A model generated the notes under the pieces. It was not told the DNA's origin. It did no database searches and saw only the letters and a program-made list of their open reading frames with translations. Shown one piece after another: positions 1 to 62,942 of a DNA stretch of 62,942 nucleotides. The translations under genes were made by a program, and so were the position numbers. Source of the stretch: an uncultured virus (IMG/VR IMGVR_UViG_3300034280_000588) (lineage: Duplodnaviria > Heunggongvirae > Uroviricota > Caudoviricetes). How positions within the stretch are numbered: the first letter of the stretch is position 1; the number at the start of each line of letters is the position of its first letter. The stretch is taken from IMG/VR virus record IMGVR_UViG_3300034280_000588; one strand, given 5' to 3'.

Positions 1-82
1 TAGGCAAACCTAGGATAGGACCTGTGCCATAAAGTCCTTTTTGAGCTTTGGGAAGATCTTTACCTGTAATGCGTATCTTCAT
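1..82 (-). CDS. N-terminus of a probable cargo/ejection protein (runs off the window)
   Basis: Hand translation from ATG at 82: MKIRITGKDLPKAQKGLYGTGPILGLP...; starts 7 nt after the stop of 90..1835; LPKAQxG motif shared with 1931..5071. Confidence 0.7.
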   Translation of the reverse strand, partial: MKIRITGKDLPKAQKGLYGTGPILGLP

Positions 83-89
83 AAGTTTA

Positions 90-1835
90 TTAGATTACTT
101 CAATTTTATAACCCATTTGCTTAAGTCTTTCCACTTCAGCTCTAGAAAGATCTCCTTCCCATCCCACTTCATAATCTTCAACTCCACCTCCTTCAGCATA
201 TCCATACTGTGACATCATGTCTTCATTACCAGCAGCCTTAAACCTGCGCTCAGCTAACCACTGAGGCATTTGACCACCTTGCGCCATACCCATACCATAC
301 ATTGCTTTATTGGGTCTATCTACAGGTTGATTAAACAGTCTTGGTATTTCAGAATGATAACCACCATATGCAAATTGACCATATTCAGGAATATATGTTC
401 CTCCCCATTGACCACCATCATCAAACCTTAGTTTACTAAAAAGTTTTGCTGCTTTTCCTAATCCTTTAAGTTTTCCCAATTGTTGAAGAAGCTCACTTCC
501 TTTAAAAGCTTCTTTTATTCTAGAGCCAAGGCCCAAAGCCTCTGCAGCTTCTGCAGCTTGAACAGGAATAGTAGAAGGAGCAATGGGCAGTGGTTTTCCC
601 CAACGGGCAGCTGCCGCTCTTTGAGCATTAATAGATCTCATAGCTGCTTTTTCTTCTTCTACAGCTTGCAAAGCTGCCCTCGCATCTCTATCAGCAGATA
701 AAGATTGTGCAAGACGTTCTTCTCCTGCAGCTTCTTGGAGCATTCTATTTGTTCTTACAACATTTTCAGCAGTGCCTGGTTTTGTAAAAGCCAATGCATT
801 TGGAATCTCAGCTTGATCTAAAGCTTTTAATATATCTTTCTGACGTTTTGGTAATTTTTTATACCACTCTGAAGTAGTTTTAAGATCTTCAAGACTTTTA
901 CCCTGCACTTCTTTCAGTAACTCTTTAAAACCTTTACTGTCTAAACCCATTTTTGTTGCCATTTCCAACATCCTATTATAGTTTAAACGAGAGCTGCCAG
1001 GCATCATCATACTTTTTAATCTTGCTAATTCTTGAGGACTTGTATTTTTTAAATATCTTTTTCCTAAAGCATAAGCTGCCCCTAAACCCCCTATTCCTGT
1101 ACCTGTTAACACTAAAGCAGAAGGATTTATTCCTCCTGAAGGACCTGTTTTTTTAGGGGTGGGTTTATTAGGAGAAGGTTTGGGAGTAGAAACAACATTA
1201 CCACTACTGTCTATAGAAACTGTAGGAATTGAATCAGGAGAAGAAACAATAGGTGAAGGTGTCACAACAGGAGGAACAGAAACAGGGGCAACAGAAGATG
1301 AGTCTGAAGAAACAACTGTTGGGGGAATTATAGCTCCAGATGTAGTTGAAACACTACTTTTATATTCTGATAAAAGATTTGGATTATTAGCAATACTGTT
1401 TATTAATTTTTTATTTTGTTGTGCAGTGCCTCTATAGTTACTAATACCTGCCGCTTGTGCAAGTTTTTTTCTAAAACTATATCCTGATTGTTTTCCTTGA
1501 GCACCTAAAAAATCAACAACACTAACTCCTTCATATGGATTTATACTAAAATTAGGAGGAGGAGGTGGTGGCGCAACAGTATATGATGCTTGTGTGTAAG
1601 GAGCAGCTGCCATTTGTTGTGCGGCTGCTTGTTGATAAGGATTAGATTGAGTGACTGGTAACTGACTTAACCAATAATCCATTGCTTCTTGCCAACTTTC
1701 ATAGTCGGGGTAGTCTTGTTCTTGGGGAGCACCATAACCACCACCATTTTGATACCAAAGTGGGCCTGAGTTTGTAGAACCTTGATAGTTGCCGCCATGT
1801 GCCATATAAGGCATGTAATCATAAAAACTGTACAT
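90..1835 (-). CDS. Putative virion cargo/ejection protein with DUF3597-like cell-wall-associated domain
   Basis: 581 aa, low complexity; SVVDFLGAQGKQSGYSFRKKLAQAAGISNYRGTAQQNKKLINSI resembles the DUF3597 domain of phage amidases; several xxxGG motifs; downstream of tail genes. Confidence 0.55.
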   Translation of the reverse strand: MYSFYDYMPYMAHGGNYQGSTNSGPLWYQNGGGYGAPQEQDYPDYESWQEAMDYWLSQLPVTQSNPYQQAAAQQMAAAPYTQASYTVAPPPPPPNFSINPYEGVSVVDFLGAQGKQSGYSFRKKLAQAAGISNYRGTAQQNKKLINSIANNPNLLSEYKSSVSTTSGAIIPPTVVSSDSSSVAPVSVPPVVTPSPIVSSPDSIPTVSIDSSGNVVSTPKPSPNKPTPKKTGPSGGINPSALVLTGTGIGGLGAAYALGKRYLKNTSPQELARLKSMMMPGSSRLNYNRMLEMATKMGLDSKGFKELLKEVQGKSLEDLKTTSEWYKKLPKRQKDILKALDQAEIPNALAFTKPGTAENVVRTNRMLQEAAGEERLAQSLSADRDARAALQAVEEEKAAMRSINAQRAAAARWGKPLPIAPSTIPVQAAEAAEALGLGSRIKEAFKGSELLQQLGKLKGLGKAAKLFSKLRFDDGGQWGGTYIPEYGQFAYGGYHSEIPRLFNQPVDRPNKAMYGMGMAQGGQMPQWLAERRFKAAGNEDMMSQYGYAEGGGVEDYEVGWEGDLSRAEVERLKQMGYKIEVI

Positions 1836-1875
1836 AAGAATTAGTTTTATGTGCTTTTAGAGAAGCACTATTTGT

Positions 1876-1887
1876 AATATAATTTAA
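1876..1887 (-). promoter_or_regulatory. Putative late-promoter motif (variant TTAAATTATATT)
   Basis: Variant of the GTAWATTRWATT motif, about 40 nt upstream of the 1835 start. Confidence 0.35.
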
Positions 1888-1930
1888 GCTTTTTTGTTAA
1901 CATTTTAAAATTTATTATTCATTTAAACTT

Positions 1931-4900
1931 TTAACGTTTAACTCCTCCTTTCTTATAATAATATTGTAAGAGTGGTCCTCCTTTTTCAGGAAGTTGTGGT
2001 ATGGATATATCTCCACCATTTCTTTTTTGTGGTTTAAATTTTGGGTTATTTGGATTAAAATCGTTAAAATCATTTGTGTTCCATATTCTACCATACCAGG
2101 TATCATAATAATCACTATTAGGAACTCCGGGAGCAGGATTATTTATATTTTGATAATACCAATCTCTTCCTCTATTTAAAAATTGTCTACGAGTATTAGC
2201 AGGTAATTTATTTATTTCTGGAGAATATTGATTCCAAATTGCATCTAATTCTGGTTTTTTCTTTGCCCACTTTCCTGGCTCTTTATTCATATCTATATTA
2301 AAAGACCCTCTATTAGGAATACCCTCTTGCCCTTTAGACTTTAAATACTGATCTAACATGTAGATTCTAGGATCACGTCCAGAATTGAATATAAAATCCA
2401 TTGCTTCTGCTGATTCCATTGCACTAGCATTAGGCATAATTTTTTTAACTTCTGGATATATTTTATTCATTAACATATTCATATACTTAGAATCAGCATA
2501 CTCAGGAAGAGGTGCTCCACCTGGCCCTCCTCTTAGCTGTTCATAACTAAGTATTTTACCTGCTTGATGTCTTACACTATCTTGTGTAGTTAAATCCTTA
2601 CCTGTTTGTGCTTTTGGTAATTTTAATGTAGATATATCTCCACCATTATTAAATGTAGGAACACCATATCCTTTGTTGTAATAGTATCTATTAGCTTGAC
2701 CACCTTCAGCAAACTTAGATATACCACCACTGTATGAATTGCTATCTCTATCTCTTCTATTCTGTCTAATTACAGCATCTAAGCTTAAAGGTTGTCTTGG
2801 GTTCACTGAACCACCATTTTTAAAATGATAGTTCAAACCTGCACTAAAAGAAGGTTGAAATTGATTTATCCCTGCAATAGGAACTCTAACATTTGTAATA
2901 TTAGCTCCACCTGTAAAACCAAATCTATTGTTAAGTCTTAAATTTCCTTGTGCACCTGCTCCTAAAATGTTTGTATAAAAATCAGGTTGCATTGCATATA
3001 GATATGGATTTATTCTGTTTTCATTTGGTTTTTTAATAATAGGGAGATTTAAAGAAACTGCATTAGAACCTCCAACTTGAAATATTTCTCCATGATTCAT
3101 CTTACCAGCATAGTAATCTGCTAAAGGCCCACCATATGCTTTATTTAAAGGATATTCTGTAAACTTTGTTGCTCCAGGAAATGTATGATTACCTGTGTTT
3201 GGATTAATCACTCTTGATTCTCCCACATCAGGAACTACATATAAAGGAATGTCTCCATATCCATGAGTAGCCATTGTATTCCCTTGTATCTCTGTTATCT
3301 TACCAGGATGGGCCCATTGTCCTCTGTTATCTTTTATTACACCACCTTGCTTCTTTTTTTGTGCATTATAACCAGCTGATAATAAACCTGTTCCAATTCC
3401 TACGCCTGCTGCTGTTTTCCCTACTTTAGACCAATCTATTTTTCTTGGTCCTTCCACCCATTTATCAGCTTGAATTATTCCTTGTTCAGGATTAAAAAAA
3501 CTAAACTTAGGTCTGTATTGTGGGATAGCGGTTTGTTGTATATATCCACCTAAAGGATTTCCAGGAACAGGGTTTTCATAAGTCATCTTGCCCTTAAAGA
3601 AATATTCTGGATAATTAGTAGCGTGATAAAGTTCTTCTCCATAAGGAACATTCTGCGGTATTCTTGGATCAGTACCTGACATATGAGGATATTGATCTTC
3701 CAATAATGTAGAAAGTTTATACTGTTGCTCTGTACCTTTTCCATATCTAGGATCTATTTCAGGATATATTTCATAACTACGAGCTTCCCCTGGAGCATTG
3801 CCTTTTATAAACCAACCTCCCATATCTTGACCTTCATAAGGATACCAAGCACCTTTACTTTTTCCAGAGTTAGTACCAGAACTTTTATAAAAGTGTTGAA
3901 ACTCTCCTTTATCATTTACTAAGTTCATAATATCTCTGGGCTTACGACCTTCTTTTCCTGCTGTAAATTTATTTACTATGTGCCAGTTTTCATCTCCAGT
4001 ATTTAAACTACCATATGTATTAATTTTATTTCCTTTAAATTCAATATGACTTGTTGAACCGTCTGCGTTTTTTACAACTTGAAACTTATTAGAGTATTGA
4101 GTGCCACCAGGAACAAATCTAGATTCTCCAGGTTTAGTAAAATATTGTTTAGGATCAGTAAACATTTGTTTTACATCACCTAAAAATCCTGCTTGTTTAG
4201 GAACAACTTTATTTGCAGAAGGACTTCCAAGTGTAGGTCTATTTAAATCTTGCCAATAATCTCTAGAATGTTTTCTAAGACCACTTGTATATTTTCCATA
4301 CTCTTCTTTAGACATGTCCCTTATGATTTTGGGCTCTAATTCTTTAGGAAGTTCTTTATATGAAGCTTTTCCAAATTTCCCAACATCATTTAAATATGTT
4401 TTAACAAGATCATCTATTTTTCTTCCAGGAAATGATTCGGTTATTTTTTTAACAAAATTTGGCTCATCCTGCCAGTTAATAGGTCCTCTTGTAATAGATA
4501 TGCTTGATGAAGGTTTAGGAAGAGCCGCTGATTTCATAGAATTAACGAAAGGAACTTTTAAACCTCTAAATTCACCTAACATAGGTAACACTGAAGCAGC
4601 ATTTAATCCTGCTTGTAAAAATTCTCCTTTAGCTACATTACCAGGTATAGACACTGCAGCATTTATATATCCAAAAGGATTAATCATGTTTACAGCATGT
4701 TCGTATGGGTTAATCTCACCTCTTTCAAAATTTTCTGGAATATCTTGTCCTTTAAGTTTATATTTTAAAGCAGTCATAGGATTAGCTGCAATAGCCAATG
4801 CTCTAGAAGCTGTAGATTGTTTTGGACCAGCAGCTCTAATTTCCCCTTGCTTTTCTCTTCTAGCATTTAGTTCTTTTTGTCTATTAGCCTCAGCAACTTT

Positions 4901-5071
4901 TAATAGGTCCGCAGGTTTTTGTGTATAAGAATCAGAAGTTCTTTGTTGAGCACTTTTAAGACCAGCCATCTGCTCATCAAGAGATTTTCTTTGTATAGGA
5001 ACTTGTCCCGCACCCTGATATTTAGGAAGCTTCTTATAATAATATTGCTGAAGGATGGAATCTTTTCTCAT
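1931..5071 (-). CDS. Modular putative ejection protein with C-terminal GH108-like muramidase domain
   Basis: 1046 aa; C-terminal ILSYEQLRGG...MDFIFNSG...RDWYYQNI...YYDTWYGRI fits the GH108 lysozyme pattern (E-GG, D..NSG, R..Y, W..R); follows the muzzle gene. Confidence 0.6.
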   Translation of the reverse strand: MRKDSILQQYYYKKLPKYQGAGQVPIQRKSLDEQMAGLKSAQQRTSDSYTQKPADLLKVAEANRQKELNARREKQGEIRAAGPKQSTASRALAIAANPMTALKYKLKGQDIPENFERGEINPYEHAVNMINPFGYINAAVSIPGNVAKGEFLQAGLNAASVLPMLGEFRGLKVPFVNSMKSAALPKPSSSISITRGPINWQDEPNFVKKITESFPGRKIDDLVKTYLNDVGKFGKASYKELPKELEPKIIRDMSKEEYGKYTSGLRKHSRDYWQDLNRPTLGSPSANKVVPKQAGFLGDVKQMFTDPKQYFTKPGESRFVPGGTQYSNKFQVVKNADGSTSHIEFKGNKINTYGSLNTGDENWHIVNKFTAGKEGRKPRDIMNLVNDKGEFQHFYKSSGTNSGKSKGAWYPYEGQDMGGWFIKGNAPGEARSYEIYPEIDPRYGKGTEQQYKLSTLLEDQYPHMSGTDPRIPQNVPYGEELYHATNYPEYFFKGKMTYENPVPGNPLGGYIQQTAIPQYRPKFSFFNPEQGIIQADKWVEGPRKIDWSKVGKTAAGVGIGTGLLSAGYNAQKKKQGGVIKDNRGQWAHPGKITEIQGNTMATHGYGDIPLYVVPDVGESRVINPNTGNHTFPGATKFTEYPLNKAYGGPLADYYAGKMNHGEIFQVGGSNAVSLNLPIIKKPNENRINPYLYAMQPDFYTNILGAGAQGNLRLNNRFGFTGGANITNVRVPIAGINQFQPSFSAGLNYHFKNGGSVNPRQPLSLDAVIRQNRRDRDSNSYSGGISKFAEGGQANRYYYNKGYGVPTFNNGGDISTLKLPKAQTGKDLTTQDSVRHQAGKILSYEQLRGGPGGAPLPEYADSKYMNMLMNKIYPEVKKIMPNASAMESAEAMDFIFNSGRDPRIYMLDQYLKSKGQEGIPNRGSFNIDMNKEPGKWAKKKPELDAIWNQYSPEINKLPANTRRQFLNRGRDWYYQNINNPAPGVPNSDYYDTWYGRIWNTNDFNDFNPNNPKFKPQKRNGGDISIPQLPEKGGPLLQYYYKKGGVKR

Positions 5072-8000
5072 CTGAAGGACTGTTGTATTTTCTGATTAGA
5101 AAATTTAAATAAATACTTTATGTTTCCATTTATCTTGGCTCTTAGAAACACATGATTAACATGATGTCTAAACTTTTTACGCTCTAATGGTGACTTATCA
5201 TAATTGATATAGTCAGGGTTGATATTAAACTTATATCCATTGGCTTCTGTAATAAACATTGGAATATTTGCAGGGTCTGGAAGATTTGGAGGATTAAACT
5301 CACTTCTATCTTTTGTAATGTCCCAAAACTGATTAAACCTGTATTTGTTTTCTTCTTTTGCGTAAAGAATATCTATATAGTCTGTTTTTACAGAAGGATA
5401 GTTTAAAAGAGCTAAAGGATTGTTCTTTGGTTTAATATTAAGTTGTAAAGTTCCAGATATTTGTTCTGAATTATATATTACAGCCTCATCAAAGTTTCTG
5501 TCTAATACATGAAACTTATCTCTACAGTCATTGTAAAACTTATACGCTTCCAATACATATTCAATGCTTCTTGTTGTTGTCACTGTCTGCCCTGTAGAAG
5601 AAACAAATTCAATTTCCCAAGGATGACTCACGCCATAAAAATTACAGTAGTCATCACACCTCACATTATGCTTCCATATAGAATCAACATTTACAGACAT
5701 AAAGTGATTCTTGCTAGGAATTAAAAATGTAGGAATCCAGTCATGGAAACTAATCCATGCTTTTGATTTAGGGTCATAGCTTATTGTAAAACTTGCATCT
5801 TCAAAAGCCCGTTCATCTCCAAGATTATAATATTCGTTTTTAACATTGTCATAAAATGTATTGCTTGCTTCTTGATAAACTAAAGATATTTTAGGCTTAT
5901 AATCTTTTTTTGTAATGTATATGATTTCATTTGTGTTATCATATATCATATGAACTCCAATGCCAACAACAGAATTATCAAAGTATTTATATTCAGGAAA
6001 CACTTTAAGAAGTTGAGACGGAAGATATTTAGCAAACCACCATTTCATCCCTCCATTTGAGATTTCAATTAACCCTCCACCGCCATATTGGAAAACTTTT
6101 CCTTGGTTTTGACTCACCCAGAAAATTCCGTGGTTAGTACCAAGTTGAGCATATCTATTCTGGCAAGAACCATATTCATAATATTCATCTGCATTAACTA
6201 TTGCTTGAAGCTGTTTTGCATCACTAAATAATTTACCATCACCAATTGTTATTCTTGCTCCAGTGCCATCTAACTTAAGTTCTTCTGTACCAATAAATTG
6301 ATAAGGACTTTGAGACCTTAGCATAAATAAAGAACCTGTTTTATTTAAATTTTTAACAGCGGTTATTGGTGAAGGAAAATCATAATAGTTATTTGCCAAG
6401 AAAACTCGCCAGTTATCTTTTTTAGATATATCACTTTGACTTAAGGAATAAATTATTCTACTTGGGTTATACGCATAACAAGTGCTAGCCACTGCAGGAT
6501 CATAGTCTCTAGGAAGAACATTGCCCCAACTTATATTGCTGCTAAATAAGTTGTTAACGCTTAGAGATTGTTCATATTTATAATAATTGCCACTCTTAAT
6601 GATATCACTTCTAAACATGATTCCCAAGTCAGTAAATCTATATGGGTCATAATGACGTTTTTCTGTTGCGTCTTCCCAATCTCTATAAGCAAGGTTGATT
6701 TCTGATTCTACAAAAAAGTCTCTAACGCCAGAGTTAAATAAATAAAAGTAACCACGATCTATATAAAACCCTTTTGCTTGCTCTCCATCTAAAGATTTAT
6801 ATTTAGAAGCAACAGCTATAAACTCTGAATGAGATTCATTTGTGTTCACCCAATATCTAGGATAGGGTACATTTATATGTAAAGTGTAATCATATTCATA
6901 GTTGTCAACTTCATTAAACAACCAATCTGTAAAGAAGAACATGCTGTTTTTTTCTGTAAACCTGTTAACATAAACATCCCCACCAAAGTAGACTGGAGAT
7001 CTAAATTTCATATTTGCAACAGGCATTGTTTCTTCAGTACAATTAGAAATAACTAATTGCTTAATGGAATCAATTTGACCATACTGGGAAGGCAAAGAAA
7101 CTTTTAAAGCCCCGTAGTATGATGATATATTTCTTGTTACATTTGTATTCAATGTATACCCAACATCACTCATCCTCACTCTACTATTATCAACATTAAG
7201 TGGTTTATCAAGTGTACCATCTATTTCAAAAGCTAAAAAACTACTTCTGTTAAGATTGTTAATTTGGTAGGAAGGATTAAATGCCTGTACATGAGAACCA
7301 ACATATGTAGAAGTTACTATTTTTCTTCTTCTATTACCTTCTTTATTTAATACAGATTCATCGTATAATCCATGAGAGTTATACTGAGCAGCATATTGTC
7401 TCTTTGGTATAAAACCCACTATAATGTTATATAACTGCTGTTGTTGTGCCGATAACTTTAAAGCAGACATTGCTACTGTTAATGTTATATTTGTAGCTTT
7501 AATTATATTATTTTCAACAGTTCTAGTAGTAGCTGCTGCATTACCAAGTGTTGCTCCAGTTGTAGAATCTACTATTCCTGGAGTAGACCCAAATCCTCCT
7601 CCAAGTGTACCAGTACCAGGAAGGATTACACCATAAAAAGCATCTGGTTTACGTTTAGTTAACAAATCTGTTGTAAGAGGAATATCACTCGTAGCTCCCA
7701 AAATAATAGAAGAATCTGCACCAAGCCCCACCGCAACAGAATTTGCTATTACATTAAGTGAGGCAACAATTGTAGAAATAACAGTAACTTTTTTACTTGG
7801 TATTTTAAATTTAGGATGTTTGTAAGGAGTTGTAAAGTATCCTGTAGATTTACCATAAACTTCCTGATACACCTTTACCTCCACCGCATTTAAATACGGA
7901 TTACTAAATGTTACATCAGGACCATGAAAAGAAAAAATATTGTCTTTATATGTTGTAAGAGGAGGACTTGTTACAGGACTTTTACCATTGTTTCCTAATT

Positions 8001-9747
8001 GAGCAGCTGCTGTTAAATACAAATCATTTCCCAAATCATTATAAGGGTAGTTTTGGTAAAGACCCTTTACATCTGCATTCTCTGGTATATCATATTGTCT
8101 CATGTTATTTATGAGACCTTTTGATACAATAGTTTTATTTCCTTGACGAGAACCTCTTAAAATTTCATAACCAACAATAGATTCTATTGGATTGCCATTA
8201 AGATCTACTGGTGCTTTTATATTTAAAAACTGAACACCTAAAATGGTTATTGTATTATCATCTTTAGAATAAATCTTTAAAGAATCATCAACTGTTTCAT
8301 CTGGAAATTTATGATGACGAATAGATTTACCACACAGCGCATCCCAAATATCAGGCTTATTATCAGGGTATTTTTCTGTTGATTCCCAATACGCCATTTT
8401 ACCCGTAGCTATAAGCTTTCCTCCATCAGGTAAATTAGATGATGTAGATGTAAGAATACCTGCTGTATTTTCAACTTGCCATTTTTTTACATTAACCCCA
8501 TCTTTTAGCTCATACGCATCATCTCCAGAAACATTTGCTATTTCTGAAGCAAGAGGAGCTCTTCCAGGAATATGATAAGAATCAGATTTATCACCTGTAT
8601 TATACACCCATCTTATAAAAAAAGAGTACACTTCATCTCTCATGTATCCTACATTATTTCCACCTTTATGGTAATAGTCTGCAGGATATTTAGCAGCCAC
8701 CCAACGCGTTTCAATTTTATTAGCTAAGGGTTGGTAGTTAAATTTAAACTTAGTATAGGGACCTACACGCAATAAATAACTTCCTATTGGATACATTGCG
8801 TCAGACTTTTCTACAGGCTCTGTTCTAACAACAATATCGGAAATTGGAACAATTGCTTGTTCATTTGTAAACCTGTCTATATAAATGGTAGAAACATTTG
8901 TAGAGTAGAAACCTAAAAGTTTAACTGTTGTCTGTGATGCAATATTAGCTATCAAAACCAATTCAAATTCATCAAATGTTTTATCAACATCTAAAACTCT
9001 TAGTTCAAGAGACCCCATCATGTTATCATGATTAAATATAGATTGAACTTCTGTAAGTCCTAAATAATCTGTAACACGAACTTGATCTATAGTATATGCA
9101 ATTGCAACTTGATAAGAACCATTTAAAAGACTCCCTGCACCCTTTCCTTTTTCAAGAGAAAGACAAGGTTGTTTAATTAATGGTGCAATTCTTAATGCTT
9201 CACAATTTAAAACCGATGACTTTTTTTCTACAACACAATCATTAACAATGGTTTTAGTTGTTAAATATGGAACATCATTAATGTTTAATATTCTTGTAGG
9301 ATTTAATCCATCATCCCAATAGATTAATCTTTCACAATCATATCTTTCGCGAGAAGTGCCCGCAATAAGATTTGTCCTCTTAAAGTTTAAGCAAGAATCA
9401 TTAACAATTTTTGTGTATGTGCAATCTGATTCATCAAATATACCAATCTCAGAATCTATGTCATTTGTTGAAAAGATTGCCCATCTATCATCTGAAAGAT
9501 GCACATATCCAATTACAGTGTAAGGAATAGTTACACAATGTAAATTAGAGGGTTCATTCCCTATAACTCCCACTTCACCAAGATGAGAATTGTTAACAGC
9601 ATTGCGTGCGTGTACCCACATACCTTCCCCTTCGTAACTTGCGTTATAATCTCTATTCATTCCTTTACTAAAGGAATTTGTTACGATTGGTTCTCTACTT
9701 CCTCCTCCACTTTGAGGCGATGGGCTAGTATCTTTATCCTCTGCCAT
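5068..9747 (-). CDS. Tail stabilization/muzzle protein (crAss-like, P22 gp10-like)
   Basis: 1559 aa; N-terminal FSKGMNRD and IYWDDGLNPTRILN, central GYMRDEVYSF, C-terminal TISYDPKSKAWISFHDW; follows tail tubular genes as in crAss-like phages. Confidence 0.75.
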   Translation of the reverse strand: MAEDKDTSPSPQSGGGSREPIVTNSFSKGMNRDYNASYEGEGMWVHARNAVNNSHLGEVGVIGNEPSNLHCVTIPYTVIGYVHLSDDRWAIFSTNDIDSEIGIFDESDCTYTKIVNDSCLNFKRTNLIAGTSRERYDCERLIYWDDGLNPTRILNINDVPYLTTKTIVNDCVVEKKSSVLNCEALRIAPLIKQPCLSLEKGKGAGSLLNGSYQVAIAYTIDQVRVTDYLGLTEVQSIFNHDNMMGSLELRVLDVDKTFDEFELVLIANIASQTTVKLLGFYSTNVSTIYIDRFTNEQAIVPISDIVVRTEPVEKSDAMYPIGSYLLRVGPYTKFKFNYQPLANKIETRWVAAKYPADYYHKGGNNVGYMRDEVYSFFIRWVYNTGDKSDSYHIPGRAPLASEIANVSGDDAYELKDGVNVKKWQVENTAGILTSTSSNLPDGGKLIATGKMAYWESTEKYPDNKPDIWDALCGKSIRHHKFPDETVDDSLKIYSKDDNTITILGVQFLNIKAPVDLNGNPIESIVGYEILRGSRQGNKTIVSKGLINNMRQYDIPENADVKGLYQNYPYNDLGNDLYLTAAAQLGNNGKSPVTSPPLTTYKDNIFSFHGPDVTFSNPYLNAVEVKVYQEVYGKSTGYFTTPYKHPKFKIPSKKVTVISTIVASLNVIANSVAVGLGADSSIILGATSDIPLTTDLLTKRKPDAFYGVILPGTGTLGGGFGSTPGIVDSTTGATLGNAAATTRTVENNIIKATNITLTVAMSALKLSAQQQQLYNIIVGFIPKRQYAAQYNSHGLYDESVLNKEGNRRRKIVTSTYVGSHVQAFNPSYQINNLNRSSFLAFEIDGTLDKPLNVDNSRVRMSDVGYTLNTNVTRNISSYYGALKVSLPSQYGQIDSIKQLVISNCTEETMPVANMKFRSPVYFGGDVYVNRFTEKNSMFFFTDWLFNEVDNYEYDYTLHINVPYPRYWVNTNESHSEFIAVASKYKSLDGEQAKGFYIDRGYFYLFNSGVRDFFVESEINLAYRDWEDATEKRHYDPYRFTDLGIMFRSDIIKSGNYYKYEQSLSVNNLFSSNISWGNVLPRDYDPAVASTCYAYNPSRIIYSLSQSDISKKDNWRVFLANNYYDFPSPITAVKNLNKTGSLFMLRSQSPYQFIGTEELKLDGTGARITIGDGKLFSDAKQLQAIVNADEYYEYGSCQNRYAQLGTNHGIFWVSQNQGKVFQYGGGGLIEISNGGMKWWFAKYLPSQLLKVFPEYKYFDNSVVGIGVHMIYDNTNEIIYITKKDYKPKISLVYQEASNTFYDNVKNEYYNLGDERAFEDASFTISYDPKSKAWISFHDWIPTFLIPSKNHFMSVNVDSIWKHNVRCDDYCNFYGVSHPWEIEFVSSTGQTVTTTRSIEYVLEAYKFYNDCRDKFHVLDRNFDEAVIYNSEQISGTLQLNIKPKNNPLALLNYPSVKTDYIDILYAKEENKYRFNQFWDITKDRSEFNPPNLPDPANIPMFITEANGYKFNINPDYINYDKSPLERKKFRHHVNHVFLRAKINGNIKYLFKFSNQKIQQSFR

Positions 9748-10099
9748 GTTTTATAGGTAGATTCTTTTTTTGTAAAAATTTATAAATCTCTCCAGTTATG
9801 TACCCAGCCAACCATGCTTGTGCTTCCTCATCTGTAACATCCCTATCTTCTGACACCCTTACAGCAGCATGATAAACCTCATGGGCTATTGTATCATGAG
9901 TGAGGTATTGAGAGCTTATAATTAAATAATAATTGTCCATATCAAATGACAGCACCACTCCCTCCACAACATCTGAAAACGTATCATTCAGTTTAGATTT
10001 TTTATAGATGCTGTTTACTTTTTCTATTACATCATCTGTCACCATAAAGGTCACACTACAGGAATAGGTGGACAGTTTAATTTTTTTTAAAACCTTCAT
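9734..10099 (-). CDS. Putative zinc metallopeptidase (HExxH)
   Basis: TIAHEVYHAA plus downstream DEEAQAW; start shortened to ATG 10099 to avoid overlap with upstream gene. Confidence 0.6.
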   Translation of the reverse strand: MKVLKKIKLSTYSCSVTFMVTDDVIEKVNSIYKKSKLNDTFSDVVEGVVLSFDMDNYYLIISSQYLTHDTIAHEVYHAAVRVSEDRDVTDEEAQAWLAGYITGEIYKFLQKKNLPIKHGRG

Positions 10100-10106
10100 A
10101 TAAGGA

Positions 10107-10994
10107 TTATTTAATGGGTGCAATCCATGTTGTGAACTCCTGAGCCTTGAACATGTCATAATACTTAACATATTGAGCTCTTCTGTTCATCTCCCATAGT
10201 TGTTTCATCTCTCCATAGTCTGGAGTGTTCACTATTGTCAAGGCATAGTTTCTGGCAGCTCTAAGACGTTGCTCTACAAGTTGTATTCTTTGAGAAACAT
10301 CCTCACCATTCATATAAAGATTTTCAAGAATACGCTGCTTTACAGCATACTCATAATACTCATTTATCATTGGGTGATCAAGCACCAATAGCTCTCCCTC
10401 AGAGTTTTCCAAAGCACCCTGATACGATATAAACAATTGAGCCTGAGGTACATTTGTATAAATAAAACCATTTTTAATTTGACCAGATGGTAGGGTGTCA
10501 TCCAACGCATCCACTGTACCTGTGCTATTAGAGATTCTTATCTTTTGAAACTGATCATACACTCTTACATCGTTCACTCTTTTTTCAATAACCTGAACAT
10601 TAATCTTCTCTCCCCACTGACACTCAACTGTATATGTTGTTTCACAATCACAGGTTAAATCTTTACATCCACATTTAGGACAATCTGATCTTCCTAAAAT
10701 GATGTTTTCAGTTTGCCTTCCCATCATTCTGGGTTGAACCACCTCATATTTACCACACAGATAAGCATAGTTCAAAACATAAAAATCATCAGGTAATTTA
10801 GTCTTACTATGGGATAATTCTAATACTTTTTCTTTTGTACCATGGATTCTCAATCCAAGATCATATGTAACGCGCTGGGCCACCTTAATGAGCTGTGCAG
10901 GATCAATCAGCTTTTCAGTGTTATACATTGTAAAGTCAACAGCTACATCACTTAGCAGCTGTGTAAGAGTTTTATATTTAAGTTCTGTTTTCAT
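10107..10994 (-). CDS. Tail tubular/ring protein (crAss-like)
   Basis: 295 aa; position two genes upstream of the muzzle gene; IKNGFIYTN...ISYQG...LVLDHP pattern. Confidence 0.55.
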   Translation of the reverse strand: MKTELKYKTLTQLLSDVAVDFTMYNTEKLIDPAQLIKVAQRVTYDLGLRIHGTKEKVLELSHSKTKLPDDFYVLNYAYLCGKYEVVQPRMMGRQTENIILGRSDCPKCGCKDLTCDCETTYTVECQWGEKINVQVIEKRVNDVRVYDQFQKIRISNSTGTVDALDDTLPSGQIKNGFIYTNVPQAQLFISYQGALENSEGELLVLDHPMINEYYEYAVKQRILENLYMNGEDVSQRIQLVEQRLRAARNYALTIVNTPDYGEMKQLWEMNRRAQYVKYYDMFKAQEFTTWIAPIK

Positions 10995-11005
10995 AGGAGG
11001 ATGTA

Positions 11006-11680
11006 TTATCTAACGTTACTTTGTTTGTCACCAGCTAAATCTGAAGGAAGCTGATACATTGCGTAGAGGTCTTTGAGAGCAGCTGCTTCCATTTCACCAT
11101 GAAGATAATCTGGGACATTAAAAGGCTGACTTTGACGAAGATTGCAGCAATCATCCTCACAAGTGAAGTTACAGATGTCATCTTCAAATATGCCTTCTAC
11201 TCTTACACTATCCCAGTCTAAATCAGGAAAGTAGAGATAGTCATTCAAATACCAGTAGTATTTTGTTTTATTATATTTGAAGCTGGTGGCATTAGAAAGT
11301 TTTACATATCCACTAGGAAGCGTGGGCTGTAATTCTTGTGAGCCATCCACTGAGGTGATGTTTCTTATAAGAGGACCATAATATCCCTGCATAAATACAG
11401 GAAGCTTCTTCTTTGATCTCTTAATTGTACAATTAGATTTTAAACCACTGCAAGCAGCCTCTATCTTGTCAACCTCCACAAGCTCAACATCATCTATAGA
11501 TTGTATTACACTTGAAAAGGAAAGAAGCTTAAACTTACCATCTTCTCTTTTCATAAGCCATTTGGCATGCTTAATGAGAAGACTGTATAAAAAACGATCA
11601 GTCAAGAAGGCATCCTGCTTGACTGCTTTAATTTGGTTTCTCACCCTAGAGACGGCATCTCCTATAGTATATCTAGACAT
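11006..11680 (-). CDS. Tail ring/adaptor structural protein (crAss-like)
   Basis: 224 aa; YYWYLNDYLYF...VRVEGIFED pattern and gene position. Confidence 0.55.
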   Translation of the reverse strand: MSRYTIGDAVSRVRNQIKAVKQDAFLTDRFLYSLLIKHAKWLMKREDGKFKLLSFSSVIQSIDDVELVEVDKIEAACSGLKSNCTIKRSKKKLPVFMQGYYGPLIRNITSVDGSQELQPTLPSGYVKLSNATSFKYNKTKYYWYLNDYLYFPDLDWDSVRVEGIFEDDICNFTCEDDCCNLRQSQPFNVPDYLHGEMEAAALKDLYAMYQLPSDLAGDKQSNVR

Positions 11681-11682
11681 TT

Positions 11683-12267
11683 TTATAACATATTAAATTC
11701 ATCATAATCATTTAGAAGATCTTCAGTTTCATCTTTTTTAAACTGTTTAAACTTTTCTTTTCTAAACAATCTAGACACCTTCACTAAGTTGTCTACCATT
11801 ATATATTTCTTCCATTGCAAAGGGTAGGTTTTTCCTACCGTTCTTGTAAACCCTCTGATTCCCTTAAATGCCCAAAGCTCATGATTTTTAAATCTATACT
11901 TAGTTTCATAGTTAGTATAGAATATCTTAGCTATGTAATTATCTGATTCCCAATTTTGATTTTGAAGCTTCACACCATATATTGCGCTTTTATTAAAATC
12001 AATATTGTCTTTTTTTCTAGGGCAAGTTCCTATAAAAATGTATCCCAGCTGTTCAGGAAGCTCCACCCCATCTCTGCATTCAACCACTTCTTCCCAAATT
12101 CTTTGGTTAAAAGTGTTGATGATTTCCTTAAACTGCTCTATTGTAATATGGGCATGTTTAGGATTTTCTTCAATAAACTTTTTATAAAAAGTTACATTAG
12201 TTAAATTAAGCTTCTTTGGCCTATATCTAGGTGCATTAAGATCTGGCTTCTTGTATTTTTTTAACAT
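11683..12267 (-). CDS. IHF/HU-like protein of crAss-like tail module
   Basis: 194 aa basic protein; GVELPEQLGYIFI resembles the HU/IHF beta-arm; position upstream of ring genes. Confidence 0.45.
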   Translation of the reverse strand: MLKKYKKPDLNAPRYRPKKLNLTNVTFYKKFIEENPKHAHITIEQFKEIINTFNQRIWEEVVECRDGVELPEQLGYIFIGTCPRKKDNIDFNKSAIYGVKLQNQNWESDNYIAKIFYTNYETKYRFKNHELWAFKGIRGFTRTVGKTYPLQWKKYIMVDNLVKVSRLFRKEKFKQFKKDETEDLLNDYDEFNML

Positions 12268-12278
12268 GCACTTTATAT

Positions 12279-12290
12279 ATTATAATTTAC
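12279..12290 (-). promoter_or_regulatory. Putative late-promoter motif (GTAAATTATAAT)
   Basis: Motif copy 11 nt upstream of the 12267 start. Confidence 0.45.
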
Positions 12291-12328
12291 AAAAAATTAC
12301 TGAAGTTTCCTACTTAAACTTTTAATGT

Positions 12329-13528
12329 TTAAGCTGTATGTATAAACTCTGAAACCTTGCCATGGTCTTTACTATGACACTCTAAAATGGCTTGTCTCTT
12401 AGCCCCAGTATATTTATTATGGTAGTGCCAATAGTCTGTCTTAGAAAGACTGGGAAGATGCTTTATAGAGAAACCATGATGCTCATTATCAGTGACAAAC
12501 TCTGTAGTCTTTTTACTATGGAAGTGTCCTGTGTAGCAGGTTCTATATTTGGTGTCCCCCCAGAGTTCAGGATATTCTGTTGCATAAACCAACGGGGTGT
12601 TTTTCTTAGAAACATCCCCGTGTTCAAATGCAAAGAAATTTGCACCATATGTAATCACTTTTCTCTCTGAGTAGTCTGCATGGAAAGTGATGGCTTTCTC
12701 ATCTTTAAAGCACTTACTTAAAGCATGTGCAATATGATAAGAACTCAGTCTATCATGATTACCTGGAACGTACACAACGTCCAACTCAAGACAAAACTGT
12801 TTAATATAGTTAATAGACCAATAGAGAGCATCAAAGGCATCCTTATAGGCATCATAGCATCTTTGACTATTATCTACAGGCGTGCCTGAGGTGGTGGTAC
12901 CAGAAAAGCTGTCCATGTTAAGAAGATCTCCTCCTACAACATACACCATCTTTGCAAGGACATGTGCCATATAAGCCCTTGGTACTAAGTTAGTTATAGC
13001 ATTCTCAAAGTCTTTTACAATAGTCTCATTATTCTCTTTTCCAAAATGAAGGTCCTGAATTGACAGGACCCCACATACATCATATTCAAACCTATCGTTT
13101 ATAAAAGGCTTTTTTATAGGAGTGTAGCTAGGGGAGAAGTCTTCCAACACTCTTGCAAGAACATCTTTCTCTTCTTGCTTTACTGCTGTAACTAGAGCTG
13201 AGATATGCCACCCGTCATGTCTTTCCTTATTCCAATAACTGGAAAGTTTCCATTTTGCAGTGTCAATTTTAAGAAGTGCAATAATCTCTTCTGCACTTTT
13301 AGGCTCACTGACAGAAACCCCTTTTATTTCAGCTGTACCATTGTCCAAATCTTCTTTAAACTCAACCACCCTGTTAGGTCTAGGATGCTCAATAATTTCA
13401 CCAAATTGGAAGTTAATTTGTTTCTTCAACTGTTTGTATTTCTCAACAGAAATACCTAGTTTTGCAGCCACTTCTTTATTTGACTTTTTCCATTTAAGTG
13501 AGTTCTTCACTTGATCAAGTAATGTCAT
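12329..13528 (-). CDS. Calcineurin-like metallophosphoesterase with N-terminal HTH-like segment
   Basis: All five motifs: DLHFG, GGDLLNMD, PGNHD, EHGD, TGHFH. Confidence 0.85.
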   Translation of the reverse strand: MTLLDQVKNSLKWKKSNKEVAAKLGISVEKYKQLKKQINFQFGEIIEHPRPNRVVEFKEDLDNGTAEIKGVSVSEPKSAEEIIALLKIDTAKWKLSSYWNKERHDGWHISALVTAVKQEEKDVLARVLEDFSPSYTPIKKPFINDRFEYDVCGVLSIQDLHFGKENNETIVKDFENAITNLVPRAYMAHVLAKMVYVVGGDLLNMDSFSGTTTSGTPVDNSQRCYDAYKDAFDALYWSINYIKQFCLELDVVYVPGNHDRLSSYHIAHALSKCFKDEKAITFHADYSERKVITYGANFFAFEHGDVSKKNTPLVYATEYPELWGDTKYRTCYTGHFHSKKTTEFVTDNEHHGFSIKHLPSLSKTDYWHYHNKYTGAKRQAILECHSKDHGKVSEFIHTA

Positions 13529-13575
13529 ATGTTATAGTATTAGTTTCATAAAGATAAGCATTATTATTAAATATC

Positions 13576-13613
13576 AAAAAATAAGTCCCCAGTATAGAAA
13601 TACCGGGGATCTT
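13576..13613 (-). terminator. Intrinsic terminator after the glycosyltransferase genes
   Basis: Minus strand TCCCCGGTAT-TTCT-ATACTGGGGA followed by CTTATTTTTT. Confidence 0.7.
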
Positions 13614-13649
13614 GTTATTGGAGGAACCAACAAACCTCCTTTTTATCTT

Positions 13650-15332
13650 TTATTGCTTTATTGTTAAACAATATTCAATTAATTTTTTAATTCTTTGATT
13701 GTGATCAGGGCTTTTCCAACCTCTAGAAAACCAAGAGTGGTATGCAAAATCAACACCTGAATGATTTTTTAAAACTGTTGCATACTCATCATCTTTAAAA
13801 TCATATGCATTTAGGTATAATGGTATCATACCTTTTCTTAAACATAAGAAGAAAATTGCATAATATGGTTCAAAATTATCATAGGATATTTTAAAATCTT
13901 TTTTAAGCAAGTGATAAGGTGTAAACTTTTCTAAATCTTTAGAATACAAATTAAATCCTTTAGTATTTAAAAACTCTTCTCTTAATCTTTTAAGATTGAT
14001 TATACTAAAAAATAAATTTATCCCAACTGGATTATGAAATCTATGACTTATTACTCCACCGTCTGGCATACCTGAGAAACCTATGTTATTTCTAATTTGA
14101 TAAAATAACAAATCTAACATTGCAGTTTTGTTTGTTATAAAACAATCTTCATCTATATAGATCATCCAATCTATATCTGTAAGAGTTTTAATAGCATCCT
14201 CAAGAAACTGTAAACCATATCTACCACCTTTACCTGAAATGTTTATACATTCAAAAGGAAGATCAGAATAAAAACTTTTTGAAATTTCAAACAAGTCATC
14301 ATGCTGAGAATTTGTAACAATTTTTATTCTACTAAAATCTGGTTCTTTTGATAAATGGGTAAATCCTATTCTATTTGCAATAGTTACAAAATTATTTTTA
14401 CCATAGTCATTATCATAAATACTTACGTTGTTTCCATAGTTATTACCTCCAGTAAAAGAATCAGAATGATAAAGATGAATCATTTGAGCATTAAGTCTTT
14501 TAGAACTTAATCTAAATTCCATACATTTATTATGAAATGCATCATCTTCTACACCCCAACCTTTAAAACGCTCATCAAATCCGCCCACCCTATAATAATT
14601 ATTAGAACTGAGTATTCCAATACCACCTGATGCACTTTTCAAGGAATCTACTTTTCTATTAGAGTTATCTCCTGTATTATCTTCATTATTTAAAATAAAC
14701 TGTTCTGTTTCTTGTTTAGATAAATAATAAACAGGATTACCATAAGGTATTACAAAAAAACTATCAAAATCTGCATAATATGTGTGAATACTATTTAGAA
14801 ATGCTACATCCAATAAACAATCAGCATCAGCTAAAATTACGTAATCACTATTACTAACATTAAATCCTTGATTAAATCCTAATGATCTAGAATAAAAATC
14901 ACCATTTGTATTTAAATGAACATACTTATCTATCTTATCATATATTACACTTAAGTCAGCTCTAGTATCTTGTTCAACAATTATTATTTTAGCATCAGGA
15001 AGATGTTTCTTATAATACTGAACTGTATAAATAAGATTTCTAAGTCTATCTGGTGTAGCATCTCTAAATCCTATTATAACAGAAAAAGTTTTCTTTGATG
15101 AGTTTATATTTATGGTTGATTCTTCTGGCCAAGAATTTTCACTATCCTTACCAAACTCTTTATATTTTAGATATAAAGATTTAAAATGCCCAGGACAAGG
15201 ATCTCCAAAAATTGCATTAGAAACATACAGATTTAAACTATCATCTTTAATATATGATTTTACAATATCTGTTACATCTGTAGAACCATTTCTTAAACTA
15301 CCATAAACCGCACTAATAATTTCCAAACTCAT
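13650..15332 (-). CDS. Multidomain glycosyltransferase: SUEL/lectin-like + GT2/GT7-like + second GT-A domain
   Basis: N-terminal IISAVYG...FGDPCPGHFKSL (SUEL/DUF3395-like); SVIIGFRD, DADC (DxD) and GGFDERFKGWGVEDD (GT7-C signature); second DxD IYIDEDCF; start at ATG 15332 preferred over 15359. Confidence 0.8.
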   Translation of the reverse strand: MSLEIISAVYGSLRNGSTDVTDIVKSYIKDDSLNLYVSNAIFGDPCPGHFKSLYLKYKEFGKDSENSWPEESTININSSKKTFSVIIGFRDATPDRLRNLIYTVQYYKKHLPDAKIIIVEQDTRADLSVIYDKIDKYVHLNTNGDFYSRSLGFNQGFNVSNSDYVILADADCLLDVAFLNSIHTYYADFDSFFVIPYGNPVYYLSKQETEQFILNNEDNTGDNSNRKVDSLKSASGGIGILSSNNYYRVGGFDERFKGWGVEDDAFHNKCMEFRLSSKRLNAQMIHLYHSDSFTGGNNYGNNVSIYDNDYGKNNFVTIANRIGFTHLSKEPDFSRIKIVTNSQHDDLFEISKSFYSDLPFECINISGKGGRYGLQFLEDAIKTLTDIDWMIYIDEDCFITNKTAMLDLLFYQIRNNIGFSGMPDGGVISHRFHNPVGINLFFSIINLKRLREEFLNTKGFNLYSKDLEKFTPYHLLKKDFKISYDNFEPYYAIFFLCLRKGMIPLYLNAYDFKDDEYATVLKNHSGVDFAYHSWFSRGWKSPDHNQRIKKLIEYCLTIKQ

Positions 15333-15333
15333 A

Positions 15334-16248
15334 CTACAAATGTTTTTTAGAAGTTTCAATAATTTCTTTTACATAATTGTATGAGCAGTATTCTTTGCTA
15401 TATTTATTTAAATCAATGTTGGTATATGGATCTGTATTTATAAACTCCCCTTTAAAAAATAATTCTTTTCTTTCAGGAGTTACACCAGCATTGTGAAATA
15501 TTGGAGCTTCATCCCATCTTTGTATATTATCTGTTGCCCAGCAAAAGTCCAATCTTTTATCCACCTTGGTTTCATTTCCAAATAACCAAGCATTCCATAA
15601 AAGAGACCACATACCTGCTGTCCATTTCTGTATAGAATGACCTTGTCCTTTCCAATGTGGTTCAATATCATTAAAGTATTTATACAACTTTATTGAATCT
15701 TTCTCCACCTTATCCCAATATTCATAACTACTGTTTTTTACAATGTACTGTGCTCCTCCAGAATTACTGTTTAAAAGCTTAGGAATTAAAGGATCCATCC
15801 CAATAACATTACACATTCCAAGATAAACATCATCACCCTTAGTTAAAATATACTGTGTACCTATATAACCAACAGTATCACTCATGTACCAAATTTTATC
15901 ATGCTCCATGCTTTTAAAGTCCACGGGCTTTGTAAAAATTATGTCTGAATCATGAAGAAATAAAGTGGTTTCTTCAAGTTGAGGGTGGGCTTTAAGATGT
16001 TGCTTTAGAAGGTTAAAGTAAACAGAAGGTATGTATGAATACTCTTCGCGTGTGTCTGTGTAGAAATAAAATCCTACATCACTATATGTTTTTTGTAAAG
16101 TTTTCCAATTTTCTGGAACATTCTGGTCATATGAACAAAGTATATGAATATCACCAGGGTTTATTCCGTTCTTTACAAAGTTGTTAATCATTACTTCCAC
16201 CTGCCAAGTGTAATACTCTATAGCAGGTTGTGCACAGATAAATTTCAT
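15334..16248 (-). CDS. GT-A glycosyltransferase resembling peptidyl O-glycosyltransferases GT95 (HPAT)/GT96 (SERGT1)
   Basis: YYTWQVEVMINNF, FLHDSDIIFTKP (DxD), GGAQYIV, WTAGMWS, IFHNA match the recalled YxxWQ / DxD / GG / WxxEM / IxH layout of those families. Confidence 0.6.
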   Translation of the reverse strand: MKFICAQPAIEYYTWQVEVMINNFVKNGINPGDIHILCSYDQNVPENWKTLQKTYSDVGFYFYTDTREEYSYIPSVYFNLLKQHLKAHPQLEETTLFLHDSDIIFTKPVDFKSMEHDKIWYMSDTVGYIGTQYILTKGDDVYLGMCNVIGMDPLIPKLLNSNSGGAQYIVKNSSYEYWDKVEKDSIKLYKYFNDIEPHWKGQGHSIQKWTAGMWSLLWNAWLFGNETKVDKRLDFCWATDNIQRWDEAPIFHNAGVTPERKELFFKGEFINTDPYTNIDLNKYSKEYCSYNYVKEIIETSKKHL

Positions 16249-16275
16249 TAGTATGTTGGTTTTTTGGTTACACTA

Positions 16276-19200
16276 TTATGGTGGTGTAGTGGTTGTAGTT
16301 GTACACCATAGATTTGTAGTTACTACACCTCCAGATTTTTCATAAATTAATATAGCATTTGTAAAATCAAATGCAGGCTGAAATGATGATGTTGATAAAA
16401 TTGCTCCACTTAAATTCAAGTTTGAGTATACTTGGTAGTTATCGTCAACATCCGCAGGAATAGTTGCACTAGTTATTATTCTAATTGCACTATATATTAA
16501 AGTTATTCTACCATCATTAAAAAGTCTAGTCCATCCTGAACCAGCCCCTACTGCAGAAGTAAAGTATTTATTTACTACAGAATAGTTTTTATAAACAGAC
16601 GTTCCACTATTAAACGGTGCATTAATATATTGATTTGTAATCAAAAATGCGTCAAATAATTGAAACCTTGGGAACCAATCTACTTGAGTTCCGTTGTTTG
16701 TTGCTCTTATTAGTTTATGACTACGAACAGCATCAATATTAATATTATTTGTAACAAAAGATGTTGATGTTGCAGAAACATTTGTTCCAATATAAGCTGC
16801 AAGTTGATTTATTTTAACTAAATAGTTATTGTGTATAGCTGCGCAATTTGTGCAAGTGCCCATCACAGTAGATGTCAGCGTTTGATATTGTATAGTAATT
16901 TTATTTAAACCAGCATCAAAAATAATTGGTGTAGTATAATGTACCCAAACACCATCACTAAAAGCATTTCCACTTGTTCCAAGAATAACAAAAGTTTCTG
17001 AAACGTCTCCACAATTTCCATTTAAGAACTTTGTAATATTAAAGTAAAGATATTGATAATATTCCGGAACTGTATTGCTAGGATTAAATATTGGAGCAAC
17101 AGTATTCATCCAATTTATTCCAGCATCATAATCATTTTTATATTTATTAAAATCAGTAGAACTAGAAAACTGAAGATATACTTCATTGTTATTTCTTGTT
17201 ATTGTTATTGATCCAGAAGCTGTTTGACAACTAATAGAATTTTTAAACTGAGTGCTATAATTACAATCTACAAGTCCAAGAGGTATATCTGTACTCCAAG
17301 GACCCAAACTAGTAGAATTAGAAACTTTTAAATATTTACCAACAAAACTACTATCATTAAATGCTGCAGATGTTGTTTGATATAATTGAAATCTAGTTTG
17401 ACAAAGTGGAGATGCATATGAAATAACAGTTGCTGGGTCATCTAATTTACAAGCATCTATGGATGGTCTTGCAACAGTAGTACTAAAATTAGCAACTGTT
17501 TCGCACTTCATATAAAGTTTCCAAGATGTGTTTGCATTTGGTGTTGGTGTAATACCGCTTTGGTAAGCCCAGTTTGCAGTGACTGTAATTCTTAAGTAAT
17601 CTCCAGCAGCATATGTAAAAGATGTTAATTCTAAAACATCATAATATATACCAGAATTATATAATACAGGATTTTGATTTGACCAAGTTGAAGTTATAGC
17701 TCCTAAATCACCACCAGTTGCCAAGTTCAATATAGTGGTAGATGTACTATTAGTTGGAGAAACATACTCAACCAACAACTTATCAGAAATACTACCAGGC
17801 GCAAAATAATACGGGAAGTATTTTGTTGTAGGATCTAATATAAAACCAATTGTTTTATCAGCATCAGTTGGAATATTTATTGAAGGATTGTAAGTTAATC
17901 TGTGTGTATAATTAGCAAGTTGTCCTGTATCAGTATTACTTAAAGGACTTCCTACTGGTGGAGTAGCACATGTTAAGTTTTCTACACTTATTGTATTTAA
18001 ACAAGATTGATTTGCTAAGTCTGGTGCATATTGTGTAACACCAGGTATGTAGTCAGCAATATCTGAAACATATTTTATTGTATCTAATATAACATATCTT
18101 ATAACAGGAATCCATGTTCCCCCTTGAACAGGTCGTGCATTTGCTCCTGTAAACGGATGAAGTTGAAGAGCACCACTACCAGCATTTCCTGATGTAAACT
18201 GATCAACAGGACTAGATGTACTATCTAAATACCAATCAATAAAATAATCAGTAAGACTACACGAGGCAGCTTCCAAAACACCAACAGACAAGAAACCAAT
18301 ACTGCCTGAATCAATTGTACCTGTTCCAAAATCTAAACCACAATCAGCACATCTTCCAGCTATAACAGCAATAGTGGTAGTTGTAGTGGTACTTGTAGAT
18401 GTTGTAGTGCTGGTACTAGTGGTAGAAGTTGTAGTTGTAGGCTCTTCGGTCGTAGTGGTAGTAGTTGGCGCAACTGTTGTAGTGGTTGTTGTCGTACTCG
18501 TACTTGTGGTAGACGTAGTGCTAGTAGTAGACGTAGTAGTCCACCCCTCAGGAAGAACACTTGTAGTAAGCCTTATTCTAATATTATCTGAATATAAGAA
18601 TGATATTGGGTTTGAGGTGTATGTACCTGTACCTGTTAAAATACTACTGCCACTAGATGTCCAAAGAACATTGTTTTTAAATATAGTAATTACACCACCA
18701 TCTGTACTATTGATAAAGTAGTCAACAACAACTTGATAACTATTTCTTGTTGCATCTACAGTGCCTGTTTCTAAAATAGTTACAGGATAGCCACCAGAAG
18801 TTAAAGAATACCAGCCATCATTTGTAACATCATTTATAGAAGAACCACCTGGACCCTGAACCTCCACTCTAAATATTCCATTAGGTTCGGTAGGACAAGA
18901 TGTAGAAGATTGAACAGTAGATACCACTCCATTATTTAAAACATAATAACAATTTGTTCCATCACTATAATATCCTGTTTGAACATTTCCATAAGGACTA
19001 GGAGCAGCTGGAGCAGTTGTTAAAAAGAACAAATTACAATCAACTCCAAAACTCAAAGGATCACAGTTTGTATAATATACAAGTGACGAAGAGCAATTAC
19101 ACGCAGACTGACAAGAAGAACCAAAACAAAGTTCAATACCATTTAATTCAGCGGGTGGAGTTGTTGTAGTGGTAGTTGTAGGTTCAATAGTCGTAGTGGT

Positions 19201-20136
19201 ACTTGTAGTGCTAGTGCTTGTAGTGCTAGTAGTGGTGGCTACAGGGCAACCATCTGCACAAAGACCAATTAATTGTGTAAAGTTACCTCCTCTATATTCA
19301 ATACTATCTGTTCTAGCACATTGATATTTTTGTAATCCTGCACCTACACTACTAATTAAAGTGTTTCCTGTTTCACAATCAGAATAAGAATAACTAAGAG
19401 CTGCTGGAGTTTCATTCTCAAGCAAGTAACAGAGGCACTCAATAACTGGGGGAACAGTGGTTGTAGTTGTTGTAGAGCTAGTGGTAGTTATTATACTAGA
19501 AGGAGGGCAACTAATGTTTTGAAGATATTTGTCACAATTATTAAGACTAGTTAAGAAAGAAGTTCCTGAAGCCAATAAAACCAAATTTGTTGGTGTAGGA
19601 ACATACAAGGAAGTTGGCCCACTATACCCCAAAGACTCAATATTTGCAAATGTTGCAACAATCCAAATATAAGTTGTAGTGGGACTTAGAACATCTGCAT
19701 AAACTTCTCCAATTGTAAAGCAAGGAGTAGTTGGGTTAACTATAATAGGCAACCCTGTCTGGTATGACTTGCAGCAAACTAAATAGTAAGGTGGACAAGT
19801 AGTTGTGGTGGTTGTACTTGTCGTAGTTGTAGGAGGAAGAGTGGTGGTGGTTGTTGTACTAGTGCTTGTAGTGGTACTAGTTGTAGTTGTTGAAGTGGTG
19901 GTAGTTGTAGGCAGAGGAATGCAGCATTGCTGAATGCCCTGTAACAACTTGATAATCACCTCATTAAAATCATCACCATTTTTAATATCAGCACAGGGAT
20001 GGTCTACACCATTATATATAATACAATGACTTTTTTCGTATTGTCCTTCACAAATATCTACAGAAGGACACAACGGGTTTATCGTTGTAGTTGTCGTTGT
20101 AGACGTTGTTGTTACACAATTTATTTCTAAAGCCAT
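16276..20136 (-). CDS. Large Cys-rich virion appendage protein with multiple poly-Thr/Ser tracts
   Basis: 1286 aa; at least six T/S runs separating Cys-rich modules; ends CTTTTTTPP; in structural module. Confidence 0.7.
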   Translation of the reverse strand: MALEINCVTTTSTTTTTTINPLCPSVDICEGQYEKSHCIIYNGVDHPCADIKNGDDFNEVIIKLLQGIQQCCIPLPTTTTTSTTTTSTTTSTSTTTTTTLPPTTTTSTTTTTTCPPYYLVCCKSYQTGLPIIVNPTTPCFTIGEVYADVLSPTTTYIWIVATFANIESLGYSGPTSLYVPTPTNLVLLASGTSFLTSLNNCDKYLQNISCPPSSIITTTSSTTTTTTVPPVIECLCYLLENETPAALSYSYSDCETGNTLISSVGAGLQKYQCARTDSIEYRGGNFTQLIGLCADGCPVATTTSTTSTSTTSTTTTIEPTTTTTTTPPAELNGIELCFGSSCQSACNCSSSLVYYTNCDPLSFGVDCNLFFLTTAPAAPSPYGNVQTGYYSDGTNCYYVLNNGVVSTVQSSTSCPTEPNGIFRVEVQGPGGSSINDVTNDGWYSLTSGGYPVTILETGTVDATRNSYQVVVDYFINSTDGGVITIFKNNVLWTSSGSSILTGTGTYTSNPISFLYSDNIRIRLTTSVLPEGWTTTSTTSTTSTTSTSTTTTTTTVAPTTTTTTEEPTTTTSTTSTSTTTSTSTTTTTTIAVIAGRCADCGLDFGTGTIDSGSIGFLSVGVLEAASCSLTDYFIDWYLDSTSSPVDQFTSGNAGSGALQLHPFTGANARPVQGGTWIPVIRYVILDTIKYVSDIADYIPGVTQYAPDLANQSCLNTISVENLTCATPPVGSPLSNTDTGQLANYTHRLTYNPSINIPTDADKTIGFILDPTTKYFPYYFAPGSISDKLLVEYVSPTNSTSTTILNLATGGDLGAITSTWSNQNPVLYNSGIYYDVLELTSFTYAAGDYLRITVTANWAYQSGITPTPNANTSWKLYMKCETVANFSTTVARPSIDACKLDDPATVISYASPLCQTRFQLYQTTSAAFNDSSFVGKYLKVSNSTSLGPWSTDIPLGLVDCNYSTQFKNSISCQTASGSITITRNNNEVYLQFSSSTDFNKYKNDYDAGINWMNTVAPIFNPSNTVPEYYQYLYFNITKFLNGNCGDVSETFVILGTSGNAFSDGVWVHYTTPIIFDAGLNKITIQYQTLTSTVMGTCTNCAAIHNNYLVKINQLAAYIGTNVSATSTSFVTNNINIDAVRSHKLIRATNNGTQVDWFPRFQLFDAFLITNQYINAPFNSGTSVYKNYSVVNKYFTSAVGAGSGWTRLFNDGRITLIYSAIRIITSATIPADVDDNYQVYSNLNLSGAILSTSSFQPAFDFTNAILIYEKSGGVVTTNLWCTTTTTTPP

Positions 20137-20151
20137 TATTATATTAATTTA

Positions 20152-21810
20152 TTATATTGAACATGGTGCTAGAGTTCCAGGTCCATATAAAACATAAATG
20201 GTATATATTTCTCCACTAAGAACATTTAAAGAAATGCTTGTGCTACCACCACCAGGAACTGTCGGACCAAATGTAGCATATGTGGTTGTTAATGCCCCAA
20301 TACTCTTACAAACTAAATATTGCATTATAGTGCCACTTCCAGTCCAACTTAATTGAACAAGATAGTCACCATTACCAGTTGTACTTCCACTGGTTGGTCC
20401 AGTAGCATTTTCTATAGAAGTGCTAGGTAGTAACTTATCAATAACTGTTGAATATGTTCCACCACTTCCACTAACACTCCATGATACCACCCCTGCACCA
20501 AGCGGTGCTGCTGTAGTGGTTGTTGTCGTACTTGTTGTTGATGTAGTAGATGTGGTTGTACTTGTTGTACTAGTAGATGTTGTTGATGTTGTAGTTCCAC
20601 CTGCAGGAAGAACTTGCCATCTAACATCATCATTAAGGTTTATTGCAACTCCTGGTATAACAAAACCTGATCCAGGATCATTTGCAGGAATGGTTGGAGA
20701 TGTATATACTAAAATATTGTTAACGTATAAGTATACAATACAAGCAATTGGTCCAGTATTTATATCAAATTGAACACGATTTGGATCATCTACACCTGTA
20801 AATGAACCCATCAAAGTACTTGAATAAGATGTGTTCTCTGTAAAACTTTGAAATCCACCTAACCAATAAGAAGAATTTCCAATAGGTGCAGAAGCATACA
20901 AAGAATAACTCGTATTAAAATAAAATAAAGGAGATGATCCAACACTACCGATATTTACTTGAAATGCACCATTTTCACAATCTGTCAATGGATCATTACA
21001 AGAAGCAAGTTTTGTAATTTCTAAATCAACATCTCCCGTAACTTGAGATCTGCTACATCTTAAAATACTTTGAACAGCATTTAATTGATATGTAACAGGG
21101 GCTCCTGTTACACAATCCGTAATTGTATAGTCTAAGTTATCAATATCTGTAAGATTGTCTATTCTATAACAATCACAAGGTGGAATAGTAGTAGTAGTTG
21201 TGCTTGTACTAGTACTTGTAGTAGTACTTGTAGTAGTGCCAGGAACACAAGGTGTTATTGCTATAATCTTACCATCTATGTTTGTTTCATAACAATCTAC
21301 CCCATTACTATAAAATCCTGCTTGTACATCTCTTGATGTATTTGTATATATAACACAATCTGTCTGAAGATCCGTGCAGCAAGAATAGTAATTACCAGCA
21401 CTATCTGTAAAGTTTGAACATGCTTTAACGCAACTACTATTATCATATCCCAATGTGTAATCAAACAAACTACAAAGAGCTTGTGTTGTAGTGGTAGTAG
21501 TTGAACTTGTTGACGTAGTAGAAGTGGTAGTGGACGTTGTACTTGTTGTGGATGTTGTCGTTGTACTAGTTGTGGTGGGAGGAGGAAATAAACAGTTATT
21601 AACAGAAATCACCACCTTCTCAATTGTTTCTGTTAATGTCTCACAGTTCTTTATCCCAAAACAATCTACATTACATCCTGTATATGTAACACAATCTGTA
21701 TTGTACACAGCAGAATACCCTATTGCATCTGGGCAAGTAGTAGTCGTAGTGGTGCTGGTTGTACCCACCACTTGATCAACACAATCAGTATTACAAGGAT
21801 AGCAAGACAT
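20152..21810 (-). CDS. Cys-rich virion appendage protein with poly-Thr/Ser tracts (partial paralog of 16276..20136)
   Basis: 552 aa; four T/S runs; VQAGFYSNGVDCY matches VQTGYYSDGTNCY and CDCYRIDN matches CLCYLLEN of the neighbour. Confidence 0.7.
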   Translation of the reverse strand: MSCYPCNTDCVDQVVGTTSTTTTTTCPDAIGYSAVYNTDCVTYTGCNVDCFGIKNCETLTETIEKVVISVNNCLFPPPTTTSTTTTSTTSTTSTTTSTTSTSSTTTTTTQALCSLFDYTLGYDNSSCVKACSNFTDSAGNYYSCCTDLQTDCVIYTNTSRDVQAGFYSNGVDCYETNIDGKIIAITPCVPGTTTSTTTSTSTSTTTTTIPPCDCYRIDNLTDIDNLDYTITDCVTGAPVTYQLNAVQSILRCSRSQVTGDVDLEITKLASCNDPLTDCENGAFQVNIGSVGSSPLFYFNTSYSLYASAPIGNSSYWLGGFQSFTENTSYSSTLMGSFTGVDDPNRVQFDINTGPIACIVYLYVNNILVYTSPTIPANDPGSGFVIPGVAINLNDDVRWQVLPAGGTTTSTTSTSTTSTTTSTTSTTSTTTTTTAAPLGAGVVSWSVSGSGGTYSTVIDKLLPSTSIENATGPTSGSTTGNGDYLVQLSWTGSGTIMQYLVCKSIGALTTTYATFGPTVPGGGSTSISLNVLSGEIYTIYVLYGPGTLAPCSI

Positions 21811-21819
21811 CAGTATTTA

Positions 21820-22428
21820 CTAGTTGTATATTCTTATTTCAATAATGGTGTCAACCAATTCATCATCACCAACTAATGTTCTGATGGTTAAAGTATCTTC
21901 ATCAGTTCTTTCAATTGCAATACTGGTATAGGAAGCTGTTGTTCCACCAATATAAAATGTCTTTTGACTTTCAAATTGACCAATAGCAGTAGCCGTATAA
22001 ACACCAGATGATACATATGCCCAAGTAATAGGGAGCAATTCATTTTGTAAAACAGTAGCAATTGGATCCCCACCTGCCGTTTGATTTAACAAAGCAGAAT
22101 AAACTGCATAGGGACGTTTTGCGTCTACATATGTCTTTATAGCCTTCTGAGAAGGAAACAAACTATCACTAGGAGTGGCTCCACCAAGTGTATCATCTGT
22201 AGACTTTGCAGAATCTACATAAGCTTTAATAGCCTTTTGAGATGCCACTAGATCATCAGAGTCAGCAGTGAGAGTACCGTCTACATCAATTTTATCATTG
22301 TTAATCTTACTGTCAATAATGTCATTAAGCATGTCTCCCACGCGCGTAGCTGTGTTTGCATTAGCAACTGTTTCATTCTTAATAACATCTGCCGATACAA
22401 TTAATTGACTATCATTTTGTTGTGCCAT
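21820..22428 (-). CDS. Putative fibre/virion protein
   Basis: 202 aa; IKNET..NANTATRVG N-terminus; internal repeat SQKAIK(A/T)YVD; C-terminal YSALLNQ...IEIRIYN. Confidence 0.55.
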   Translation of the reverse strand: MAQQNDSQLIVSADVIKNETVANANTATRVGDMLNDIIDSKINNDKIDVDGTLTADSDDLVASQKAIKAYVDSAKSTDDTLGGATPSDSLFPSQKAIKTYVDAKRPYAVYSALLNQTAGGDPIATVLQNELLPITWAYVSSGVYTATAIGQFESQKTFYIGGTTASYTSIAIERTDEDTLTIRTLVGDDELVDTIIEIRIYN

Positions 22429-22433
22429 ATTAT

Positions 22434-22703
22434 TTAGTTAAATGTATTATCAAATGTGTCATCAAATACTCCAAAACAATTTGGGTATAATAAAGCTACA
22501 AGTTTATTTACAATAGTTGTAAGACTATCTTCAGGTTGTATGTTATAGTTTAGAAGATCAGATTTCATATATAACACCTGATCTGATGTTAATATTTGCA
22601 CACAAGTTTGTTCTCCACTACATTCACTACTAGGACAAGGGTCTACATAAGTAGGTTCAAACGGGCAGTATTCTGGACAATATGGTGTACAAACATGTTG
22701 CAT
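22434..22703 (-). CDS. Small Cys-rich structural protein
   Basis: Start reassigned to ATG 22703 (TAATG overlap with upstream stop); ends FGVFDDTFDNTFN. Confidence 0.55.
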   Translation of the reverse strand: MQHVCTPYCPEYCPFEPTYVDPCPSSECSGEQTCVQILTSDQVLYMKSDLLNYNIQPEDSLTTIVNKLVALLYPNCFGVFDDTFDNTFN

Positions 22704-23311
22704 TATAAAGGCGGTGCAGTGGTTGTTGTTGTAGTTGGTAATGTTGAATAACAAGGTTCAACAGATGTGTAAGTAATAGGAAGTACACAAGATGTTGTTT
22801 CTCCATTAATATTTAAAGTAACAGTATTGTCATTACTTTTTATTATAATTACTGGAACGTCTTCACCTAAAACTTTTAGTATATAAGAATTAGATATTTG
22901 AAACTCTGAACTTCCAATTCCAAAACCTTCTAATTTATAACCAATTACTTTTAATTCATCTATTTGTAAATCATTGATTGCATCAACTAAACTTTTTCCA
23001 CTATTTGGAAAAGATACATTTGAAATACTATATGTAGTTTCACCAAGTACAATATTTGCAATTCTAAAGTTTATTGTAGATATTTCTTTCCAATTAACTT
23101 TATAACATGTGGCAGGCAATTCAGTTATGGTTAAACAACCTGATGATGCTATTAAATCACCAGAAAGTGTTGTATATGTTACATCTGTTGCTGTGTCATC
23201 AATATAAAAACTTCCAATAGATGTTTCAATACTATAGGGAACACTGCTTATTTTATAATCTATTTTAATTACACCATTTGTACCAGTAATAGTGATTAAA
23301 CAAGCTGCCAT
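22703..23311 (-). CDS. Putative structural protein with C-terminal poly-Thr tail
   Basis: 202 aa; ends LPTTTTTTAPPL. Confidence 0.6.
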   Translation of the reverse strand: MAACLITITGTNGVIKIDYKISSVPYSIETSIGSFYIDDTATDVTYTTLSGDLIASSGCLTITELPATCYKVNWKEISTINFRIANIVLGETTYSISNVSFPNSGKSLVDAINDLQIDELKVIGYKLEGFGIGSSEFQISNSYILKVLGEDVPVIIIKSNDNTVTLNINGETTSCVLPITYTSVEPCYSTLPTTTTTTAPPL

Positions 23312-23328
23312 ATTATTTTATTTTTTAA

Positions 23329-23904
23329 TTATTCTAAACAATTACAAACTCCAGAATTTCCTTCAGCAATTATATCTTCTCTAGTTTTACAAGGTATTCT
23401 AAATTCAACTTGTGGAATACCACTAGAACTATTGGGAGCATCTGTTTGAGCTTTTAAAATTAAATTATCACCAATAGAAGGAATAGTATTAAAAATAATA
23501 TACGTTTTATAGGAGTTTCTAAAACTATCATCTGAACTAGAAGAACAAACATTTGTAATCAAATTTCCAAAAGGCAGAGAAGCTAGTGCATCTTCAGGTG
23601 ATGGCCCTGAACCCCAATATAATGTACCTGCTGGAAAAGGATAAAATACATTATTTAAATAAACACCATCATAATAAAGATCATCTCCTTCACCATCATA
23701 AGGTTGGGATCTTCCTGAATTCCAATCTTGTCTTGCTACTAAAATAAATCCATAACAAACAGGAATTTCTAAATTATCCAAATTAACACAATCAGATGTG
23801 ATTAAAGAAGGATCTGTGGCAGATACTATTTCTGCACCTGAAGGAAGAACAAATTTCTCACCATTCTGTAAAGTAACTGTTTTATAAACGCAAGTACTTG
23901 CCAT
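23329..23904 (-). CDS. Putative structural protein
   Basis: 191 aa ORF in the co-oriented structural operon. Confidence 0.55.
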   Translation of the reverse strand: MASTCVYKTVTLQNGEKFVLPSGAEIVSATDPSLITSDCVNLDNLEIPVCYGFILVARQDWNSGRSQPYDGEGDDLYYDGVYLNNVFYPFPAGTLYWGSGPSPEDALASLPFGNLITNVCSSSSDDSFRNSYKTYIIFNTIPSIGDNLILKAQTDAPNSSSGIPQVEFRIPCKTREDIIAEGNSGVCNCLE

Positions 23905-23920
23905 ATTATAAGTATTTTAA

Positions 23921-25267
23921 TTATAAGGGAACAGTGGTTGTTGTGGTTGTTGTAATTGTTGAACAAACCTTATATGTAATTGTCACTTCACCTGTTGCTG
24001 TAATCTCACAGCATCCTACACTTGTATAAGGAACTTCTTTGTTAAGACACTTAACACAATTTGTGCTACCATCCGTCACACAGATATTAGATTCTATAGT
24101 GAGAGGGAGAGAGGGATCAATTGGGCTAGCTCCAAGATTAATTTCATAACCAGCATTAAAATAATCAGGATCCATTAGAATTCCTGTATTCAATGTTTGA
24201 GAACGAAGTTGGATGTATACGGTAGCTATATGCCCTTCACTATCTGTAATTGTAAGCTTATTTCCTTGGTAACCATATGGTTGTGCAGGATTTACTGTTT
24301 GATCACAATCATACCATGTACCAGGAAGAAGAGTTTTAGGATTGAAGAAAAGAAGAAGAACGAGTTCTCCATCTTCATTTGTAGAACGCTTAACATCAAA
24401 ATCAACAATAATATCATCACAACTAACCTTGCAACAAGTGTCTTGAATAAGTTTTACAGCAGTTCTAATATCGCAAACAGTTATCCAAAGATTCTGCAAA
24501 CTCTCAGCCAGATTGGTAGGACTCATCACCCATGTAGGATATTGACTAGGCATCAATAAACCACTAACCAAAGAAGGTGAACTGCTCAAGTTTTGGCACT
24601 GATTTCCTCTCACTTTAGTGATGTCTGAAACTGTACCAACGGCATCACTTAATTGACAAAATTGATTCTCTAGCTCATCCACTACAAGATTAATAGCGGT
24701 TGGTATAGAGGGCAATACACAATTTGGAGTGACAGTGGGGATTGTAGCAGCAGGTGTACTAATCAAAGTGTTTACCTGTTGTTGTAAAACTGTAATTTGA
24801 CTAGTATGTGTAGCTACTGTACTTGCAATAGAACAAAGCTTTATACCAATTTGATATACATATTCACTTACTGGAAGCTTTGTTAAAGGAACACCAAAAG
24901 GATTAAGAATGTTAAAACAACTAGCTAAAACCACCTCAATTTCTGCACCAACACTTGTATCTATAGCAGCAACAATATCACTTAAACAACAAACCTTATT
25001 AATAACAAGATTTAGAATATTAGTTAAAGTTTTTTGGGGTTCAGGAGTAGTTTGGCATATATCCAAAAGACATGTAAGATCAACATCTGTAAAACCAAAA
25101 CTGTCTTTAATATCACAAAGTTCTTCTGCTATTTTATATATAACATCTGATACAGTATCTCCTGTACACAGCCCTATACAAGGGAGGTCTTGTCCTTGCC
25201 ACATCACACAATTAGATGATGTAGGGGTACAGTTTTCTTTATTTAAGTTGGACTTAATAGGAGTCAT
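23921..25267 (-). CDS. Cys-rich coiled-coil structural protein with C-terminal poly-Thr tail
   Basis: 448 aa; SSNCVMWQGQDLPCIGLCTGD N-terminal module similar to N-termini of 16276 and 20152 proteins; ends ITTTTTTTVPL. Confidence 0.65.
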   Translation of the reverse strand: MTPIKSNLNKENCTPTSSNCVMWQGQDLPCIGLCTGDTVSDVIYKIAEELCDIKDSFGFTDVDLTCLLDICQTTPEPQKTLTNILNLVINKVCCLSDIVAAIDTSVGAEIEVVLASCFNILNPFGVPLTKLPVSEYVYQIGIKLCSIASTVATHTSQITVLQQQVNTLISTPAATIPTVTPNCVLPSIPTAINLVVDELENQFCQLSDAVGTVSDITKVRGNQCQNLSSSPSLVSGLLMPSQYPTWVMSPTNLAESLQNLWITVCDIRTAVKLIQDTCCKVSCDDIIVDFDVKRSTNEDGELVLLLFFNPKTLLPGTWYDCDQTVNPAQPYGYQGNKLTITDSEGHIATVYIQLRSQTLNTGILMDPDYFNAGYEINLGASPIDPSLPLTIESNICVTDGSTNCVKCLNKEVPYTSVGCCEITATGEVTITYKVCSTITTTTTTTVPL

Positions 25268-25326
25268 ACTCTTACATATTAAAATGTTTCTTCATATTAT
25301 TTTTTGCTTCTTTACCCTAGAGCCAC

Positions 25327-25338
25327 AATATAATATAC
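25327..25338 (-). promoter_or_regulatory. Putative late-promoter motif (GTATATTATATT)
   Basis: Motif copy about 60 nt upstream of the 25267 start; identical to the copy at 50495-50506. Confidence 0.55.
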
Positions 25339-25363
25339 TGAATTTATAAAAGACTACCAAAAA

Positions 25364-25645
25364 TTAATAGCCTATATACACCCCTCTAGCTGCCTGTTCT
25401 TTAGTGGTGTTAGCAGATATTTCTGAGGGTCTCACTATAAGAGTGAGAATAAAGAACAGGATGCACAGCCCCATCACTAAGATTCTCTTTCCAGCACCCC
25501 ATCCTGTACCATCATTAAGCACTGTTCTAATCACTACAAAACCAGCAATTAACACTAAAAACCCAATTACTAGCCAAACTACATAACTTGTAGTAGTGAG
25601 GCAATAAAGAAAAGCTTCCCAGGTGGATATGTATTCTTGTCCCAT
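25364..25645 (-). CDS. Small two-TM membrane protein
   Basis: 93 aa with two hydrophobic stretches. Confidence 0.6.
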   Translation of the reverse strand: MGQEYISTWEAFLYCLTTTSYVVWLVIGFLVLIAGFVVIRTVLNDGTGWGAGKRILVMGLCILFFILTLIVRPSEISANTTKEQAARGVYIGY

Positions 25646-26064
25646 TATAAAAAGATTTTAAGGATTATAGATAAGATTAAAAGACCAAACATTAAATACC
25701 ACTTTGTACTCCCTAACTTCTTGTCTATCATTCCTGTAGTTCCATTATAAAAAACAGGCATTTGTAAAGCAATTACATTAATTCCTATTTCAAATAGAAG
25801 GATGTTAATAGAACCTGCCAGTAGATAATCCTTCCAGTCTGATTGAAAAAATTGAACAAGAAAACAAGACACAAAAAATAAAACCCTCATAGAAGCACCA
25901 TATTTCTTCCATTCATAAGTTTTCCTATCTACAGCATGCTTAAATTGATACTTACTATAAAAAATAAAAAGAAGCGTAAATATTATAGATGTTATGTATA
26001 TCACGGTTAGTATTAATATATTATGAGGTTTGTAACGTTGCACCAAACTGCCTAATGACATCAT
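25645..26064 (-). CDS. Multi-pass membrane protein (start uncertain)
   Basis: About four hydrophobic segments; 44-nt overlap with upstream gene suggests a later start. Confidence 0.55.
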   Translation of the reverse strand: MMSLGSLVQRYKPHNILILTVIYITSIIFTLLFIFYSKYQFKHAVDRKTYEWKKYGASMRVLFFVSCFLVQFFQSDWKDYLLAGSINILLFEIGINVIALQMPVFYNGTTGMIDKKLGSTKWYLMFGLLILSIILKIFL

Positions 26065-26473
26065 GTATCTTTATAGATACATTTTCTCCAATATTGTTAA
26101 AGAAATCATATTGCCCTATCCAGGGAATAGTACTTGGTGTAACTATCTCCTCTCCTGTTATGGGGTCAATTGTAATTGTTGGTTGAATGTCCTCTTTGTT
26201 AATAGGAACACCTGTAACGGGATTGACAGGAACTTCATTTGTTGCTATCTGTTCTCTTGTATAATTTGGAATAATTAATGAAAGACTATCTCCATAAGAA
26301 CCGTCTGAGTTCTTTGAGTAGTGAATAATTGTCCAAGAAATGCTCACCTGTTTTGAGTTCATGTTATAGATGAGGGTGAACAATTTTGCCTTACGCTTTA
26401 TTACAGTGGTGTCTATAACAATGTCAGGAATATCGAGAATGATGTCTACAGGATTTGTTGCGAGTTGTGGCAT
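26021..26473 (-). CDS. Hypothetical protein (possible fibre chaperone)
   Basis: Start reassigned to ATG 26473 (MPQLATNP); follows fibre gene. Confidence 0.5.
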   Translation of the reverse strand: MPQLATNPVDIILDIPDIVIDTTVIKRKAKLFTLIYNMNSKQVSISWTIIHYSKNSDGSYGDSLSLIIPNYTREQIATNEVPVNPVTGVPINKEDIQPTITIDPITGEEIVTPSTIPWIGQYDFFNNIGENVSIKIHDVIRQFGATLQTS

Positions 26474-26477
26474 TGTA

Positions 26478-27527
26478 TTAGTATAAAAATAATGAAAAAT
26501 AAAATTGACTTGCATTCCATGTGCTCATTGCTTGTGTTGATGGTGGTGTAGTTATACCGCCTGTAATTCCTCCAAATATTTTTCGTGAATTAGACAAAAT
26601 GGTAAAGGATCCAATCATTCCCGAAATTGTTTGCCAAATACCCAAACTTGGACTAGTAGTAGCACTCGAACTATTGTATAAAGCCATTAAATAATAAACT
26701 CCAGGCTGCAATATTCTTGTTCCTCCAGCAAATGCTTTTTGTTGCCATGTTGTTGTTGCTGCTTTCCATATATTCCCATCGTTTGTTGTTGAATCAACCA
26801 ACGTAACTGTACCTGATGATTCACTATACAAAGCAATCCCATTATAATTTGATGCAGTATAAACGCCTTGATTTGATTGAAACCATGTTGCACCTGTTAT
26901 TGTAATTTCCTTATTTACATAAATTGCATTAAAATAACTTCTACCAGCATTCATTCCACCACCCGTTGATGGCAATAATGGAACACCAATCGGGGATGAT
27001 TTTATAGTTGCTCCCAATAATTGCATTGCTGCCAAATCATTGCTGAATCCACCACCAATTGTATTCCAGCTTGTGCCGTTATACATGTCAATAGTCTTAT
27101 CTGTTGTATTTGCTACAAGTAATTGAGATGCAGGAGTGCTAATAGAATTGCGTTCACTTGTTGACATTCTTGGAATTAGCAAGCCCTTTGATATTGATGT
27201 TATATCAACTAATGAAGATGCATCAGGAGATGTTGTTCCTATTCCAAGCCTATTATTTGTATTGTCCCAAAAGAAGTTAGAATTGTTTTGGGCAATAGTA
27301 GTGCCATTAGAAAACAATACAGACCCTGAAGTTAATGATGGGAGAACAAAATATGTACTATTATCATAACTTATTGTAGTACCTGTAGCCTTAACAAAAC
27401 CTGTTCCGTTAAGCTGTGGTTGTGCATATGCCTTTACAGCCTTCTGTGAAGGAACAAGAAGATCACTATCTGCTGCCAGTGTAGGATCTACATCTATTGG
27501 TACTCCTTTGGTTGTTCCTTGAGCCAT
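26478..27527 (-). CDS. Tail/head fibre protein
   Basis: NFFWDNTNNRLGIGTTSP and KGLLIPRMSTSERNSI are shaft motifs typical of Bacteroidota phage fibres; beta-rich C-terminal head. Confidence 0.7.
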   Translation of the reverse strand: MAQGTTKGVPIDVDPTLAADSDLLVPSQKAVKAYAQPQLNGTGFVKATGTTISYDNSTYFVLPSLTSGSVLFSNGTTIAQNNSNFFWDNTNNRLGIGTTSPDASSLVDITSISKGLLIPRMSTSERNSISTPASQLLVANTTDKTIDMYNGTSWNTIGGGFSNDLAAMQLLGATIKSSPIGVPLLPSTGGGMNAGRSYFNAIYVNKEITITGATWFQSNQGVYTASNYNGIALYSESSGTVTLVDSTTNDGNIWKAATTTWQQKAFAGGTRILQPGVYYLMALYNSSSATTSPSLGIWQTISGMIGSFTILSNSRKIFGGITGGITTPPSTQAMSTWNASQFYFSLFLY

Positions 27528-27539
27528 GTTTTATTTTTA

Positions 27540-28787
27540 TTATCTACTTATTTCTTCCCAATCCATTGATGCAAGAACAGTATCATTAATACTATCAGAA
27601 GCTACTACAACAGTAAGTTCAAATGGTGTTGATGTTAATCCATTTCTTTCAAGCTGTGTTTTAAAAAGTGCTTCTTTAAGAATGTCAACCTGAGTTGATC
27701 CTTGGTTTGATACACTAAAAAACCCACTTGCAAGTATTCTACCTCCTGTAAAAGAAGTTCCTGATATATTATATTCTACAGAAGCATCTGCTCCTGCACT
27801 AACCCAAGTACCACCTGTTGTTGTACCTGATGCTATAACTTGCCAATTATAATGTCCTGTACTAGTTGCCATTACAGAAATTGCAGTACATATTACTATA
27901 GCATCTAAACGATTAGGAGATGTTTTAAGACGTAAGCTTACTATAGGATAAAATGTTCCTGCTACTGCTAGTGTTCTTGGAGTGGTTACAGGAATACCTA
28001 CTGCTTGCTGTAATCCATTTAGTTGATATCCTCCCTCAGATAGTACAGTAGAACATATTTGCTTTAATCTACTTGATGAAGCTGTAGCAGCTGTATTTGT
28101 TATTTCATATCTAAGAGGCAAAGAAGCTGTAGTAATATATGTAGATGTAATTAAATTAGCGTGGTTGAATTTATGGCAAACATAATAATTGCCATCTATA
28201 ACAAAACCCATTCTAACTGTTCCCACACCTAACCACTCCAAGTCCATAAAAAGAATCTGAGCTTTTGTTAGGTCAAGAGTAATGCCACTAGGACCTGAAC
28301 CATTTAATGGGTCAACATTCCAATTTGCTTGAGCAACAGGGGTATTTACTAATGCTCCTGAAACAGAACTTCTTTCAACAAAACTTACTGTGCTATTATT
28401 CTGTTCTAAGTAATAACCATTAGCTGCTCCATAATATCCAACTCTTTGTCTAAGTCCTGTTTTAGCAACATCCATTACAAATGTAGATAGTACAAGAAGA
28501 CTCTTACCAGGTTGATATGAAAACACTTTTGTAGTTTCTCTAACCACTTCAGAACCTGATGCTGCTGTTACACCTAAGTTAACCAACCCTTCATTAGCAT
28601 CAAATGTAGCAGACCCGCTTACAGCAGTGGCTGTAGACCATAGTCCATTATCATCAAATCTATGACTAGAGTCAAACAATGTAAACGGTGTACTAACTCT
28701 CAGCCTACCAAATGCGTCTATATTAGGAGAGTTTGCATACGAGATAGCTGGACTTATTATACTATATCCTGAATATGATTGTGCCAT
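27540..28787 (-). CDS. Putative virion protein, DAFGRLRVS family
   Basis: 415 aa; DAFGRLRVSTPFTLFDS, YQPGKS, WLGVGTVR motifs seen in aquatic phage structural proteins. Confidence 0.6.
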   Translation of the reverse strand: MAQSYSGYSIISPAISYANSPNIDAFGRLRVSTPFTLFDSSHRFDDNGLWSTATAVSGSATFDANEGLVNLGVTAASGSEVVRETTKVFSYQPGKSLLVLSTFVMDVAKTGLRQRVGYYGAANGYYLEQNNSTVSFVERSSVSGALVNTPVAQANWNVDPLNGSGPSGITLDLTKAQILFMDLEWLGVGTVRMGFVIDGNYYVCHKFNHANLITSTYITTASLPLRYEITNTAATASSSRLKQICSTVLSEGGYQLNGLQQAVGIPVTTPRTLAVAGTFYPIVSLRLKTSPNRLDAIVICTAISVMATSTGHYNWQVIASGTTTGGTWVSAGADASVEYNISGTSFTGGRILASGFFSVSNQGSTQVDILKEALFKTQLERNGLTSTPFELTVVVASDSINDTVLASMDWEEISR

Positions 28788-28790
28788 ATA

Positions 28791-29120
28791 TTAACTTATT
28801 TCTGTACCCCACACCTGAAATGAGAGGCTACTGTTTCCTGAATACACCCTTATTACATCTGTAGTGGCTAGAGTTACGCCTATTGTAGCAATAAATGTAT
28901 CGTTCCCAGCTAACGTTACATCATAATAAAGATAGTCTTTATTAGTAGTTGCGGCACCTCCTGCAGATATAGACACTCTAAATGTTGTCTGTGTACCACC
29001 CCTATTGCATATAGAAATAGAACTACATACGGATGATGTAGCAGCAGGAACAGTGTACAATATTGTTTCTGTTGTTGCAGATGGACTAGATTGTCCTAAT
29101 ATTTTGTATACGTTTGGCAT
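28791..29120 (-). CDS. Small beta-sandwich virion protein
   Basis: 109 aa; YKILGQSSPSATTETILYTVPAAT pattern; between fibre genes. Confidence 0.55.
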   Translation of the reverse strand: MPNVYKILGQSSPSATTETILYTVPAATSSVCSSISICNRGGTQTTFRVSISAGGAATTNKDYLYYDVTLAGNDTFIATIGVTLATTDVIRVYSGNSSLSFQVWGTEIS

Positions 29121-29121
29121 G

Positions 29122-30537
29122 TTATGCTCCCATTAATAAAAAGTTCATTTCAAATCCTACAGAAGAAACTGTAGGAATAGTTTGTTTCTTAAGCTTACCA
29201 CTTGTATCAACTGTAACCATTTCATCTGCACCACCTGTAGCAAGATTACCAAAAACAATATCTCCAGATGTATTCTCCCATGCTCTATGTGCAGCACTAT
29301 TTAAACTAGTAAGTGTAGGACCATAATAAATACCACGTGTAATACCTGAATATGTACCAGTATAATTATAAGTGGGCTGTAAATTAATCATTGTACTAGT
29401 AGCGGTTCCTGAAGATCTTGCCACTGTACCTGTATTTAATAATATTGGATTCCACCCTTGTGCATCATTTACAGGAGCATTACCACTTAAGTTTATAATA
29501 TCTCCTTGACTCCATGAAGCATCTCTTGTTATATGTCCACTAAACTTATTATCTATTGCACTAAAACTATTTGTTTGTGCATTAATAGTATTTGTACCAG
29601 TGCCGCCATTAGTTACAGTGATGTTACCATTTATGTATGCAGCTACAGAACCTGCTGTTCCATTTACATCTAGTTTATAAGCAGGAGTTGCTGTACCTAT
29701 ACCAAGTCTATTATTAGTGTCATCCCAGAAAAAGTTAACATTATCTTGTGCTATTGTTGTTCCATTAGAAAAAAGAACAGAACCTGCTGTTAAAGCTGGA
29801 AGATCAAATTTATTATTAAATGTAGTCCAGTTTGTTGAACTTAAATAACCATCTGCAGATCCAGAAGATTGTGTAATTCCTATTGTACCTGTGCCAGTGA
29901 TAGTGCCCCCTGTAATAGGAGCAGATGTTGCTACAGATGTTACAGCAGATGTAAGATATGTATTAGTATCAAGAGCAAACGTACCAACAGCTGTCATCTT
30001 TACAAACGGTGTACCACTAATCCATGTAGGATAGTTTAGAGCACCCCATGTACCAACAGTTGGTATAGTGGGGAATGTCTGCCAAGTTTTATCTCCTCTC
30101 CAATATTGACTAGTAGTACCTGCTGTTATTATAGGCTCATATGTAAGAGCTGCTGTAGCAGATGTAAGATAACCTGCAGGATTAGAAGATAGAGGATAAT
30201 AAAGTAGGCTAGCTGCTGTAGAAGTTAAATAGTTAGCAGGATTACTACTAAGAGGATAGTAGTTAGTGGATAGATAGGCAGTGAGATCTGTTTGAGATGT
30301 CAATGTTCCTGTAATAGATCCCCATGTAGCACTACCACCTGTTTGTTGCCATGCTACACCATCCCAGAAATAAGGTGTGAGATTATCTGTGTCATACACC
30401 ATATATCCCTTATCCCCTAAACCAAGACTGCCACCAAGAAGAATTCTGGCAGCTGTACTGATATTATGTAACCTGCTGTTAAACAACTGGTTAGCATGTA
30501 AATCAATGTCGTGGTAATAGTCTTTTACTAATGGCAT
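29122..30537 (-). CDS. Tail/head fibre protein
   Basis: 471 aa G/T/S-rich; WGSITGTL, YYPLSSNPA repeat, QYWRGDKTWQT, GYLSSTNWTTFNNK, NFFWDDTNNRLGIGT. Confidence 0.7.
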   Translation of the reverse strand: MPLVKDYYHDIDLHANQLFNSRLHNISTAARILLGGSLGLGDKGYMVYDTDNLTPYFWDGVAWQQTGGSATWGSITGTLTSQTDLTAYLSTNYYPLSSNPANYLTSTAASLLYYPLSSNPAGYLTSATAALTYEPIITAGTTSQYWRGDKTWQTFPTIPTVGTWGALNYPTWISGTPFVKMTAVGTFALDTNTYLTSAVTSVATSAPITGGTITGTGTIGITQSSGSADGYLSSTNWTTFNNKFDLPALTAGSVLFSNGTTIAQDNVNFFWDDTNNRLGIGTATPAYKLDVNGTAGSVAAYINGNITVTNGGTGTNTINAQTNSFSAIDNKFSGHITRDASWSQGDIINLSGNAPVNDAQGWNPILLNTGTVARSSGTATSTMINLQPTYNYTGTYSGITRGIYYGPTLTSLNSAAHRAWENTSGDIVFGNLATGGADEMVTVDTSGKLKKQTIPTVSSVGFEMNFLLMGA

Positions 30538-30538
30538 T

Positions 30539-31006
30539 TTATGATAGATAAGCCCAACCTGCTACAGGTTGACTAAATATAACATTTACAGTGGTATCAT
30601 TTACATATACAATAGTACCTTGGATTTCCTGTCCAAACTCATCTGTTGTAGTGACATTTGGATTAAACTCTAGGTCATGTGTGAGCACCCATAGAGTGGA
30701 TGCGGGTGTAATACGGAATGACTTACCTACGCCATTATAATTATTTACATTGATGTTTACATAGCAAACATCATCGTGACACATATTAATTGGCAACCAT
30801 TTTTTATAGTTAGTGGCTATATCACAAAAACTTGAATAATCACCAGATGATTGCCAATCAATAAGTTCTTTTCTCATAGTGATAAGATCCATGTTGCCAT
30901 CATTATGGCATGCTGTAATTCCGTATCTTTTATTACGGAAAACATCCATAATTGCATCAGCAAACTTTTTGTTATACTTATCTTTATGAGCTAAATAATT
31001 CTTCAT
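30539..31006 (-). CDS. Putative structural protein
   Basis: 155 aa; C-terminal WVLTHDLEFNPNV...FSQPVAGWAYLS fibre-base-like motif. Confidence 0.55.
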   Translation of the reverse strand: MKNYLAHKDKYNKKFADAIMDVFRNKRYGITACHNDGNMDLITMRKELIDWQSSGDYSSFCDIATNYKKWLPINMCHDDVCYVNINVNNYNGVGKSFRITPASTLWVLTHDLEFNPNVTTTDEFGQEIQGTIVYVNDTTVNVIFSQPVAGWAYLS

Positions 31007-31146
31007 GGTTTAGGAGTTGATAAAGATTGTTCTTTTAACTTATCTTCATAAGCCTGAAGACAAGAGGAGCAAACTTGTTTTCCATCGCTAGCTGTCTTTT
31101 TTTGGCACCCACAGCTAAGTTGTGCGTTACAATTTTGACAAGTCAT
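31003..31146 (-). CDS. 47-aa Cys-rich protein (not in ORF track)
   Basis: MTCQNCNAQLSCGCQKKTASDGKQVCSSCLQAYEDKLKEQSLSTPKP; AAACCAAAC leader; ATGA overlap with next gene. Confidence 0.7.
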   Translation of the reverse strand: MTCQNCNAQLSCGCQKKTASDGKQVCSSCLQAYEDKLKEQSLSTPKP

Positions 31147-31165
31147 ATGTTTGGTTTTTGGTTAA

Positions 31166-31723
31166 TCAGCAGTTTGTACACTTAACACCATCTAGTTTCA
31201 TAAGTCTTTTCTGTGCATACATCAGCAAATCCAACCCTTCTTTGTTTTCATGGCAGTCTTCCACTTTCACTTTAGCAGCATCTATAAAAGACTTAATCAA
31301 TCTAAGTTCATCAAGTTGTGCTTTTACATCAGCATCTGGTTCACAAGCAGCCATTTCTAAGTTACAAAGCATTTGATTATACTTATTAATAAACTGTGTC
31401 ACTCTAAGATGAGTGTATTCAACATACACTTTATCATTAGGAGACACAGAATATCTAATAAGATAGATACCATCTGGTAAAATTTGAGAGCTTTCCCCAC
31501 ATCCAGAAGACTGGATTCCCAAAGCACACGCATTTAGAACAAGATTAAAATTTGATTGTACATTAATTGTATAAGGTGTATTAAACCCAGGCACTGTAAT
31601 TTGAAGCGTTTCACAGGTTATGGGTATAATATCACAATATATAGAAGTATCAAATATCCTAAAAACCCTGGGATTATTTGTATGGGGAATATCTAAGAAA
31701 AGCTGATGAGCGCACGCTGACAT
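31166..31723 (-). CDS. Structural-module protein
   Basis: 185 aa; LQITVPGF and LPDGIYLIRYSVSP motifs recalled from crAss-like structural modules. Confidence 0.55.
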   Translation of the reverse strand: MSACAHQLFLDIPHTNNPRVFRIFDTSIYCDIIPITCETLQITVPGFNTPYTINVQSNFNLVLNACALGIQSSGCGESSQILPDGIYLIRYSVSPNDKVYVEYTHLRVTQFINKYNQMLCNLEMAACEPDADVKAQLDELRLIKSFIDAAKVKVEDCHENKEGLDLLMYAQKRLMKLDGVKCTNC

Positions 31724-31750
31724 AGCATTATAATTTAGTGATTAGTATTC

Positions 31751-31763
31751 AATATCAATATAC
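31751..31763 (-). promoter_or_regulatory. Putative late-promoter motif (GTATATTGATATT)
   Basis: 13-nt variant lying between a terminator and the 31723 start. Confidence 0.45.
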
Positions 31764-31783
31764 AAAATTTTGCACATTTTACC

Positions 31784-31821
31784 AAAAGAAAAAAGGGAGG
31801 GACATGATGTCCACTCCCTTT
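31784..31821 (-). terminator. Intrinsic terminator
   Basis: Minus-strand hairpin AAAGGGAGTGGACAT-C-ATGTCCC(C)TCCCTTT followed by T-rich tract, right after 31840..33222. Confidence 0.7.
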
Positions 31822-31839
31822 ATTCTCATAGGAAATATG

Positions 31840-33222
31840 TTAAGGTGCAGCTGTGGTTGTTGTCGTTGTTGGTGCAGCCGTAGTAGTAGTTGTTGTTATA
31901 GCAGGGTTAGTAACACACCCACCACCAGCAACTGTAGTAACATTAACGTCAGAACAAACTTCCAATTCACCAGCACTATTAATATTCCAGTTTTCAATCT
32001 CAATACCATTACCAGCGCAATTAAGAACAGTTTGAAGGCTATTCAAAAATGCAGTGTTGTCTACCCCTTCAGGTACATAGATAGTCAACAGATACTGATC
32101 ATTATCAAATGTTCCAGTGGGGTTATTCAACCTAGGAACATTGTGAAGAATGTTGATTGAGTTGAAGTAGGCATTGCGGTTAAAACCAGTCAATGAAGGG
32201 TTACCTTCAATTTCTCTCATCCTCAAGCTTTCTACGCGAGAACTATCAGGGAAAGCTTCTTGACGATACCTACCAGCAAGGATAAGATCACGAAGAACAG
32301 TTTCACCAAGTCCCTGAGCTTGACGAGGCTCTTGGAAAGGAGGAGTGGCAACACCATCAGCATTAACTTGACCAGAAATTGTTACACCCTGTACACTGCA
32401 AGGATCTCCAGTTTCATCCACCATAGAAGCAAACACACGAAGAGGTTGCAACTCATAGAAATCTGTAGGAGTGAAAGTACAGTTACCAAACTTAGTGTCT
32501 ACATAAGCAACTTCTAAACGAATGCAAGAATCATCTGTATCAGCATTAGCATCTGTAGGATCAAAAGTGCTAGTGTAAGCATTAAGAGCAGCAACAAAAG
32601 CAGCAATTTGAGCGTCAGACGTACCAGCTTGAACAGCTACTGTTACACCATCCCAATCAATAACAGTAACTTTAAAATAGTTCTTTACAATTGGATTTTC
32701 TACAATTTGCTTGGCCCAGTTGATGGTAGCAATTGTAGGATCTACCAAAGCACCAGTACAAGTGGCAGTGCAATCATCTGTGCAGCATCCTGTAAAAGCA
32801 TCCAGAGTACGATAGATGTTGTGGCTCAAGAAACGCAGAGCAGGAGAACCTTTAATATCCAAACGGAGTCTGTAGGTTTTGCCACACTCTAAACCACTTA
32901 CACAAATCTCTTTAATTTCTGGCTGAGGTTGAACAGAACATGTGGTAAATACACGACTAATGTACTTAGGGTTGATCACCTTAGATTTAACAGACTCCTG
33001 ATAGCCACCATGAACGGGACCAATCTTGTCATTGGTGAAATAAGAACCCTGAGCCAGGATGAAGGGTTTACCAGTGCTTGTTACAGCAGCAAAAGTCTTA
33101 GCATCAAAAAGACCAATTTGACCTGCAGTAAGGTCTGCAGTAGACCCGGATGTTCTAACATCCAATACACCTCCATTGGTCTTACCAAGGAAGGATTTTC
33201 GGAACGCGTGATTAAAATACAT
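31840..33222 (-). CDS. Abundant structural protein (auxiliary capsid/decoration candidate) with C-terminal poly-Thr tail
   Basis: 460 aa; position in the crAss-like capsid module; own terminator; ends ITTTTTTAAPTTTTTTAAP. Confidence 0.6.
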   Translation of the reverse strand: MYFNHAFRKSFLGKTNGGVLDVRTSGSTADLTAGQIGLFDAKTFAAVTSTGKPFILAQGSYFTNDKIGPVHGGYQESVKSKVINPKYISRVFTTCSVQPQPEIKEICVSGLECGKTYRLRLDIKGSPALRFLSHNIYRTLDAFTGCCTDDCTATCTGALVDPTIATINWAKQIVENPIVKNYFKVTVIDWDGVTVAVQAGTSDAQIAAFVAALNAYTSTFDPTDANADTDDSCIRLEVAYVDTKFGNCTFTPTDFYELQPLRVFASMVDETGDPCSVQGVTISGQVNADGVATPPFQEPRQAQGLGETVLRDLILAGRYRQEAFPDSSRVESLRMREIEGNPSLTGFNRNAYFNSINILHNVPRLNNPTGTFDNDQYLLTIYVPEGVDNTAFLNSLQTVLNCAGNGIEIENWNINSAGELEVCSDVNVTTVAGGGCVTNPAITTTTTTAAPTTTTTTAAP

Positions 33223-33256
33223 CTTGTTTAAAATTTATGGGTTAAAAAATAAAAAA

Positions 33257-33715
33257 TTATTTTAAGAATATTAGTTTATACTTAATAGAGTTAATGGTGC
33301 TCTTTATATTGTCAAGATCATTAACTATTTCACTGTGAGGCATAACAGACTGAAGACCATCAATCTTATCTTTCATCTTTCTCAAGAAGTCCAATCCTTC
33401 TTCTACAGAGTTAAGCTCAGCAGGAGCAGTGTTAGGAAGTTCTAAAATCTTTTCTTCTGCACCTTGAAAACCCTCTACAATATCATCAGCATGGTCTCCA
33501 AAGGCATCATAGTCCAATCCTTTGTGAGCTGCAAATGAACCAAGCCCTGTCACTTTAAGATGGAGCTTATGTAAGCTAGTTACAGCGTTTAACATATCTT
33601 GTGCCAATGCTGCTGTTTGCATACAAAGACCACATGTTTCAGATCCTCCACCCATAGAAACTGTTACTTTCATAGGGCTGGAAGAAAAAATACTAGGGCG
33701 TGTTATCTTTTGCAT
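33257..33715 (-). CDS. Ferritin/Dps-like four-helix protein (DUF5856-like)
   Basis: LHKLHLKV...SFAAHKGL...DDIVEGFQG and EIVNDLDNIKSTINSIKYKL pattern. Confidence 0.65.
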   Translation of the reverse strand: MQKITRPSIFSSSPMKVTVSMGGGSETCGLCMQTAALAQDMLNAVTSLHKLHLKVTGLGSFAAHKGLDYDAFGDHADDIVEGFQGAEEKILELPNTAPAELNSVEEGLDFLRKMKDKIDGLQSVMPHSEIVNDLDNIKSTINSIKYKLIFLK

Positions 33716-33719
33716 ATAT

Positions 33720-33731
33720 AATATAATTTAC
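33720..33731 (-). promoter_or_regulatory. Putative late-promoter motif (GTAAATTATATT)
   Basis: Motif copy overlapping the upstream stop, 4 nt before the 33715 start. Confidence 0.45.
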
Positions 33732-34432
33732 GAATTTCTTTGCGCATTACCAACATTTCTTTGATAATTTGTTATATCAGCAATATCTCCTGCTAAAATA
33801 GCCACTGCTTCATCTATAATTAACTCAACTATGTCATCTTTAAACTCACAAGGATAATCTTTACTAAAAGCTCCTCCTGTTCTAGGATCAGCGCAATTAA
33901 TAAAGCCTACATCTTGAGGTCTTCTATAATAAGTGAGAGTGCCACGAACAATCTCAAACTTATCATTTGTAAAGATTTTCACTTTATTCCCAGCTATAGT
34001 ACAAAAGGTTTCCCCCCACTCAAAGTTTGGAGACTTATAACTGTCTCCTAACAAAGCGTTTACGTTTGCCTCTTCACCAAGATAAACAGTAAATAGTCTT
34101 TCTGGGCAGCAATCATCCACTCCATAAACTGAAGCCCTTATAAAACTAAAATAGTCTAAAGGAACAAGTTCACTTTCATAATAGAGAGGTCTCTTTACTA
34201 AATTAGTAAAAGGATCAGACTTTAAAAGAACTTGCAAATCATCTATCATCACAACACTTTGCTCAGATGATTCTTTTCTGTTATTCAAACCACGAAGGCT
34301 TCTTCTCACCCATTCCAACTGTGCTTTATTAAAAGCTTCCTGAATTTGCCAGCATTCTATATTGTCATAATCCATAGAAGCCAGCTTGTTCAGTCTTTCT
34401 TTAAATTTTATTTGTAATAAAGCATTTGTCAT
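33728..34432 (-). CDS. Head-tail adaptor/ring protein (crAss-like capsid module)
   Basis: 234 aa; FNKAQLEWV and LTYYRRP...CEF...ELIIDEAV motifs; position downstream of MCP. Confidence 0.6.
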   Translation of the reverse strand: MTNALLQIKFKERLNKLASMDYDNIECWQIQEAFNKAQLEWVRRSLRGLNNRKESSEQSVVMIDDLQVLLKSDPFTNLVKRPLYYESELVPLDYFSFIRASVYGVDDCCPERLFTVYLGEEANVNALLGDSYKSPNFEWGETFCTIAGNKVKIFTNDKFEIVRGTLTYYRRPQDVGFINCADPRTGGAFSKDYPCEFKDDIVELIIDEAVAILAGDIADITNYQRNVGNAQRNS

Positions 34433-34433
34433 T

Positions 34434-34682
34434 TTAACATTTCCATTTTCTAAGAGACTTGTTAATACGACTATTAGGATCGTTAGCAGTCTTAGATGAA
34501 GTGAGTTTCTTTTTCATACCTGACATCCTAGCGCAAAATGACTTTTTCCTAGAACCTCCCTGAGGCTGAGGTGCTTTAAGATTACCACCTGTAGCCTTGT
34601 TATAGGATGCTCTACCTTTTGCGTTAAGTCCACCAGAAGGACTCTTACCTTCCTTTCTTTGCCAAGCTGGTGTCTTTGCCAT
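34434..34682 (-). CDS. Small basic phage protein (DUF6321-like)
   Basis: AWQRKEGKSPSGGLNAKGRASYN...SFCARM...SLRKWKC, a widespread phage family. Confidence 0.75.
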   Translation of the reverse strand: MAKTPAWQRKEGKSPSGGLNAKGRASYNKATGGNLKAPQPQGGSRKKSFCARMSGMKKKLTSSKTANDPNSRINKSLRKWKC

Positions 34683-34827
34683 GGGTTACTGTTTTAACAC
34701 TATCCACTTTAATGCTATCAGCTTTTACACAAACTGTTGTATCACAATGTACAGTTTCTGTTTCTGTAGGACCGCATCCAACTAAAGACAAAGTCACAAC
34801 TGCTCCAATCAAAATAAACTTTTTCAT
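34645..34827 (-). CDS. Small lipoprotein
   Basis: MKKFILIGAVVTLSLVG-C lipobox. Confidence 0.6.
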   Translation of the reverse strand: MKKFILIGAVVTLSLVGCGPTETETVHCDTTVCVKADSIKVDSVKTVTHGKDTSLAKKGR

Positions 34828-34829
34828 AA

Positions 34830-34979
34830 CTACTTTTTGTTTTTACTTTTTATTTTACGTTCTTGTTTAAGCATTTCAGGAGTGGGCTTTTTGCCAGATC
34901 CCTTATTTGCACGAATGTTGTCCCAAAGTCCTCTTTGAGAATATGTGCCATCCTTGCGTTTAATCATCTGTTTAGCCAT
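34830..34979 (-). CDS. 49-aa basic protein (not in ORF track)
   Basis: MAKQMIKRKDGTYSQRGLWDNIRANKGSGKKPTPEMLKQERKIKSKNKK; fills the gap between neighbours. Confidence 0.7.
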   Translation of the reverse strand: MAKQMIKRKDGTYSQRGLWDNIRANKGSGKKPTPEMLKQERKIKSKNKK

Positions 34980-34980
34980 A

Positions 34981-35244
34981 TTATTTACCTTTACTTAGAC
35001 GTTTTGGTGTACCGCAACTACCACCCATTTTCATTTTAGTTGCAGATCCACCCATTTTTTTATATCCCATTTTATTTCTAACTTCTGTAGGAAGTTTAGA
35101 AAGTCCCACTTTACCAGGAGGTACATCTTTTAAAGAACCACCCATGGCCATTTTAGGTTTTTTACCTGCCGCCTTCATAGCCATTGCAATAGCGGATTGT
35201 TGTTTTGGGCTCTTAGCAGAACCACCTTTTTTCATTTGATACAT
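34981..35244 (-). CDS. Small Lys/Met/Gly-rich basic protein
   Basis: 87 aa; MKKGG, MAMGG, KKMGG, MKMGG repeats; GLSKLPTEVRNKMGY. Confidence 0.7.
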   Translation of the reverse strand: MYQMKKGGSAKSPKQQSAIAMAMKAAGKKPKMAMGGSLKDVPPGKVGLSKLPTEVRNKMGYKKMGGSATKMKMGGSCGTPKRLSKGK

Positions 35245-35246
35245 AG

Positions 35247-35405
35247 TTATTTCTTTTTAGCCATTGCTTTAAAGGTTTTGGCAAGGTTGTATCTCTTAGT
35301 ACCAGGACGACATGTAGGACCACCAAACTTAGATCCTGTACATACACCCTCTGTACCTCTGCGTTTAATAGACGCTGTTGCTTTTTGAATCCAACCTTTT
35401 GCCAT
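35247..35405 (-). CDS. 52-aa basic protein (not in ORF track)
   Basis: MAKGWIQKATASIKRRGTEGVCTGSKFGGPTCRPGTKRYNLAKTFKAMAKKK; fills the gap between neighbours. Confidence 0.7.
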   Translation of the reverse strand: MAKGWIQKATASIKRRGTEGVCTGSKFGGPTCRPGTKRYNLAKTFKAMAKKK

Positions 35406-35416
35406 AACTTTAAATA

Positions 35417-36433
35417 TTATTGATTCCAGTAGTGCTCCACCTTCTTGGTAAGCTTGATGAGAATCTCTTCATTCAGCGGATTCCTAAGATATTCAGCCAC
35501 ATCTGAAGCAGTTCTTCCAAGCATAGTTACACTTTCCATGTCATACAAGAAGCCATCAGCCTTTACAGATATAAACCTATAGTAGTTACAATCTTTAATA
35601 ATGGCTCTAATTTTCAGACTTTCCATATCAAGGTTGACAGTATCCAAGAATCTTTGAGCTGTACGCTTTTTATCCTTATCTACAAGATCACCATTGATAT
35701 ATCTATCCATATTATCATAAACAATATCATTCGGTGTAGACTTTTTATACTGTGCTGAATTAGGATCAAGCACTTTTGCTACATAGAACAACTTATTCTG
35801 ATTCTTGTCAAATAACTTTTGAAGTTCACTAAGAGCTTTATTTCTAAGCTTCTTAACTTCAGTTTTTACAGAGGCTGTTTCTTCCAACTTATCAAGATAA
35901 AACTTAACTGGTGTTGGGCTCCTGCGAGCATCATCCAATGATTTAGAAATCATTGAGAAACCACCTGCTTCTATAGCATATAATTTAATAAGATCATAAG
36001 GGTCTTTATCAGGTTCTAAATAAACAGGCTCATTGCCCACCCTAATTTTAATCTTATCCCAAAGTTCTCCGTTGTCAGGTTTAAGCAACTTAAGCTTATT
36101 CCAAAACTCCTTATCATCAGGATCCACTACATTAGCAGCTAAAGATTTTTCCAAATGAGAAACCACTCTGCGGATTTCTGTAACCTTAGCTTCTTGCTCA
36201 TCTAAAGGAAGACTTTTAACTTCAGGAGAAAACTCATTTAGTCCTGTAAGGTATCTCTTAATACCGTTGATTTCTAAACAAGCCAGTTGTTCTTCATGAA
36301 ACGCTCCTTCAAATAAACTTAGTCCATATTTTTGCAATCCCATGTTCTCTACACCAGAATCAAAAAAAGGACGAATTGCAATAGTTGACCTTTTGTTTTG
36401 TGGGTACTTCTCCACAATAGTTACACTACTCAT
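35417..36433 (-). CDS. Conserved capsid-module protein of crAss-like phages
   Basis: 338 aa helical protein shortly downstream of MCP; assignment by position. Confidence 0.55.
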   Translation of the reverse strand: MSSVTIVEKYPQNKRSTIAIRPFFDSGVENMGLQKYGLSLFEGAFHEEQLACLEINGIKRYLTGLNEFSPEVKSLPLDEQEAKVTEIRRVVSHLEKSLAANVVDPDDKEFWNKLKLLKPDNGELWDKIKIRVGNEPVYLEPDKDPYDLIKLYAIEAGGFSMISKSLDDARRSPTPVKFYLDKLEETASVKTEVKKLRNKALSELQKLFDKNQNKLFYVAKVLDPNSAQYKKSTPNDIVYDNMDRYINGDLVDKDKKRTAQRFLDTVNLDMESLKIRAIIKDCNYYRFISVKADGFLYDMESVTMLGRTASDVAEYLRNPLNEEILIKLTKKVEHYWNQ

Positions 36434-36494
36434 TTGTTGGTTTTTTGGTTTATATTAAAATCTGTAAACCAATAGGTTTACAATCTGTAAATTC

Positions 36495-36731
36495 TTAGTC
36501 AAGAAGTTTGGAAATCAAACTACGTTGTGTCAGATCTTCCTCATTCTTAAAAGCTCTAGCTTCTGCTTTAGCAAGTTCATTTTCTGTAAAAAGAAGACAC
36601 CTAGGATTAGATCCATCAGCATCCTTCACCCATACAGAAATATAAGAAGCACTCTCATTTGAAAAGGCTTTGGTTTTAATGTTTTCCACCTTAACCAATC
36701 TGCCCAAACGTGTAAAGATTTCGCATGCCAT
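36495..36731 (-). CDS. Hypothetical protein
   Basis: 78 aa ORF in operon. Confidence 0.6.
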   Translation of the reverse strand: MACEIFTRLGRLVKVENIKTKAFSNESASYISVWVKDADGSNPRCLLFTENELAKAEARAFKNEEDLTQRSLISKLLD

Positions 36732-36732
36732 G

Positions 36733-37179
36733 TTAGTCTATTTTTACAATTTCAAAATAAAAGTAGAGAAGTCCCCAGTCATCAGCACCTTCTAAATTCT
36801 TTATTTGAATTTGAAACTGGTCTCCTGAAAATCCTCTGCCAATTATAACAGGAGTACATGAACTAGTATCAGAATATACAGAGAGTTGAATATAAAACTT
36901 TTCATGCTCATATGTAATCTCTTTATTCTGAAGATAAATAGAAATAGAGTCTGTACCAGGATCAGCATTAAAAACTTCTACAACTCCTTTTTTAGAAAAA
37001 ATTCTTAAAACATTAGTATCATCAACATCAATTTCATAATACTTAATGTCATTAATATCCCTAGAAAGTCTATTAACATGAGCAATTCTAGCTAATGCAC
37101 TTTCTGCATCACTGTATCCCTGTTGAATCGCCCTATCAGGAGATTTAGGGTTCATTATCAATCTTTTAAGAGATATCAT
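36733..37179 (-). CDS. Hypothetical protein, possibly capsid-associated
   Basis: 148 aa; N-terminal PKSPD...ALARIAHVN segment then beta-rich domain. Confidence 0.55.
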   Translation of the reverse strand: MISLKRLIMNPKSPDRAIQQGYSDAESALARIAHVNRLSRDINDIKYYEIDVDDTNVLRIFSKKGVVEVFNADPGTDSISIYLQNKEITYEHEKFYIQLSVYSDTSSCTPVIIGRGFSGDQFQIQIKNLEGADDWGLLYFYFEIVKID

Positions 37180-37325
37180 TTTTTATAATTTTTTAGTTAA
37201 CTGTGCACCTACTAAGGGTTGCAAGTCCTTCATGCGGCCTCCATGGTGAGCGTACTGTAGGTAGAGAAGAGAGTGTGAGCGGGAGCTCATTTTACAATGT
37301 GCCCCCTTGCACACATCTCTTTAAT

Positions 37326-37487
37326 TTACTTTTTTCTTTTGCCAACTGATCCAGCCTTGCTAGTAATTGCTGTAGATTTTACAACACCTTTACCAGCGTT
37401 CATTCCAACTTTTACGCCTTTAGAACCAGGCTTCATTTGTGCCCAAGAAGGAGCAGAAGACTTAGAAGTTTTAGGATTACCTGCCAT
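37326..37487 (-). CDS. 53-aa basic protein (not in ORF track)
   Basis: MAGNPKTSKSSAPSWAQMKPGSKGVKVGMNAGKGVVKSTAITSKAGSVGKRKK; first ORF after MCP. Confidence 0.65.
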   Translation of the reverse strand: MAGNPKTSKSSAPSWAQMKPGSKGVKVGMNAGKGVVKSTAITSKAGSVGKRKK

Positions 37488-37523
37488 TTGATTTATATTT
37501 AATTGTTATTAAACATATGAAAG

Positions 37524-37558
37524 ACCTGGGGGCTGATCTTACGGTAAGCACCCCAGGT
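37524..37558 (-). terminator. Stable hairpin after MCP (partial terminator or mRNA stabiliser)
   Basis: ACCTGGGG...CCCCAGGT stem 10 nt after the MCP stop, only a short CTTTC tail. Confidence 0.5.
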
Positions 37559-37568
37559 ACATATTCAA

Positions 37569-39176
37569 TTAGAATGAACCACCAGTAACAGGATTTCTCA
37601 TAACGATCTTCAACACTTTGGTTGGATCTTTAACCCAGATAGCTGGCATAGTTTGAGTCATAAACACGCGATATCCATTGAAGTTTCCAGAAGACTGGAA
37701 CCCTTGTGTTCTACCCATATAGTCCATAGTACCATTCTGATAGAACCACTTCAGTTGATTATCCCAAGACAGCTTCAGAAGATAGATGTTGTCATTGGTG
37801 TTGTCAGTGATATCAAAGATAATGAAATTGTAAGAAGACAGAGGGAAACCATCAATAATGGGATTCTCAATGTCGTTAGTGTGTACGTTGTCAAATGCAG
37901 GATTAAGAACAAACTTAACATTTGCCAAGAACGGGATGATGTAGCTAGTGTATGCAAATCCAAAGTTCAGATCCATGCCCTTGCCAGTTACTGCTCCAAG
38001 CTCATGTGCATTAAGAACCAGGCCAGAGTTTACAGCCTCTTTCTTAATAGCCTCATTAACAAGTTTCATACCACCCAAGCCTGTTTGAACAATCAAAGCT
38101 CTATTGGGCTCAGGACCTTGGAATTCAACACGACCATTGAAGAAGTTGAAGATTTCACTCTTAAACAGATCAAGGTTGAAAGAACCACGGTTGTAAATAC
38201 GCTTGTAAGAGTTGTCAAGTTGCTTCCACAGACCCACAGAAAGACGAATGTCATCAGGACCATCTTGCTTAACCTTTCCACCTTGACCCCACATGAGGTA
38301 GGTTTCAATGTCATTAGCAACTTTAGTCAGGTGAGCAGCTTCCAAAGTGGTAAGGAAAGAACGAGTGAGCTGACCAGAAGAATAAGCCTTCTTAATGTAG
38401 TCTTTGCCCATTTGCTCAAGGCTGGTGATGGAGGGATCCAGAGTTTTGTCAAAGTTTCTCCAAAGCTCTACAACAGGAATAGTACCATCAGCTTTCATAC
38501 CACCTTTCAGCATAAGGTCTGCACGACTAGAAATGCTGTAGTGTACGTGAGCTTCTGCACCACCTACAAAGTTGTAAAATTCACGGAAACCTGCAGACAC
38601 TGAACCAAGATCAGAGAATCTTTCTCCATACTCTCCGCGAGCAGAACCCTTACGGAAGATCTTAGTGCCAACTTTCAAATACTTGTTATCCAAGAATTTG
38701 TTGTTGTCATTGTTTACAAGCTGTACAGTGTAGATGAAGCTATCACCTGTAGGGATAACATCATCAGCAGTGATGTACATTTCCACACCATTGTACTTAT
38801 CATAAGTGATGATATCACCATGACCAAAAGTACGTTTGTTAAGCTTAATCTTAAAGGTTTGACCGTCAACACCTTTAGTGATGTTAGTTGGTTCAATGTC
38901 CTCTACGATGTAAGGAAGGTCCTGTGCTACAGGAATTTGCCATTTGTATTCACCGCGCGCGTTGTCTACCATAATCACATTCTTGCCACCAAAAGAAGAC
39001 ATCTGGTACAGGGGCATTTCTACCTTCTGTGCCATAGCCCACAGATCTACGGGACCAAGGTCAGTAGGTTCTGCGCTCTTAAGGAGATTAGACAAGTGAT
39101 ATGAATCAACGTGAGAACTAGTATGATACTGGTTGTCACGCAGGAATATACCATTGTTTAAAACTGGGGTTGCCAT
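37569..39176 (-). CDS. Major capsid protein (crAss-like, HK97 fold)
   Basis: 535 aa; follows portal and acidic scaffold-like gene; GLWKQL, QTGLGGM, NPAFD motifs; strongly biased codons. Confidence 0.85.
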   Translation of the reverse strand: MATPVLNNGIFLRDNQYHTSSHVDSYHLSNLLKSAEPTDLGPVDLWAMAQKVEMPLYQMSSFGGKNVIMVDNARGEYKWQIPVAQDLPYIVEDIEPTNITKGVDGQTFKIKLNKRTFGHGDIITYDKYNGVEMYITADDVIPTGDSFIYTVQLVNNDNNKFLDNKYLKVGTKIFRKGSARGEYGERFSDLGSVSAGFREFYNFVGGAEAHVHYSISSRADLMLKGGMKADGTIPVVELWRNFDKTLDPSITSLEQMGKDYIKKAYSSGQLTRSFLTTLEAAHLTKVANDIETYLMWGQGGKVKQDGPDDIRLSVGLWKQLDNSYKRIYNRGSFNLDLFKSEIFNFFNGRVEFQGPEPNRALIVQTGLGGMKLVNEAIKKEAVNSGLVLNAHELGAVTGKGMDLNFGFAYTSYIIPFLANVKFVLNPAFDNVHTNDIENPIIDGFPLSSYNFIIFDITDNTNDNIYLLKLSWDNQLKWFYQNGTMDYMGRTQGFQSSGNFNGYRVFMTQTMPAIWVKDPTKVLKIVMRNPVTGGSF

Positions 39177-39206
39177 AGGGCTTAAAATTTAAAGGGTTAA
39201 TAAAAA

Positions 39207-40463
39207 TTATCGTTTAAAAATATTTTGTGGTCTAGATATTTTTCTAGGTTTATTTTCTGGTTCTTCATGGTAAGAATTTGAATTCTTACGAGACTGTTCT
39301 GTTTTTAGCTGCCTTACAGTTTGTTCAACTGCTTCATTTTTACCTTGCTTCATCAGCGTAGTCCTATAATTTTCAGGATCTGAAAGTAACCAAAGAGCTT
39401 CTGCAATCAAGGGATAGTTGGGTTCAACAAACTGATATCTTTCTAAAAGGTGTCCTAAAAGGTTTGTAGGTTTACCAGAAACAGAAGGATATTGAGGTTG
39501 AACAAGTCCACTATACAGCTGTGCTTGTGTTTTCTTATCAAGCTTAAGACCATTAATTTCAGCAGGTCTTAACGCTTCAAAAACATTTTGCATGTAAGCA
39601 TCAGCTGCAGCTTCTTGTTGTTGCTTAAGTTGTTCTTGTTCAGCAAGCTGATATTGAATAACCTCCTCATGCATCGCATCCAACTTAGGCTTAAACTGTT
39701 TAGCCTTTTTTTCAAGAACACCAAGATCTTTCCATGTAGAAATTTCTTCCTCCATTTCTTCTGTAGTGCTATGCAAACCTTTTGCTTGCAAATAGCTTCT
39801 AACAATCATTTCTTGGTCATTCTCATCTTCAGGGTTCATTTCTCTAACCTGCTCAACCTGAGCCAAGGCTTGGAAAAGACCCTTAAGATCTGAACCTCCA
39901 TCTGCTACATACTTAGCTGCATATTGCAACTCTTCAGGCAGACTCTCAAAGAACTGTGCTGGAGTTTGGGAAGCCACCTCTTGTTTAAGGTTGCTTATAT
40001 TGGCTTGCCAAAGCTCTTCTATATCTTTTTCTGCAAGACCACCAAGGTAGTCATCCAGACTTTGTTTACTTTCATCATAGTCGTCAAATGCAAACATTTC
40101 ATTTGACTCAATGCGCTTTTTAAGGAATTCAACCAGTCCTGACTTTTCAGTGCGTGGTCTTCCTCCTTTTGTCTTTGAGGGTTCTTCATCAAGTTCATCC
40201 TCAGGAAGAAGCTCCTTATCAAGACTATTAAGAACTTCTGTTGTTTCTAAAGAGGCTTCTTTTTCTTCAGGAGTTTTCTTTTCTTCCTCATCTAGAAAAC
40301 TAAGATCTGCTTTTCCAGAAGAAAAAAAGTTAGGCTTCTCTTCTTTATCGGTGTTTGGAGTGAGAATACTATCTGCTCCAGGTGCACCCAACCAACTATC
40401 AATATCTACATCAACTTCCTGGACACTTGTTTGTACAGGGTTATTGGGTTGTTTCTCAATCAT
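39207..40463 (-). CDS. Putative scaffolding protein
   Basis: 418 aa, very acidic N-terminus, coiled-coil; between portal and MCP. Confidence 0.6.
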   Translation of the reverse strand: MIEKQPNNPVQTSVQEVDVDIDSWLGAPGADSILTPNTDKEEKPNFFSSGKADLSFLDEEEKKTPEEKEASLETTEVLNSLDKELLPEDELDEEPSKTKGGRPRTEKSGLVEFLKKRIESNEMFAFDDYDESKQSLDDYLGGLAEKDIEELWQANISNLKQEVASQTPAQFFESLPEELQYAAKYVADGGSDLKGLFQALAQVEQVREMNPEDENDQEMIVRSYLQAKGLHSTTEEMEEEISTWKDLGVLEKKAKQFKPKLDAMHEEVIQYQLAEQEQLKQQQEAAADAYMQNVFEALRPAEINGLKLDKKTQAQLYSGLVQPQYPSVSGKPTNLLGHLLERYQFVEPNYPLIAEALWLLSDPENYRTTLMKQGKNEAVEQTVRQLKTEQSRKNSNSYHEEPENKPRKISRPQNIFKR

Positions 40464-40491
40464 ATACGTTTGGTTTTTATTTTGTTTGTAT

Positions 40492-40503
40492 AATTTAATA
40501 TAC
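40492..40503 (-). promoter_or_regulatory. Putative late-promoter motif (GTATATTAAATT)
   Basis: Motif copy 28 nt upstream of the scaffold-MCP unit. Confidence 0.55.
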
Positions 40504-40574
40504 GATTTAAACTCTAAAAATTTAAAAAACTAAAATCTTAAAACACCTAAGGCATGGATTATAGAGCTATGATT

Positions 40575-43325
40575 TTATTTTTTCTTTTCAGAATTCTTTG
40601 AAACATCATATTTGTTCTTATTTTCTCTAGCTATTTCTAGCTGCTTATCAGCAATTTCTTTTTGAGTTTGAAGCTTTTCTCTCTCAATTCCAAGCTTTTG
40701 ACTATTAAATTGATTCTTATTCACCTCACTTTCTCTTTTGAAATTCATGGTGTCCTGATACTGCTGTTGTTTTCTAATATCCTCCATGGCATCAAGATAA
40801 TCAGACTGTTCATTCTTGTTTATATCCACCTGTGCACCATAGCCAGATGCTCTAATCTGTGCTTCCATAAGCCTTGCTTGCCTATCTTTATCAGCCTCTT
40901 CAGATTTAAACTGCATTTGCATCTGCATTTGTTTCTCTTGAGAAGCAATCTGCTCTTGTTGCATTTGTTGTTGTTGCTGCTGCTCAGCTTGTTTTTGAGC
41001 AAGCGTTTTCTCCTCAGCTGCTTTAAGAACACCTGTAAGCTCAGCAATAGACTCAGATTTAATCACATTTCCAAGATCATATATAGAAGCACCTGTAGTG
41101 TTGTTATTGATTGCCAAAGACTTAAGCTGCTCCATCACTGCCCTAGAATTGGTCTTAGTGGTACAGAATATGTTAATGTCTCTCATTAAAAGGTTTGTTC
41201 CATTAATCTGAAAGTTAACCTTTTCGTCTGCACCTGTTACATATTGAAGACGAAGACTGGGCTTTTTAGAGTTGTAATACTGAGCTAAGTCAGTTCTCAT
41301 CTGATGCACACGCGGCATGAGGTTGTCACTATGCTGTATAAAGTATTGTTCTGTTTGAGCATAAGAAGCATTCATTGCTTGCTCTACAGCTGTAGCAGTT
41401 TGCTGTTGGGCTATCTGTGCACCCATTCTTTGCTGATTCAAACCTATCACCTCAAATGCTTGGTTCTTAAAATACTGAGCAAGTTGTATCCTAGACATCA
41501 ACCTCTGGGTTTGCTCTAGATTTAGCACTTGATAATGCTGGAAGTTTAATGCATTCTCTGTATTTGTAATAGAGGTGTCTAAGGGTAGCATTTGGAAGTT
41601 CTTCATTGCTACATATGCTTTAGCCAAGTTGTTCTTGCCCCAGTCTTCTCCAAGTGAGTGACGAGGAAGAGCATTCTGATCTAGCATAATAACAGTGCCA
41701 AGTTCATCCACAAGGATGTCAGCAATCTGATTATTTACAATGTTATATCCAATTTGGAAGGGTTTCATCAAATCCACCAGACTTACAGACCTTGTATTTC
41801 TATCACCAAAAATTGATCCTTCTACAGGAAGCTTGCAGCCATAAATGGTGTGGTCTCCTTTAAACTGAAAAGGAAGTCTTCCAGGCTTACCACCATGAAG
41901 GCCAAGATAGATGGGGTTAATACCACCTGGGTTATTCATACCCCAGAATGTAGGTCTGTTAGGACCAATTTTAATACCACCCCAAACCTCATTAATCCAA
42001 ATCCAATCAACATGCTCACCAAAGACAAGATTATCTTTTGTCTTTTGTTTATATATTGCAGTGTTATACTGTGGCTTATCTGTAATTTTGTAATCCTGAG
42101 ATATGATTTCCTGACTTAATTCTCCTTGGTCTGAAATTTTTGTAAGGTGGCCCACTTTTCTTTGAGACTTCCAATAAATAGTTGACACCCTGAGCATATA
42201 GCTTTTACCAAAATCCTGTAGATCTTCTGAATCAGATAGAATCCACTGAACAATATCGCCAGTTCCAAGCTTGCTATCATACAGAGAAGTGAACTGCCTA
42301 TAAGCCAATGAAGGCATTTGGGTGTTCCATTCATGAGTTCTTGTAGGGTCATAGTAAGTTCCATCATTTTGATATCCTTGTACGGCATAGCCAGCTGAAC
42401 GTATAGGATAGATGACCTCAAGTGCTTCTAGTTGCTCTTGTGTCATCATCCATCCATATTTGTCTATAACATCTGAAACACTCATCATATCTGTCTTACC
42501 TATCCAGTTACCATCAGAAACATATCTAATATCTGGAGACTTATGATAGAATGTAAGTAGAGGATTCCATAGTTCTACATCATAATCATCTTCATTCATC
42601 TTAAAATGCCAAAACTCTCTGTCTGTAATTAGCATATCTCTAAATGCTCTTTCTTCTAGTTCCTGCATTTTAAAACGCTCTTCATCTACAGCCATTTGAT
42701 GAGAAGCCCACTCCTCAATCATTGATCTATAATCTTTTCTAAAAAACTCCTCTATCTCAGGAAGTTTTTTAAGATTGTCAGGAGACATTGCTTTTTGAGC
42801 TTCCTCATCTTCCAAGTCCATTCCTTGATTTAACATCTCAATCAGCATCTTCCTTTCAGCACCTTGAAGAAGCACATCCTCTATCATCTTGCGCTTCTCC
42901 TCTAACATCTCATTGTATGACATGTCATCCACCGCTCTAAACATAATCCTAGAACTACGTTTAGAAAACTCATTGGTGAGAACATTAATTACATTAGGAA
43001 TAATGGGGTAGAACTTAAGCTCATATGCAGAGACATCTTCTTTAGTGAGTGTTTCTATGAGATCTGCCATCTCATTGTCTTCCTCCACTATATAGTCTTG
43101 TTTATCTATAATGCCTCTTGCCAGCTTGTAGTTTTTGGAAAGTCTGCGTGCATTTCTACGCAGTTGTCTCATGCCTTGCCACTCTAACCAATCCAGGTTC
43201 CAGGCTCTCCACTCATCATCCTTTTCTTTATCTGATAAAAACTGAATAGGCTGGGTGAGTGTACCCATCTTATTATATTCAGCTTTTTTACCAGCTTTAA
43301 GATCAAGTGCGTTATATATTTGCAT
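40575..43325 (-). CDS. Portal protein
   Basis: 916 aa; FYPIIPNVINVL, WIWINEVWGGIKIG, SLVDLMKPFQIGYNI; Gln-rich C-terminal barrel; directly after terminase. Confidence 0.85.
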   Translation of the reverse strand: MQIYNALDLKAGKKAEYNKMGTLTQPIQFLSDKEKDDEWRAWNLDWLEWQGMRQLRRNARRLSKNYKLARGIIDKQDYIVEEDNEMADLIETLTKEDVSAYELKFYPIIPNVINVLTNEFSKRSSRIMFRAVDDMSYNEMLEEKRKMIEDVLLQGAERKMLIEMLNQGMDLEDEEAQKAMSPDNLKKLPEIEEFFRKDYRSMIEEWASHQMAVDEERFKMQELEERAFRDMLITDREFWHFKMNEDDYDVELWNPLLTFYHKSPDIRYVSDGNWIGKTDMMSVSDVIDKYGWMMTQEQLEALEVIYPIRSAGYAVQGYQNDGTYYDPTRTHEWNTQMPSLAYRQFTSLYDSKLGTGDIVQWILSDSEDLQDFGKSYMLRVSTIYWKSQRKVGHLTKISDQGELSQEIISQDYKITDKPQYNTAIYKQKTKDNLVFGEHVDWIWINEVWGGIKIGPNRPTFWGMNNPGGINPIYLGLHGGKPGRLPFQFKGDHTIYGCKLPVEGSIFGDRNTRSVSLVDLMKPFQIGYNIVNNQIADILVDELGTVIMLDQNALPRHSLGEDWGKNNLAKAYVAMKNFQMLPLDTSITNTENALNFQHYQVLNLEQTQRLMSRIQLAQYFKNQAFEVIGLNQQRMGAQIAQQQTATAVEQAMNASYAQTEQYFIQHSDNLMPRVHQMRTDLAQYYNSKKPSLRLQYVTGADEKVNFQINGTNLLMRDINIFCTTKTNSRAVMEQLKSLAINNNTTGASIYDLGNVIKSESIAELTGVLKAAEEKTLAQKQAEQQQQQQMQQEQIASQEKQMQMQMQFKSEEADKDRQARLMEAQIRASGYGAQVDINKNEQSDYLDAMEDIRKQQQYQDTMNFKRESEVNKNQFNSQKLGIEREKLQTQKEIADKQLEIARENKNKYDVSKNSEKKK

Positions 43326-43407
43326 GATTATGAATAAGTTATGGTGGTAAATACAATATTACCAGTCCATGTGCTGGTGAACAAATAGTTCATATTAACA
43401 GTGTATG

Positions 43408-45600
43408 TCATCTTATGTTCTTAAAGGCATTTCTTTTAGGAGCCATGGATAATCCGCTATGAGAACTTCCAATATGCCTAAATGGATTATAATTTAATTT
43501 ACTAAATTTCTTTGAGTTTTCCAAATTATTATGCTTAACTTCTATGCGCTTAGATAAACCTCTATTTGACTGTTGCACCTTAGCAAAAGCTATTAATGCA
43601 CAGAATGCCACCAGCCTATCCACGTTAAGCCCATCTCTGTATGCTTGCATTTCCTTTAGAAGCATTGGGTCAGGGATTCTCTCCACCCCATAAATGGTCT
43701 TCACTATTGTACCATCAGGCAAGGTTTCATGGTCAAGCTCTTCTTGTAAAAATTCTATGCCATATGATAGAACAGTGCCTTTAAAAAGTGTGCCCACGTT
43801 CTTCCAGCCATACTGCTGAAATACATTTCTGTTTGCACCTATATCTTTTAAGAACAATATCATGTCTTTGGGAACCAGATAACGCTGCTTCTTCTTAGAT
43901 ATCATGTATTGTATAAAAAGAGCTACGTTATTTTCCACTAAAGTCCAAGCATTATACCATTCTATAAGAAGTTCTAAACGCTCATGTGTTTTGTTGATGT
44001 CATCAAACCTACCACACCAGCTAGCTACAATAGCATCTCTTTCTATAACATTCTTCACCTTACCATCCCCGTCATCTGTTATCACCTCTACAGGATTCTT
44101 GTAAACATATATGGAACAAAGAGAGTCTGATGTTGTGGTCTTACCTTCTCCTACAGGATCTATAGAGGCATAATACATTCCAAAGGCTGGATCTTTGTGA
44201 GGACGTTCGTATATACATATCACCCCCTCTTTATTTTCTGTTTTCTTAGAAAGAGGAAACTCAGAAATAGGAATCTTTCTTGATTCAGTGGCAATTATCT
44301 TTCCTTCAGCATTTCTACTAACATCTAAATATTCTACAGGATAGTTTTTCTCAGATATTCTCTGGAGCTGTTTAGAAACAAGATGAGGAGGAAACACACT
44401 CACCTTTCTTGTAGCAAATGCTTCCTGAATAGTTCGTGGATGCTGGGATATTTCTAGCTGGTAGGCTTCAGGAGAAAGATCTTTCTTTAGTTTTTCAAAT
44501 TCTTTGTTTAATGCTTCTAAAGCTTCTTCCACCAAAGAGTTTCCATAGTCGTCTATATAGGGAGGCATGGACCACTGCTCTGGAATAAACAGACCAGTGA
44601 CCCCTATTGTACCATCCCCATCTATAAGATCTGACTCCACCCCATAGAAACCATTTACATCAGGATTAAGAATGTATTCTTTCATGGGTTCACACTGATC
44701 CAGGTCACCCACTGATCCTGCTGCAATAAATTGTCCTGTAATAATATGCCCTGATTTTAGGGCAGGTTTCATAAACCCATAAGTGTCATCCATCTTTGGA
44801 GCAATACCAGCTTCCTCATGAAAGAAATATGTAACTGGTCCACCGACACCGTTTGTAGGATCTTTTTCAAAAGAATAAGAGTTTATTGTAGATTTTAAAC
44901 CTCTGTATGTATCCCTGTTGTTAATCCTCACTTTAATCTGCTGTTGCCATGCCCCCACCTTGTCTGGTTCAGCAGGTCTATACCATGCAGTGTGCTCATT
45001 AAGGAAATTCTTATATTCATTTAGAAACTTCCAGGATCCTTTCTCGTTAATGTAATCTTTAAGACTTGCGCCTATTTTCAACACAGCACCCTCTTCAAAA
45101 TACCACTGGTTAATAAGCTTAGCCATGTGAAAATAAGAAGAAGCTATCTGACGTTTCTTAAGAATAATAACATGCTTATAGTGCAACTCTGCTAATATCT
45201 CATATAGTGCCATGTGATATTGAGCATCCCTCACCTTGGCAAAGTCAAACCTTTTTTCTTCCTTGTCATATATGGGAAGAAAGTTCAACCACATGTAATA
45301 ATCTCTAGAAAGGTACCAAGTGTTGGTATTATTTTTTACAATTATTCCATTTCGACACTTGTTCTTTTGATCATCCCAATATGCAATAAAGTCTTTTGTC
45401 TTTACAGGAGCTGCACAGTAAAATCTTTGTTTTTGAAACTTCCTTCCCTCAGCATTGAATATCAGTGTACTTTCGTCAAATGCATACTCACCAGGTTGTT
45501 TGAACAGAGGAACAAGAAAGTCTCTAAACTCCTCACGCGTAGCAAACTCTGTAGTGGTCCATTGATCATTTGAATATGTAGGTACACTTATGTAACTCAT
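43408..45600 (-). CDS. terL: Terminase large subunit
   Basis: 730 aa; Walker A-like LKKRQIASS, Walker B FFHEEAG, nuclease IDPV...SDS...VENN...DRLVA. Confidence 0.9.
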   Translation of the reverse strand: MSYISVPTYSNDQWTTTEFATREEFRDFLVPLFKQPGEYAFDESTLIFNAEGRKFQKQRFYCAAPVKTKDFIAYWDDQKNKCRNGIIVKNNTNTWYLSRDYYMWLNFLPIYDKEEKRFDFAKVRDAQYHMALYEILAELHYKHVIILKKRQIASSYFHMAKLINQWYFEEGAVLKIGASLKDYINEKGSWKFLNEYKNFLNEHTAWYRPAEPDKVGAWQQQIKVRINNRDTYRGLKSTINSYSFEKDPTNGVGGPVTYFFHEEAGIAPKMDDTYGFMKPALKSGHIITGQFIAAGSVGDLDQCEPMKEYILNPDVNGFYGVESDLIDGDGTIGVTGLFIPEQWSMPPYIDDYGNSLVEEALEALNKEFEKLKKDLSPEAYQLEISQHPRTIQEAFATRKVSVFPPHLVSKQLQRISEKNYPVEYLDVSRNAEGKIIATESRKIPISEFPLSKKTENKEGVICIYERPHKDPAFGMYYASIDPVGEGKTTTSDSLCSIYVYKNPVEVITDDGDGKVKNVIERDAIVASWCGRFDDINKTHERLELLIEWYNAWTLVENNVALFIQYMISKKKQRYLVPKDMILFLKDIGANRNVFQQYGWKNVGTLFKGTVLSYGIEFLQEELDHETLPDGTIVKTIYGVERIPDPMLLKEMQAYRDGLNVDRLVAFCALIAFAKVQQSNRGLSKRIEVKHNNLENSKKFSKLNYNPFRHIGSSHSGLSMAPKRNAFKNIR

Positions 45601-45791
45601 AACTCTTTGAGTTTGTCAACATCTCCTTTGTGTTTACTTACTAGACTAATAAGAGTTTCAATATTGCTGCTTCTTAATATTTCTGCAGTGGTATAATCAC
45701 TCCAATATTCATTATAAAGATCTCTAGGAATTGCTGCCCACTGAGAAGTGTATATGTTATAATGAAACACCCAATTTTGTAAATGCTCCAT
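45597..45791 (-). CDS. Hypothetical protein
   Basis: 64 aa; ATGA overlap with terL. Confidence 0.65.
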   Translation of the reverse strand: MEHLQNWVFHYNIYTSQWAAIPRDLYNEYWSDYTTAEILRSSNIETLISLVSKHKGDVDKLKEL

Positions 45792-45792
45792 G

Positions 45793-46893
45793 TTATTCAG
45801 TTAAATAGTCAATCCAAATTTGTTTTGCTCTTCTAGAAAACCTTCTTAAGAATTTTTTATTTTGTTCAGCATTAGCATCTGAATCATTATAAATGTTATA
45901 AAGAGTGGATGCAATATCTCTAGAGTCTGTTGTATCTGCAAAAGATTTTTTATCAATCCAATCAATTTCAGAAGATGTCACCATTGGAACACCCTGGCTA
46001 ATCAAATCTGCTGTAACAAGATTGAATGTTTCAGACAAAGACACTTGCATACCAATGTCCATCTGACGACAAATCTGCAAAAAGGTTTCTTTATCATACC
46101 AGTCATGCTTAACAAGAACATGACCCTTTGATGCAAGAGAGTTAAACAAGCTTTCCAGGTTTCTTAATATAGACTCCCCTCTTTGTTCCACTCTAGTGAC
46201 ATTGATATGGAAGCGAAGCTTTTTACCAATCTTTTCTGTAAACATCACAGCTGCCATTGCCTGAATAAGATGATTCTTCAAAGGACGAATTGCCCCAAAG
46301 CAAGCAATATCAATATGTGTTTTATTCTTATTTATATCTTTTTCATTAAAAGTTGTGGGATAGTAGTTAGGAAGATAAAGTACTTTTTCTCTCATCTTTT
46401 TCTGAGAAATATCATCAAAGAGTTGAAAATAAAACTCCATATCTTTCTCCATTCTTCTAGAGTTTACAGCCACATAAACATTGTCAATTAACAAATATCT
46501 ATATAGCCAATTAAAACTCACTCCCTCACTTGCAATAAAAGGAATCTCACTATGCACACGAATAATCCATTCTACAGTGGGATGGAGAGCTTTAAGAACC
46601 TCCAATTTTTCAGGAACCACCCACAGTGCTTCAATAATAACATGTGTGGGTTTGTATAAAGCCACTTCTCTGTCAATGTCATTGTTATCTACAACAACAA
46701 CCAGTTTGCTAGAAAAACCAAATGTTTCATCTAACATTTCTGATACATAGCTTGCAGAATTTAATAATCCTGTTGTAAGGATTTGACCACTGCTGTATTC
46801 AAGACCAGCAGAATAATCATCAATGTCATTATGCAACTCTCTTTGCTTAAGGATGAAAAGAATTTTTTTCTTTTCAATTTTTTTTCTACTCAT
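45793..46893 (-). CDS. GT-B fold glycosyltransferase (GT4-like)
   Basis: FGAIRPLKN and QVSLSETFNLVTADLISQGVPMVTS (E-x7-D) motifs; IRVHSE. Confidence 0.75.
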   Translation of the reverse strand: MSRKKIEKKKILFILKQRELHNDIDDYSAGLEYSSGQILTTGLLNSASYVSEMLDETFGFSSKLVVVVDNNDIDREVALYKPTHVIIEALWVVPEKLEVLKALHPTVEWIIRVHSEIPFIASEGVSFNWLYRYLLIDNVYVAVNSRRMEKDMEFYFQLFDDISQKKMREKVLYLPNYYPTTFNEKDINKNKTHIDIACFGAIRPLKNHLIQAMAAVMFTEKIGKKLRFHINVTRVEQRGESILRNLESLFNSLASKGHVLVKHDWYDKETFLQICRQMDIGMQVSLSETFNLVTADLISQGVPMVTSSEIDWIDKKSFADTTDSRDIASTLYNIYNDSDANAEQNKKFLRRFSRRAKQIWIDYLTE

Positions 46894-46913
46894 TTTTTAT
46901 AAAAGTTTAGGGG

Positions 46914-47426
46914 TTATTGATCGTATGCCAGGTTTTGTCCTCCTCTTACGCTAGACTGTTGTTCATCCTGAAGGTCTTTGTAAACCCCTTTGAATGATTG
47001 TCTTACAGCATCAAATCTCTCTGCTATTCTAAGGATGGCTGTTGCTGATCCATCTCTTCCAGAGGTCACTTGTTCTGTAGCCATGAATGTGGCCATGTTG
47101 TCCAATGCAATTTTAATTCCTTGATAGGCTCTGTATGTAGGAGTTTCATACATCTTTTTGCACATTGCCAGTGCTTTTACAATTACATCTTCATCCACAC
47201 TAAAGTCTGCATCTATTTCTTTAAGGATGAGTTCTTCCTTGTCTTGCTCTAAAATATCAAAAAAAGGATTGAGATCTGGGTTGGGACAGGTCATGTAAAA
47301 CAGATAGGAGTATATTTTAAGGTGGTCTTCAGGAAACTCATCCATCACATCCTTAAGAAACTTAAGAGTGTAACAATGTTCTGATGGTGTCACCTTACCT
47401 CCCTGTATATCAAATAGTCTAATCAT
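46914..47426 (-). CDS. Conserved hypothetical protein (terminase small subunit candidate)
   Basis: Start reassigned to ATG 47426 (ATGA overlap); helical, ends SVRGGQNLAYDQ; upstream of terL; function by position only. Confidence 0.45.
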   Translation of the reverse strand: MIRLFDIQGGKVTPSEHCYTLKFLKDVMDEFPEDHLKIYSYLFYMTCPNPDLNPFFDILEQDKEELILKEIDADFSVDEDVIVKALAMCKKMYETPTYRAYQGIKIALDNMATFMATEQVTSGRDGSATAILRIAERFDAVRQSFKGVYKDLQDEQQSSVRGGQNLAYDQ

Positions 47427-47722
47427 TTGCTTTCTTTTAAAAAGTCCATGTTCCTCACGGCTCCTTTTGGCCATCTAGATTTTTTAACTTTCCAATCTTC
47501 TGGAATAGGAGGTGTCAAACTTTCTCCTGTTGTAGGATTACCATACACAATCAAATCATTTTGATCCACTGTACGTATAAGTCCTGAGTGATATATACGT
47601 ACAATAAACTGTGGATTTGAAGTGACACTACCTGTAATCATAAACATTACAAGGCACTCCCCCAGCTCTTTGGCATAAGCATCAAAGGGATTGTGTATTT
47701 CATGTACAGTTTGCGTAATCAT
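47423..47722 (-). CDS. Hypothetical protein
   Basis: 99 aa ORF in operon. Confidence 0.6.
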   Translation of the reverse strand: MITQTVHEIHNPFDAYAKELGECLVMFMITGSVTSNPQFIVRIYHSGLIRTVDQNDLIVYGNPTTGESLTPPIPEDWKVKKSRWPKGAVRNMDFLKESK

Positions 47723-47726
47723 GCTT

Positions 47727-47972
47727 TTATTTATTATGGGGATTCATAGGCTTGAGGGGAGTGTCATTTCCTCTAGTTTTAACACCTATCAACTTGTCTT
47801 CATACTGTTTACCATACACACTCACCAGTAACACTTCTTTTGCCAACTCATCCCTATGGATGGTGTAGGTTCCCTTTGTAGACTGGTATTTAAAAACAAC
47901 CTCATCAGGAAGTGTTCCTTCCTTGTGCTTCTGTATAAGCTCAATGAGGGTGGGTATTTTTTCTTCTGACAT
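47727..47972 (-). CDS. Hypothetical protein
   Basis: 81 aa ORF in operon. Confidence 0.55.
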   Translation of the reverse strand: MSEEKIPTLIELIQKHKEGTLPDEVVFKYQSTKGTYTIHRDELAKEVLLVSVYGKQYEDKLIGVKTRGNDTPLKPMNPHNK

Positions 47973-47973
47973 C

Positions 47974-48786
47974 TTATTTCTTTTGATCTCTCAACCAGTT
48001 TACAATATCTATTGCCTCTTTCTTGAGATAGGGGAGATCATAATCCACCACATCTGTTACAATGGGGTCTCCATTTGTGTCAAGGGCTGTAATGGGGTTG
48101 TCAAACTTATCACGCCCCGCCTCTTCAAAAATAATATGGTGGATGCTCAGACTACCAGGCTTAAGTTTTGGATTGTGCTTAAGAATAATAAACATATACA
48201 AACTAAGCTGTAGGGCATAATGATTAAGATGACAATCATCAAGATGTGCCACAGGAGCACTCATCTTTTGTGTTATTCCTTCCCAATTTGTATACCCCTC
48301 TGTCTTGATTTCCTTGTTTGTCTTGTAGTCTGTAATGTGCACTTCCCCATTCACCACTTCTACAAGGTCAGACTGTCCACATATGTTAGCAGACTTCAAA
48401 TATACCATGTGCTCAGGATAGACACCATCTGTCAACTTTTGATTGGGGGAATGTTTAATTCCATCAATTTCGATGGGTTTAAAAATCTTTATCATGCTTC
48501 CCCTTCTCTCCATTGTTTCAAATGAACATATATCAGACTCCCTGCAATTGTGATACCATGTACCCAATGTAGTGGCTCTGTTAGCCTCAGCCTTCCATGC
48601 ATGTTTGATTTCCTCAGGTGTCATACCATACCACTTACTCTTCCTATTTCTAGAAGACTTCTCTGCTATTTTATCAGCATCAAATGGTTGCTTAAAATTA
48701 GATATTACACTTGTAACACTTGACCAATCTGCCCCATCCTCACTTCTGTATTTGTGATCGTGGGGTGTAAATTTCAATATACTCAT
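47974..48786 (-). CDS. PD-(D/E)xK (Cas4/RecB-like) exonuclease
   Basis: SVTSVI, GTWYH, ICGQSDLV...ITDYKTNK, YALQLSLY; start reassigned to ATG 48786 (ATGA overlap). Confidence 0.8.
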   Translation of the reverse strand: MSILKFTPHDHKYRSEDGADWSSVTSVISNFKQPFDADKIAEKSSRNRKSKWYGMTPEEIKHAWKAEANRATTLGTWYHNCRESDICSFETMERRGSMIKIFKPIEIDGIKHSPNQKLTDGVYPEHMVYLKSANICGQSDLVEVVNGEVHITDYKTNKEIKTEGYTNWEGITQKMSAPVAHLDDCHLNHYALQLSLYMFIILKHNPKLKPGSLSIHHIIFEEAGRDKFDNPITALDTNGDPIVTDVVDYDLPYLKKEAIDIVNWLRDQKK

Positions 48787-49112
48787 ATTCCTAATTTTTT
48801 GTTTAACATTTCCTCCTCCTCTTCTGTCATTTCTGCCTTCCACTTCTTAAGAGGACAATCAGAACTTAAACTCCTTGTCTTTAGGGACAAACTGCACCCA
48901 CATCCCCCCTTCTTTTCATTACAGCATGGTTGTGTTCCAGGCATTGTACATCCCTCCCCTGTGACATCATACAGCTTGCAGTTTTTACAAACAAACATCC
49001 TGTATTCTGCTACAGCTTCCACATGCTCTTTCTTAAATATGGAATTAGCAATACCTTCTATAATTTCACTCTTGTGTTTCCAGATCTTGAAGATGTTGGC
49101 TCCCAGATTCAT
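48783..49112 (-). CDS. Zn-binding Cys-rich protein
   Basis: RMFVCKNC...GCGCSLSLKTRSLSSDCPLKKW. Confidence 0.65.
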   Translation of the reverse strand: MNLGANIFKIWKHKSEIIEGIANSIFKKEHVEAVAEYRMFVCKNCKLYDVTGEGCTMPGTQPCCNEKKGGCGCSLSLKTRSLSSDCPLKKWKAEMTEEEEEMLNKKLGI

Positions 49113-49467
49113 TTTTGTTTTGTTTAATAAGTTCTTTACGTTGGTTTTCTTCTTCCATCATTGTCTTAAGACTCCTTAAGTCAAAAAGCTTTTCTGCTAT
49201 CTTAAACCTTTCTGTTATTTTTTGAAGCCCCTTGAGTTTGTTTACATCTTCCCACTTTTCCAGGTGTTCAATCTTCTCATCTATTTTCCAATGTTTCACT
49301 ACAAAATCACCAAGGTTGGTGACATGCACACGCTGGTGTTTCAATGAAGAAAGACTCATCCTCACCTCTTGCCAGTAGAACAGCATCAAATCCCCCACCA
49401 AACTTTCAGAAAGAGACAGCTTCTCAGCCACCTCAGGTATAAAATCCTTAGCTTTCTTTGGCCTCAA
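49066..49467 (-). CDS. HU/IHF-like DNA-binding protein
   Basis: FIPEVAEKLSLSESLV...RVHVTNLGDFVV matches HU helix + beta-strand pattern. Confidence 0.6.
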   Translation of the reverse strand: MRPKKAKDFIPEVAEKLSLSESLVGDLMLFYWQEVRMSLSSLKHQRVHVTNLGDFVVKHWKIDEKIEHLEKWEDVNKLKGLQKITERFKIAEKLFDLRSLKTMMEEENQRKELIKQNKNESGSQHLQDLETQE

Positions 49468-49819
49468 GAGAAAGTATTTTGAGATTCAAAAGGATGTTTC
49501 CAGAAGATATAATGTTCATCCCAGGATTTATAAATATTTTCTTTTTGTTCTTTCCCTCCTTAACAATAAGACTTTTTTTCTCACACTTTGTAATGGAGTT
49601 CCTTGCACTCTGACAAGAAGAAAATATTTTTTTATCATACACCTTAGAACAAAAAGATGTAAGCTCTTGCTCACCCTCTAAAGCTAAATAAGTGAGGCAG
49701 TCTAAATCTGCCTCACTTAATTGTATCTTGGAAACATAACAATGCGTAACTATCTGGTACTTAGTGACTTCCCAGGTGTTCATCACCGCCTTCTTTTCCA
49801 CTTGACTTACAACTGCCAT
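49448..49819 (-). CDS. Putative winged-HTH protein
   Basis: 123 aa; QLSEADLDCLTYLA...SARNSITKCEKKSLIVK. Confidence 0.5.
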   Translation of the reverse strand: MAVVSQVEKKAVMNTWEVTKYQIVTHCYVSKIQLSEADLDCLTYLALEGEQELTSFCSKVYDKKIFSSCQSARNSITKCEKKSLIVKEGKNKKKIFINPGMNIISSGNILLNLKILSLEAKES

Positions 49820-49821
49820 TT

Positions 49822-50175
49822 TTATTTGGAAGTTTTAAGTTTTCTAGAAGGCTTTTCTGCTGCCTCTTCTTTAGGACCAGGAATCAACACTTCATCACCC
49901 AGCTTTACGCCAGCATCAACAAGCTCAGGATTTGCATCCAAATCTTCTTGTGTAATGGTGTGAGGCACAGTTCCTTGTGGAGGAGTTTGCTGTTGAGGGT
50001 TGGTGATTTGTGCTACAAAAGAAAGAGCCTTGAGCTCTTCTGCTCTGGCAACAGCAAGCTTGGTGTTAAGCTCCTGCAGTTCAAGCTGCACTTTCTTTAC
50101 ATCAATTTGCTCTTGGAAAAACTGCATGAGTTCTTCTTTAGTGGGAGGCGTTTGCTCATGTACTTGTTCTGACAT
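49822..50175 (-). CDS. Hypothetical protein
   Basis: 117 aa; coiled coil then HTITQEDLDANPELVDAGVKLGDEV. Confidence 0.6.
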   Translation of the reverse strand: MSEQVHEQTPPTKEELMQFFQEQIDVKKVQLELQELNTKLAVARAEELKALSFVAQITNPQQQTPPQGTVPHTITQEDLDANPELVDAGVKLGDEVLIPGPKEEAAEKPSRKLKTSK

Positions 50176-50191
50176 ATTATTGGTTTTTGGT

Positions 50192-50494
50192 TTACAAATC
50201 TAAAATAGAATCATCACCCTTCTCATTAACATCAACAGTGTTATACTTTATAAACTTCTTAAAGAACTCCTTATAGTTGGTGTCTATGATATAACTATCC
50301 CCTGTGTTGGTGAGAACAGTGGTGCAGTTATAAGAAATAGAATCTTCATCATCAGAGCTAAGCTTAGCTGCATCCACTATAGACATATGAAACACAAAGG
50401 GCATCCACTTACCAACATCCTCTAGCCCTATAAGATCTGCTGTTTTAACATCCATTGCGTGGCACTGTACGTTGCATTCGTGAATTATGTTCAT
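50192..50494 (-). CDS. Hypothetical protein
   Basis: 100 aa ORF. Confidence 0.6.
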   Translation of the reverse strand: MNIIHECNVQCHAMDVKTADLIGLEDVGKWMPFVFHMSIVDAAKLSSDDEDSISYNCTTVLTNTGDSYIIDTNYKEFFKKFIKYNTVDVNEKGDDSILDL

Positions 50495-50506
50495 AATATA
50501 ATATAC
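50495..50506 (-). promoter_or_regulatory. Putative late-promoter motif (GTATATTATATT)
   Basis: Motif copy abutting the ATG at 50494. Confidence 0.5.
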
Positions 50507-50566
50507 TAAATAAGTTTAAACTTAACAAATGTATGATATAAATTTTTGGTTAATATAATTAACTTA

Positions 50567-51220
50567 TCAACACTTATCATATTCATAGTCCAATATCTTT
50601 CCCACCAGGTCAGATCTGTGGTTGTGCTTAAGCTTCACCCACTTAATCTCACTTATCCTCTTAGAAAGCTCTATTATATAGGAGAGCCCGTTAAAAGCAT
50701 CCCTAATGTCCTTTTGCTCATTGTCCCCATTAATAATAATTTTACCATCCTTTCCAAGCCTTGTGAGGATGGCTAACATCTCTGCCTTTGTAAGGTTTTG
50801 CGCCTCCTCTACAATAAGCACATCATCTATTGTCTTCCCCCTAATAAACTGTACAGGGAGAGCATTAACCTTCTTACCCGTAATAAGCTCATCTATCTTC
50901 ACCTTATCATAGCACTTAAGAAGGTTTTCCTGGAAGGCCTCCAGATAGGGGTCAAACTTCTCACTAAGAGACCCAGGGAGAAACCCCAGAGAATGTCCCA
51001 CCTCTACAGCTGCCCTTGTAACTAATATCTGCTCACACTCCTTCTTAAACAAAAAGTCAAGGGCTGTCACTGCTGACACAAGAGACTTACCACAACCTGC
51101 CCTCCCTGTAATAACCACTATCTGATTCTCCCTAATAATCCTCTTAGCTTCCTTCTGCTCATCATTAAGAGTGATCTTATACTTAATCTCATTCTTCCTT
51201 TCTCTATTAGACTCTTTCAT
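50567..51220 (-). CDS. phoH: PhoH-family ATPase
   Basis: GRAGCGKS, LGFLPGSLSEK, FIRGKT, EEAQN, LTRLG, NGDNEQKD, HRSDLV. Confidence 0.92.
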   Translation of the reverse strand: MKESNRERKNEIKYKITLNDEQKEAKRIIRENQIVVITGRAGCGKSLVSAVTALDFLFKKECEQILVTRAAVEVGHSLGFLPGSLSEKFDPYLEAFQENLLKCYDKVKIDELITGKKVNALPVQFIRGKTIDDVLIVEEAQNLTKAEMLAILTRLGKDGKIIINGDNEQKDIRDAFNGLSYIIELSKRISEIKWVKLKHNHRSDLVGKILDYEYDKC

Positions 51221-51239
51221 ATAATACTATTTTAGTTAC

Positions 51240-51251
51240 AATACAATATAC
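51240..51251 (-). promoter_or_regulatory. Putative late-promoter motif (GTATATTGTATT)
   Basis: Motif copy 19 nt upstream of phoH, at the start of the minus-strand arm. Confidence 0.5.
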
Positions 51252-51372
51252 AACTAACCCCCCACACTTCCTAATTTGGAAACTACCCCCTAGTATGTTA
51301 GAGGGTGTGATGGCCTCCTACCCAACTGCTCCCCTCCTTAAATTTAGCAGCACTAAACCCCTGCTTTATTTT

Positions 51373-51636
51373 ATGAAAGGAATGATGACTTTAAAACAAT
51401 TCTTGGCATTTATCGGTGTAATGGAATTAACGTTTATTAAATTAAACGGCCGTGCTTTTTGTGGTACTCCTGTCGGTACAATATTTAAAGCAAAGGACTT
51501 TGATGAAAAAGGTAAACGATTTGTAACAGTACACCGTGGTGGTAAGGATAAAGCCGGCAATGACTATTCCCATTTGGAAGGTACATTATGGCTTGTAAAT
51601 TCCGCTGCACAAGTGGACGGCACTTACTCCGAGTAA
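51373..51636 (+). CDS. First gene of plus-strand (early) arm, hypothetical
   Basis: Start reassigned to ATG 51373 (MKGMMTLKQF...); followed by hairpin and terminator. Confidence 0.65.
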   Translation: MKGMMTLKQFLAFIGVMELTFIKLNGRAFCGTPVGTIFKAKDFDEKGKRFVTVHRGGKDKAGNDYSHLEGTLWLVNSAAQVDGTYSE

Positions 51637-51672
51637 GGCCACACCCGTAAGGGTGTATTGACGGAGTGTACC

Positions 51673-51721
51673 AACAACTTAACTAATTGTTATACAAATA
51701 GTTAGTTAAGTTGTTTTTTTT
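51673..51721 (+). terminator. Intrinsic terminator
   Basis: AACAACTTAACTAA...TTAGTTAAGTTGTT stem followed by T run. Confidence 0.7.
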
Positions 51722-52445
51722 CCTTTCATAAATTGGGTTAGGGTAGTGTGAATGTGTGGTAGTAATCCACCTCTCATTCCTTTAACTGCTTGATTCTCAC
51801 TATCTTATAAAAAAGTTGGTGCGGATAGGATGGCTATAATTCTTTAAGGTTGATAAACCTTGACAATCCTGTGGGGCTACTATGTGGTTCTTTTTAGATA
51901 TTATCAGTATCTATTAAGTATCAAACACTCTGATAAAGTGTAATCACAAGTTAGTGCAGACTATAAAATCAGGAACTTTAACAATAGGCTTGAGAATCTA
52001 TTGTAGTTTAATGGATATACAAATCCTGTTTAAAACTATTATCCAAATTGAAAAAATTCCATCAATTTGCAATTGCTAGAGTAGTGGAATACTCTTATTA
52101 AGGTCTATATAGTGCGCTATAGAAACCAACTGTTTGTAGAGATAGGCAATTTCTCTTTAATGCATATTGGTAACATGCATGAATACATTCAGTTTAATTT
52201 AAAGCAAGCCTGAGCCTAAATCAAGCCAGGAAGTAATCTACCAAAGATTGCGAGTCCTCAACAAGCTGTTAAATCAGCCAACATTCTTTTTTAGTAGTTA
52301 TTTTTTCTTATATGGGATAAAGCATAGAAAAAAATCTACACCTCTTGAAGGTTACCAAAGAGTATAAATAAATGGTAGCTCACGTGACCATTAATAGAAA
52401 CAACCTTAAAACCTTTCTCTGTAGGTATATACAGATACAATAGTT

Positions 52446-52685
52446 ATGATAACACTTACACAAGCAGTGATGAACCAAGTGGTCATTAATGAATATAATA
52501 ACTACAATGAAGCAATGGAACATTTAGACCAACAAGGTGTTGTACATCTAGGGTGGTTAAATGCAGGTATTCACATACCAAAGCATTTAAACTGTCAGAA
52601 GGTGTATTCTAACCGTTCAGGTAGTTCTTGTCTTTATTGTGATCCTATATATAGAATCTCTTATTCTGTAGATATGGGAGATTAA
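52446..52685 (+). CDS. Hypothetical protein
   Basis: 79 aa ORF followed by hairpin AGGTTGG...CCAACCT. Confidence 0.5.
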   Translation: MITLTQAVMNQVVINEYNNYNEAMEHLDQQGVVHLGWLNAGIHIPKHLNCQKVYSNRSGSSCLYCDPIYRISYSVDMGD

Positions 52686-52920
52686 GTCTTTAAGGTTGGT
52701 CTCTCTCTGTAAAGGGAAGGCCAACCTCTATTCTAGGTTATTGGTAATCCTTGGAAACCATTTGGTATAGTCAGTATACACCAACAATAAGTAATCTGAC
52801 ATTTATGACATCAAATTTTGATTCCCTGGAAAGGGTTGTACAGCTTGTAGGCCATTGTACGTAATTAAAAACAACCTTCTGATGATGCTAACAGCATTAG
52901 TGCTAAACAACACTATAAAC

Positions 52921-53090
52921 TGTTTGTTTAATGCACCACAACTCACTTCCCAAGGGTGAGCAGATGTACACACTTATAAGAGATACAGTAACTAGATAGT
53001 AATAGGCTAGTTACCACCGTAACAGGTATCTCATTAGACAATCAGGAAGCTGAGCGTCTTAGTGTACATCTGAGTGCAGAGGGGACAACA
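52921..53090 (+). ncRNA. Twister ribozyme-like RNA (type P1, long branched P5)
   Basis: P1 UUGUU/GACAA, L1 UAA, P2 UGCA/UGCA, P4 CUCAC/GUGAG, L4 (U)UCCCAAGG, P5 CAGAUGUACAC/GUGUACAUCUG, 3' GAGGG; T1 CCC/GGG and T2 CC/GG are possible. Confidence 0.65.
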
Positions 53091-53143
53091 TGAGGCAGGC
53101 TTCTTGTAGCTTCTAGACTACAGGAAGCAGCCTCATTTTTTTT
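53091..53143 (+). terminator. Intrinsic terminator
   Basis: TGAGGC..GCTTCTTGTAG/CTACAGGAAGC..GCCTCA stem plus 8 T. Confidence 0.75.
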
Positions 53144-53339
53144 CAAGAATAGTAGATAGCGCTGTCTCTATTCTATATTAAGTAAGTCGCTAACTAGCAG
53201 ATTGGTGCTCGGCCAAAAGTTCCCAAGACTTACTTAACGAAACCATACCCAGTATTGTAAACAAGGGACTGGGTTAATTTTTGTGTTGTTGGTTACTTCC
53301 ATTATAACAAGTATTATGTAACCAAATAAAAAAAACAAC

Positions 53340-53708
53340 ATGGAAAAGATCTTTAACGGCACACCACATGCCATAAATGTGGTAGAAGGTGCTACTTTTA
53401 ACAGTAGCATTAGAAAGTACACAGGTGGTACTGTTGTACTAAGCATACCATCTAATGGTATGTTAAATGCCAAAATCTCTGCAGTAGACTTACCTGCAGT
53501 AGATGGTATTCCAGTGTTTGGTAAGTCCATCATTGGAGTAGATGCATTGCCTGAAGGCTTTGACATCTACATAGTGTCTGCTCTCTATTCATCTGCTGCA
53601 AGGGCAGCAGGTATGGATATGAGTAAGATCTTCACTGTGGCTGATCCAGTGATGAATGATGATGGTACTACATTTGTAGGATGCAGAGGCATATGTCCTG
53701 CATTCTAA
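53340..53708 (+). CDS. Conserved phage hypothetical protein
   Basis: 122 aa; NGTPHAIN, IYIVSALY, DDG..VGCRG motifs; A-rich leader. Confidence 0.7.
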   Translation: MEKIFNGTPHAINVVEGATFNSSIRKYTGGTVVLSIPSNGMLNAKISAVDLPAVDGIPVFGKSIIGVDALPEGFDIYIVSALYSSAARAAGMDMSKIFTVADPVMNDDGTTFVGCRGICPAF

Positions 53709-53714
53709 TCAGCC

Positions 53715-53742
53715 TGACCTAAGCATGTCATTAAACTGCTTA
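53715..53742 (+). ncRNA. Compact H-type pseudoknot in 3' UTR
   Basis: S1 UGAC/GUCA, S2 UAAGCA/UGCUUA, then T run. Confidence 0.45.
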
Positions 53743-54002
53743 TTTTTTCACACATTAAAATCAAAAATATGCACTGTCCTATGGGAAGGGGGTTGAGTGT
53801 GCATATAAACAAGAGCAACCCTGCTTGTTTATTTTTAAAATACGCGCTGCCAAAGCCCTTGTAGTAGTCATCCTACTACTGGTTCTTTTCATCTGGCCAG
53901 ATGATACACTATAAGAGGGACAGTACAGCTTTGCTTTGAAGACTGCATTTAGCCAGTGCAAGTGAGTGGAGAGTCATGCTCTCAAAGTCTTCTTTTTAAA
54001 AT

Positions 54003-54230
54003 ATTTCCCAATGCACATATCTCACGTGGTGTAACCACCTGATTAATATATCCTGCCATTTATGGTCTCATAGGATGAAAACTTTAATCAGCTCCCAAGG
54101 GTGAGCAGTTGTAATTCTTAATTAGTATTAGCAAGTACTCAATCTATCCCTTAATCCGTAAAGCAGTGTTCCTGTAGGATGCAAGATAGATGTTATGCTG
54201 TGCGGATTACAACTGTGTGCAGAGGGATAA
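54003..54230 (+). ncRNA. Second twister-like RNA with large L4 insertion
   Basis: AAUGCAC, CUCAC, UCCCAAGGGUGAGCAG and CUGnGUGCAGAGGG shared with 52921..53090; P5 stem has different sequence but still pairs. Confidence 0.5.
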
Positions 54231-54408
54231 TTTGTGATTATTTGTAATAGTCTCCTTTAAGAAGGCTGAAAACAGAGTTTTTAGCACTGGAGTTTGAATA
54301 GGGGATTTAACGCAGAACCAGCTATTACAAGTAATTGCAAAAAAGATTAAATAGGTGAATCTTACTACCAATAAGTGTAAGAATAATTAAAAATTTAAAA
54401 TTAATCCA

Positions 54409-54765
54409 ATGAGAGGAAACACTAATGCTCTAACAGAGTTGAAAACATATCTCGATGACAAAAGCGCTGTAAAATGTGCTGAAATTTTGTATCGTCCATG
54501 TAGTCTTTGGGAGGAAAATATTCCTCAAAACAAAGACTTATTCCTTCCAATAGGATACACACAAGAAGAATTTAATTCTTTTTTAAAAGAATTAGATTTT
54601 AATTATGATTCTGGCTACGGCGGCCAAGAATTATATGGTGTGATATGGTTGGAGGATGGTACATGGATGAGCCGTGGAGAGTATGATGGCTCAGAGTGGT
54701 GGGAACACAATGTAGTTCCTGAAATACCCAATCACTTATTTTCTCACAAACAAATTAAAATATAA
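54409..54765 (+). CDS. Conserved phage hypothetical protein
   Basis: YDSGYGGQELYGVIWLEDGTWMSRGEYDGSEWW motif common in phages. Confidence 0.7.
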   Translation: MRGNTNALTELKTYLDDKSAVKCAEILYRPCSLWEENIPQNKDLFLPIGYTQEEFNSFLKELDFNYDSGYGGQELYGVIWLEDGTWMSRGEYDGSEWWEHNVVPEIPNHLFSHKQIKI

Positions 54766-54767
54766 CT

Positions 54768-54908
54768 ATGATGAAAAAACTTTTTGTTTTTCTACTAATT
54801 GCTTGCAGCTTAATTAGTTGCAAGCAAAGTCAGCATGAATGTGTTGACAAAACACACGACAAATGCGATGGTATTTGTGAGTGTGACGGCTTTGAATGTT
54901 CTATTTAA
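54768..54908 (+). CDS. 46-aa Cys-rich lipoprotein (not in ORF track)
   Basis: MMKKLFVFLLIACSLIS-CKQSQHECVDKTHDKCDGICECDGFECSI. Confidence 0.65.
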   Translation: MMKKLFVFLLIACSLISCKQSQHECVDKTHDKCDGICECDGFECSI

Positions 54909-54926
54909 CTCACTAAAACCAAACAT

Positions 54927-55169
54927 ATGCAGTATCACATTTTTCAATCTGTTGGACCAAGAAGGTTCACAGAAACGGATGTACAACCAAGGGAATACGC
55001 AGGATTTGTAGAAGCAACTTCTTTAGAAGATGCTTATGCAAAATCCCAAAATGTTGATTGTGATTGGAATCCACATCAACCATGTCGTTCCACGTCAGTG
55101 GGAGATGTAATCCAAGATGACACTGGATTTTACATGGTGCTTGATAAAGGATTTCGTCATTTATCATAA
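54927..55169 (+). CDS. YodL-like protein
   Basis: RSTSVGDVI motif followed by FYMVLDKGF. Confidence 0.55.
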   Translation: MQYHIFQSVGPRRFTETDVQPREYAGFVEATSLEDAYAKSQNVDCDWNPHQPCRSTSVGDVIQDDTGFYMVLDKGFRHLS

Positions 55170-55276
55170 TTGTCATAAACTCCAGGGAGAGAATAATCAT
55201 CAACCGTAGTAAATATGCGCGTTTAGGTTATTCTCTCTACGAGTTTTTAAATGCAAAACCAAAAATCACATTATAT

Positions 55277-55501
55277 ATGGGAAAGTTTAAAGATGAAGGC
55301 AATGCAGCACTAGCCTTGGCAGAAGAATGTGCTGAAGTTATACAGGTGATAAACAAACTGTATAGGTTTGAAGGGGCACATTGGGATGAAATCCCTGAAG
55401 GTAAAGAGAAAACCAGATGGGAACAGTTGTCAGAAGAAATGGTTGATATAATGTATCAGTGGGAAAGATTAAAATCTTTAAGGTATGAAAAGATTAGTTG
55501 A
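55277..55501 (+). CDS. MazG-like NTP pyrophosphohydrolase
   Basis: LAEECAEVIQVINK...LSEEMVDI (ExxE/ExxD). Confidence 0.6.
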   Translation: MGKFKDEGNAALALAEECAEVIQVINKLYRFEGAHWDEIPEGKEKTRWEQLSEEMVDIMYQWERLKSLRYEKIS

Positions 55502-55718
55502 TATGTTAGCAGTCTTGCTTGGGCTGTTAACATTACTTATACTAGGGGCAGAGCCTTCTGGTACAAGCGAAAAATCCCTACAGGATTACCAAAACTATTG
55601 TGATAACTATGGAACATATGTTCTATGGGCATGGGTTGTCACATTATGTACGTTGATTATTGTAGGAATTGTAAATCACATAAACCATAAAAAAAAATGG
55701 ATAAAATCAAAAACTTAA
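55485..55718 (+). CDS. Small membrane protein
   Basis: 77 aa with two hydrophobic segments. Confidence 0.6.
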   Translation: MKRLVDMLAVLLGLLTLLILGAEPSGTSEKSLQDYQNYCDNYGTYVLWAWVVTLCTLIIVGIVNHINHKKKWIKSKT

Positions 55719-55921
55719 TGCTGTGGACAGTTATTTTAATACTGATATACATGCATTACAAGGTAATTAGGCTTTTTGCTGAAAACAAAGAGCCTGAATT
55801 CAAGACAGAATACCGCGTAGAACTACGTGGAGATTCTGCAATTATTAAAAACAACTACAGTGAGACATTTATATGTCCCATTGATAGTATTCCTAACGTT
55901 TTAATAAAGGATAATCAATGA
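55697..55921 (+). CDS. Small membrane-anchored protein
   Basis: 74 aa, N-terminal TM. Confidence 0.6.
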   Translation: MDKIKNLMLWTVILILIYMHYKVIRLFAENKEPEFKTEYRVELRGDSAIIKNNYSETFICPIDSIPNVLIKDNQ

Positions 55922-56115
55922 CACCTTTAGAAAAAACAGAAAGGAAATTCACCAATCTATTAGATGGTGGAATAATTAATGGTGCATCTGTGCGCACTAT
56001 TATAGAATATTACGAAGCACAGAGAATAGGACAGCCTGTTAAGGTGGTTCTAAAAGATAACTTCCTTGATAACTTCATAGAGGAAGAAATAAAACAAATT
56101 GAAGAAGATCAATAA
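55918..56115 (+). CDS. Hypothetical protein
   Basis: 65 aa; ATGA overlap. Confidence 0.6.
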   Translation: MTPLEKTERKFTNLLDGGIINGASVRTIIEYYEAQRIGQPVKVVLKDNFLDNFIEEEIKQIEEDQ

Positions 56116-56128
56116 CCCCAAAAAAACA

Positions 56129-56272
56129 ATGTTTATGAAAAAAATCAGTTTAACCCCAACTGAATTCTGCCTGTTTAGGCAAATTGCTAACTTCTTGTAT
56201 ACTTATGCTGTTTCTAGTGGCATAATTCTAATAGAAGCAGATGCAAAACTTCTTGAAAATCTTGGCTACTAA
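56129..56272 (+). CDS. 47-aa hypothetical protein (not in ORF track)
   Basis: MFMKKISLTPTEFCLFRQIANFLYTYAVSSGIILIEADAKLLENLGY with A-rich leader. Confidence 0.6.
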   Translation: MFMKKISLTPTEFCLFRQIANFLYTYAVSSGIILIEADAKLLENLGY

Positions 56273-56274
56273 TC

Positions 56275-56355
56275 ACCAGGGCTCACTGGTGAGCTCCTAA
56301 TTAAACCATTATAGTATTAATGGTATAGTTATACAGCTCACTGGTGAGCTCTGGT
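56275..56355. repeat. Tandem palindromic 16-bp repeat GCTCACTGGTGAGCTC
   Basis: Exact copies at 56281-56296 and 56336-56351, flanked by ACCAG/CTGGT. Confidence 0.8.
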
Positions 56356-56383
56356 ATATTTTTACACTTAAAAACTGACAAAA

Positions 56384-56527
56384 TTGAAAAATCTATTTCT
56401 TTGGCTGCTTGTAATAGCAGTTGTAACTATCTTATTATCAAGCTGTTATACAAGTGGCTATGGTTGTAAAGGTAGGAGTAGGAGTATAACTGGTGAAGGA
56501 TCGCATAAGCGTGGCACCAGATTTTAA
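56384..56527 (+). CDS. 47-aa lipoprotein (TTG start, not in ORF track)
   Basis: MKNLFLWLLVIAVVTILLSS-CYTSGYGCKGRSRSITGEGSHKRGTRF. Confidence 0.6.
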   Translation: MKNLFLWLLVIAVVTILLSSCYTSGYGCKGRSRSITGEGSHKRGTRF

Positions 56528-56544
56528 ATCATTAAATTTATACA

Positions 56545-56766
56545 ATGAAAAGTCTTATTGCAATCCTGTTGTATACAGGAGTATTTATGGGTATGTTCTT
56601 AACCCTTTCACTAATAGGGGTTATGTGGGGCAGCACTTATACAGAAGTGCTTGCTGACCACTCATGGTTTTTTGTATATACAATTTTTATTGGGTGGTGG
56701 CTACCTTTAATTCCTCTTAGAGAGTATATTGGTAAACACCAAGATTATTTTAACGAATATTTCTAA
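56545..56766 (+). CDS. Small membrane protein, paralog of 59606..59827
   Basis: 73 aa; W..YT..GWWL...PLREY..KH..YF shared. Confidence 0.7.
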   Translation: MKSLIAILLYTGVFMGMFLTLSLIGVMWGSTYTEVLADHSWFFVYTIFIGWWLPLIPLREYIGKHQDYFNEYF

Positions 56767-56783
56767 ACTAAAAATTTATAGAA

Positions 56784-57833
56784 ATGCAGAATATAACTAT
56801 TGTTAAAAGAGATCAGCATATACAGGATTTTCTTGATATGCAACCAAGTATAAGCAAAAATCTAAAATTTGTTAATGAAATGTCTTCTAGACAGTTTCAT
56901 GAAGCAAATCTTTGTATAGATGGTGAAAAGATTTATTTTTCTTGCAGCACAATGAAAATATGCAAGGGAAGTAAAGGCGCATTCTATATAAGGAAAACAA
57001 AAAAAGATGGCTTTACATATGAGAATAAAAAACTCAAAATATGGTTTGGTAAAAGCATATTTGAGTTGCCTTATGTCTCCAGTGTATTTGCCCATCTTAA
57101 CTGCAATTGGCTCAATTATAAACTGATGCCATATATTACCAAGACGGTTGCAGAAAAAATACTTTCAAAGAAGATTACAAATAACATTGATCTTCTTAAA
57201 GAGTATTTAAAGTTAATGCGTATCAACGCAAGCCCTAAAATGCTTTATTGTCTTATTAACCGTAAAGACATAAACAAAATGGCTCTTCTTCGTAATTTTT
57301 CTGTAGCAAAAGATGTTAATCATGCTATAGAATATCTCCAAGGTGATGACCATCATGCAATTGATATGATAGACCAAGCATTTATTTTGCAGAGAAAAAT
57401 TGATTTCTCTTGGTCTCCTAATAGAATGCGTGAAGAACATTCCAAATGGACAAAGGAAATTATGGAGGCAGAAATAAATGAAATGGATGATAAAGAAATA
57501 GAAGGTTTGGAAAAATATGAAACATTTACACCAACTGGGTTTAAACTTTTGAAAACACAAAAAGAAGTGTTTCAAGAAGGTAAAATCATGTCCCATTGTA
57601 TTTATACGAGTTATTGGTCACGTATAAAAAATGGAAATTATCTTGCCTATCATATCTCTATTAACGGAGAAGAAGCCACTCTTGGCTTAAATATTAATTC
57701 AGATGGATCTTTACAATTTTCACAGTGTCATTCAAAATATAATGGCTCTGTATCAGAAAATATAAAATCCAAAGTTGAAGATTTTTTTAAAAAAATAGGA
57801 AATGAAAAAGAAACATGCTTTCTTCCTTATTAA
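56784..57833 (+). CDS. PcfJ-like domain protein
   Basis: C-terminal FQEGKIMSHCIYTSY...ATLGL...QCHSKYN matches the PcfJ EGxxMxHC motif. Confidence 0.75.
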   Translation: MQNITIVKRDQHIQDFLDMQPSISKNLKFVNEMSSRQFHEANLCIDGEKIYFSCSTMKICKGSKGAFYIRKTKKDGFTYENKKLKIWFGKSIFELPYVSSVFAHLNCNWLNYKLMPYITKTVAEKILSKKITNNIDLLKEYLKLMRINASPKMLYCLINRKDINKMALLRNFSVAKDVNHAIEYLQGDDHHAIDMIDQAFILQRKIDFSWSPNRMREEHSKWTKEIMEAEINEMDDKEIEGLEKYETFTPTGFKLLKTQKEVFQEGKIMSHCIYTSYWSRIKNGNYLAYHISINGEEATLGLNINSDGSLQFSQCHSKYNGSVSENIKSKVEDFFKKIGNEKETCFLPY

Positions 57834-57987
57834 AGAAATTCTCTTTGGCAGAGTGAGAGAGCCTGTAGATACTATATCTACAGGCTTTCATACTGTCTAT
57901 CCAAGAGAAAGAATGCCTTTTCAGCAATGGCTGAAACAACATAGAGTGAGTATGCTCTATGATCGTAAAAGAGTTGAAATCAATTAA
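57802..57987 (+). CDS. Hypothetical protein
   Basis: 61 aa ORF. Confidence 0.55.
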   Translation: MKKKHAFFLIKEILFGRVREPVDTISTGFHTVYPRERMPFQQWLKQHRVSMLYDRKRVEIN

Positions 57988-58004
57988 CCATTAAAATCAA
58001 AAAA

Positions 58005-58799
58005 ATGACAAAGTCAACAACAAAAAAAGCAACACAAAAAAAACTTCAAATTGAGTACAAAGCAGCACTCAAAAGCATGAAATGGTTGTCTCTTAATGGT
58101 AACATTAAGTTTAATTATTTGGCAGGTATCAACCGACCAATTAATCCTTCACAGGTGACTAAACTTGCAAAGTCTTTAGAAATGATAGGAGCTATTAGAC
58201 CAGTTGTAATTGCTGAATTAGCATTTATTACTGGTAAATTGGCTAAATACATCATTGATGGACAGCATCAGTTTAATGCACTTATTCGTCTTGGTTGGGA
58301 AATTCCATATGTAACAATTCAAGTGAAGGATAAGCAAGATCTTGTAGAAAAAATTGCTATGCTGAATGCCAGTTCTAAAACATGGAGTATGCAGGATTAT
58401 GTTACAGCATGGTCAAGTCTTAAGGATGATTATGTGAAACTTAATCATTACTATCAAGTTTATGATTTTGAAATTACAGAAGTTGCTTTTATTCTAATGA
58501 ATAATGTTACAACCAACGGTAGTACTAATAGAATTATCAAAGGTGGTGAATTTGTTATTAAAAATGAAGCAAAAAATGTAGAAATCTTAAATCATACAAC
58601 TGACATGCTGAAGATTGTACCAAGGATGAATCGCTTTGAGAATAGATATGCTATTAAAGAGTATGTCAAATTCTTGAGAACAACTCCTAAATATGATCAT
58701 CAATTGTTTTTGTCAAAACTTCAGAAGAACAAAGAGAAGTTTGTTCTTGCCACTCAAGAAGAAGGCAAACTGTCTGAACTGTTTGAGAAACTCTCTTAA
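58005..58799 (+). CDS. ParB/Srx-like N-terminal domain protein
   Basis: INRPINPSQV...RPVVI...IIDGQHQFNA...MLNASSKTWS. Confidence 0.7.
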   Translation: MTKSTTKKATQKKLQIEYKAALKSMKWLSLNGNIKFNYLAGINRPINPSQVTKLAKSLEMIGAIRPVVIAELAFITGKLAKYIIDGQHQFNALIRLGWEIPYVTIQVKDKQDLVEKIAMLNASSKTWSMQDYVTAWSSLKDDYVKLNHYYQVYDFEITEVAFILMNNVTTNGSTNRIIKGGEFVIKNEAKNVEILNHTTDMLKIVPRMNRFENRYAIKEYVKFLRTTPKYDHQLFLSKLQKNKEKFVLATQEEGKLSELFEKLS

Positions 58800-58861
58800 T
58801 TTACATCTTAACCAAATGTGTACCAGACATTAAGTTTGGTACACATTTTAAAACAAAAACT

Positions 58862-59356
58862 ATGAATTTTAATTATCATCATGATGCTTCCACAATTCCT
58901 GAAGGATTGGGAGTAGACCAAGAAACACAAACACGGGCAATGGAAATAGTTTTCTTTACTACTATTTCTAACTATTTGATTGCTAGTGAGTTTTACGACA
59001 CCTTTGATGAAGCCCCTCAAAAATTGAAAACTATGACGGGTGACATTGAAGCATCAATTAATCTTGTTTCTTCTACAGTTGAGAAGGATTTTATGTTGCT
59101 TATGTTTAAAAACTATCATGAGATTGCTATTAACGCACTTGCTCATTATAAGTTTTTGAGTAAAGCAGACGAGAATGAAAAAAGGAAATTGGAAATCTTT
59201 ATGAAAATTGCAGAGTTGAAGGCTCAAGATGATATAAAAGATGGAAATATTTATACAAAGCCGGAATATATGATGAAAAGGATTGAAGAAGTGAGAAACT
59301 CAAATTTTAATTTTGAGAAGTATTACGCGGCTTGTCAAAACCTTCAGCATGTATAA
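58862..59356 (+). CDS. Hypothetical protein
   Basis: 164 aa; A-rich leader. Confidence 0.65.
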   Translation: MNFNYHHDASTIPEGLGVDQETQTRAMEIVFFTTISNYLIASEFYDTFDEAPQKLKTMTGDIEASINLVSSTVEKDFMLLMFKNYHEIAINALAHYKFLSKADENEKRKLEIFMKIAELKAQDDIKDGNIYTKPEYMMKRIEEVRNSNFNFEKYYAACQNLQHV

Positions 59357-59609
59357 GACTAGGTTTGGAATGGTTAGTGGTATAGTCCTGAGAAACCCTG
59401 ATATATCTATTAGGGCTAAGGGACTATACTCCTATTTGTCAACCTTTATTGACAAAAAAGGTGAAACATTTGTTTCTGTAGAGAAAATGGCTGAAGAAAA
59501 TGATATTTCAGTTTCCACAGTTAAAAGATTACTTGCAGAACTAAAAGAAAAGCAGGTGATTCAAAGAATATCTAACATTAAATCAACAACAATAACAAAA
59601 TTTATATGA
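59349..59609 (+). CDS. Winged-HTH protein (replication-initiator N-terminal-like)
   Basis: ISIRAKGLYSYL...FVSVEKMAEENDISVSTVKRLLAELKEKQVI; start reassigned to ATG 59349. Confidence 0.7.
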   Translation: MYKTRFGMVSGIVLRNPDISIRAKGLYSYLSTFIDKKGETFVSVEKMAEENDISVSTVKRLLAELKEKQVIQRISNIKSTTITKFI

Positions 59610-59827
59610 AGTCAATTGTCGCTATTATTATTTATGCCGTAACATTTTTAGGCTTTTTCTTTATAATAAGCCTTGTAGGACTACTTTGGTTGCCTACATA
59701 CAGAGATGTAATTACCTCTGTAGAGTGGTTTATTATATATACTCTCACTCTGGGATGGTGGTTGTCCTTTTTTCCATTGCGAGAATATTACATGAAGCAC
59801 AAGAAATATTTTCAAAATAATTTCTGA
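59606..59827 (+). CDS. Small membrane protein, paralog of 56545..56766
   Basis: 73 aa, gap-free alignment with paralog. Confidence 0.7.
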   Translation: MKSIVAIIIYAVTFLGFFFIISLVGLLWLPTYRDVITSVEWFIIYTLTLGWWLSFFPLREYYMKHKKYFQNNF

Positions 59828-60072
59828 AGGAATTGGATTTTATTCCTATCTTTATGCTTGATGAGCTGTAACAGCAGTTCAAAATTGTACAAAAAACCAA
59901 CCAAAAGAGAACTAAAAAAGGCTATGGAATATTCTAGTTGGGAATATATAATCCCTACGCCCAAGGGTTCTGCTTTTTAAAATAAGTATCAGCACTTATT
60001 CCCTAATCATTTTTAAATCATTAAAAAAGAGGGGTTAAGATTGTTAACGAATTGTATAAGTGCTGATATTAT

Positions 60073-60466
60073 GGGGGTGACAGGTATTGACCTGTTAATG
60101 AAGGTGAGTGCACATGTAGACAAAGTAGGAATGTCTTTAAATACCTGCAAACAATAAACGCTAAGACACAATCTGAGCGTGTAGCAGAAGGTGAAGCAAT
60201 CCTTGCTTCTATTTTTGCAGATGAGGCAGTAGCTGCCTGATCACTACGGGGGAGTTATCCCTGGCAACAGAAAATAACATACAGTGGACTTTCCTAGTTT
60301 CACACTTGATAGCCAAAACTAGGTGGTGGAGATGCTGACCAACTGGTTGGTTCCCATAGGGTGCAGATGACGGGGGATCTTTCCTCTTGATTATCAGTAC
60401 TAAACATGTGATACGCTGTGCTCATTGTTCTTAACAGACACCAGGGTTCGATTCCCTGCACCTCCA
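60073..60466 (+). ncRNA. ssrA: tmRNA (phage-encoded)
   Basis: Acceptor GGGGGUG/CACCUCC-A with G3.U70; T-arm CAGGG-UUCGAUU-CCCUG; AUAAAC before resume GCU; tag ORF 60160-60240 AKTQSERVAEGEAILASIFADEAVAA*; CCA not encoded. Confidence 0.93.
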
Positions 60467-60501
60467 CTGATCATGAGGGTTTAAAAACCCGCGAGGTAAA
60501 C

Positions 60502-60531
60502 GGTCCTTGTTTCTACAGGGACCTATTTTTT
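60502..60531 (+). terminator. Intrinsic terminator after tmRNA
   Basis: GGTCCTTGT-TTCT-ACAGGGACC then TATTTTTT. Confidence 0.7.
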
Positions 60532-60548
60532 CACTAAAGATAAAAACA

Positions 60549-60713
60549 ATGAAATTTTTAAAGAACCTTTTTTGTAAAGACCAAACAGAAAAACTAAAGA
60601 AATTAGAAGAAGAAAACGGCGTATTAAAGCAAAAACTTGAAGAAAGGCAGGAGGTGATAAACAAAACAAATGCCTATTGGAAGAAGAAATTACATGCTAA
60701 AAACAAATTATAG
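60549..60713 (+). CDS. Small coiled-coil protein
   Basis: Start reassigned to ATG 60549 (MKFLKNLF...). Confidence 0.6.
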   Translation: MKFLKNLFCKDQTEKLKKLEEENGVLKQKLEERQEVINKTNAYWKKKLHAKNKL

Positions 60714-60792
60714 CACTATAATCCCCATTTGTTATATATAAGTGGTTGTTTTATAACAATTATGCACTAGTTTTAGTAAATAAAACTACAGA

Positions 60793-61047
60793 ATGTTATA
60801 TCAACTACCTAATGGAAAAGTTATTGAAATAAGCACAGAGCAGTTTATTGAGATGACTGATGAAGAACTTGAGTATCTGATTGCATACAATTATGGTGAA
60901 GGAATGGAAGATCCTTGGTTTGGTTCTGTACTAAAAAAAGGATCACCACCTGAGCAAGTTGAGGAAACTATTCCTGAAATAACAGATTTATCTCAAGATG
61001 AAAAGTATTTAGATCTTGACATAGATGAAGGTCTTATAGAAGAATAA
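60793..61047 (+). CDS. Acidic hypothetical protein
   Basis: 84 aa; MLYQLPNGKVI N-terminus, D/E-rich. Confidence 0.7.
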   Translation: MLYQLPNGKVIEISTEQFIEMTDEELEYLIAYNYGEGMEDPWFGSVLKKGSPPEQVEETIPEITDLSQDEKYLDLDIDEGLIEE

Positions 61048-61070
61048 TGGTTAACAAATCAATTAAACGC

Positions 61071-61100
61071 ACGCTAAGATGGTTTTCTTAGCGTTTTTTA
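61071..61100 (+). terminator. Intrinsic terminator
   Basis: ACGCTAAGA-TGGTTT-TCTTAGCGT then T run. Confidence 0.7.
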
Positions 61101-61125
61101 TTTTTAAAACTTTAAATTAAAAACA

Positions 61126-61581
61126 ATGTCAAAAGTTAAAATCGTCAGTGATGAAAATGGAAATGTAGTAACCATATCTTCAAATAATCCAGAGTTTGCT
61201 TGGATTATTTTGGAACAAAATGCTACACAAATGGAAAATGGTTGGTTGAGAAAAGTTACAAAAAAGGCAAGAATTATGGGTAAAACCACTGATCTTGTAG
61301 AACTTAAATATACAAAAAATACAGAACTTCCTGGTAAAATTGTAGTTGTAGAATCTTTAACACCATTTAATTCTTCTGACTCAGAAAGAGATCTTAAGAT
61401 TGCTGGTGACACAGGTGTTATTTGCCGTGTAAATGATCAACCCATTTATAGGAGAACATTCTATACAAGTGATTCCACTGCAGAAGATGTATATGTACAG
61501 CATACAAATTCTGATGAAATCAAACAAGTACAAAAAGCTTTGAATTCTGTAAAAGGACTGAAGATTCCTGTAAATCTTTAA
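61126..61581 (+). CDS. Conserved hypothetical protein (possible ssDNA-binding protein)
   Basis: 151 aa beta-rich; flanked by terminators; function is a guess. Confidence 0.45.
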   Translation: MSKVKIVSDENGNVVTISSNNPEFAWIILEQNATQMENGWLRKVTKKARIMGKTTDLVELKYTKNTELPGKIVVVESLTPFNSSDSERDLKIAGDTGVICRVNDQPIYRRTFYTSDSTAEDVYVQHTNSDEIKQVQKALNSVKGLKIPVNL

Positions 61582-61598
61582 TTCCATGTGTTTTTTGG

Positions 61599-61630
61599 AG
61601 GGCTCAGGAGAAATTCTGAGCCCTTTTTTT
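61599..61630 (+). terminator. Intrinsic terminator
   Basis: AGGGCTCAG...CTGAGCCCT then T run. Confidence 0.75.
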
Positions 61631-61652
61631 ATAAACTTTAAATTTTAAAAAC

Positions 61653-62159
61653 ATGAATGAGAACAAAACAATTTCGGTAAACTCAAAAGGATTTGTAGTA
61701 AACTTTACAGATTCTAACAAACATCGGTTTATACCCTTTGTAAGGCAAGATCTTCCAAGAATGATGTCTGCCAAATACCAGGAAATTGAAAAGCCTGTGT
61801 TTAATAAAACACAACAAAGACTTTATTCTGAAGCTCTTTATGGTACAAAACTGTACACACAAGAAGAAATTCAGAAAATGCCCAAGTCCAGGGTGTTACA
61901 AATTATTGATATTTGTTATAAGGCACAAAAATTCATTAATAGATGGAAGCAGGAAATTGTAAGTGAAAAAGTTGACAATTTATTGTTATCTTTATTTCCC
62001 AAATCTTCTATTGTGAAAGCTTTTGCAGATGTTAAAGGTTATGATGACACTTTGAAAGTGAATTATAGTTTCAAAGATCTTGGATTGGATCAAATTAAAA
62101 TTGCTGATAAACTTATTTCTTGGTCTTTGCTTCCTAAAAACTTTTACGAACTACAATGA
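61653..62159 (+). CDS. Hypothetical protein
   Basis: 168 aa ORF. Confidence 0.65.
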   Translation: MNENKTISVNSKGFVVNFTDSNKHRFIPFVRQDLPRMMSAKYQEIEKPVFNKTQQRLYSEALYGTKLYTQEEIQKMPKSRVLQIIDICYKAQKFINRWKQEIVSEKVDNLLLSLFPKSSIVKAFADVKGYDDTLKVNYSFKDLGLDQIKIADKLISWSLLPKNFYELQ

Positions 62160-62542
62160 ATGTAAAACTTAAAAAGTGTGCTGGATGTGAACAAATGAAA
62201 TACATCTGGAAGTCACACGGTAAAGAAAAGTATTGTCAACAATGTTGGTATTCTATTGAGAAGCCCAAATCTATTTCCCCTGTCTCTGCAAAGAGACGGG
62301 TGGAGATGGATGAATATTCTAAAAAAAGAACAGCATTTCTTATAGTGAAACCACAATGTGAAGCAAAACTTGTAAATTGTACTATTAAATCAACAGATGT
62401 GCATCATAAAACAGGCAGGGTGGGAGATAACTATTTGAAAATATCTAGTTGGTTAGCGGTATGTAGGAATTGTCACACATGGATAGAGAATAATCCTGTA
62501 GAAGCAAAAGAATTAGGATATTCAGAATCAAGACTTGACTAA
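62156..62542 (+). CDS. HNH-type Zn-finger nuclease-like protein
   Basis: CAGC, CQQC, then CE...C...DVHHKTGR...LAVCRNCHTWIE. Confidence 0.7.
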   Translation: MNVKLKKCAGCEQMKYIWKSHGKEKYCQQCWYSIEKPKSISPVSAKRRVEMDEYSKKRTAFLIVKPQCEAKLVNCTIKSTDVHHKTGRVGDNYLKISSWLAVCRNCHTWIENNPVEAKELGYSESRLD

Positions 62543-62548
62543 CATACA

Positions 62549-62620
62549 GGTTCTATAGTTTAATGGATAGAACGGTTGCCTTCTAAGCTACAGATCCAAG
62601 TTCGATTCTTGGTGGAACCA
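62549..62620 (+). tRNA. tRNA-Arg(UCU)
   Basis: Acceptor GGUUCUA/UGGAACC; anticodon loop CU-UCU-AA (one U-U mismatch in stem); T-arm CCAAG-UUCGAUU-CUUGG. Confidence 0.9.
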
Positions 62621-62629
62621 CATGCGTAC

Positions 62630-62715
62630 ACTCAGGTGGTGGAACTGGTATACACGCAGCACTTAAAATGCTGTTCTCAGTAATGAGAGTGTGGGTTCGA
62701 TTCCCATCCTGAGTA
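62630..62715 (+). tRNA. tRNA-Leu(UAA)
   Basis: Acceptor ACUCAGG/CCUGAGU; CAGCA-CUUAAAA-UGCUG; long variable arm; T-arm GUGGG-UUCGAUU-CCCAU. Confidence 0.92.
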
Positions 62716-62789
62716 CAATAAACAGGTACACGCTTCCCATCTAGAAGGATAATGAAGGAAATAATACGTTCCCTAAGACCTGTTTATAT

Positions 62790-62890
62790 AGTCAGGTAGT
62801 GGATATGTAAACGGGCTCAAGCTCGATAAGGCAAAATGGTATGCTTCTCTTTACGAGACCACATTACGGGTTCGAATCCTGTCCTGACTA
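62790..62890 (+). ncRNA. tRNA-like RNA with non-canonical centre
   Basis: Acceptor AGUCAGG/CCUGACU-A and T-arm ACGGG-UUCGAAU-CCUGU intact; no 5-bp/7-nt anticodon arm; 101 nt. Confidence 0.65.
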
Positions 62891-62906
62891 CTAAAATTTA
62901 AACAAC

Positions 62907-62942
62907 ATGAAACAGACATCAATAGAATGGTTAAAAAAAGAA
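62907..62942 (+). CDS. N-terminus of hypothetical protein (runs off the window)
   Basis: MKQTSIEWLKKE after A-rich leader; resembles MKQTAVEWL-type starts of Bacteroidota phage ORFs. Confidence 0.55.
   Translation, partial: MKQTSIEWLKKE

Follow-up and report, generated by a model that had tools for sequence, protein, structure and literature searches.

A predicted twister ribozyme variant with a remodelled core and apparently exchangeable arms in the early region of likely crAss-like phages

The closest described relatives of the element reported here are the type-P1 twister ribozymes (RF03160), which include rice Osa-1-4 and env22. In the portions of the literature on which we draw (PMC5408937, PMC6154101, PMC11662667), their parts follow the order P1-L1-P2-L2-P4-L4 with the termini in P1, and they have U-A-A and G-A-G-G-G in loop L1, U-CCC-AA-G in loop L4 and a 3-bp pseudoknot, T1. 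P2 is formed by four Watson-Crick pairs; the GC/GC pairs of a second pseudoknot, T2, and the top G-C pair of P4 are called near-invariant in a review, which also relays the suggestion that a change in P2 length disturbs the active site (PMC5408937). All the twisters tested in PMC11662667 had a 2-bp pseudoknot of two nucleotides, and imperfections there lowered cleavage. The natural twisters tested tolerate loss of P1, insertions at position 1 of L4 and P5 arms (PMC11662667), P1 is described as dispensable in tested twisters (PMC11662667, PMC5408937), and P5 is present in 1% of annotated twisters (PMC6154101).

Other described systems are more distant. Twister-sister has a vague likeness to our element in secondary structure; however, the available part of the review gives no pseudoknot evidence for it and places its cleavage on the opposite strand (PMC5408937), whereas T1 of our element covaries. 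Hatchet ribozymes (RF02678) have an unrelated fold and, according to the relevant part of PMC6561176, cut at their own 5′ end. Anonymous candidate structured RNAs have been mined from the same IMG/VR virus collection as our locus (PMC10690425); the available main text of that paper does not mention twister or ribozymes, and pieces of the present motif may be among its candidates. A literature search, mostly of titles and the openings of abstracts, returned no paper on the variant family, and members may be present in the original twister alignments, in the PMC11662667 supplements or among the alignments of PMC10690425. As to function, what self-cleaving ribozymes do in bacteria and phages is called largely elusive in PMC6765202, where mRNA processing is mentioned as a suggestion for bacterial twisters.

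The element described here has the same order of parts as the type-P1 twisters, termini in P1, the same L1 and L4 motifs and a 3-bp T1. It also shares the usual place of P5, the place of P3, at which two copies, L001 (1463-) and L045 (1316-; L-numbers are labels of related loci compared with the window), have a hairpin, and a P1 that is weak or absent. It differs in P2, T2, P4 and P5, as set out below. We consider it to represent a family of twister variants missing from Rfam, in which the core is remodelled, some copies are expanded and the arms appear to be exchanged; cleavage is likely.

Genomic setting

The DNA analysed (the window) is a stretch of 62,942 nt taken from a virus record that has 124,942 bases in total. 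The source phage is likely crAss-like, as suggested by a capsid protein with 21-28% identity to capsids of crAss-like and Cellulophaga phages, and by a giant ORF of 5129 aa with a DFDID motif, located outside the window on the - strand (39553-54942 of the whole virus record, G000). We take the DFDID motif to be a mark of the virion RNA polymerase, and the ORF is therefore likely to encode that enzyme. In crAss-like phages, the early genes are transcribed by the virion RNA polymerase, according to the part of PMC10136315 consulted. Because intact relatives of the element also occur on contigs assigned to genome bins of, among others, Chitinophagaceae, Sediminibacterium and Bacteroidia, the comparison suggests that the hosts of these phages are Bacteroidota. 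The window also contains a tmRNA and two tRNA genes on the + strand (60073-60469, 62549-62620 and 62630-62715; Rfam).

The element lies in a mostly non-coding tract, just beyond the switch from leftward head genes to rightward small genes. A hatchet ribozyme (51840-51974, +), a true Rfam member scoring 82.4 bits against a gathering score of 51, lies 950 nt upstream in the same tract and on the same strand, and would likewise form the 5′ end of a downstream RNA (PMC6561176, in part). Hatchet was found in 3 of 32 records with the twister variant, 0.7-1.4 kb upstream of it, and, like P5 of the twister variant, its distal arm varies from one related phage to another. The idea that a phage-encoded RtcB circularises the fragment between hatchet and twister was considered and rejected, since no RtcB was found in the genome (the control was found in 10 of 14 genomes). 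A terminator-like hairpin at 51673-51715 (+) follows a 113-aa ORF and implies a promoter before the hatchet; the Bacteroidota-type promoter motif TAnnTTTG was looked for ahead of the hatchet and none was found.

Other parts of the tract are also shared among phages. A 147-nt stretch at 52236-52382 (+) is 98.6% identical to L078 while the rest of the tract is different, which points to recent module exchange. A 79-aa ORF (52446-52685, +) separates the hatchet from the twister variant; it is conserved at the DNA level in L125, L136 and L141 and has no PHROG match. A second conserved non-coding module (52821-52900, +), with 74-88% identity in L005 and L043 and a final hairpin that shows a compensatory change, has no Rfam match.

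Fold, family and core of the variant

The compact form of the element (class A) extends from P1 to P1 at 52924-53088 on the + strand. The 5-bp P1 (52924-52928/53084-53088; UUGUU/GACAA) is followed by the U-A-A of L1 (52929-52931), where the predicted scissile bond lies between U52929 and A52930 and A52930 is the predicted general acid by homology (PMC11662667, in part). P2 (52932-52936/53074-53078) has five pairs, the fifth, C52936-G53074, being assigned by covariation, and T2 is drawn as the single pair C52937-G52954. P4 (52942-52946/52956-52960) has five pairs plus U52947-G52955, and in loop L4 (52947-52955, U-CCC-AA-G) the CCC at 52949-52951 pairs with GGG 53081-53083 as T1. P5 is an 11-bp stem (52961-52971/53062-53072), whose base differs in this copy from the common form of the family; it carries a multi-helix insert of exactly 90 nt (52972-53061), in agreement with the initial annotation, which had put the extra helices at about that length. 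The GAGGG of L1 (53079-53083) includes G53079, the predicted general base. Every twister part named in that annotation, including the 5-bp P1, U-A-A and GAGGG, was located in the sequence at the position claimed. The region 52900-53150 has a folding z of -6.04, a stability that none of 200 shuffles matched, and the window copy scores 73 bits (E 8e-19) against a model derived from 27 loci that exclude it.

The annotation had also named an Rfam twister covariance model search as a check, and here no twister match was obtained at any threshold tried: neither in the window at gathering, nor between 51200 and 55500 with E values of up to 10 allowed, nor over the whole virus record, where the controls were silent too, so that this last search carries little weight alone. 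The models also found nothing in 20 loci with short inserts and in 5 that are nearly empty. Because copies in which P5 is a bare hairpin or free of an insert (L131, L134 and L166) were missed as well, the insert is not the reason for the miss. The RF03160 gathering score of 67.2 bits was not reached by any family copy scanned, and the same scan did find a canonical type-P1 twister in L034 (2528-2592, +) at 57 bits. That twister lies near variant copies of another phage, as does a pistol ribozyme in L025 (154-213, +; 33.9 bits). Twister-sister likewise gave no Rfam match in the window or in 51200-55500. We therefore regard the element as a twister-type variant outside the Rfam models rather than a standard member of type P1 (RF03160).

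Further readings of the region were rejected. A circular permutation of type P3 or P5 is out, given that P5 is closed and covaries and the chain ends in P1. The CUGAUGA near 52880 was considered as part of a hammerhead, and the internal loop of class B as a hairpin ribozyme; in both cases the required stems are absent and there is no Rfam match.

Related copies were collected from viral sequences. A 16-nt loop word lists at least 121 viral loci, with about 220 viral stretches estimated, and a pattern for other P4 sequences gives 120 further loci. The parsed sets comprise 169 compact copies, 208 copies of both forms and 235 distinct compact copies, these counts being of distinct sequences and not of independent lineages, collected with patterns that constrained portions of the 5′ half. 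The rebuilt twister form appears to be common to over 200 related phage sequences. The 27-locus model finds one or two copies per record in 30 of 32 carrier records. When loci were chosen by a neighbouring core protein, the element was in the same slot in 14 of 22, one of the 14 being partial; this set had 29 loci, of which 7 with less than 2.9 kb of upstream DNA were excluded, and with a query taken from three carriers the rate may be high. A first protein-anchored scan had covered 5 loci only. No cultured carrier was found in the phage collection searched; three cultured or isolate genomes had weak model scores (13-15 bits), and the best of these was inspected by eye and rejected. Five pattern matches in bacterial chromosomes (L447, L448, L450, L460 and L461) were also rejected, the 3′ half being absent in all of them.

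The fold is maintained by compensatory change. Among the 27 aligned copies, 90% of cells are paired, compared with 33-51% in slid controls, and two-sided changes occur in 20 of 29 pairs of P2, P4 and P5 across these related sequences (five of the six pairs in P4), a level reached by none of 500 shuffles. G-U pairs in P5 outnumber A-C mismatches by 61 to 16, which indicates an RNA on the + (transcribed) strand. For T1, copies with a changed CCC were sought and the far 3′ loop, which no pattern touched, was then read: among 235 copies, CCC is matched by GGG in 174 of 178, CAC by GUG in 25 of 25 and CCA by UGG in 26 of 27, and rare triplets give 3 of 4 for CCU/AGG and 0 of 1 for CUC. The catalytic G-A is kept in 228 of 235 copies, the 3′ loop being unconstrained in the parse, and UAA in 231 of 235, a figure partly fixed by the search patterns. 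P1 is more variable: at least 4 bp can form in 53 of 169 copies, against 10.6 with shuffled partners, and 51 of the 169 have no P1. A P1 of at least 4 bp is found in 41 of 52 copies with an A-U pair in T1 and in 53 of 178 with CCC/GGG, as if a stronger P1 compensated for a weaker T1.

The core itself appears to have been remodelled. The initial annotation had read T2 as CC/GG and had placed one extra U in L4; the letters are present in both cases, but covariation suggests that the 2-bp pairing is probably one pair with a longer P2, and U52947 pairs with G52955 in the register that covariation favours. The fifth P2 pair is held in all 208 copies (C-G 171, U-A 35, U-G 2), and the extra-U position pairs with the G52955 position in 205 of them (U-G 179, C-G 21, U-A 5); the first pair of the rival T2, between C52936 and the G52955 position, is broken in seven, all of the expanded form. 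Because these pairs covary and persist, P2 has five pairs by this criterion and T2 is most likely the one pair C52937-G52954. T2 is C-G in 206 of 208 copies and was never seen to covary; no complete element was found among 108 stretches with variants at G52954, so that T2 is not demonstrable by covariation. We infer a P2+T2 stack of 5+1 pairs in place of the usual 4+2, six in total in either case. In compact copies both registers are open and may interconvert, and a 2-bp T2 is possible in the window copy. At the top of P4, where type-P1 twisters have their near-invariant G-C, the variant has a variable pair (C-G 88, U-A 42, A-U 41, G-C 5 and other 4 among 180 copies) plus a Y-R pair.

An expanded form, class B, accounts for 28 of the 208 copies. 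Unlike type-P1 twisters, it has two additional arms within P4 that create a four-way junction, and both arms end in variable sequence. The first arm of class B (for example in L014, L061, L080 and L262) contains a strongly conserved asymmetric internal loop, which is absent from the short arm in the window and is possibly a protein site or a tertiary contact. The window has a class-B copy at 54004-54231 (+), with its extra arms at 54026-54038 and 54039-54091 inside P4 and a P5 insert at 54116-54205. Among the 208 copies, it alone has A as its T2 base (A54017 replaces C), and its CCC at 54007-54009 pairs at probability 1.0 with GGG 54224-54226, which T1 requires; it is thus probably disarmed. 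A CCC just ahead of AA together with an altered T2 base is also found in L005 and L087, as at window 54007-54011, and the 5′ flank of all three would block T1, pointing to recurring self-disarmed forms; L552 and L581 are other disarmed copies in the family. Next to the class-B copy, at 54231-54341 (+), is a P5-only remnant with no ribozyme core; its insert is shared with L092, L052 and L017 and is 84% identical to the P5 insert of the intact L092.

The variant would extend the twister fold to a helix stack of 5+1 in place of 4+2 and to a form with a four-way junction, within a family that numbers hundreds of sequences and escapes Rfam. The family also supplies natural compensatory sets for probing the role of the T2 pseudoknot.

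Inserts of P5

Unlike annotated twisters, every copy of the variant has P5, with 12-200 nt of exchangeable sequence. The inserts are hyper-diverse: 207 of them form 171 clusters, and they range from 12 to about 200 nt or are absent (L131 and L166). Sequence comparison indicates that they appear to be swapped between phages, since among 13 insert pairs that are at least 90% identical, eight are on different scaffolds and four have both flanks at background identity. The same insert is also found in two arms, in P5 of L241 and in a class-B arm of L115 (34 of 35 nt identical). Homologs of the window insert occur on a different scaffold in L170 and L517-L519.

The initial annotation had regarded P5 as the payload of a small RNA. 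This has genuine but moderate support from the movement of inserts between scaffolds and from the pairs that they keep: across 27 pairs of related inserts, pairing survives 18 of the 24 two-sided changes. The window insert (folding z -2.84) differs from that of L170 by 2 two-sided changes, with 0 of 29 pairs broken. The claim is weakened by the one-sided changes, 27 of which disrupt a pair and 36 of which preserve one, by the copies that have no insert, and by the folding of the inserts, which on average is no better than that of neighbouring DNA (mean z -0.94 for 118 insert cores, -0.73 and -0.61 for their flanks). We consider the chances that the insert has a selected function to be about even.

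Several identities for the inserts were explored. Spacers or antisense RNAs were rejected, as no window insert matches its own genome elsewhere. The inserts have no match to coding DNA of the compared loci, and 24 of 270 have a copy outside the parsed slot, always in the tract or in scaffold-like settings. For P5 as a CRISPR-repeat mimic, there was no match to an Rfam CRISPR family, and a literature search gave nothing. A more speculative scenario, which we would rate as doubtful, is that the self-processing twister is a display scaffold: it would excise itself from the earliest transcripts of an infection, its folded body would shield the 5′ end, and its one to three arms would present exchangeable structured RNA domains (at least 171 P5 types among 207) that act as decoys for, or aptamers against, host proteins of defence or RNA decay. 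If the inserts are functional, the family would be a natural modular RNA-delivery scaffold.

Predicted cleavage and its product

Two key questions are: (i) whether the variant cleaves; and (ii) what the cut produces. On the first, the loss of the GC/GC T2 and of the top G-C of P4, the altered P2 length and the absence of P1 in 51 of 169 copies count against activity, and the tolerance of tested twisters for insertions at L4 position 1 and for P5 arms counts in its favour by analogy. Covariation of the stems and of T1, together with the conserved catalytic bases, gives good support to a self-cleaving fold of the twister type. Judged on these comparisons, the isolated element would very probably cleave, and cleavage in its own sequence context is also probable, with less confidence.

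The reservation about context stems from a competing hairpin at 52900-52936 (+), which in nested-only folds covers the 5′ strand of P1, the cleavage site and the 5′ strand of P2. With at least 50 nt of upstream context, pseudoknot-free folds give it a probability of 0.99 and it outcompetes P2; in the same kind of model, the cost of opening it runs from 5 kcal/mol for P2 only up to 12 kcal/mol with all loops free. In the accessible part of PMC11662667, upstream P0 hairpins brought cleavage down to 0.40, and modelling suggests that cleavage of the window copy may be partial, with the hairpin damping it. An upstream off-switch under selection was rejected for want of family-wide support, the P2 probability being below 0.2 in 46 of 152 natural copies and in 50 of 152 upstream-swapped controls.

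On the second question, a predicted intrinsic terminator directly follows the element at 53090-53143 (+), with a long bulged hairpin (53090-53136, -28.4 kcal/mol) and U8 (53136-53143). A simple terminator scan did not list the 53090 hairpin, probably on account of its bulged stem. The initial annotation had proposed that cleavage releases a discrete RNA of about 210 nt; this is plausible for the window copy, with its adjacent terminator and a predicted product of 214 nt, but neither the terminator nor the discrete RNA is general among relatives. In the 141 copies with 198 nt of downstream DNA, an ORF starts within 90 nt in 66 (6-19 in shuffles) and a terminator-like hairpin follows in 13 (2-4 in shuffles; 13 of 168 in upstream windows), so that the general outcome would be an mRNA or a small RNA whose 5′ end is capped by the ribozyme. 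The window insert itself occurs in L517-L519 without the terminator of 53090-53143.

On balance, the explanation that we favour as a whole is a self-cutting remodelled twister that releases a 214-nt, insert-bearing RNA. An early transcript, presumably made by the virion RNA polymerase, would be cut between U52929 and A52930, probably by the twister G/A acid-base mechanism. The product would consist of the ribozyme body and the 90-nt P5 insert, with its 3′ end at the predicted terminator; it would have a 5′-OH, and would be tightly folded, resistant to decay and able to present the insert. Where relatives lack a terminator, the effect of this cut would be to cap an early mRNA. The fold, T1, the 5-bp P2, the conserved catalytic bases, the fixed slot in the early region and the movement of inserts are all drawn from sequence comparison.

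A plausible but less probable scenario is that an active ribozyme only cuts the early transcript, capping or separating mRNAs or destabilising the upstream piece, and that the inserts are tolerated passengers shuffled by recombination between conserved flanks. The downstream ORF starts (66 of 141, with 13 terminators), the variable length or absence of inserts, their mean folding and the mRNA processing suggested for bacterial twisters (PMC6765202, in part) are all consistent with it; however, passengers would not be expected to keep their pairing in 18 of 24 two-sided changes, to persist in core-less remnants such as 54231-54341, or to appear in two different arms, as in L241 and L115, and class B has two more insert-bearing arms. 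It is rather unlikely, in our estimation, that the family cleaves while the window copy is largely off or conditional, with the hairpin at 52900-52936 forming first during transcription and holding the cleavage strand. The stability of that hairpin and the existence of disarmed copies (the second window copy, L552 and L581) argue for this, but the folding model omits T1, T2 and Mg, the window copy has a perfect 5-bp P1 and all catalytic bases, and sequestration is not selected across the family.

The remaining two readings dispense with catalysis. That the twister-derived fold is a non-catalytic scaffold or a protein-binding platform would fit the absence of the usual T2 and of the usual pair at the top of P4, the weak P1 and the lack of an Rfam match, as well as the failure of some structured RNAs near ribozymes to cleave in tests (PMC6765202, in part). 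We consider it improbable, because the general-acid A and general-base G are kept alongside a covarying T1, both copies without the 3′ loop also have a changed L4 triplet, and P1 strength follows T1 strength. Least probable of all is a DNA-level recombination or cassette site, similar to an integron or CRISPR, with inverted repeats acting as single-stranded DNA. Conserved flanks around variable inserts, tandem copies and insert exchange are what such a site would show; yet the excess of G-U over A-C is on the transcribed strand, an RNA pseudoknot with the twister catalytic loop covaries, the inserts match neither their own genome nor coding DNA of the compared loci, and there are only one or two copies per genome.

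For the favoured reading, a self-cutting twister variant with an insert-bearing product, the fixed place at the head of the phage early region and the defined predicted product make a ribozyme role testable. Finally, we note that copies are arranged in tandem, head to tail, in L019, L042, L080, L232 and L455, with GAGGG followed by the next UAA within 0-3 nt; cleavage of these copies would release unit-length RNAs.

Follow-up and report, generated by a model that had tools for sequence, protein, structure and literature searches.

Positions 54010-54226 of the window, a stretch of 62,942 nucleotides that makes up the latter half of a virus record of 124,942 bases, repeat the twister-type core of another element that stands 0.9 kb away in the same genome (52930-53083). 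We refer to the latter as copy 1 and to the former, which carries a large insertion in L4, as copy 2. A first-pass annotation of the locus had left two possibilities, a new twister variant or an inactive relative, and we wondered which of them applies. The analysis favours both: the family to which the locus belongs is a twister variant, and copy 2 is a shortened member of it that is predicted to be inactive.

By its gene content, the host genome is that of a crAss-like phage. It encodes a crAss-type major capsid protein (PF23898 Crass_capsid, E 9.1e-32), in line with membership of Crassvirales, together with a portal and a terminase, and its tblastn matches include crAss-like phages, the best match being a record labelled Leptolyngbya phage (28.5%). 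Copy 2 lies on the same strand as the genes, in a spacer-rich region with small unknown genes, and a 118-aa ORF starts 182 nt downstream of it. The same spacer region harbours a hatchet ribozyme on the plus strand, 2 kb upstream (51840-51974; Rfam RF02678, 82.4 bits, E 1.5e-15), that is, a self-cleaving class whose fold is unrelated and whose model does not match copy 2. In bacteria, twisters occur in the same genetic surroundings as hammerheads, commonly close to genes of phages; both may take part in the processing of polycistronic transcripts, their purpose being described as undefined (PMC6765202, available part). Neither an RtcB ligase nor a reverse transcriptase was found in the genome, so that nothing local speaks for a circle-forming RNA or a retro-element. 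Scans for sigma-70 promoters and terminators remained at background level (13 vs 13.3). A phage-encoded tmRNA and two tRNAs occupy 60073-60469 and 62549-62715 of the window, and Rfam finds one tRNA in the genome outside the window.

All core blocks listed in the first-pass annotation are present in copy 2, on the plus strand: AA at 54010-54011, UGCAC at 54012-54016, CUCAC at 54021-54025, GUGAG at 54101-54105 and GUGCA-GAGGG at 54217-54226. The AA of L1 takes the twister scissile-site position (54009/54010), contains the putative general-acid A, matches the published UAA L1 column (PMC8501958, available part) and is found in 144 of 150 homologs (159 rows minus 9 misparsed). The 5' strand of P2 (54012-54016) pairs with 54217-54221 at P=1.0. 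It is followed by the L2 linker (54017-54020), where A54017 stands in place of the conserved T2 cytosine that 141 of the 150 homologs carry and that copy 1 has at 52937; T2 is non-canonical in copy 2, as had been noticed. The same was said of P1, and no canonical P1 forms. The 5' strand of P4 (54021-54025) pairs with 54101-54105. In the sequence of copy 2 alone this stem reaches a P of about 0.29 and rests on covariation, so the locked fold described below may differ locally from the family model. The 3' strand of P2 together with GAGGG (54217-54226) comprises the putative general-base G54222 and the T1 G-run (54224-54226), GAGGG being intact in 139 of 150 homologs.

The insertion lies, as had been noticed, where copy 1 has its extra nucleotide, at the start of L4: 67 nt (54026-54092) replace the single U52947 of copy 1, a net gain of 66. 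Both hairpins proposed within it are predicted by folding, most pairs with P 0.9 and end pairs with 0.5-0.7. Stem A (54026-54038) is reduced in copy 2 to a hairpin with a 3-nt loop; in stem B (54039-54091), 54039-54046 pair with 54084-54091 (P 0.9 for 7 of 8 pairs) and close a variable loop. Next come a junction C and the L4 signature UCCCAAGG (together 54092-54100, the signature at 54093-54100), which would provide the 3' partners of T1 and T2. The signature occurs in 139 of 150 homologs, a count partly fixed by the search anchors. The P5 arm (54106-54215) holds about 90 nt of variable cargo. Its stem (54106-54115 with 54206-54215), in which 7 of 10 pairs show double changes, had been described as changed in copy 2 yet still paired; the pairing stands, but it is copy 2 that has the consensus P5 and copy 1 that has the variant. 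The cargo of copy 2 is found in no other locus save one identical contig, which is also the sole match to exact copy 2.

Copy 1 (52930-53083, plus strand) is compact and open. It keeps the T2 cytosine, has P1 at about 52926-52929 with 53083-53086 and one extra U in L4, and is predicted, from its modelled fold, to be competent to cut. Copy 2 folds with a z-score of -3.30; in copy 1 the score is -4.23. A 16-mer common to both copies occurs twice in the window without mismatch, with 0.21 occurrences expected even at 3 mismatches. In the genome of 124,942 bases, a descriptor composed of AA, P2, P4, UCCCAAG and GAGGG retrieves no sites other than these two; it has no match in any of 50 random genomes, and no further copy of the element was found elsewhere in the phage genome. 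Downstream of copy 2, at 54244-54330 on the plus strand, lies a P5 arm without a core. Along 87 nt it shares 87% identity with the corresponding arm of a compact element of the family (L092) and, judged by this identity, is a remnant of a third element.

In twister ribozymes, L4 forms both pseudoknots. The accessible part of PMC6154101 describes two pseudoknots from L4, a G/A catalytic pair and optional stems P0, P3 and P5; a hairpin at the P3 position is found in homologs L001 and L045. The layout in Table 1 of PMC8501958 (available part) reads L1 UAA, 4-bp P2, GC, P4, L4 GUCCCAAGC, P2' and GAGGG, and copy 1 has the order UAA, UGCA, CC, linker, P4, U-UCCCAAGG, P4', P5, UGCA, GAGGG. Since copy 1 reads CC in the L2 position, its T2 would be CC/GG in place of GC/GC. 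Such a C-C/G-G T2, a compensated version of the GC/GC published in the same part of PMC8501958, is possible in 126 of the 150 homologs. The second T2 pair is contested by the fifth P2 pair, and 10 of 150 cannot form it. As far as sequences can be compared with those in the available part of PMC8501958, all twister landmarks are in register.

Set against type-P1 twister (RF03160; rice Osa-1-4; the Schistosoma mansoni Sma-1 series), the family shares, in identity and order, L1 AA, P2, L2, P4, UCCCAAG-N, the position of P5 and GAGGG. It also shares an optional P3 (L001, L045) and its site, a phage spacer near another ribozyme class. It differs in several points. Compact forms carry one extra U at the start of L4, whereas expanded forms have two helices (67-358 nt) between P4 and the first L4 base, which would turn L4 into a multi-way junction. 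T2 is CC/GG with a competing fifth P2 pair, the arms are long and variable, and in copy 2 T2 is broken and T1 predicted to be blocked. Copy 2 itself retains the N/AA site (C54009/A54010-A54011) and the general-base G with GAGGG (54222-54226), and family covariation argues for its P2 and P4. In place of the conserved C-G pair of T2, which copy 1 has, A54017 faces G54099. The CCC of L4 and the GGG of L1 that would make up T1 are complementary, but the G-run is taken by 54007-54009 in a folding model that cannot score pseudoknots. The L4 motif UCCCAAG-N is present, but 67 nt from the 5' strand of P4 and not in a short terminal loop. Judged by these landmarks, copy 2 works like and derives from type-P1 twister; it is not filed as a member of that class because T2, the short L4 loop and an Rfam match are all wanting.

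Rfam gave no match over 54003-54230 at E<=10, including the twister, twister-sister, pistol, hatchet and HDV-like models, and RF03160 gave 0 matches at E<=10 on the whole genome. In 20 homolog loci at E<=1 and in 20 more at gathering, neither a twister model nor any other matched the element, and compact homologs fail too: Rfam misses the whole family. Our literature search found no paper on an L4-inserted or locked twister; published twister collections may list compact members. As stated in the available part of PMC10085705, a search for twister permutations beyond the known ones found none further. Some likeness to copy 2 is seen in the T-variant twisters of S. mansoni (PMC8501958, available part), which have an altered 5' side of P1/L1 and inactive 0-1A forms. 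These head Perere-3 retrotransposons and have an intact L4, whereas the genome of copy 2 is without reverse transcriptase and the predicted inactivation of copy 2 consists in a helix over the G-run and loss of T2.

Homologs with the insertion exist. A core-only pattern gave 121 viral loci of about 220, from which 95 distinct elements were parsed, 20 of them expanded. Applied to 596 loci and the window, the parser returned 166 distinct elements; after three misparsed ones (L151, L017, L121) were dropped, 88 compact and 75 expanded elements remained, a ratio that is not a frequency because later searches were aimed at expanded forms. The inserts of these 75 (of 163 distinct elements) measure 67-358 nt. 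A pattern describing only the insert had 79 distinct matches, 76 of which lie, as read by eye, in a twister-type frame and 3 of which are chance-like; a strict automatic count gave 51 with both flanking blocks. In the usual insert, stem A leads into an A-rich internal loop and an inner stem; then comes stem B, and last a C. The inner stem and stem B each bear a variable arm. The inner domain was parsed in 58 of 69 expanded elements and is missing from copy 2. Inserts similarly short as that of copy 2 occur in L038, L086 and L188, with the 5' side intact in two of the three. Eight homolog loci lie in MAG contigs of unrelated taxa and are probably mis-binned phage DNA.

The insert covaries. In a rank test on 68 unique rows (69 elements, after removal of six names and of rows with P4 other than 5 bp), a G-C/A-U swap in stem A (46/21 of 68) ranks 1 of 7260 column pairs. 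P4 pairs rank 2, 3, 4, 7 and 11, the fifth P2 pair (C-G to U-A) ranks 6 and the first stem B pair ranks 9. As the parser demanded pairing, which inflates its percent-paired values, the count was repeated after 44 of 53 listed elements had been aligned with MAFFT; the window's own stem A is misaligned there. In this alignment 97.7% of cells are paired and 20 of 43 pairs show double changes, whereas shuffling gave 5.6 such pairs (0/500) and the slid controls 4-11; all these covariation counts are inflated by related sequences. The stem A swap recurs (28/14 of 43), and double changes occur in 1 of 4 pairs of stem A and in 3 of 8 pairs of stem B (98.4% of cells paired). In the same alignment no double changes were found in the inner stem (0 of 7 pairs, partly fixed by the search pattern) and no covariation in T1 (0 of 3 pairs, 91.7% paired). 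Taken together, the comparison of sequences supports the L4 insertion as the mark of a widespread, covarying variant family. Since T1 does not covary and the second T2 pair is contested, even open members could be weak.

Five other genomes contain 0-2 elements each, and elements often stand in tandem. In L080, L042, L023 and L261, two or three elements follow one another, with compact forms among expanded ones and some standing back to back. Side by side with family elements, several further motifs were observed. Upstream of copy 1, a structured motif (52822-52905; GAAA, a stem, then CUGAUGA) is without Rfam match and is 88% identical in L043 and L005, with one inner stem compensated; a 19-mer from it is present in 5 viral contigs. 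As a hammerhead it was rejected by eye, the order of its parts not fitting. A small motif at 53713-53747 could form an H-type pseudoknot and is also found in L043 and L145 beside family elements. A recurring non-coding motif of about 30 nt precedes the family elements L034, L039, L071, L083, L085, L097, L102, L120 and L252, and is absent from the stretch of this window that was inspected.

Loop contents are exchanged among elements. Common content was found in 29 pairs of expanded elements, in one slot for 22 pairs, both insert slots for 4, across slots for 2 and in all three for 1, and P5 content is common to 15 compact-expanded pairs. That contents are swapped independently points to recombination, and passage through the conserved blocks would be its simplest account. 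By eye, the arms include tRNA-like T-loop hairpins, in the stem A arm of L305, which also has a longer tRNA-like stretch, and in the stem B arm of L272 and L313.

The missing P1 of copy 2 is replaced by another helix. Instead of forming P1, the 5' strand UCCC (54006-54009) is predicted to pair with GGGA (54224-54227) and so takes the G-run needed by T1. The three C-G pairs of this lock (C54007-C54009 with G54224-G54226) have P=1.0 and the U-A pair 0.91, and the lock is unchanged when 100 or 250 nt of upstream sequence are included. In a model that takes no account of pseudoknots or Mg2+, freeing the active-site bases costs 9.9 kcal/mol in copy 2 and 2.7 in copy 1.

The lock is tied to the loss of the T2 cytosine. 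With searches blind to the 5' end, two or three C's facing the G-run are found in 8 of 9 elements without the T2 cytosine and in 0 of 141 with it; by a second parser, a C-run is found in 11 of 14 and 0 of 140, respectively, the remaining 3 having one C. These are not counts of independent events, as four locked elements have one 5' flank in common. Searches aimed at short or locked forms gave mostly chance matches and few added elements, and were left out of the lock counts. Three elements had escaped the parser: L269 and L315, both locked and without the T2 cytosine, and L311, an intermediate that has the lock, keeps the cytosine and is without AA. Pairing between the G-run and the 5' flank exceeds P 0.5 in 15 of 15 elements without the T2 cytosine versus 49 of 147 with it, and the median cost of freeing the active site is 11.1 versus 3.9 kcal/mol, with overlapping ranges (maximum of cytosine-keeping elements 13.8). 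The scissile AA is intact in 8 of 15 locked versus 144 of 148 other elements, and the AAG of the insert is kept in 0 of 4 versus 47 of 54. As read by eye, the T2 cytosine was lost in at least five ways: C, CA, CAC or the entire linker is missing, or the C is changed to U. These lesions are seen in compact as well as in expanded elements and with either stem A type. In L584 (490-610), the 3' half (L4) of one expanded element is fused directly to the next P2, which gives a locked 5' end. In four locked elements (L269, L301, L315, L317), the 5' strand of P4 and the start of stem A are remodelled into a new local hairpin. The first-pass annotation had overlooked the T1-blocking helix that replaces P1, the recurrence of the T2-less state together with this block, and the greater length of the usual insert with its conserved internal loop.

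Because the T2 cytosine is missing and the 5' CCC is predicted to cover the G-run, copy 2 is likely to be a stable, non-cutting branched RNA. In the modelled fold, P2 would continue into the lock helix by way of an AA/GA internal loop, with L4 undocked. For open members, copy 1 included, self-cleavage at N/AA would be likely, with G serving as the base and A as the acid, the pair that catalyses twister cleavage (PMC6154101, available part), and their cutting would divide the small-gene transcript of the phage. Locked members may arise when recombination or mutation puts C's before AA and slippage or substitution removes the T2 cytosine. They would probably be kept for the use of a zipped multi-branched RNA that does not cut, for example in shielding the transcript or displaying arms. 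The inserted domain likely buttresses the fold, as its AAG is kept together with the T2 cytosine, yet compact and short forms show that it can be dispensed with. Its insertion point presumably corresponds by analogy to L4 location 1 of PMC11662667, where changes are tolerated according to the available part of that study. We lean somewhat, on the strength of these models, towards copy 2 being a locked RNA whose structure is still kept.

The main counterpoint is that copy 2 keeps AA, the general-base G54222, GAGGG and the UCCCAAG of L4, and that one T2 pair (C54016-G54100) is possible. It could thus be an active twister, slow or conditional: once the 5' CCC is released, in Mg2+ or through a partner or earlier processing, L4 would dock on the G-run and cutting would follow, the inserted arm offsetting the weak T2. 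Data on natural twisters from over a thousand organisms (PMC11662667, available part) would permit this in several respects: P1 is dispensable, any base at N-1 is tolerated, the C of copy 2 included, and with a single PK1 (T2) defect the mean fraction cleaved is still 0.53, down from 0.76. According to the same source, pseudoknot defects lower cleavage most in combination, simultaneous defects of the two pseudoknots not being tolerated, and copy 2 would have to recover about 9.9 kcal/mol from T1 with T2 broken. No upstream anti-lock is predicted within 250 nt, the scissile AA is also lost in 7 of 15 locked relatives, and copy 2 is without the inner domain of the insert, all of which makes activity an unlikely reading. 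We regard it as rather improbable that the locked copy is a neutral relic, in which case locked alleles would go back to a small number of accidents and owe their spread to recombination, and the fold would serve no purpose today. Accident and spread are suggested by the fusion in L584, by the one flank common to four locked elements and by the orphan arm adjoining copy 2. Changes at the base of P5 are more numerous in locked elements (1.93 versus 1.12), some of these have a remodelled P4, and an ORF follows within 400 nt in 4 of 11 locked versus 101 of 127 other elements. Yet at least five different lesions of the T2 cytosine, on compact and expanded backgrounds, each go with a lock. Of 9 locked elements retrieved by patterns that did not include L4, 8 keep its UCCCAAG (read by eye), and pure decay would have left more intermediates than the single L311.

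Two further readings concern the family as a whole. All members, open forms included, might have stopped cutting and serve as structural scaffolds or as recombination joints for arm swapping, in line with the lack of an Rfam twister match, the weak second T2 pair and the shuffling of cargo. Open forms, however, keep U/AA, the T2 cytosine, UCCCAAG and GAGGG almost invariant and in 0 of 140 cases have two or more C's facing the G-run, both as expected if catalysis is selected, and 126 of 150 can form a C-C/G-G T2; we give this reading little credence. Hardly credible at all is the idea that the insert is a second, nested ribozyme of hammerhead type or a mobile module that landed in L4. The words CUGA and GAAA do occur in the insert, as does a conserved internal loop. 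A hammerhead core consists of unpaired CUGAnGA and GAAA in a three-way junction, but the CUGAUUA word of the insert is one strand of the covarying stem B and not a free core, and the insert has no Rfam ribozyme match. A hammerhead was rejected on these grounds, and by eye none of the nested hammerhead, K-turn and loop-E readings fits well. The insert was not seen outside the twister frame, the only 3 of 79 matches there being chance-like.

Returning to copy 2 as a locked RNA with retained structure, the observations can be tentatively extended to a two-state family, a scheme that we consider possible though doubtful as a whole. One state would be a cutting form whose most conserved loop, L4, is widened to a multi-way junction that holds an additional functional domain. 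The other would be a deliberately locked form that does not cut and that emerged on several occasions when the two pseudoknots were lost together, and the conserved blocks would serve as joints for swapping three RNA arms.

A stem inserted in L4 is not among the auxiliary elements (P0, P3, P5) described for twister in those parts of the literature that were available to us. A covarying L4-inserted family missed by Rfam widens the known twister fold and points to a natural site for attaching domains. Matched alleles 0.9 kb apart, one predicted to cut and the other locked, may offer a handle on the role of self-cleaving ribozymes near phage genes, in particular on the question whether it is the cut or the leftover structure that matters.
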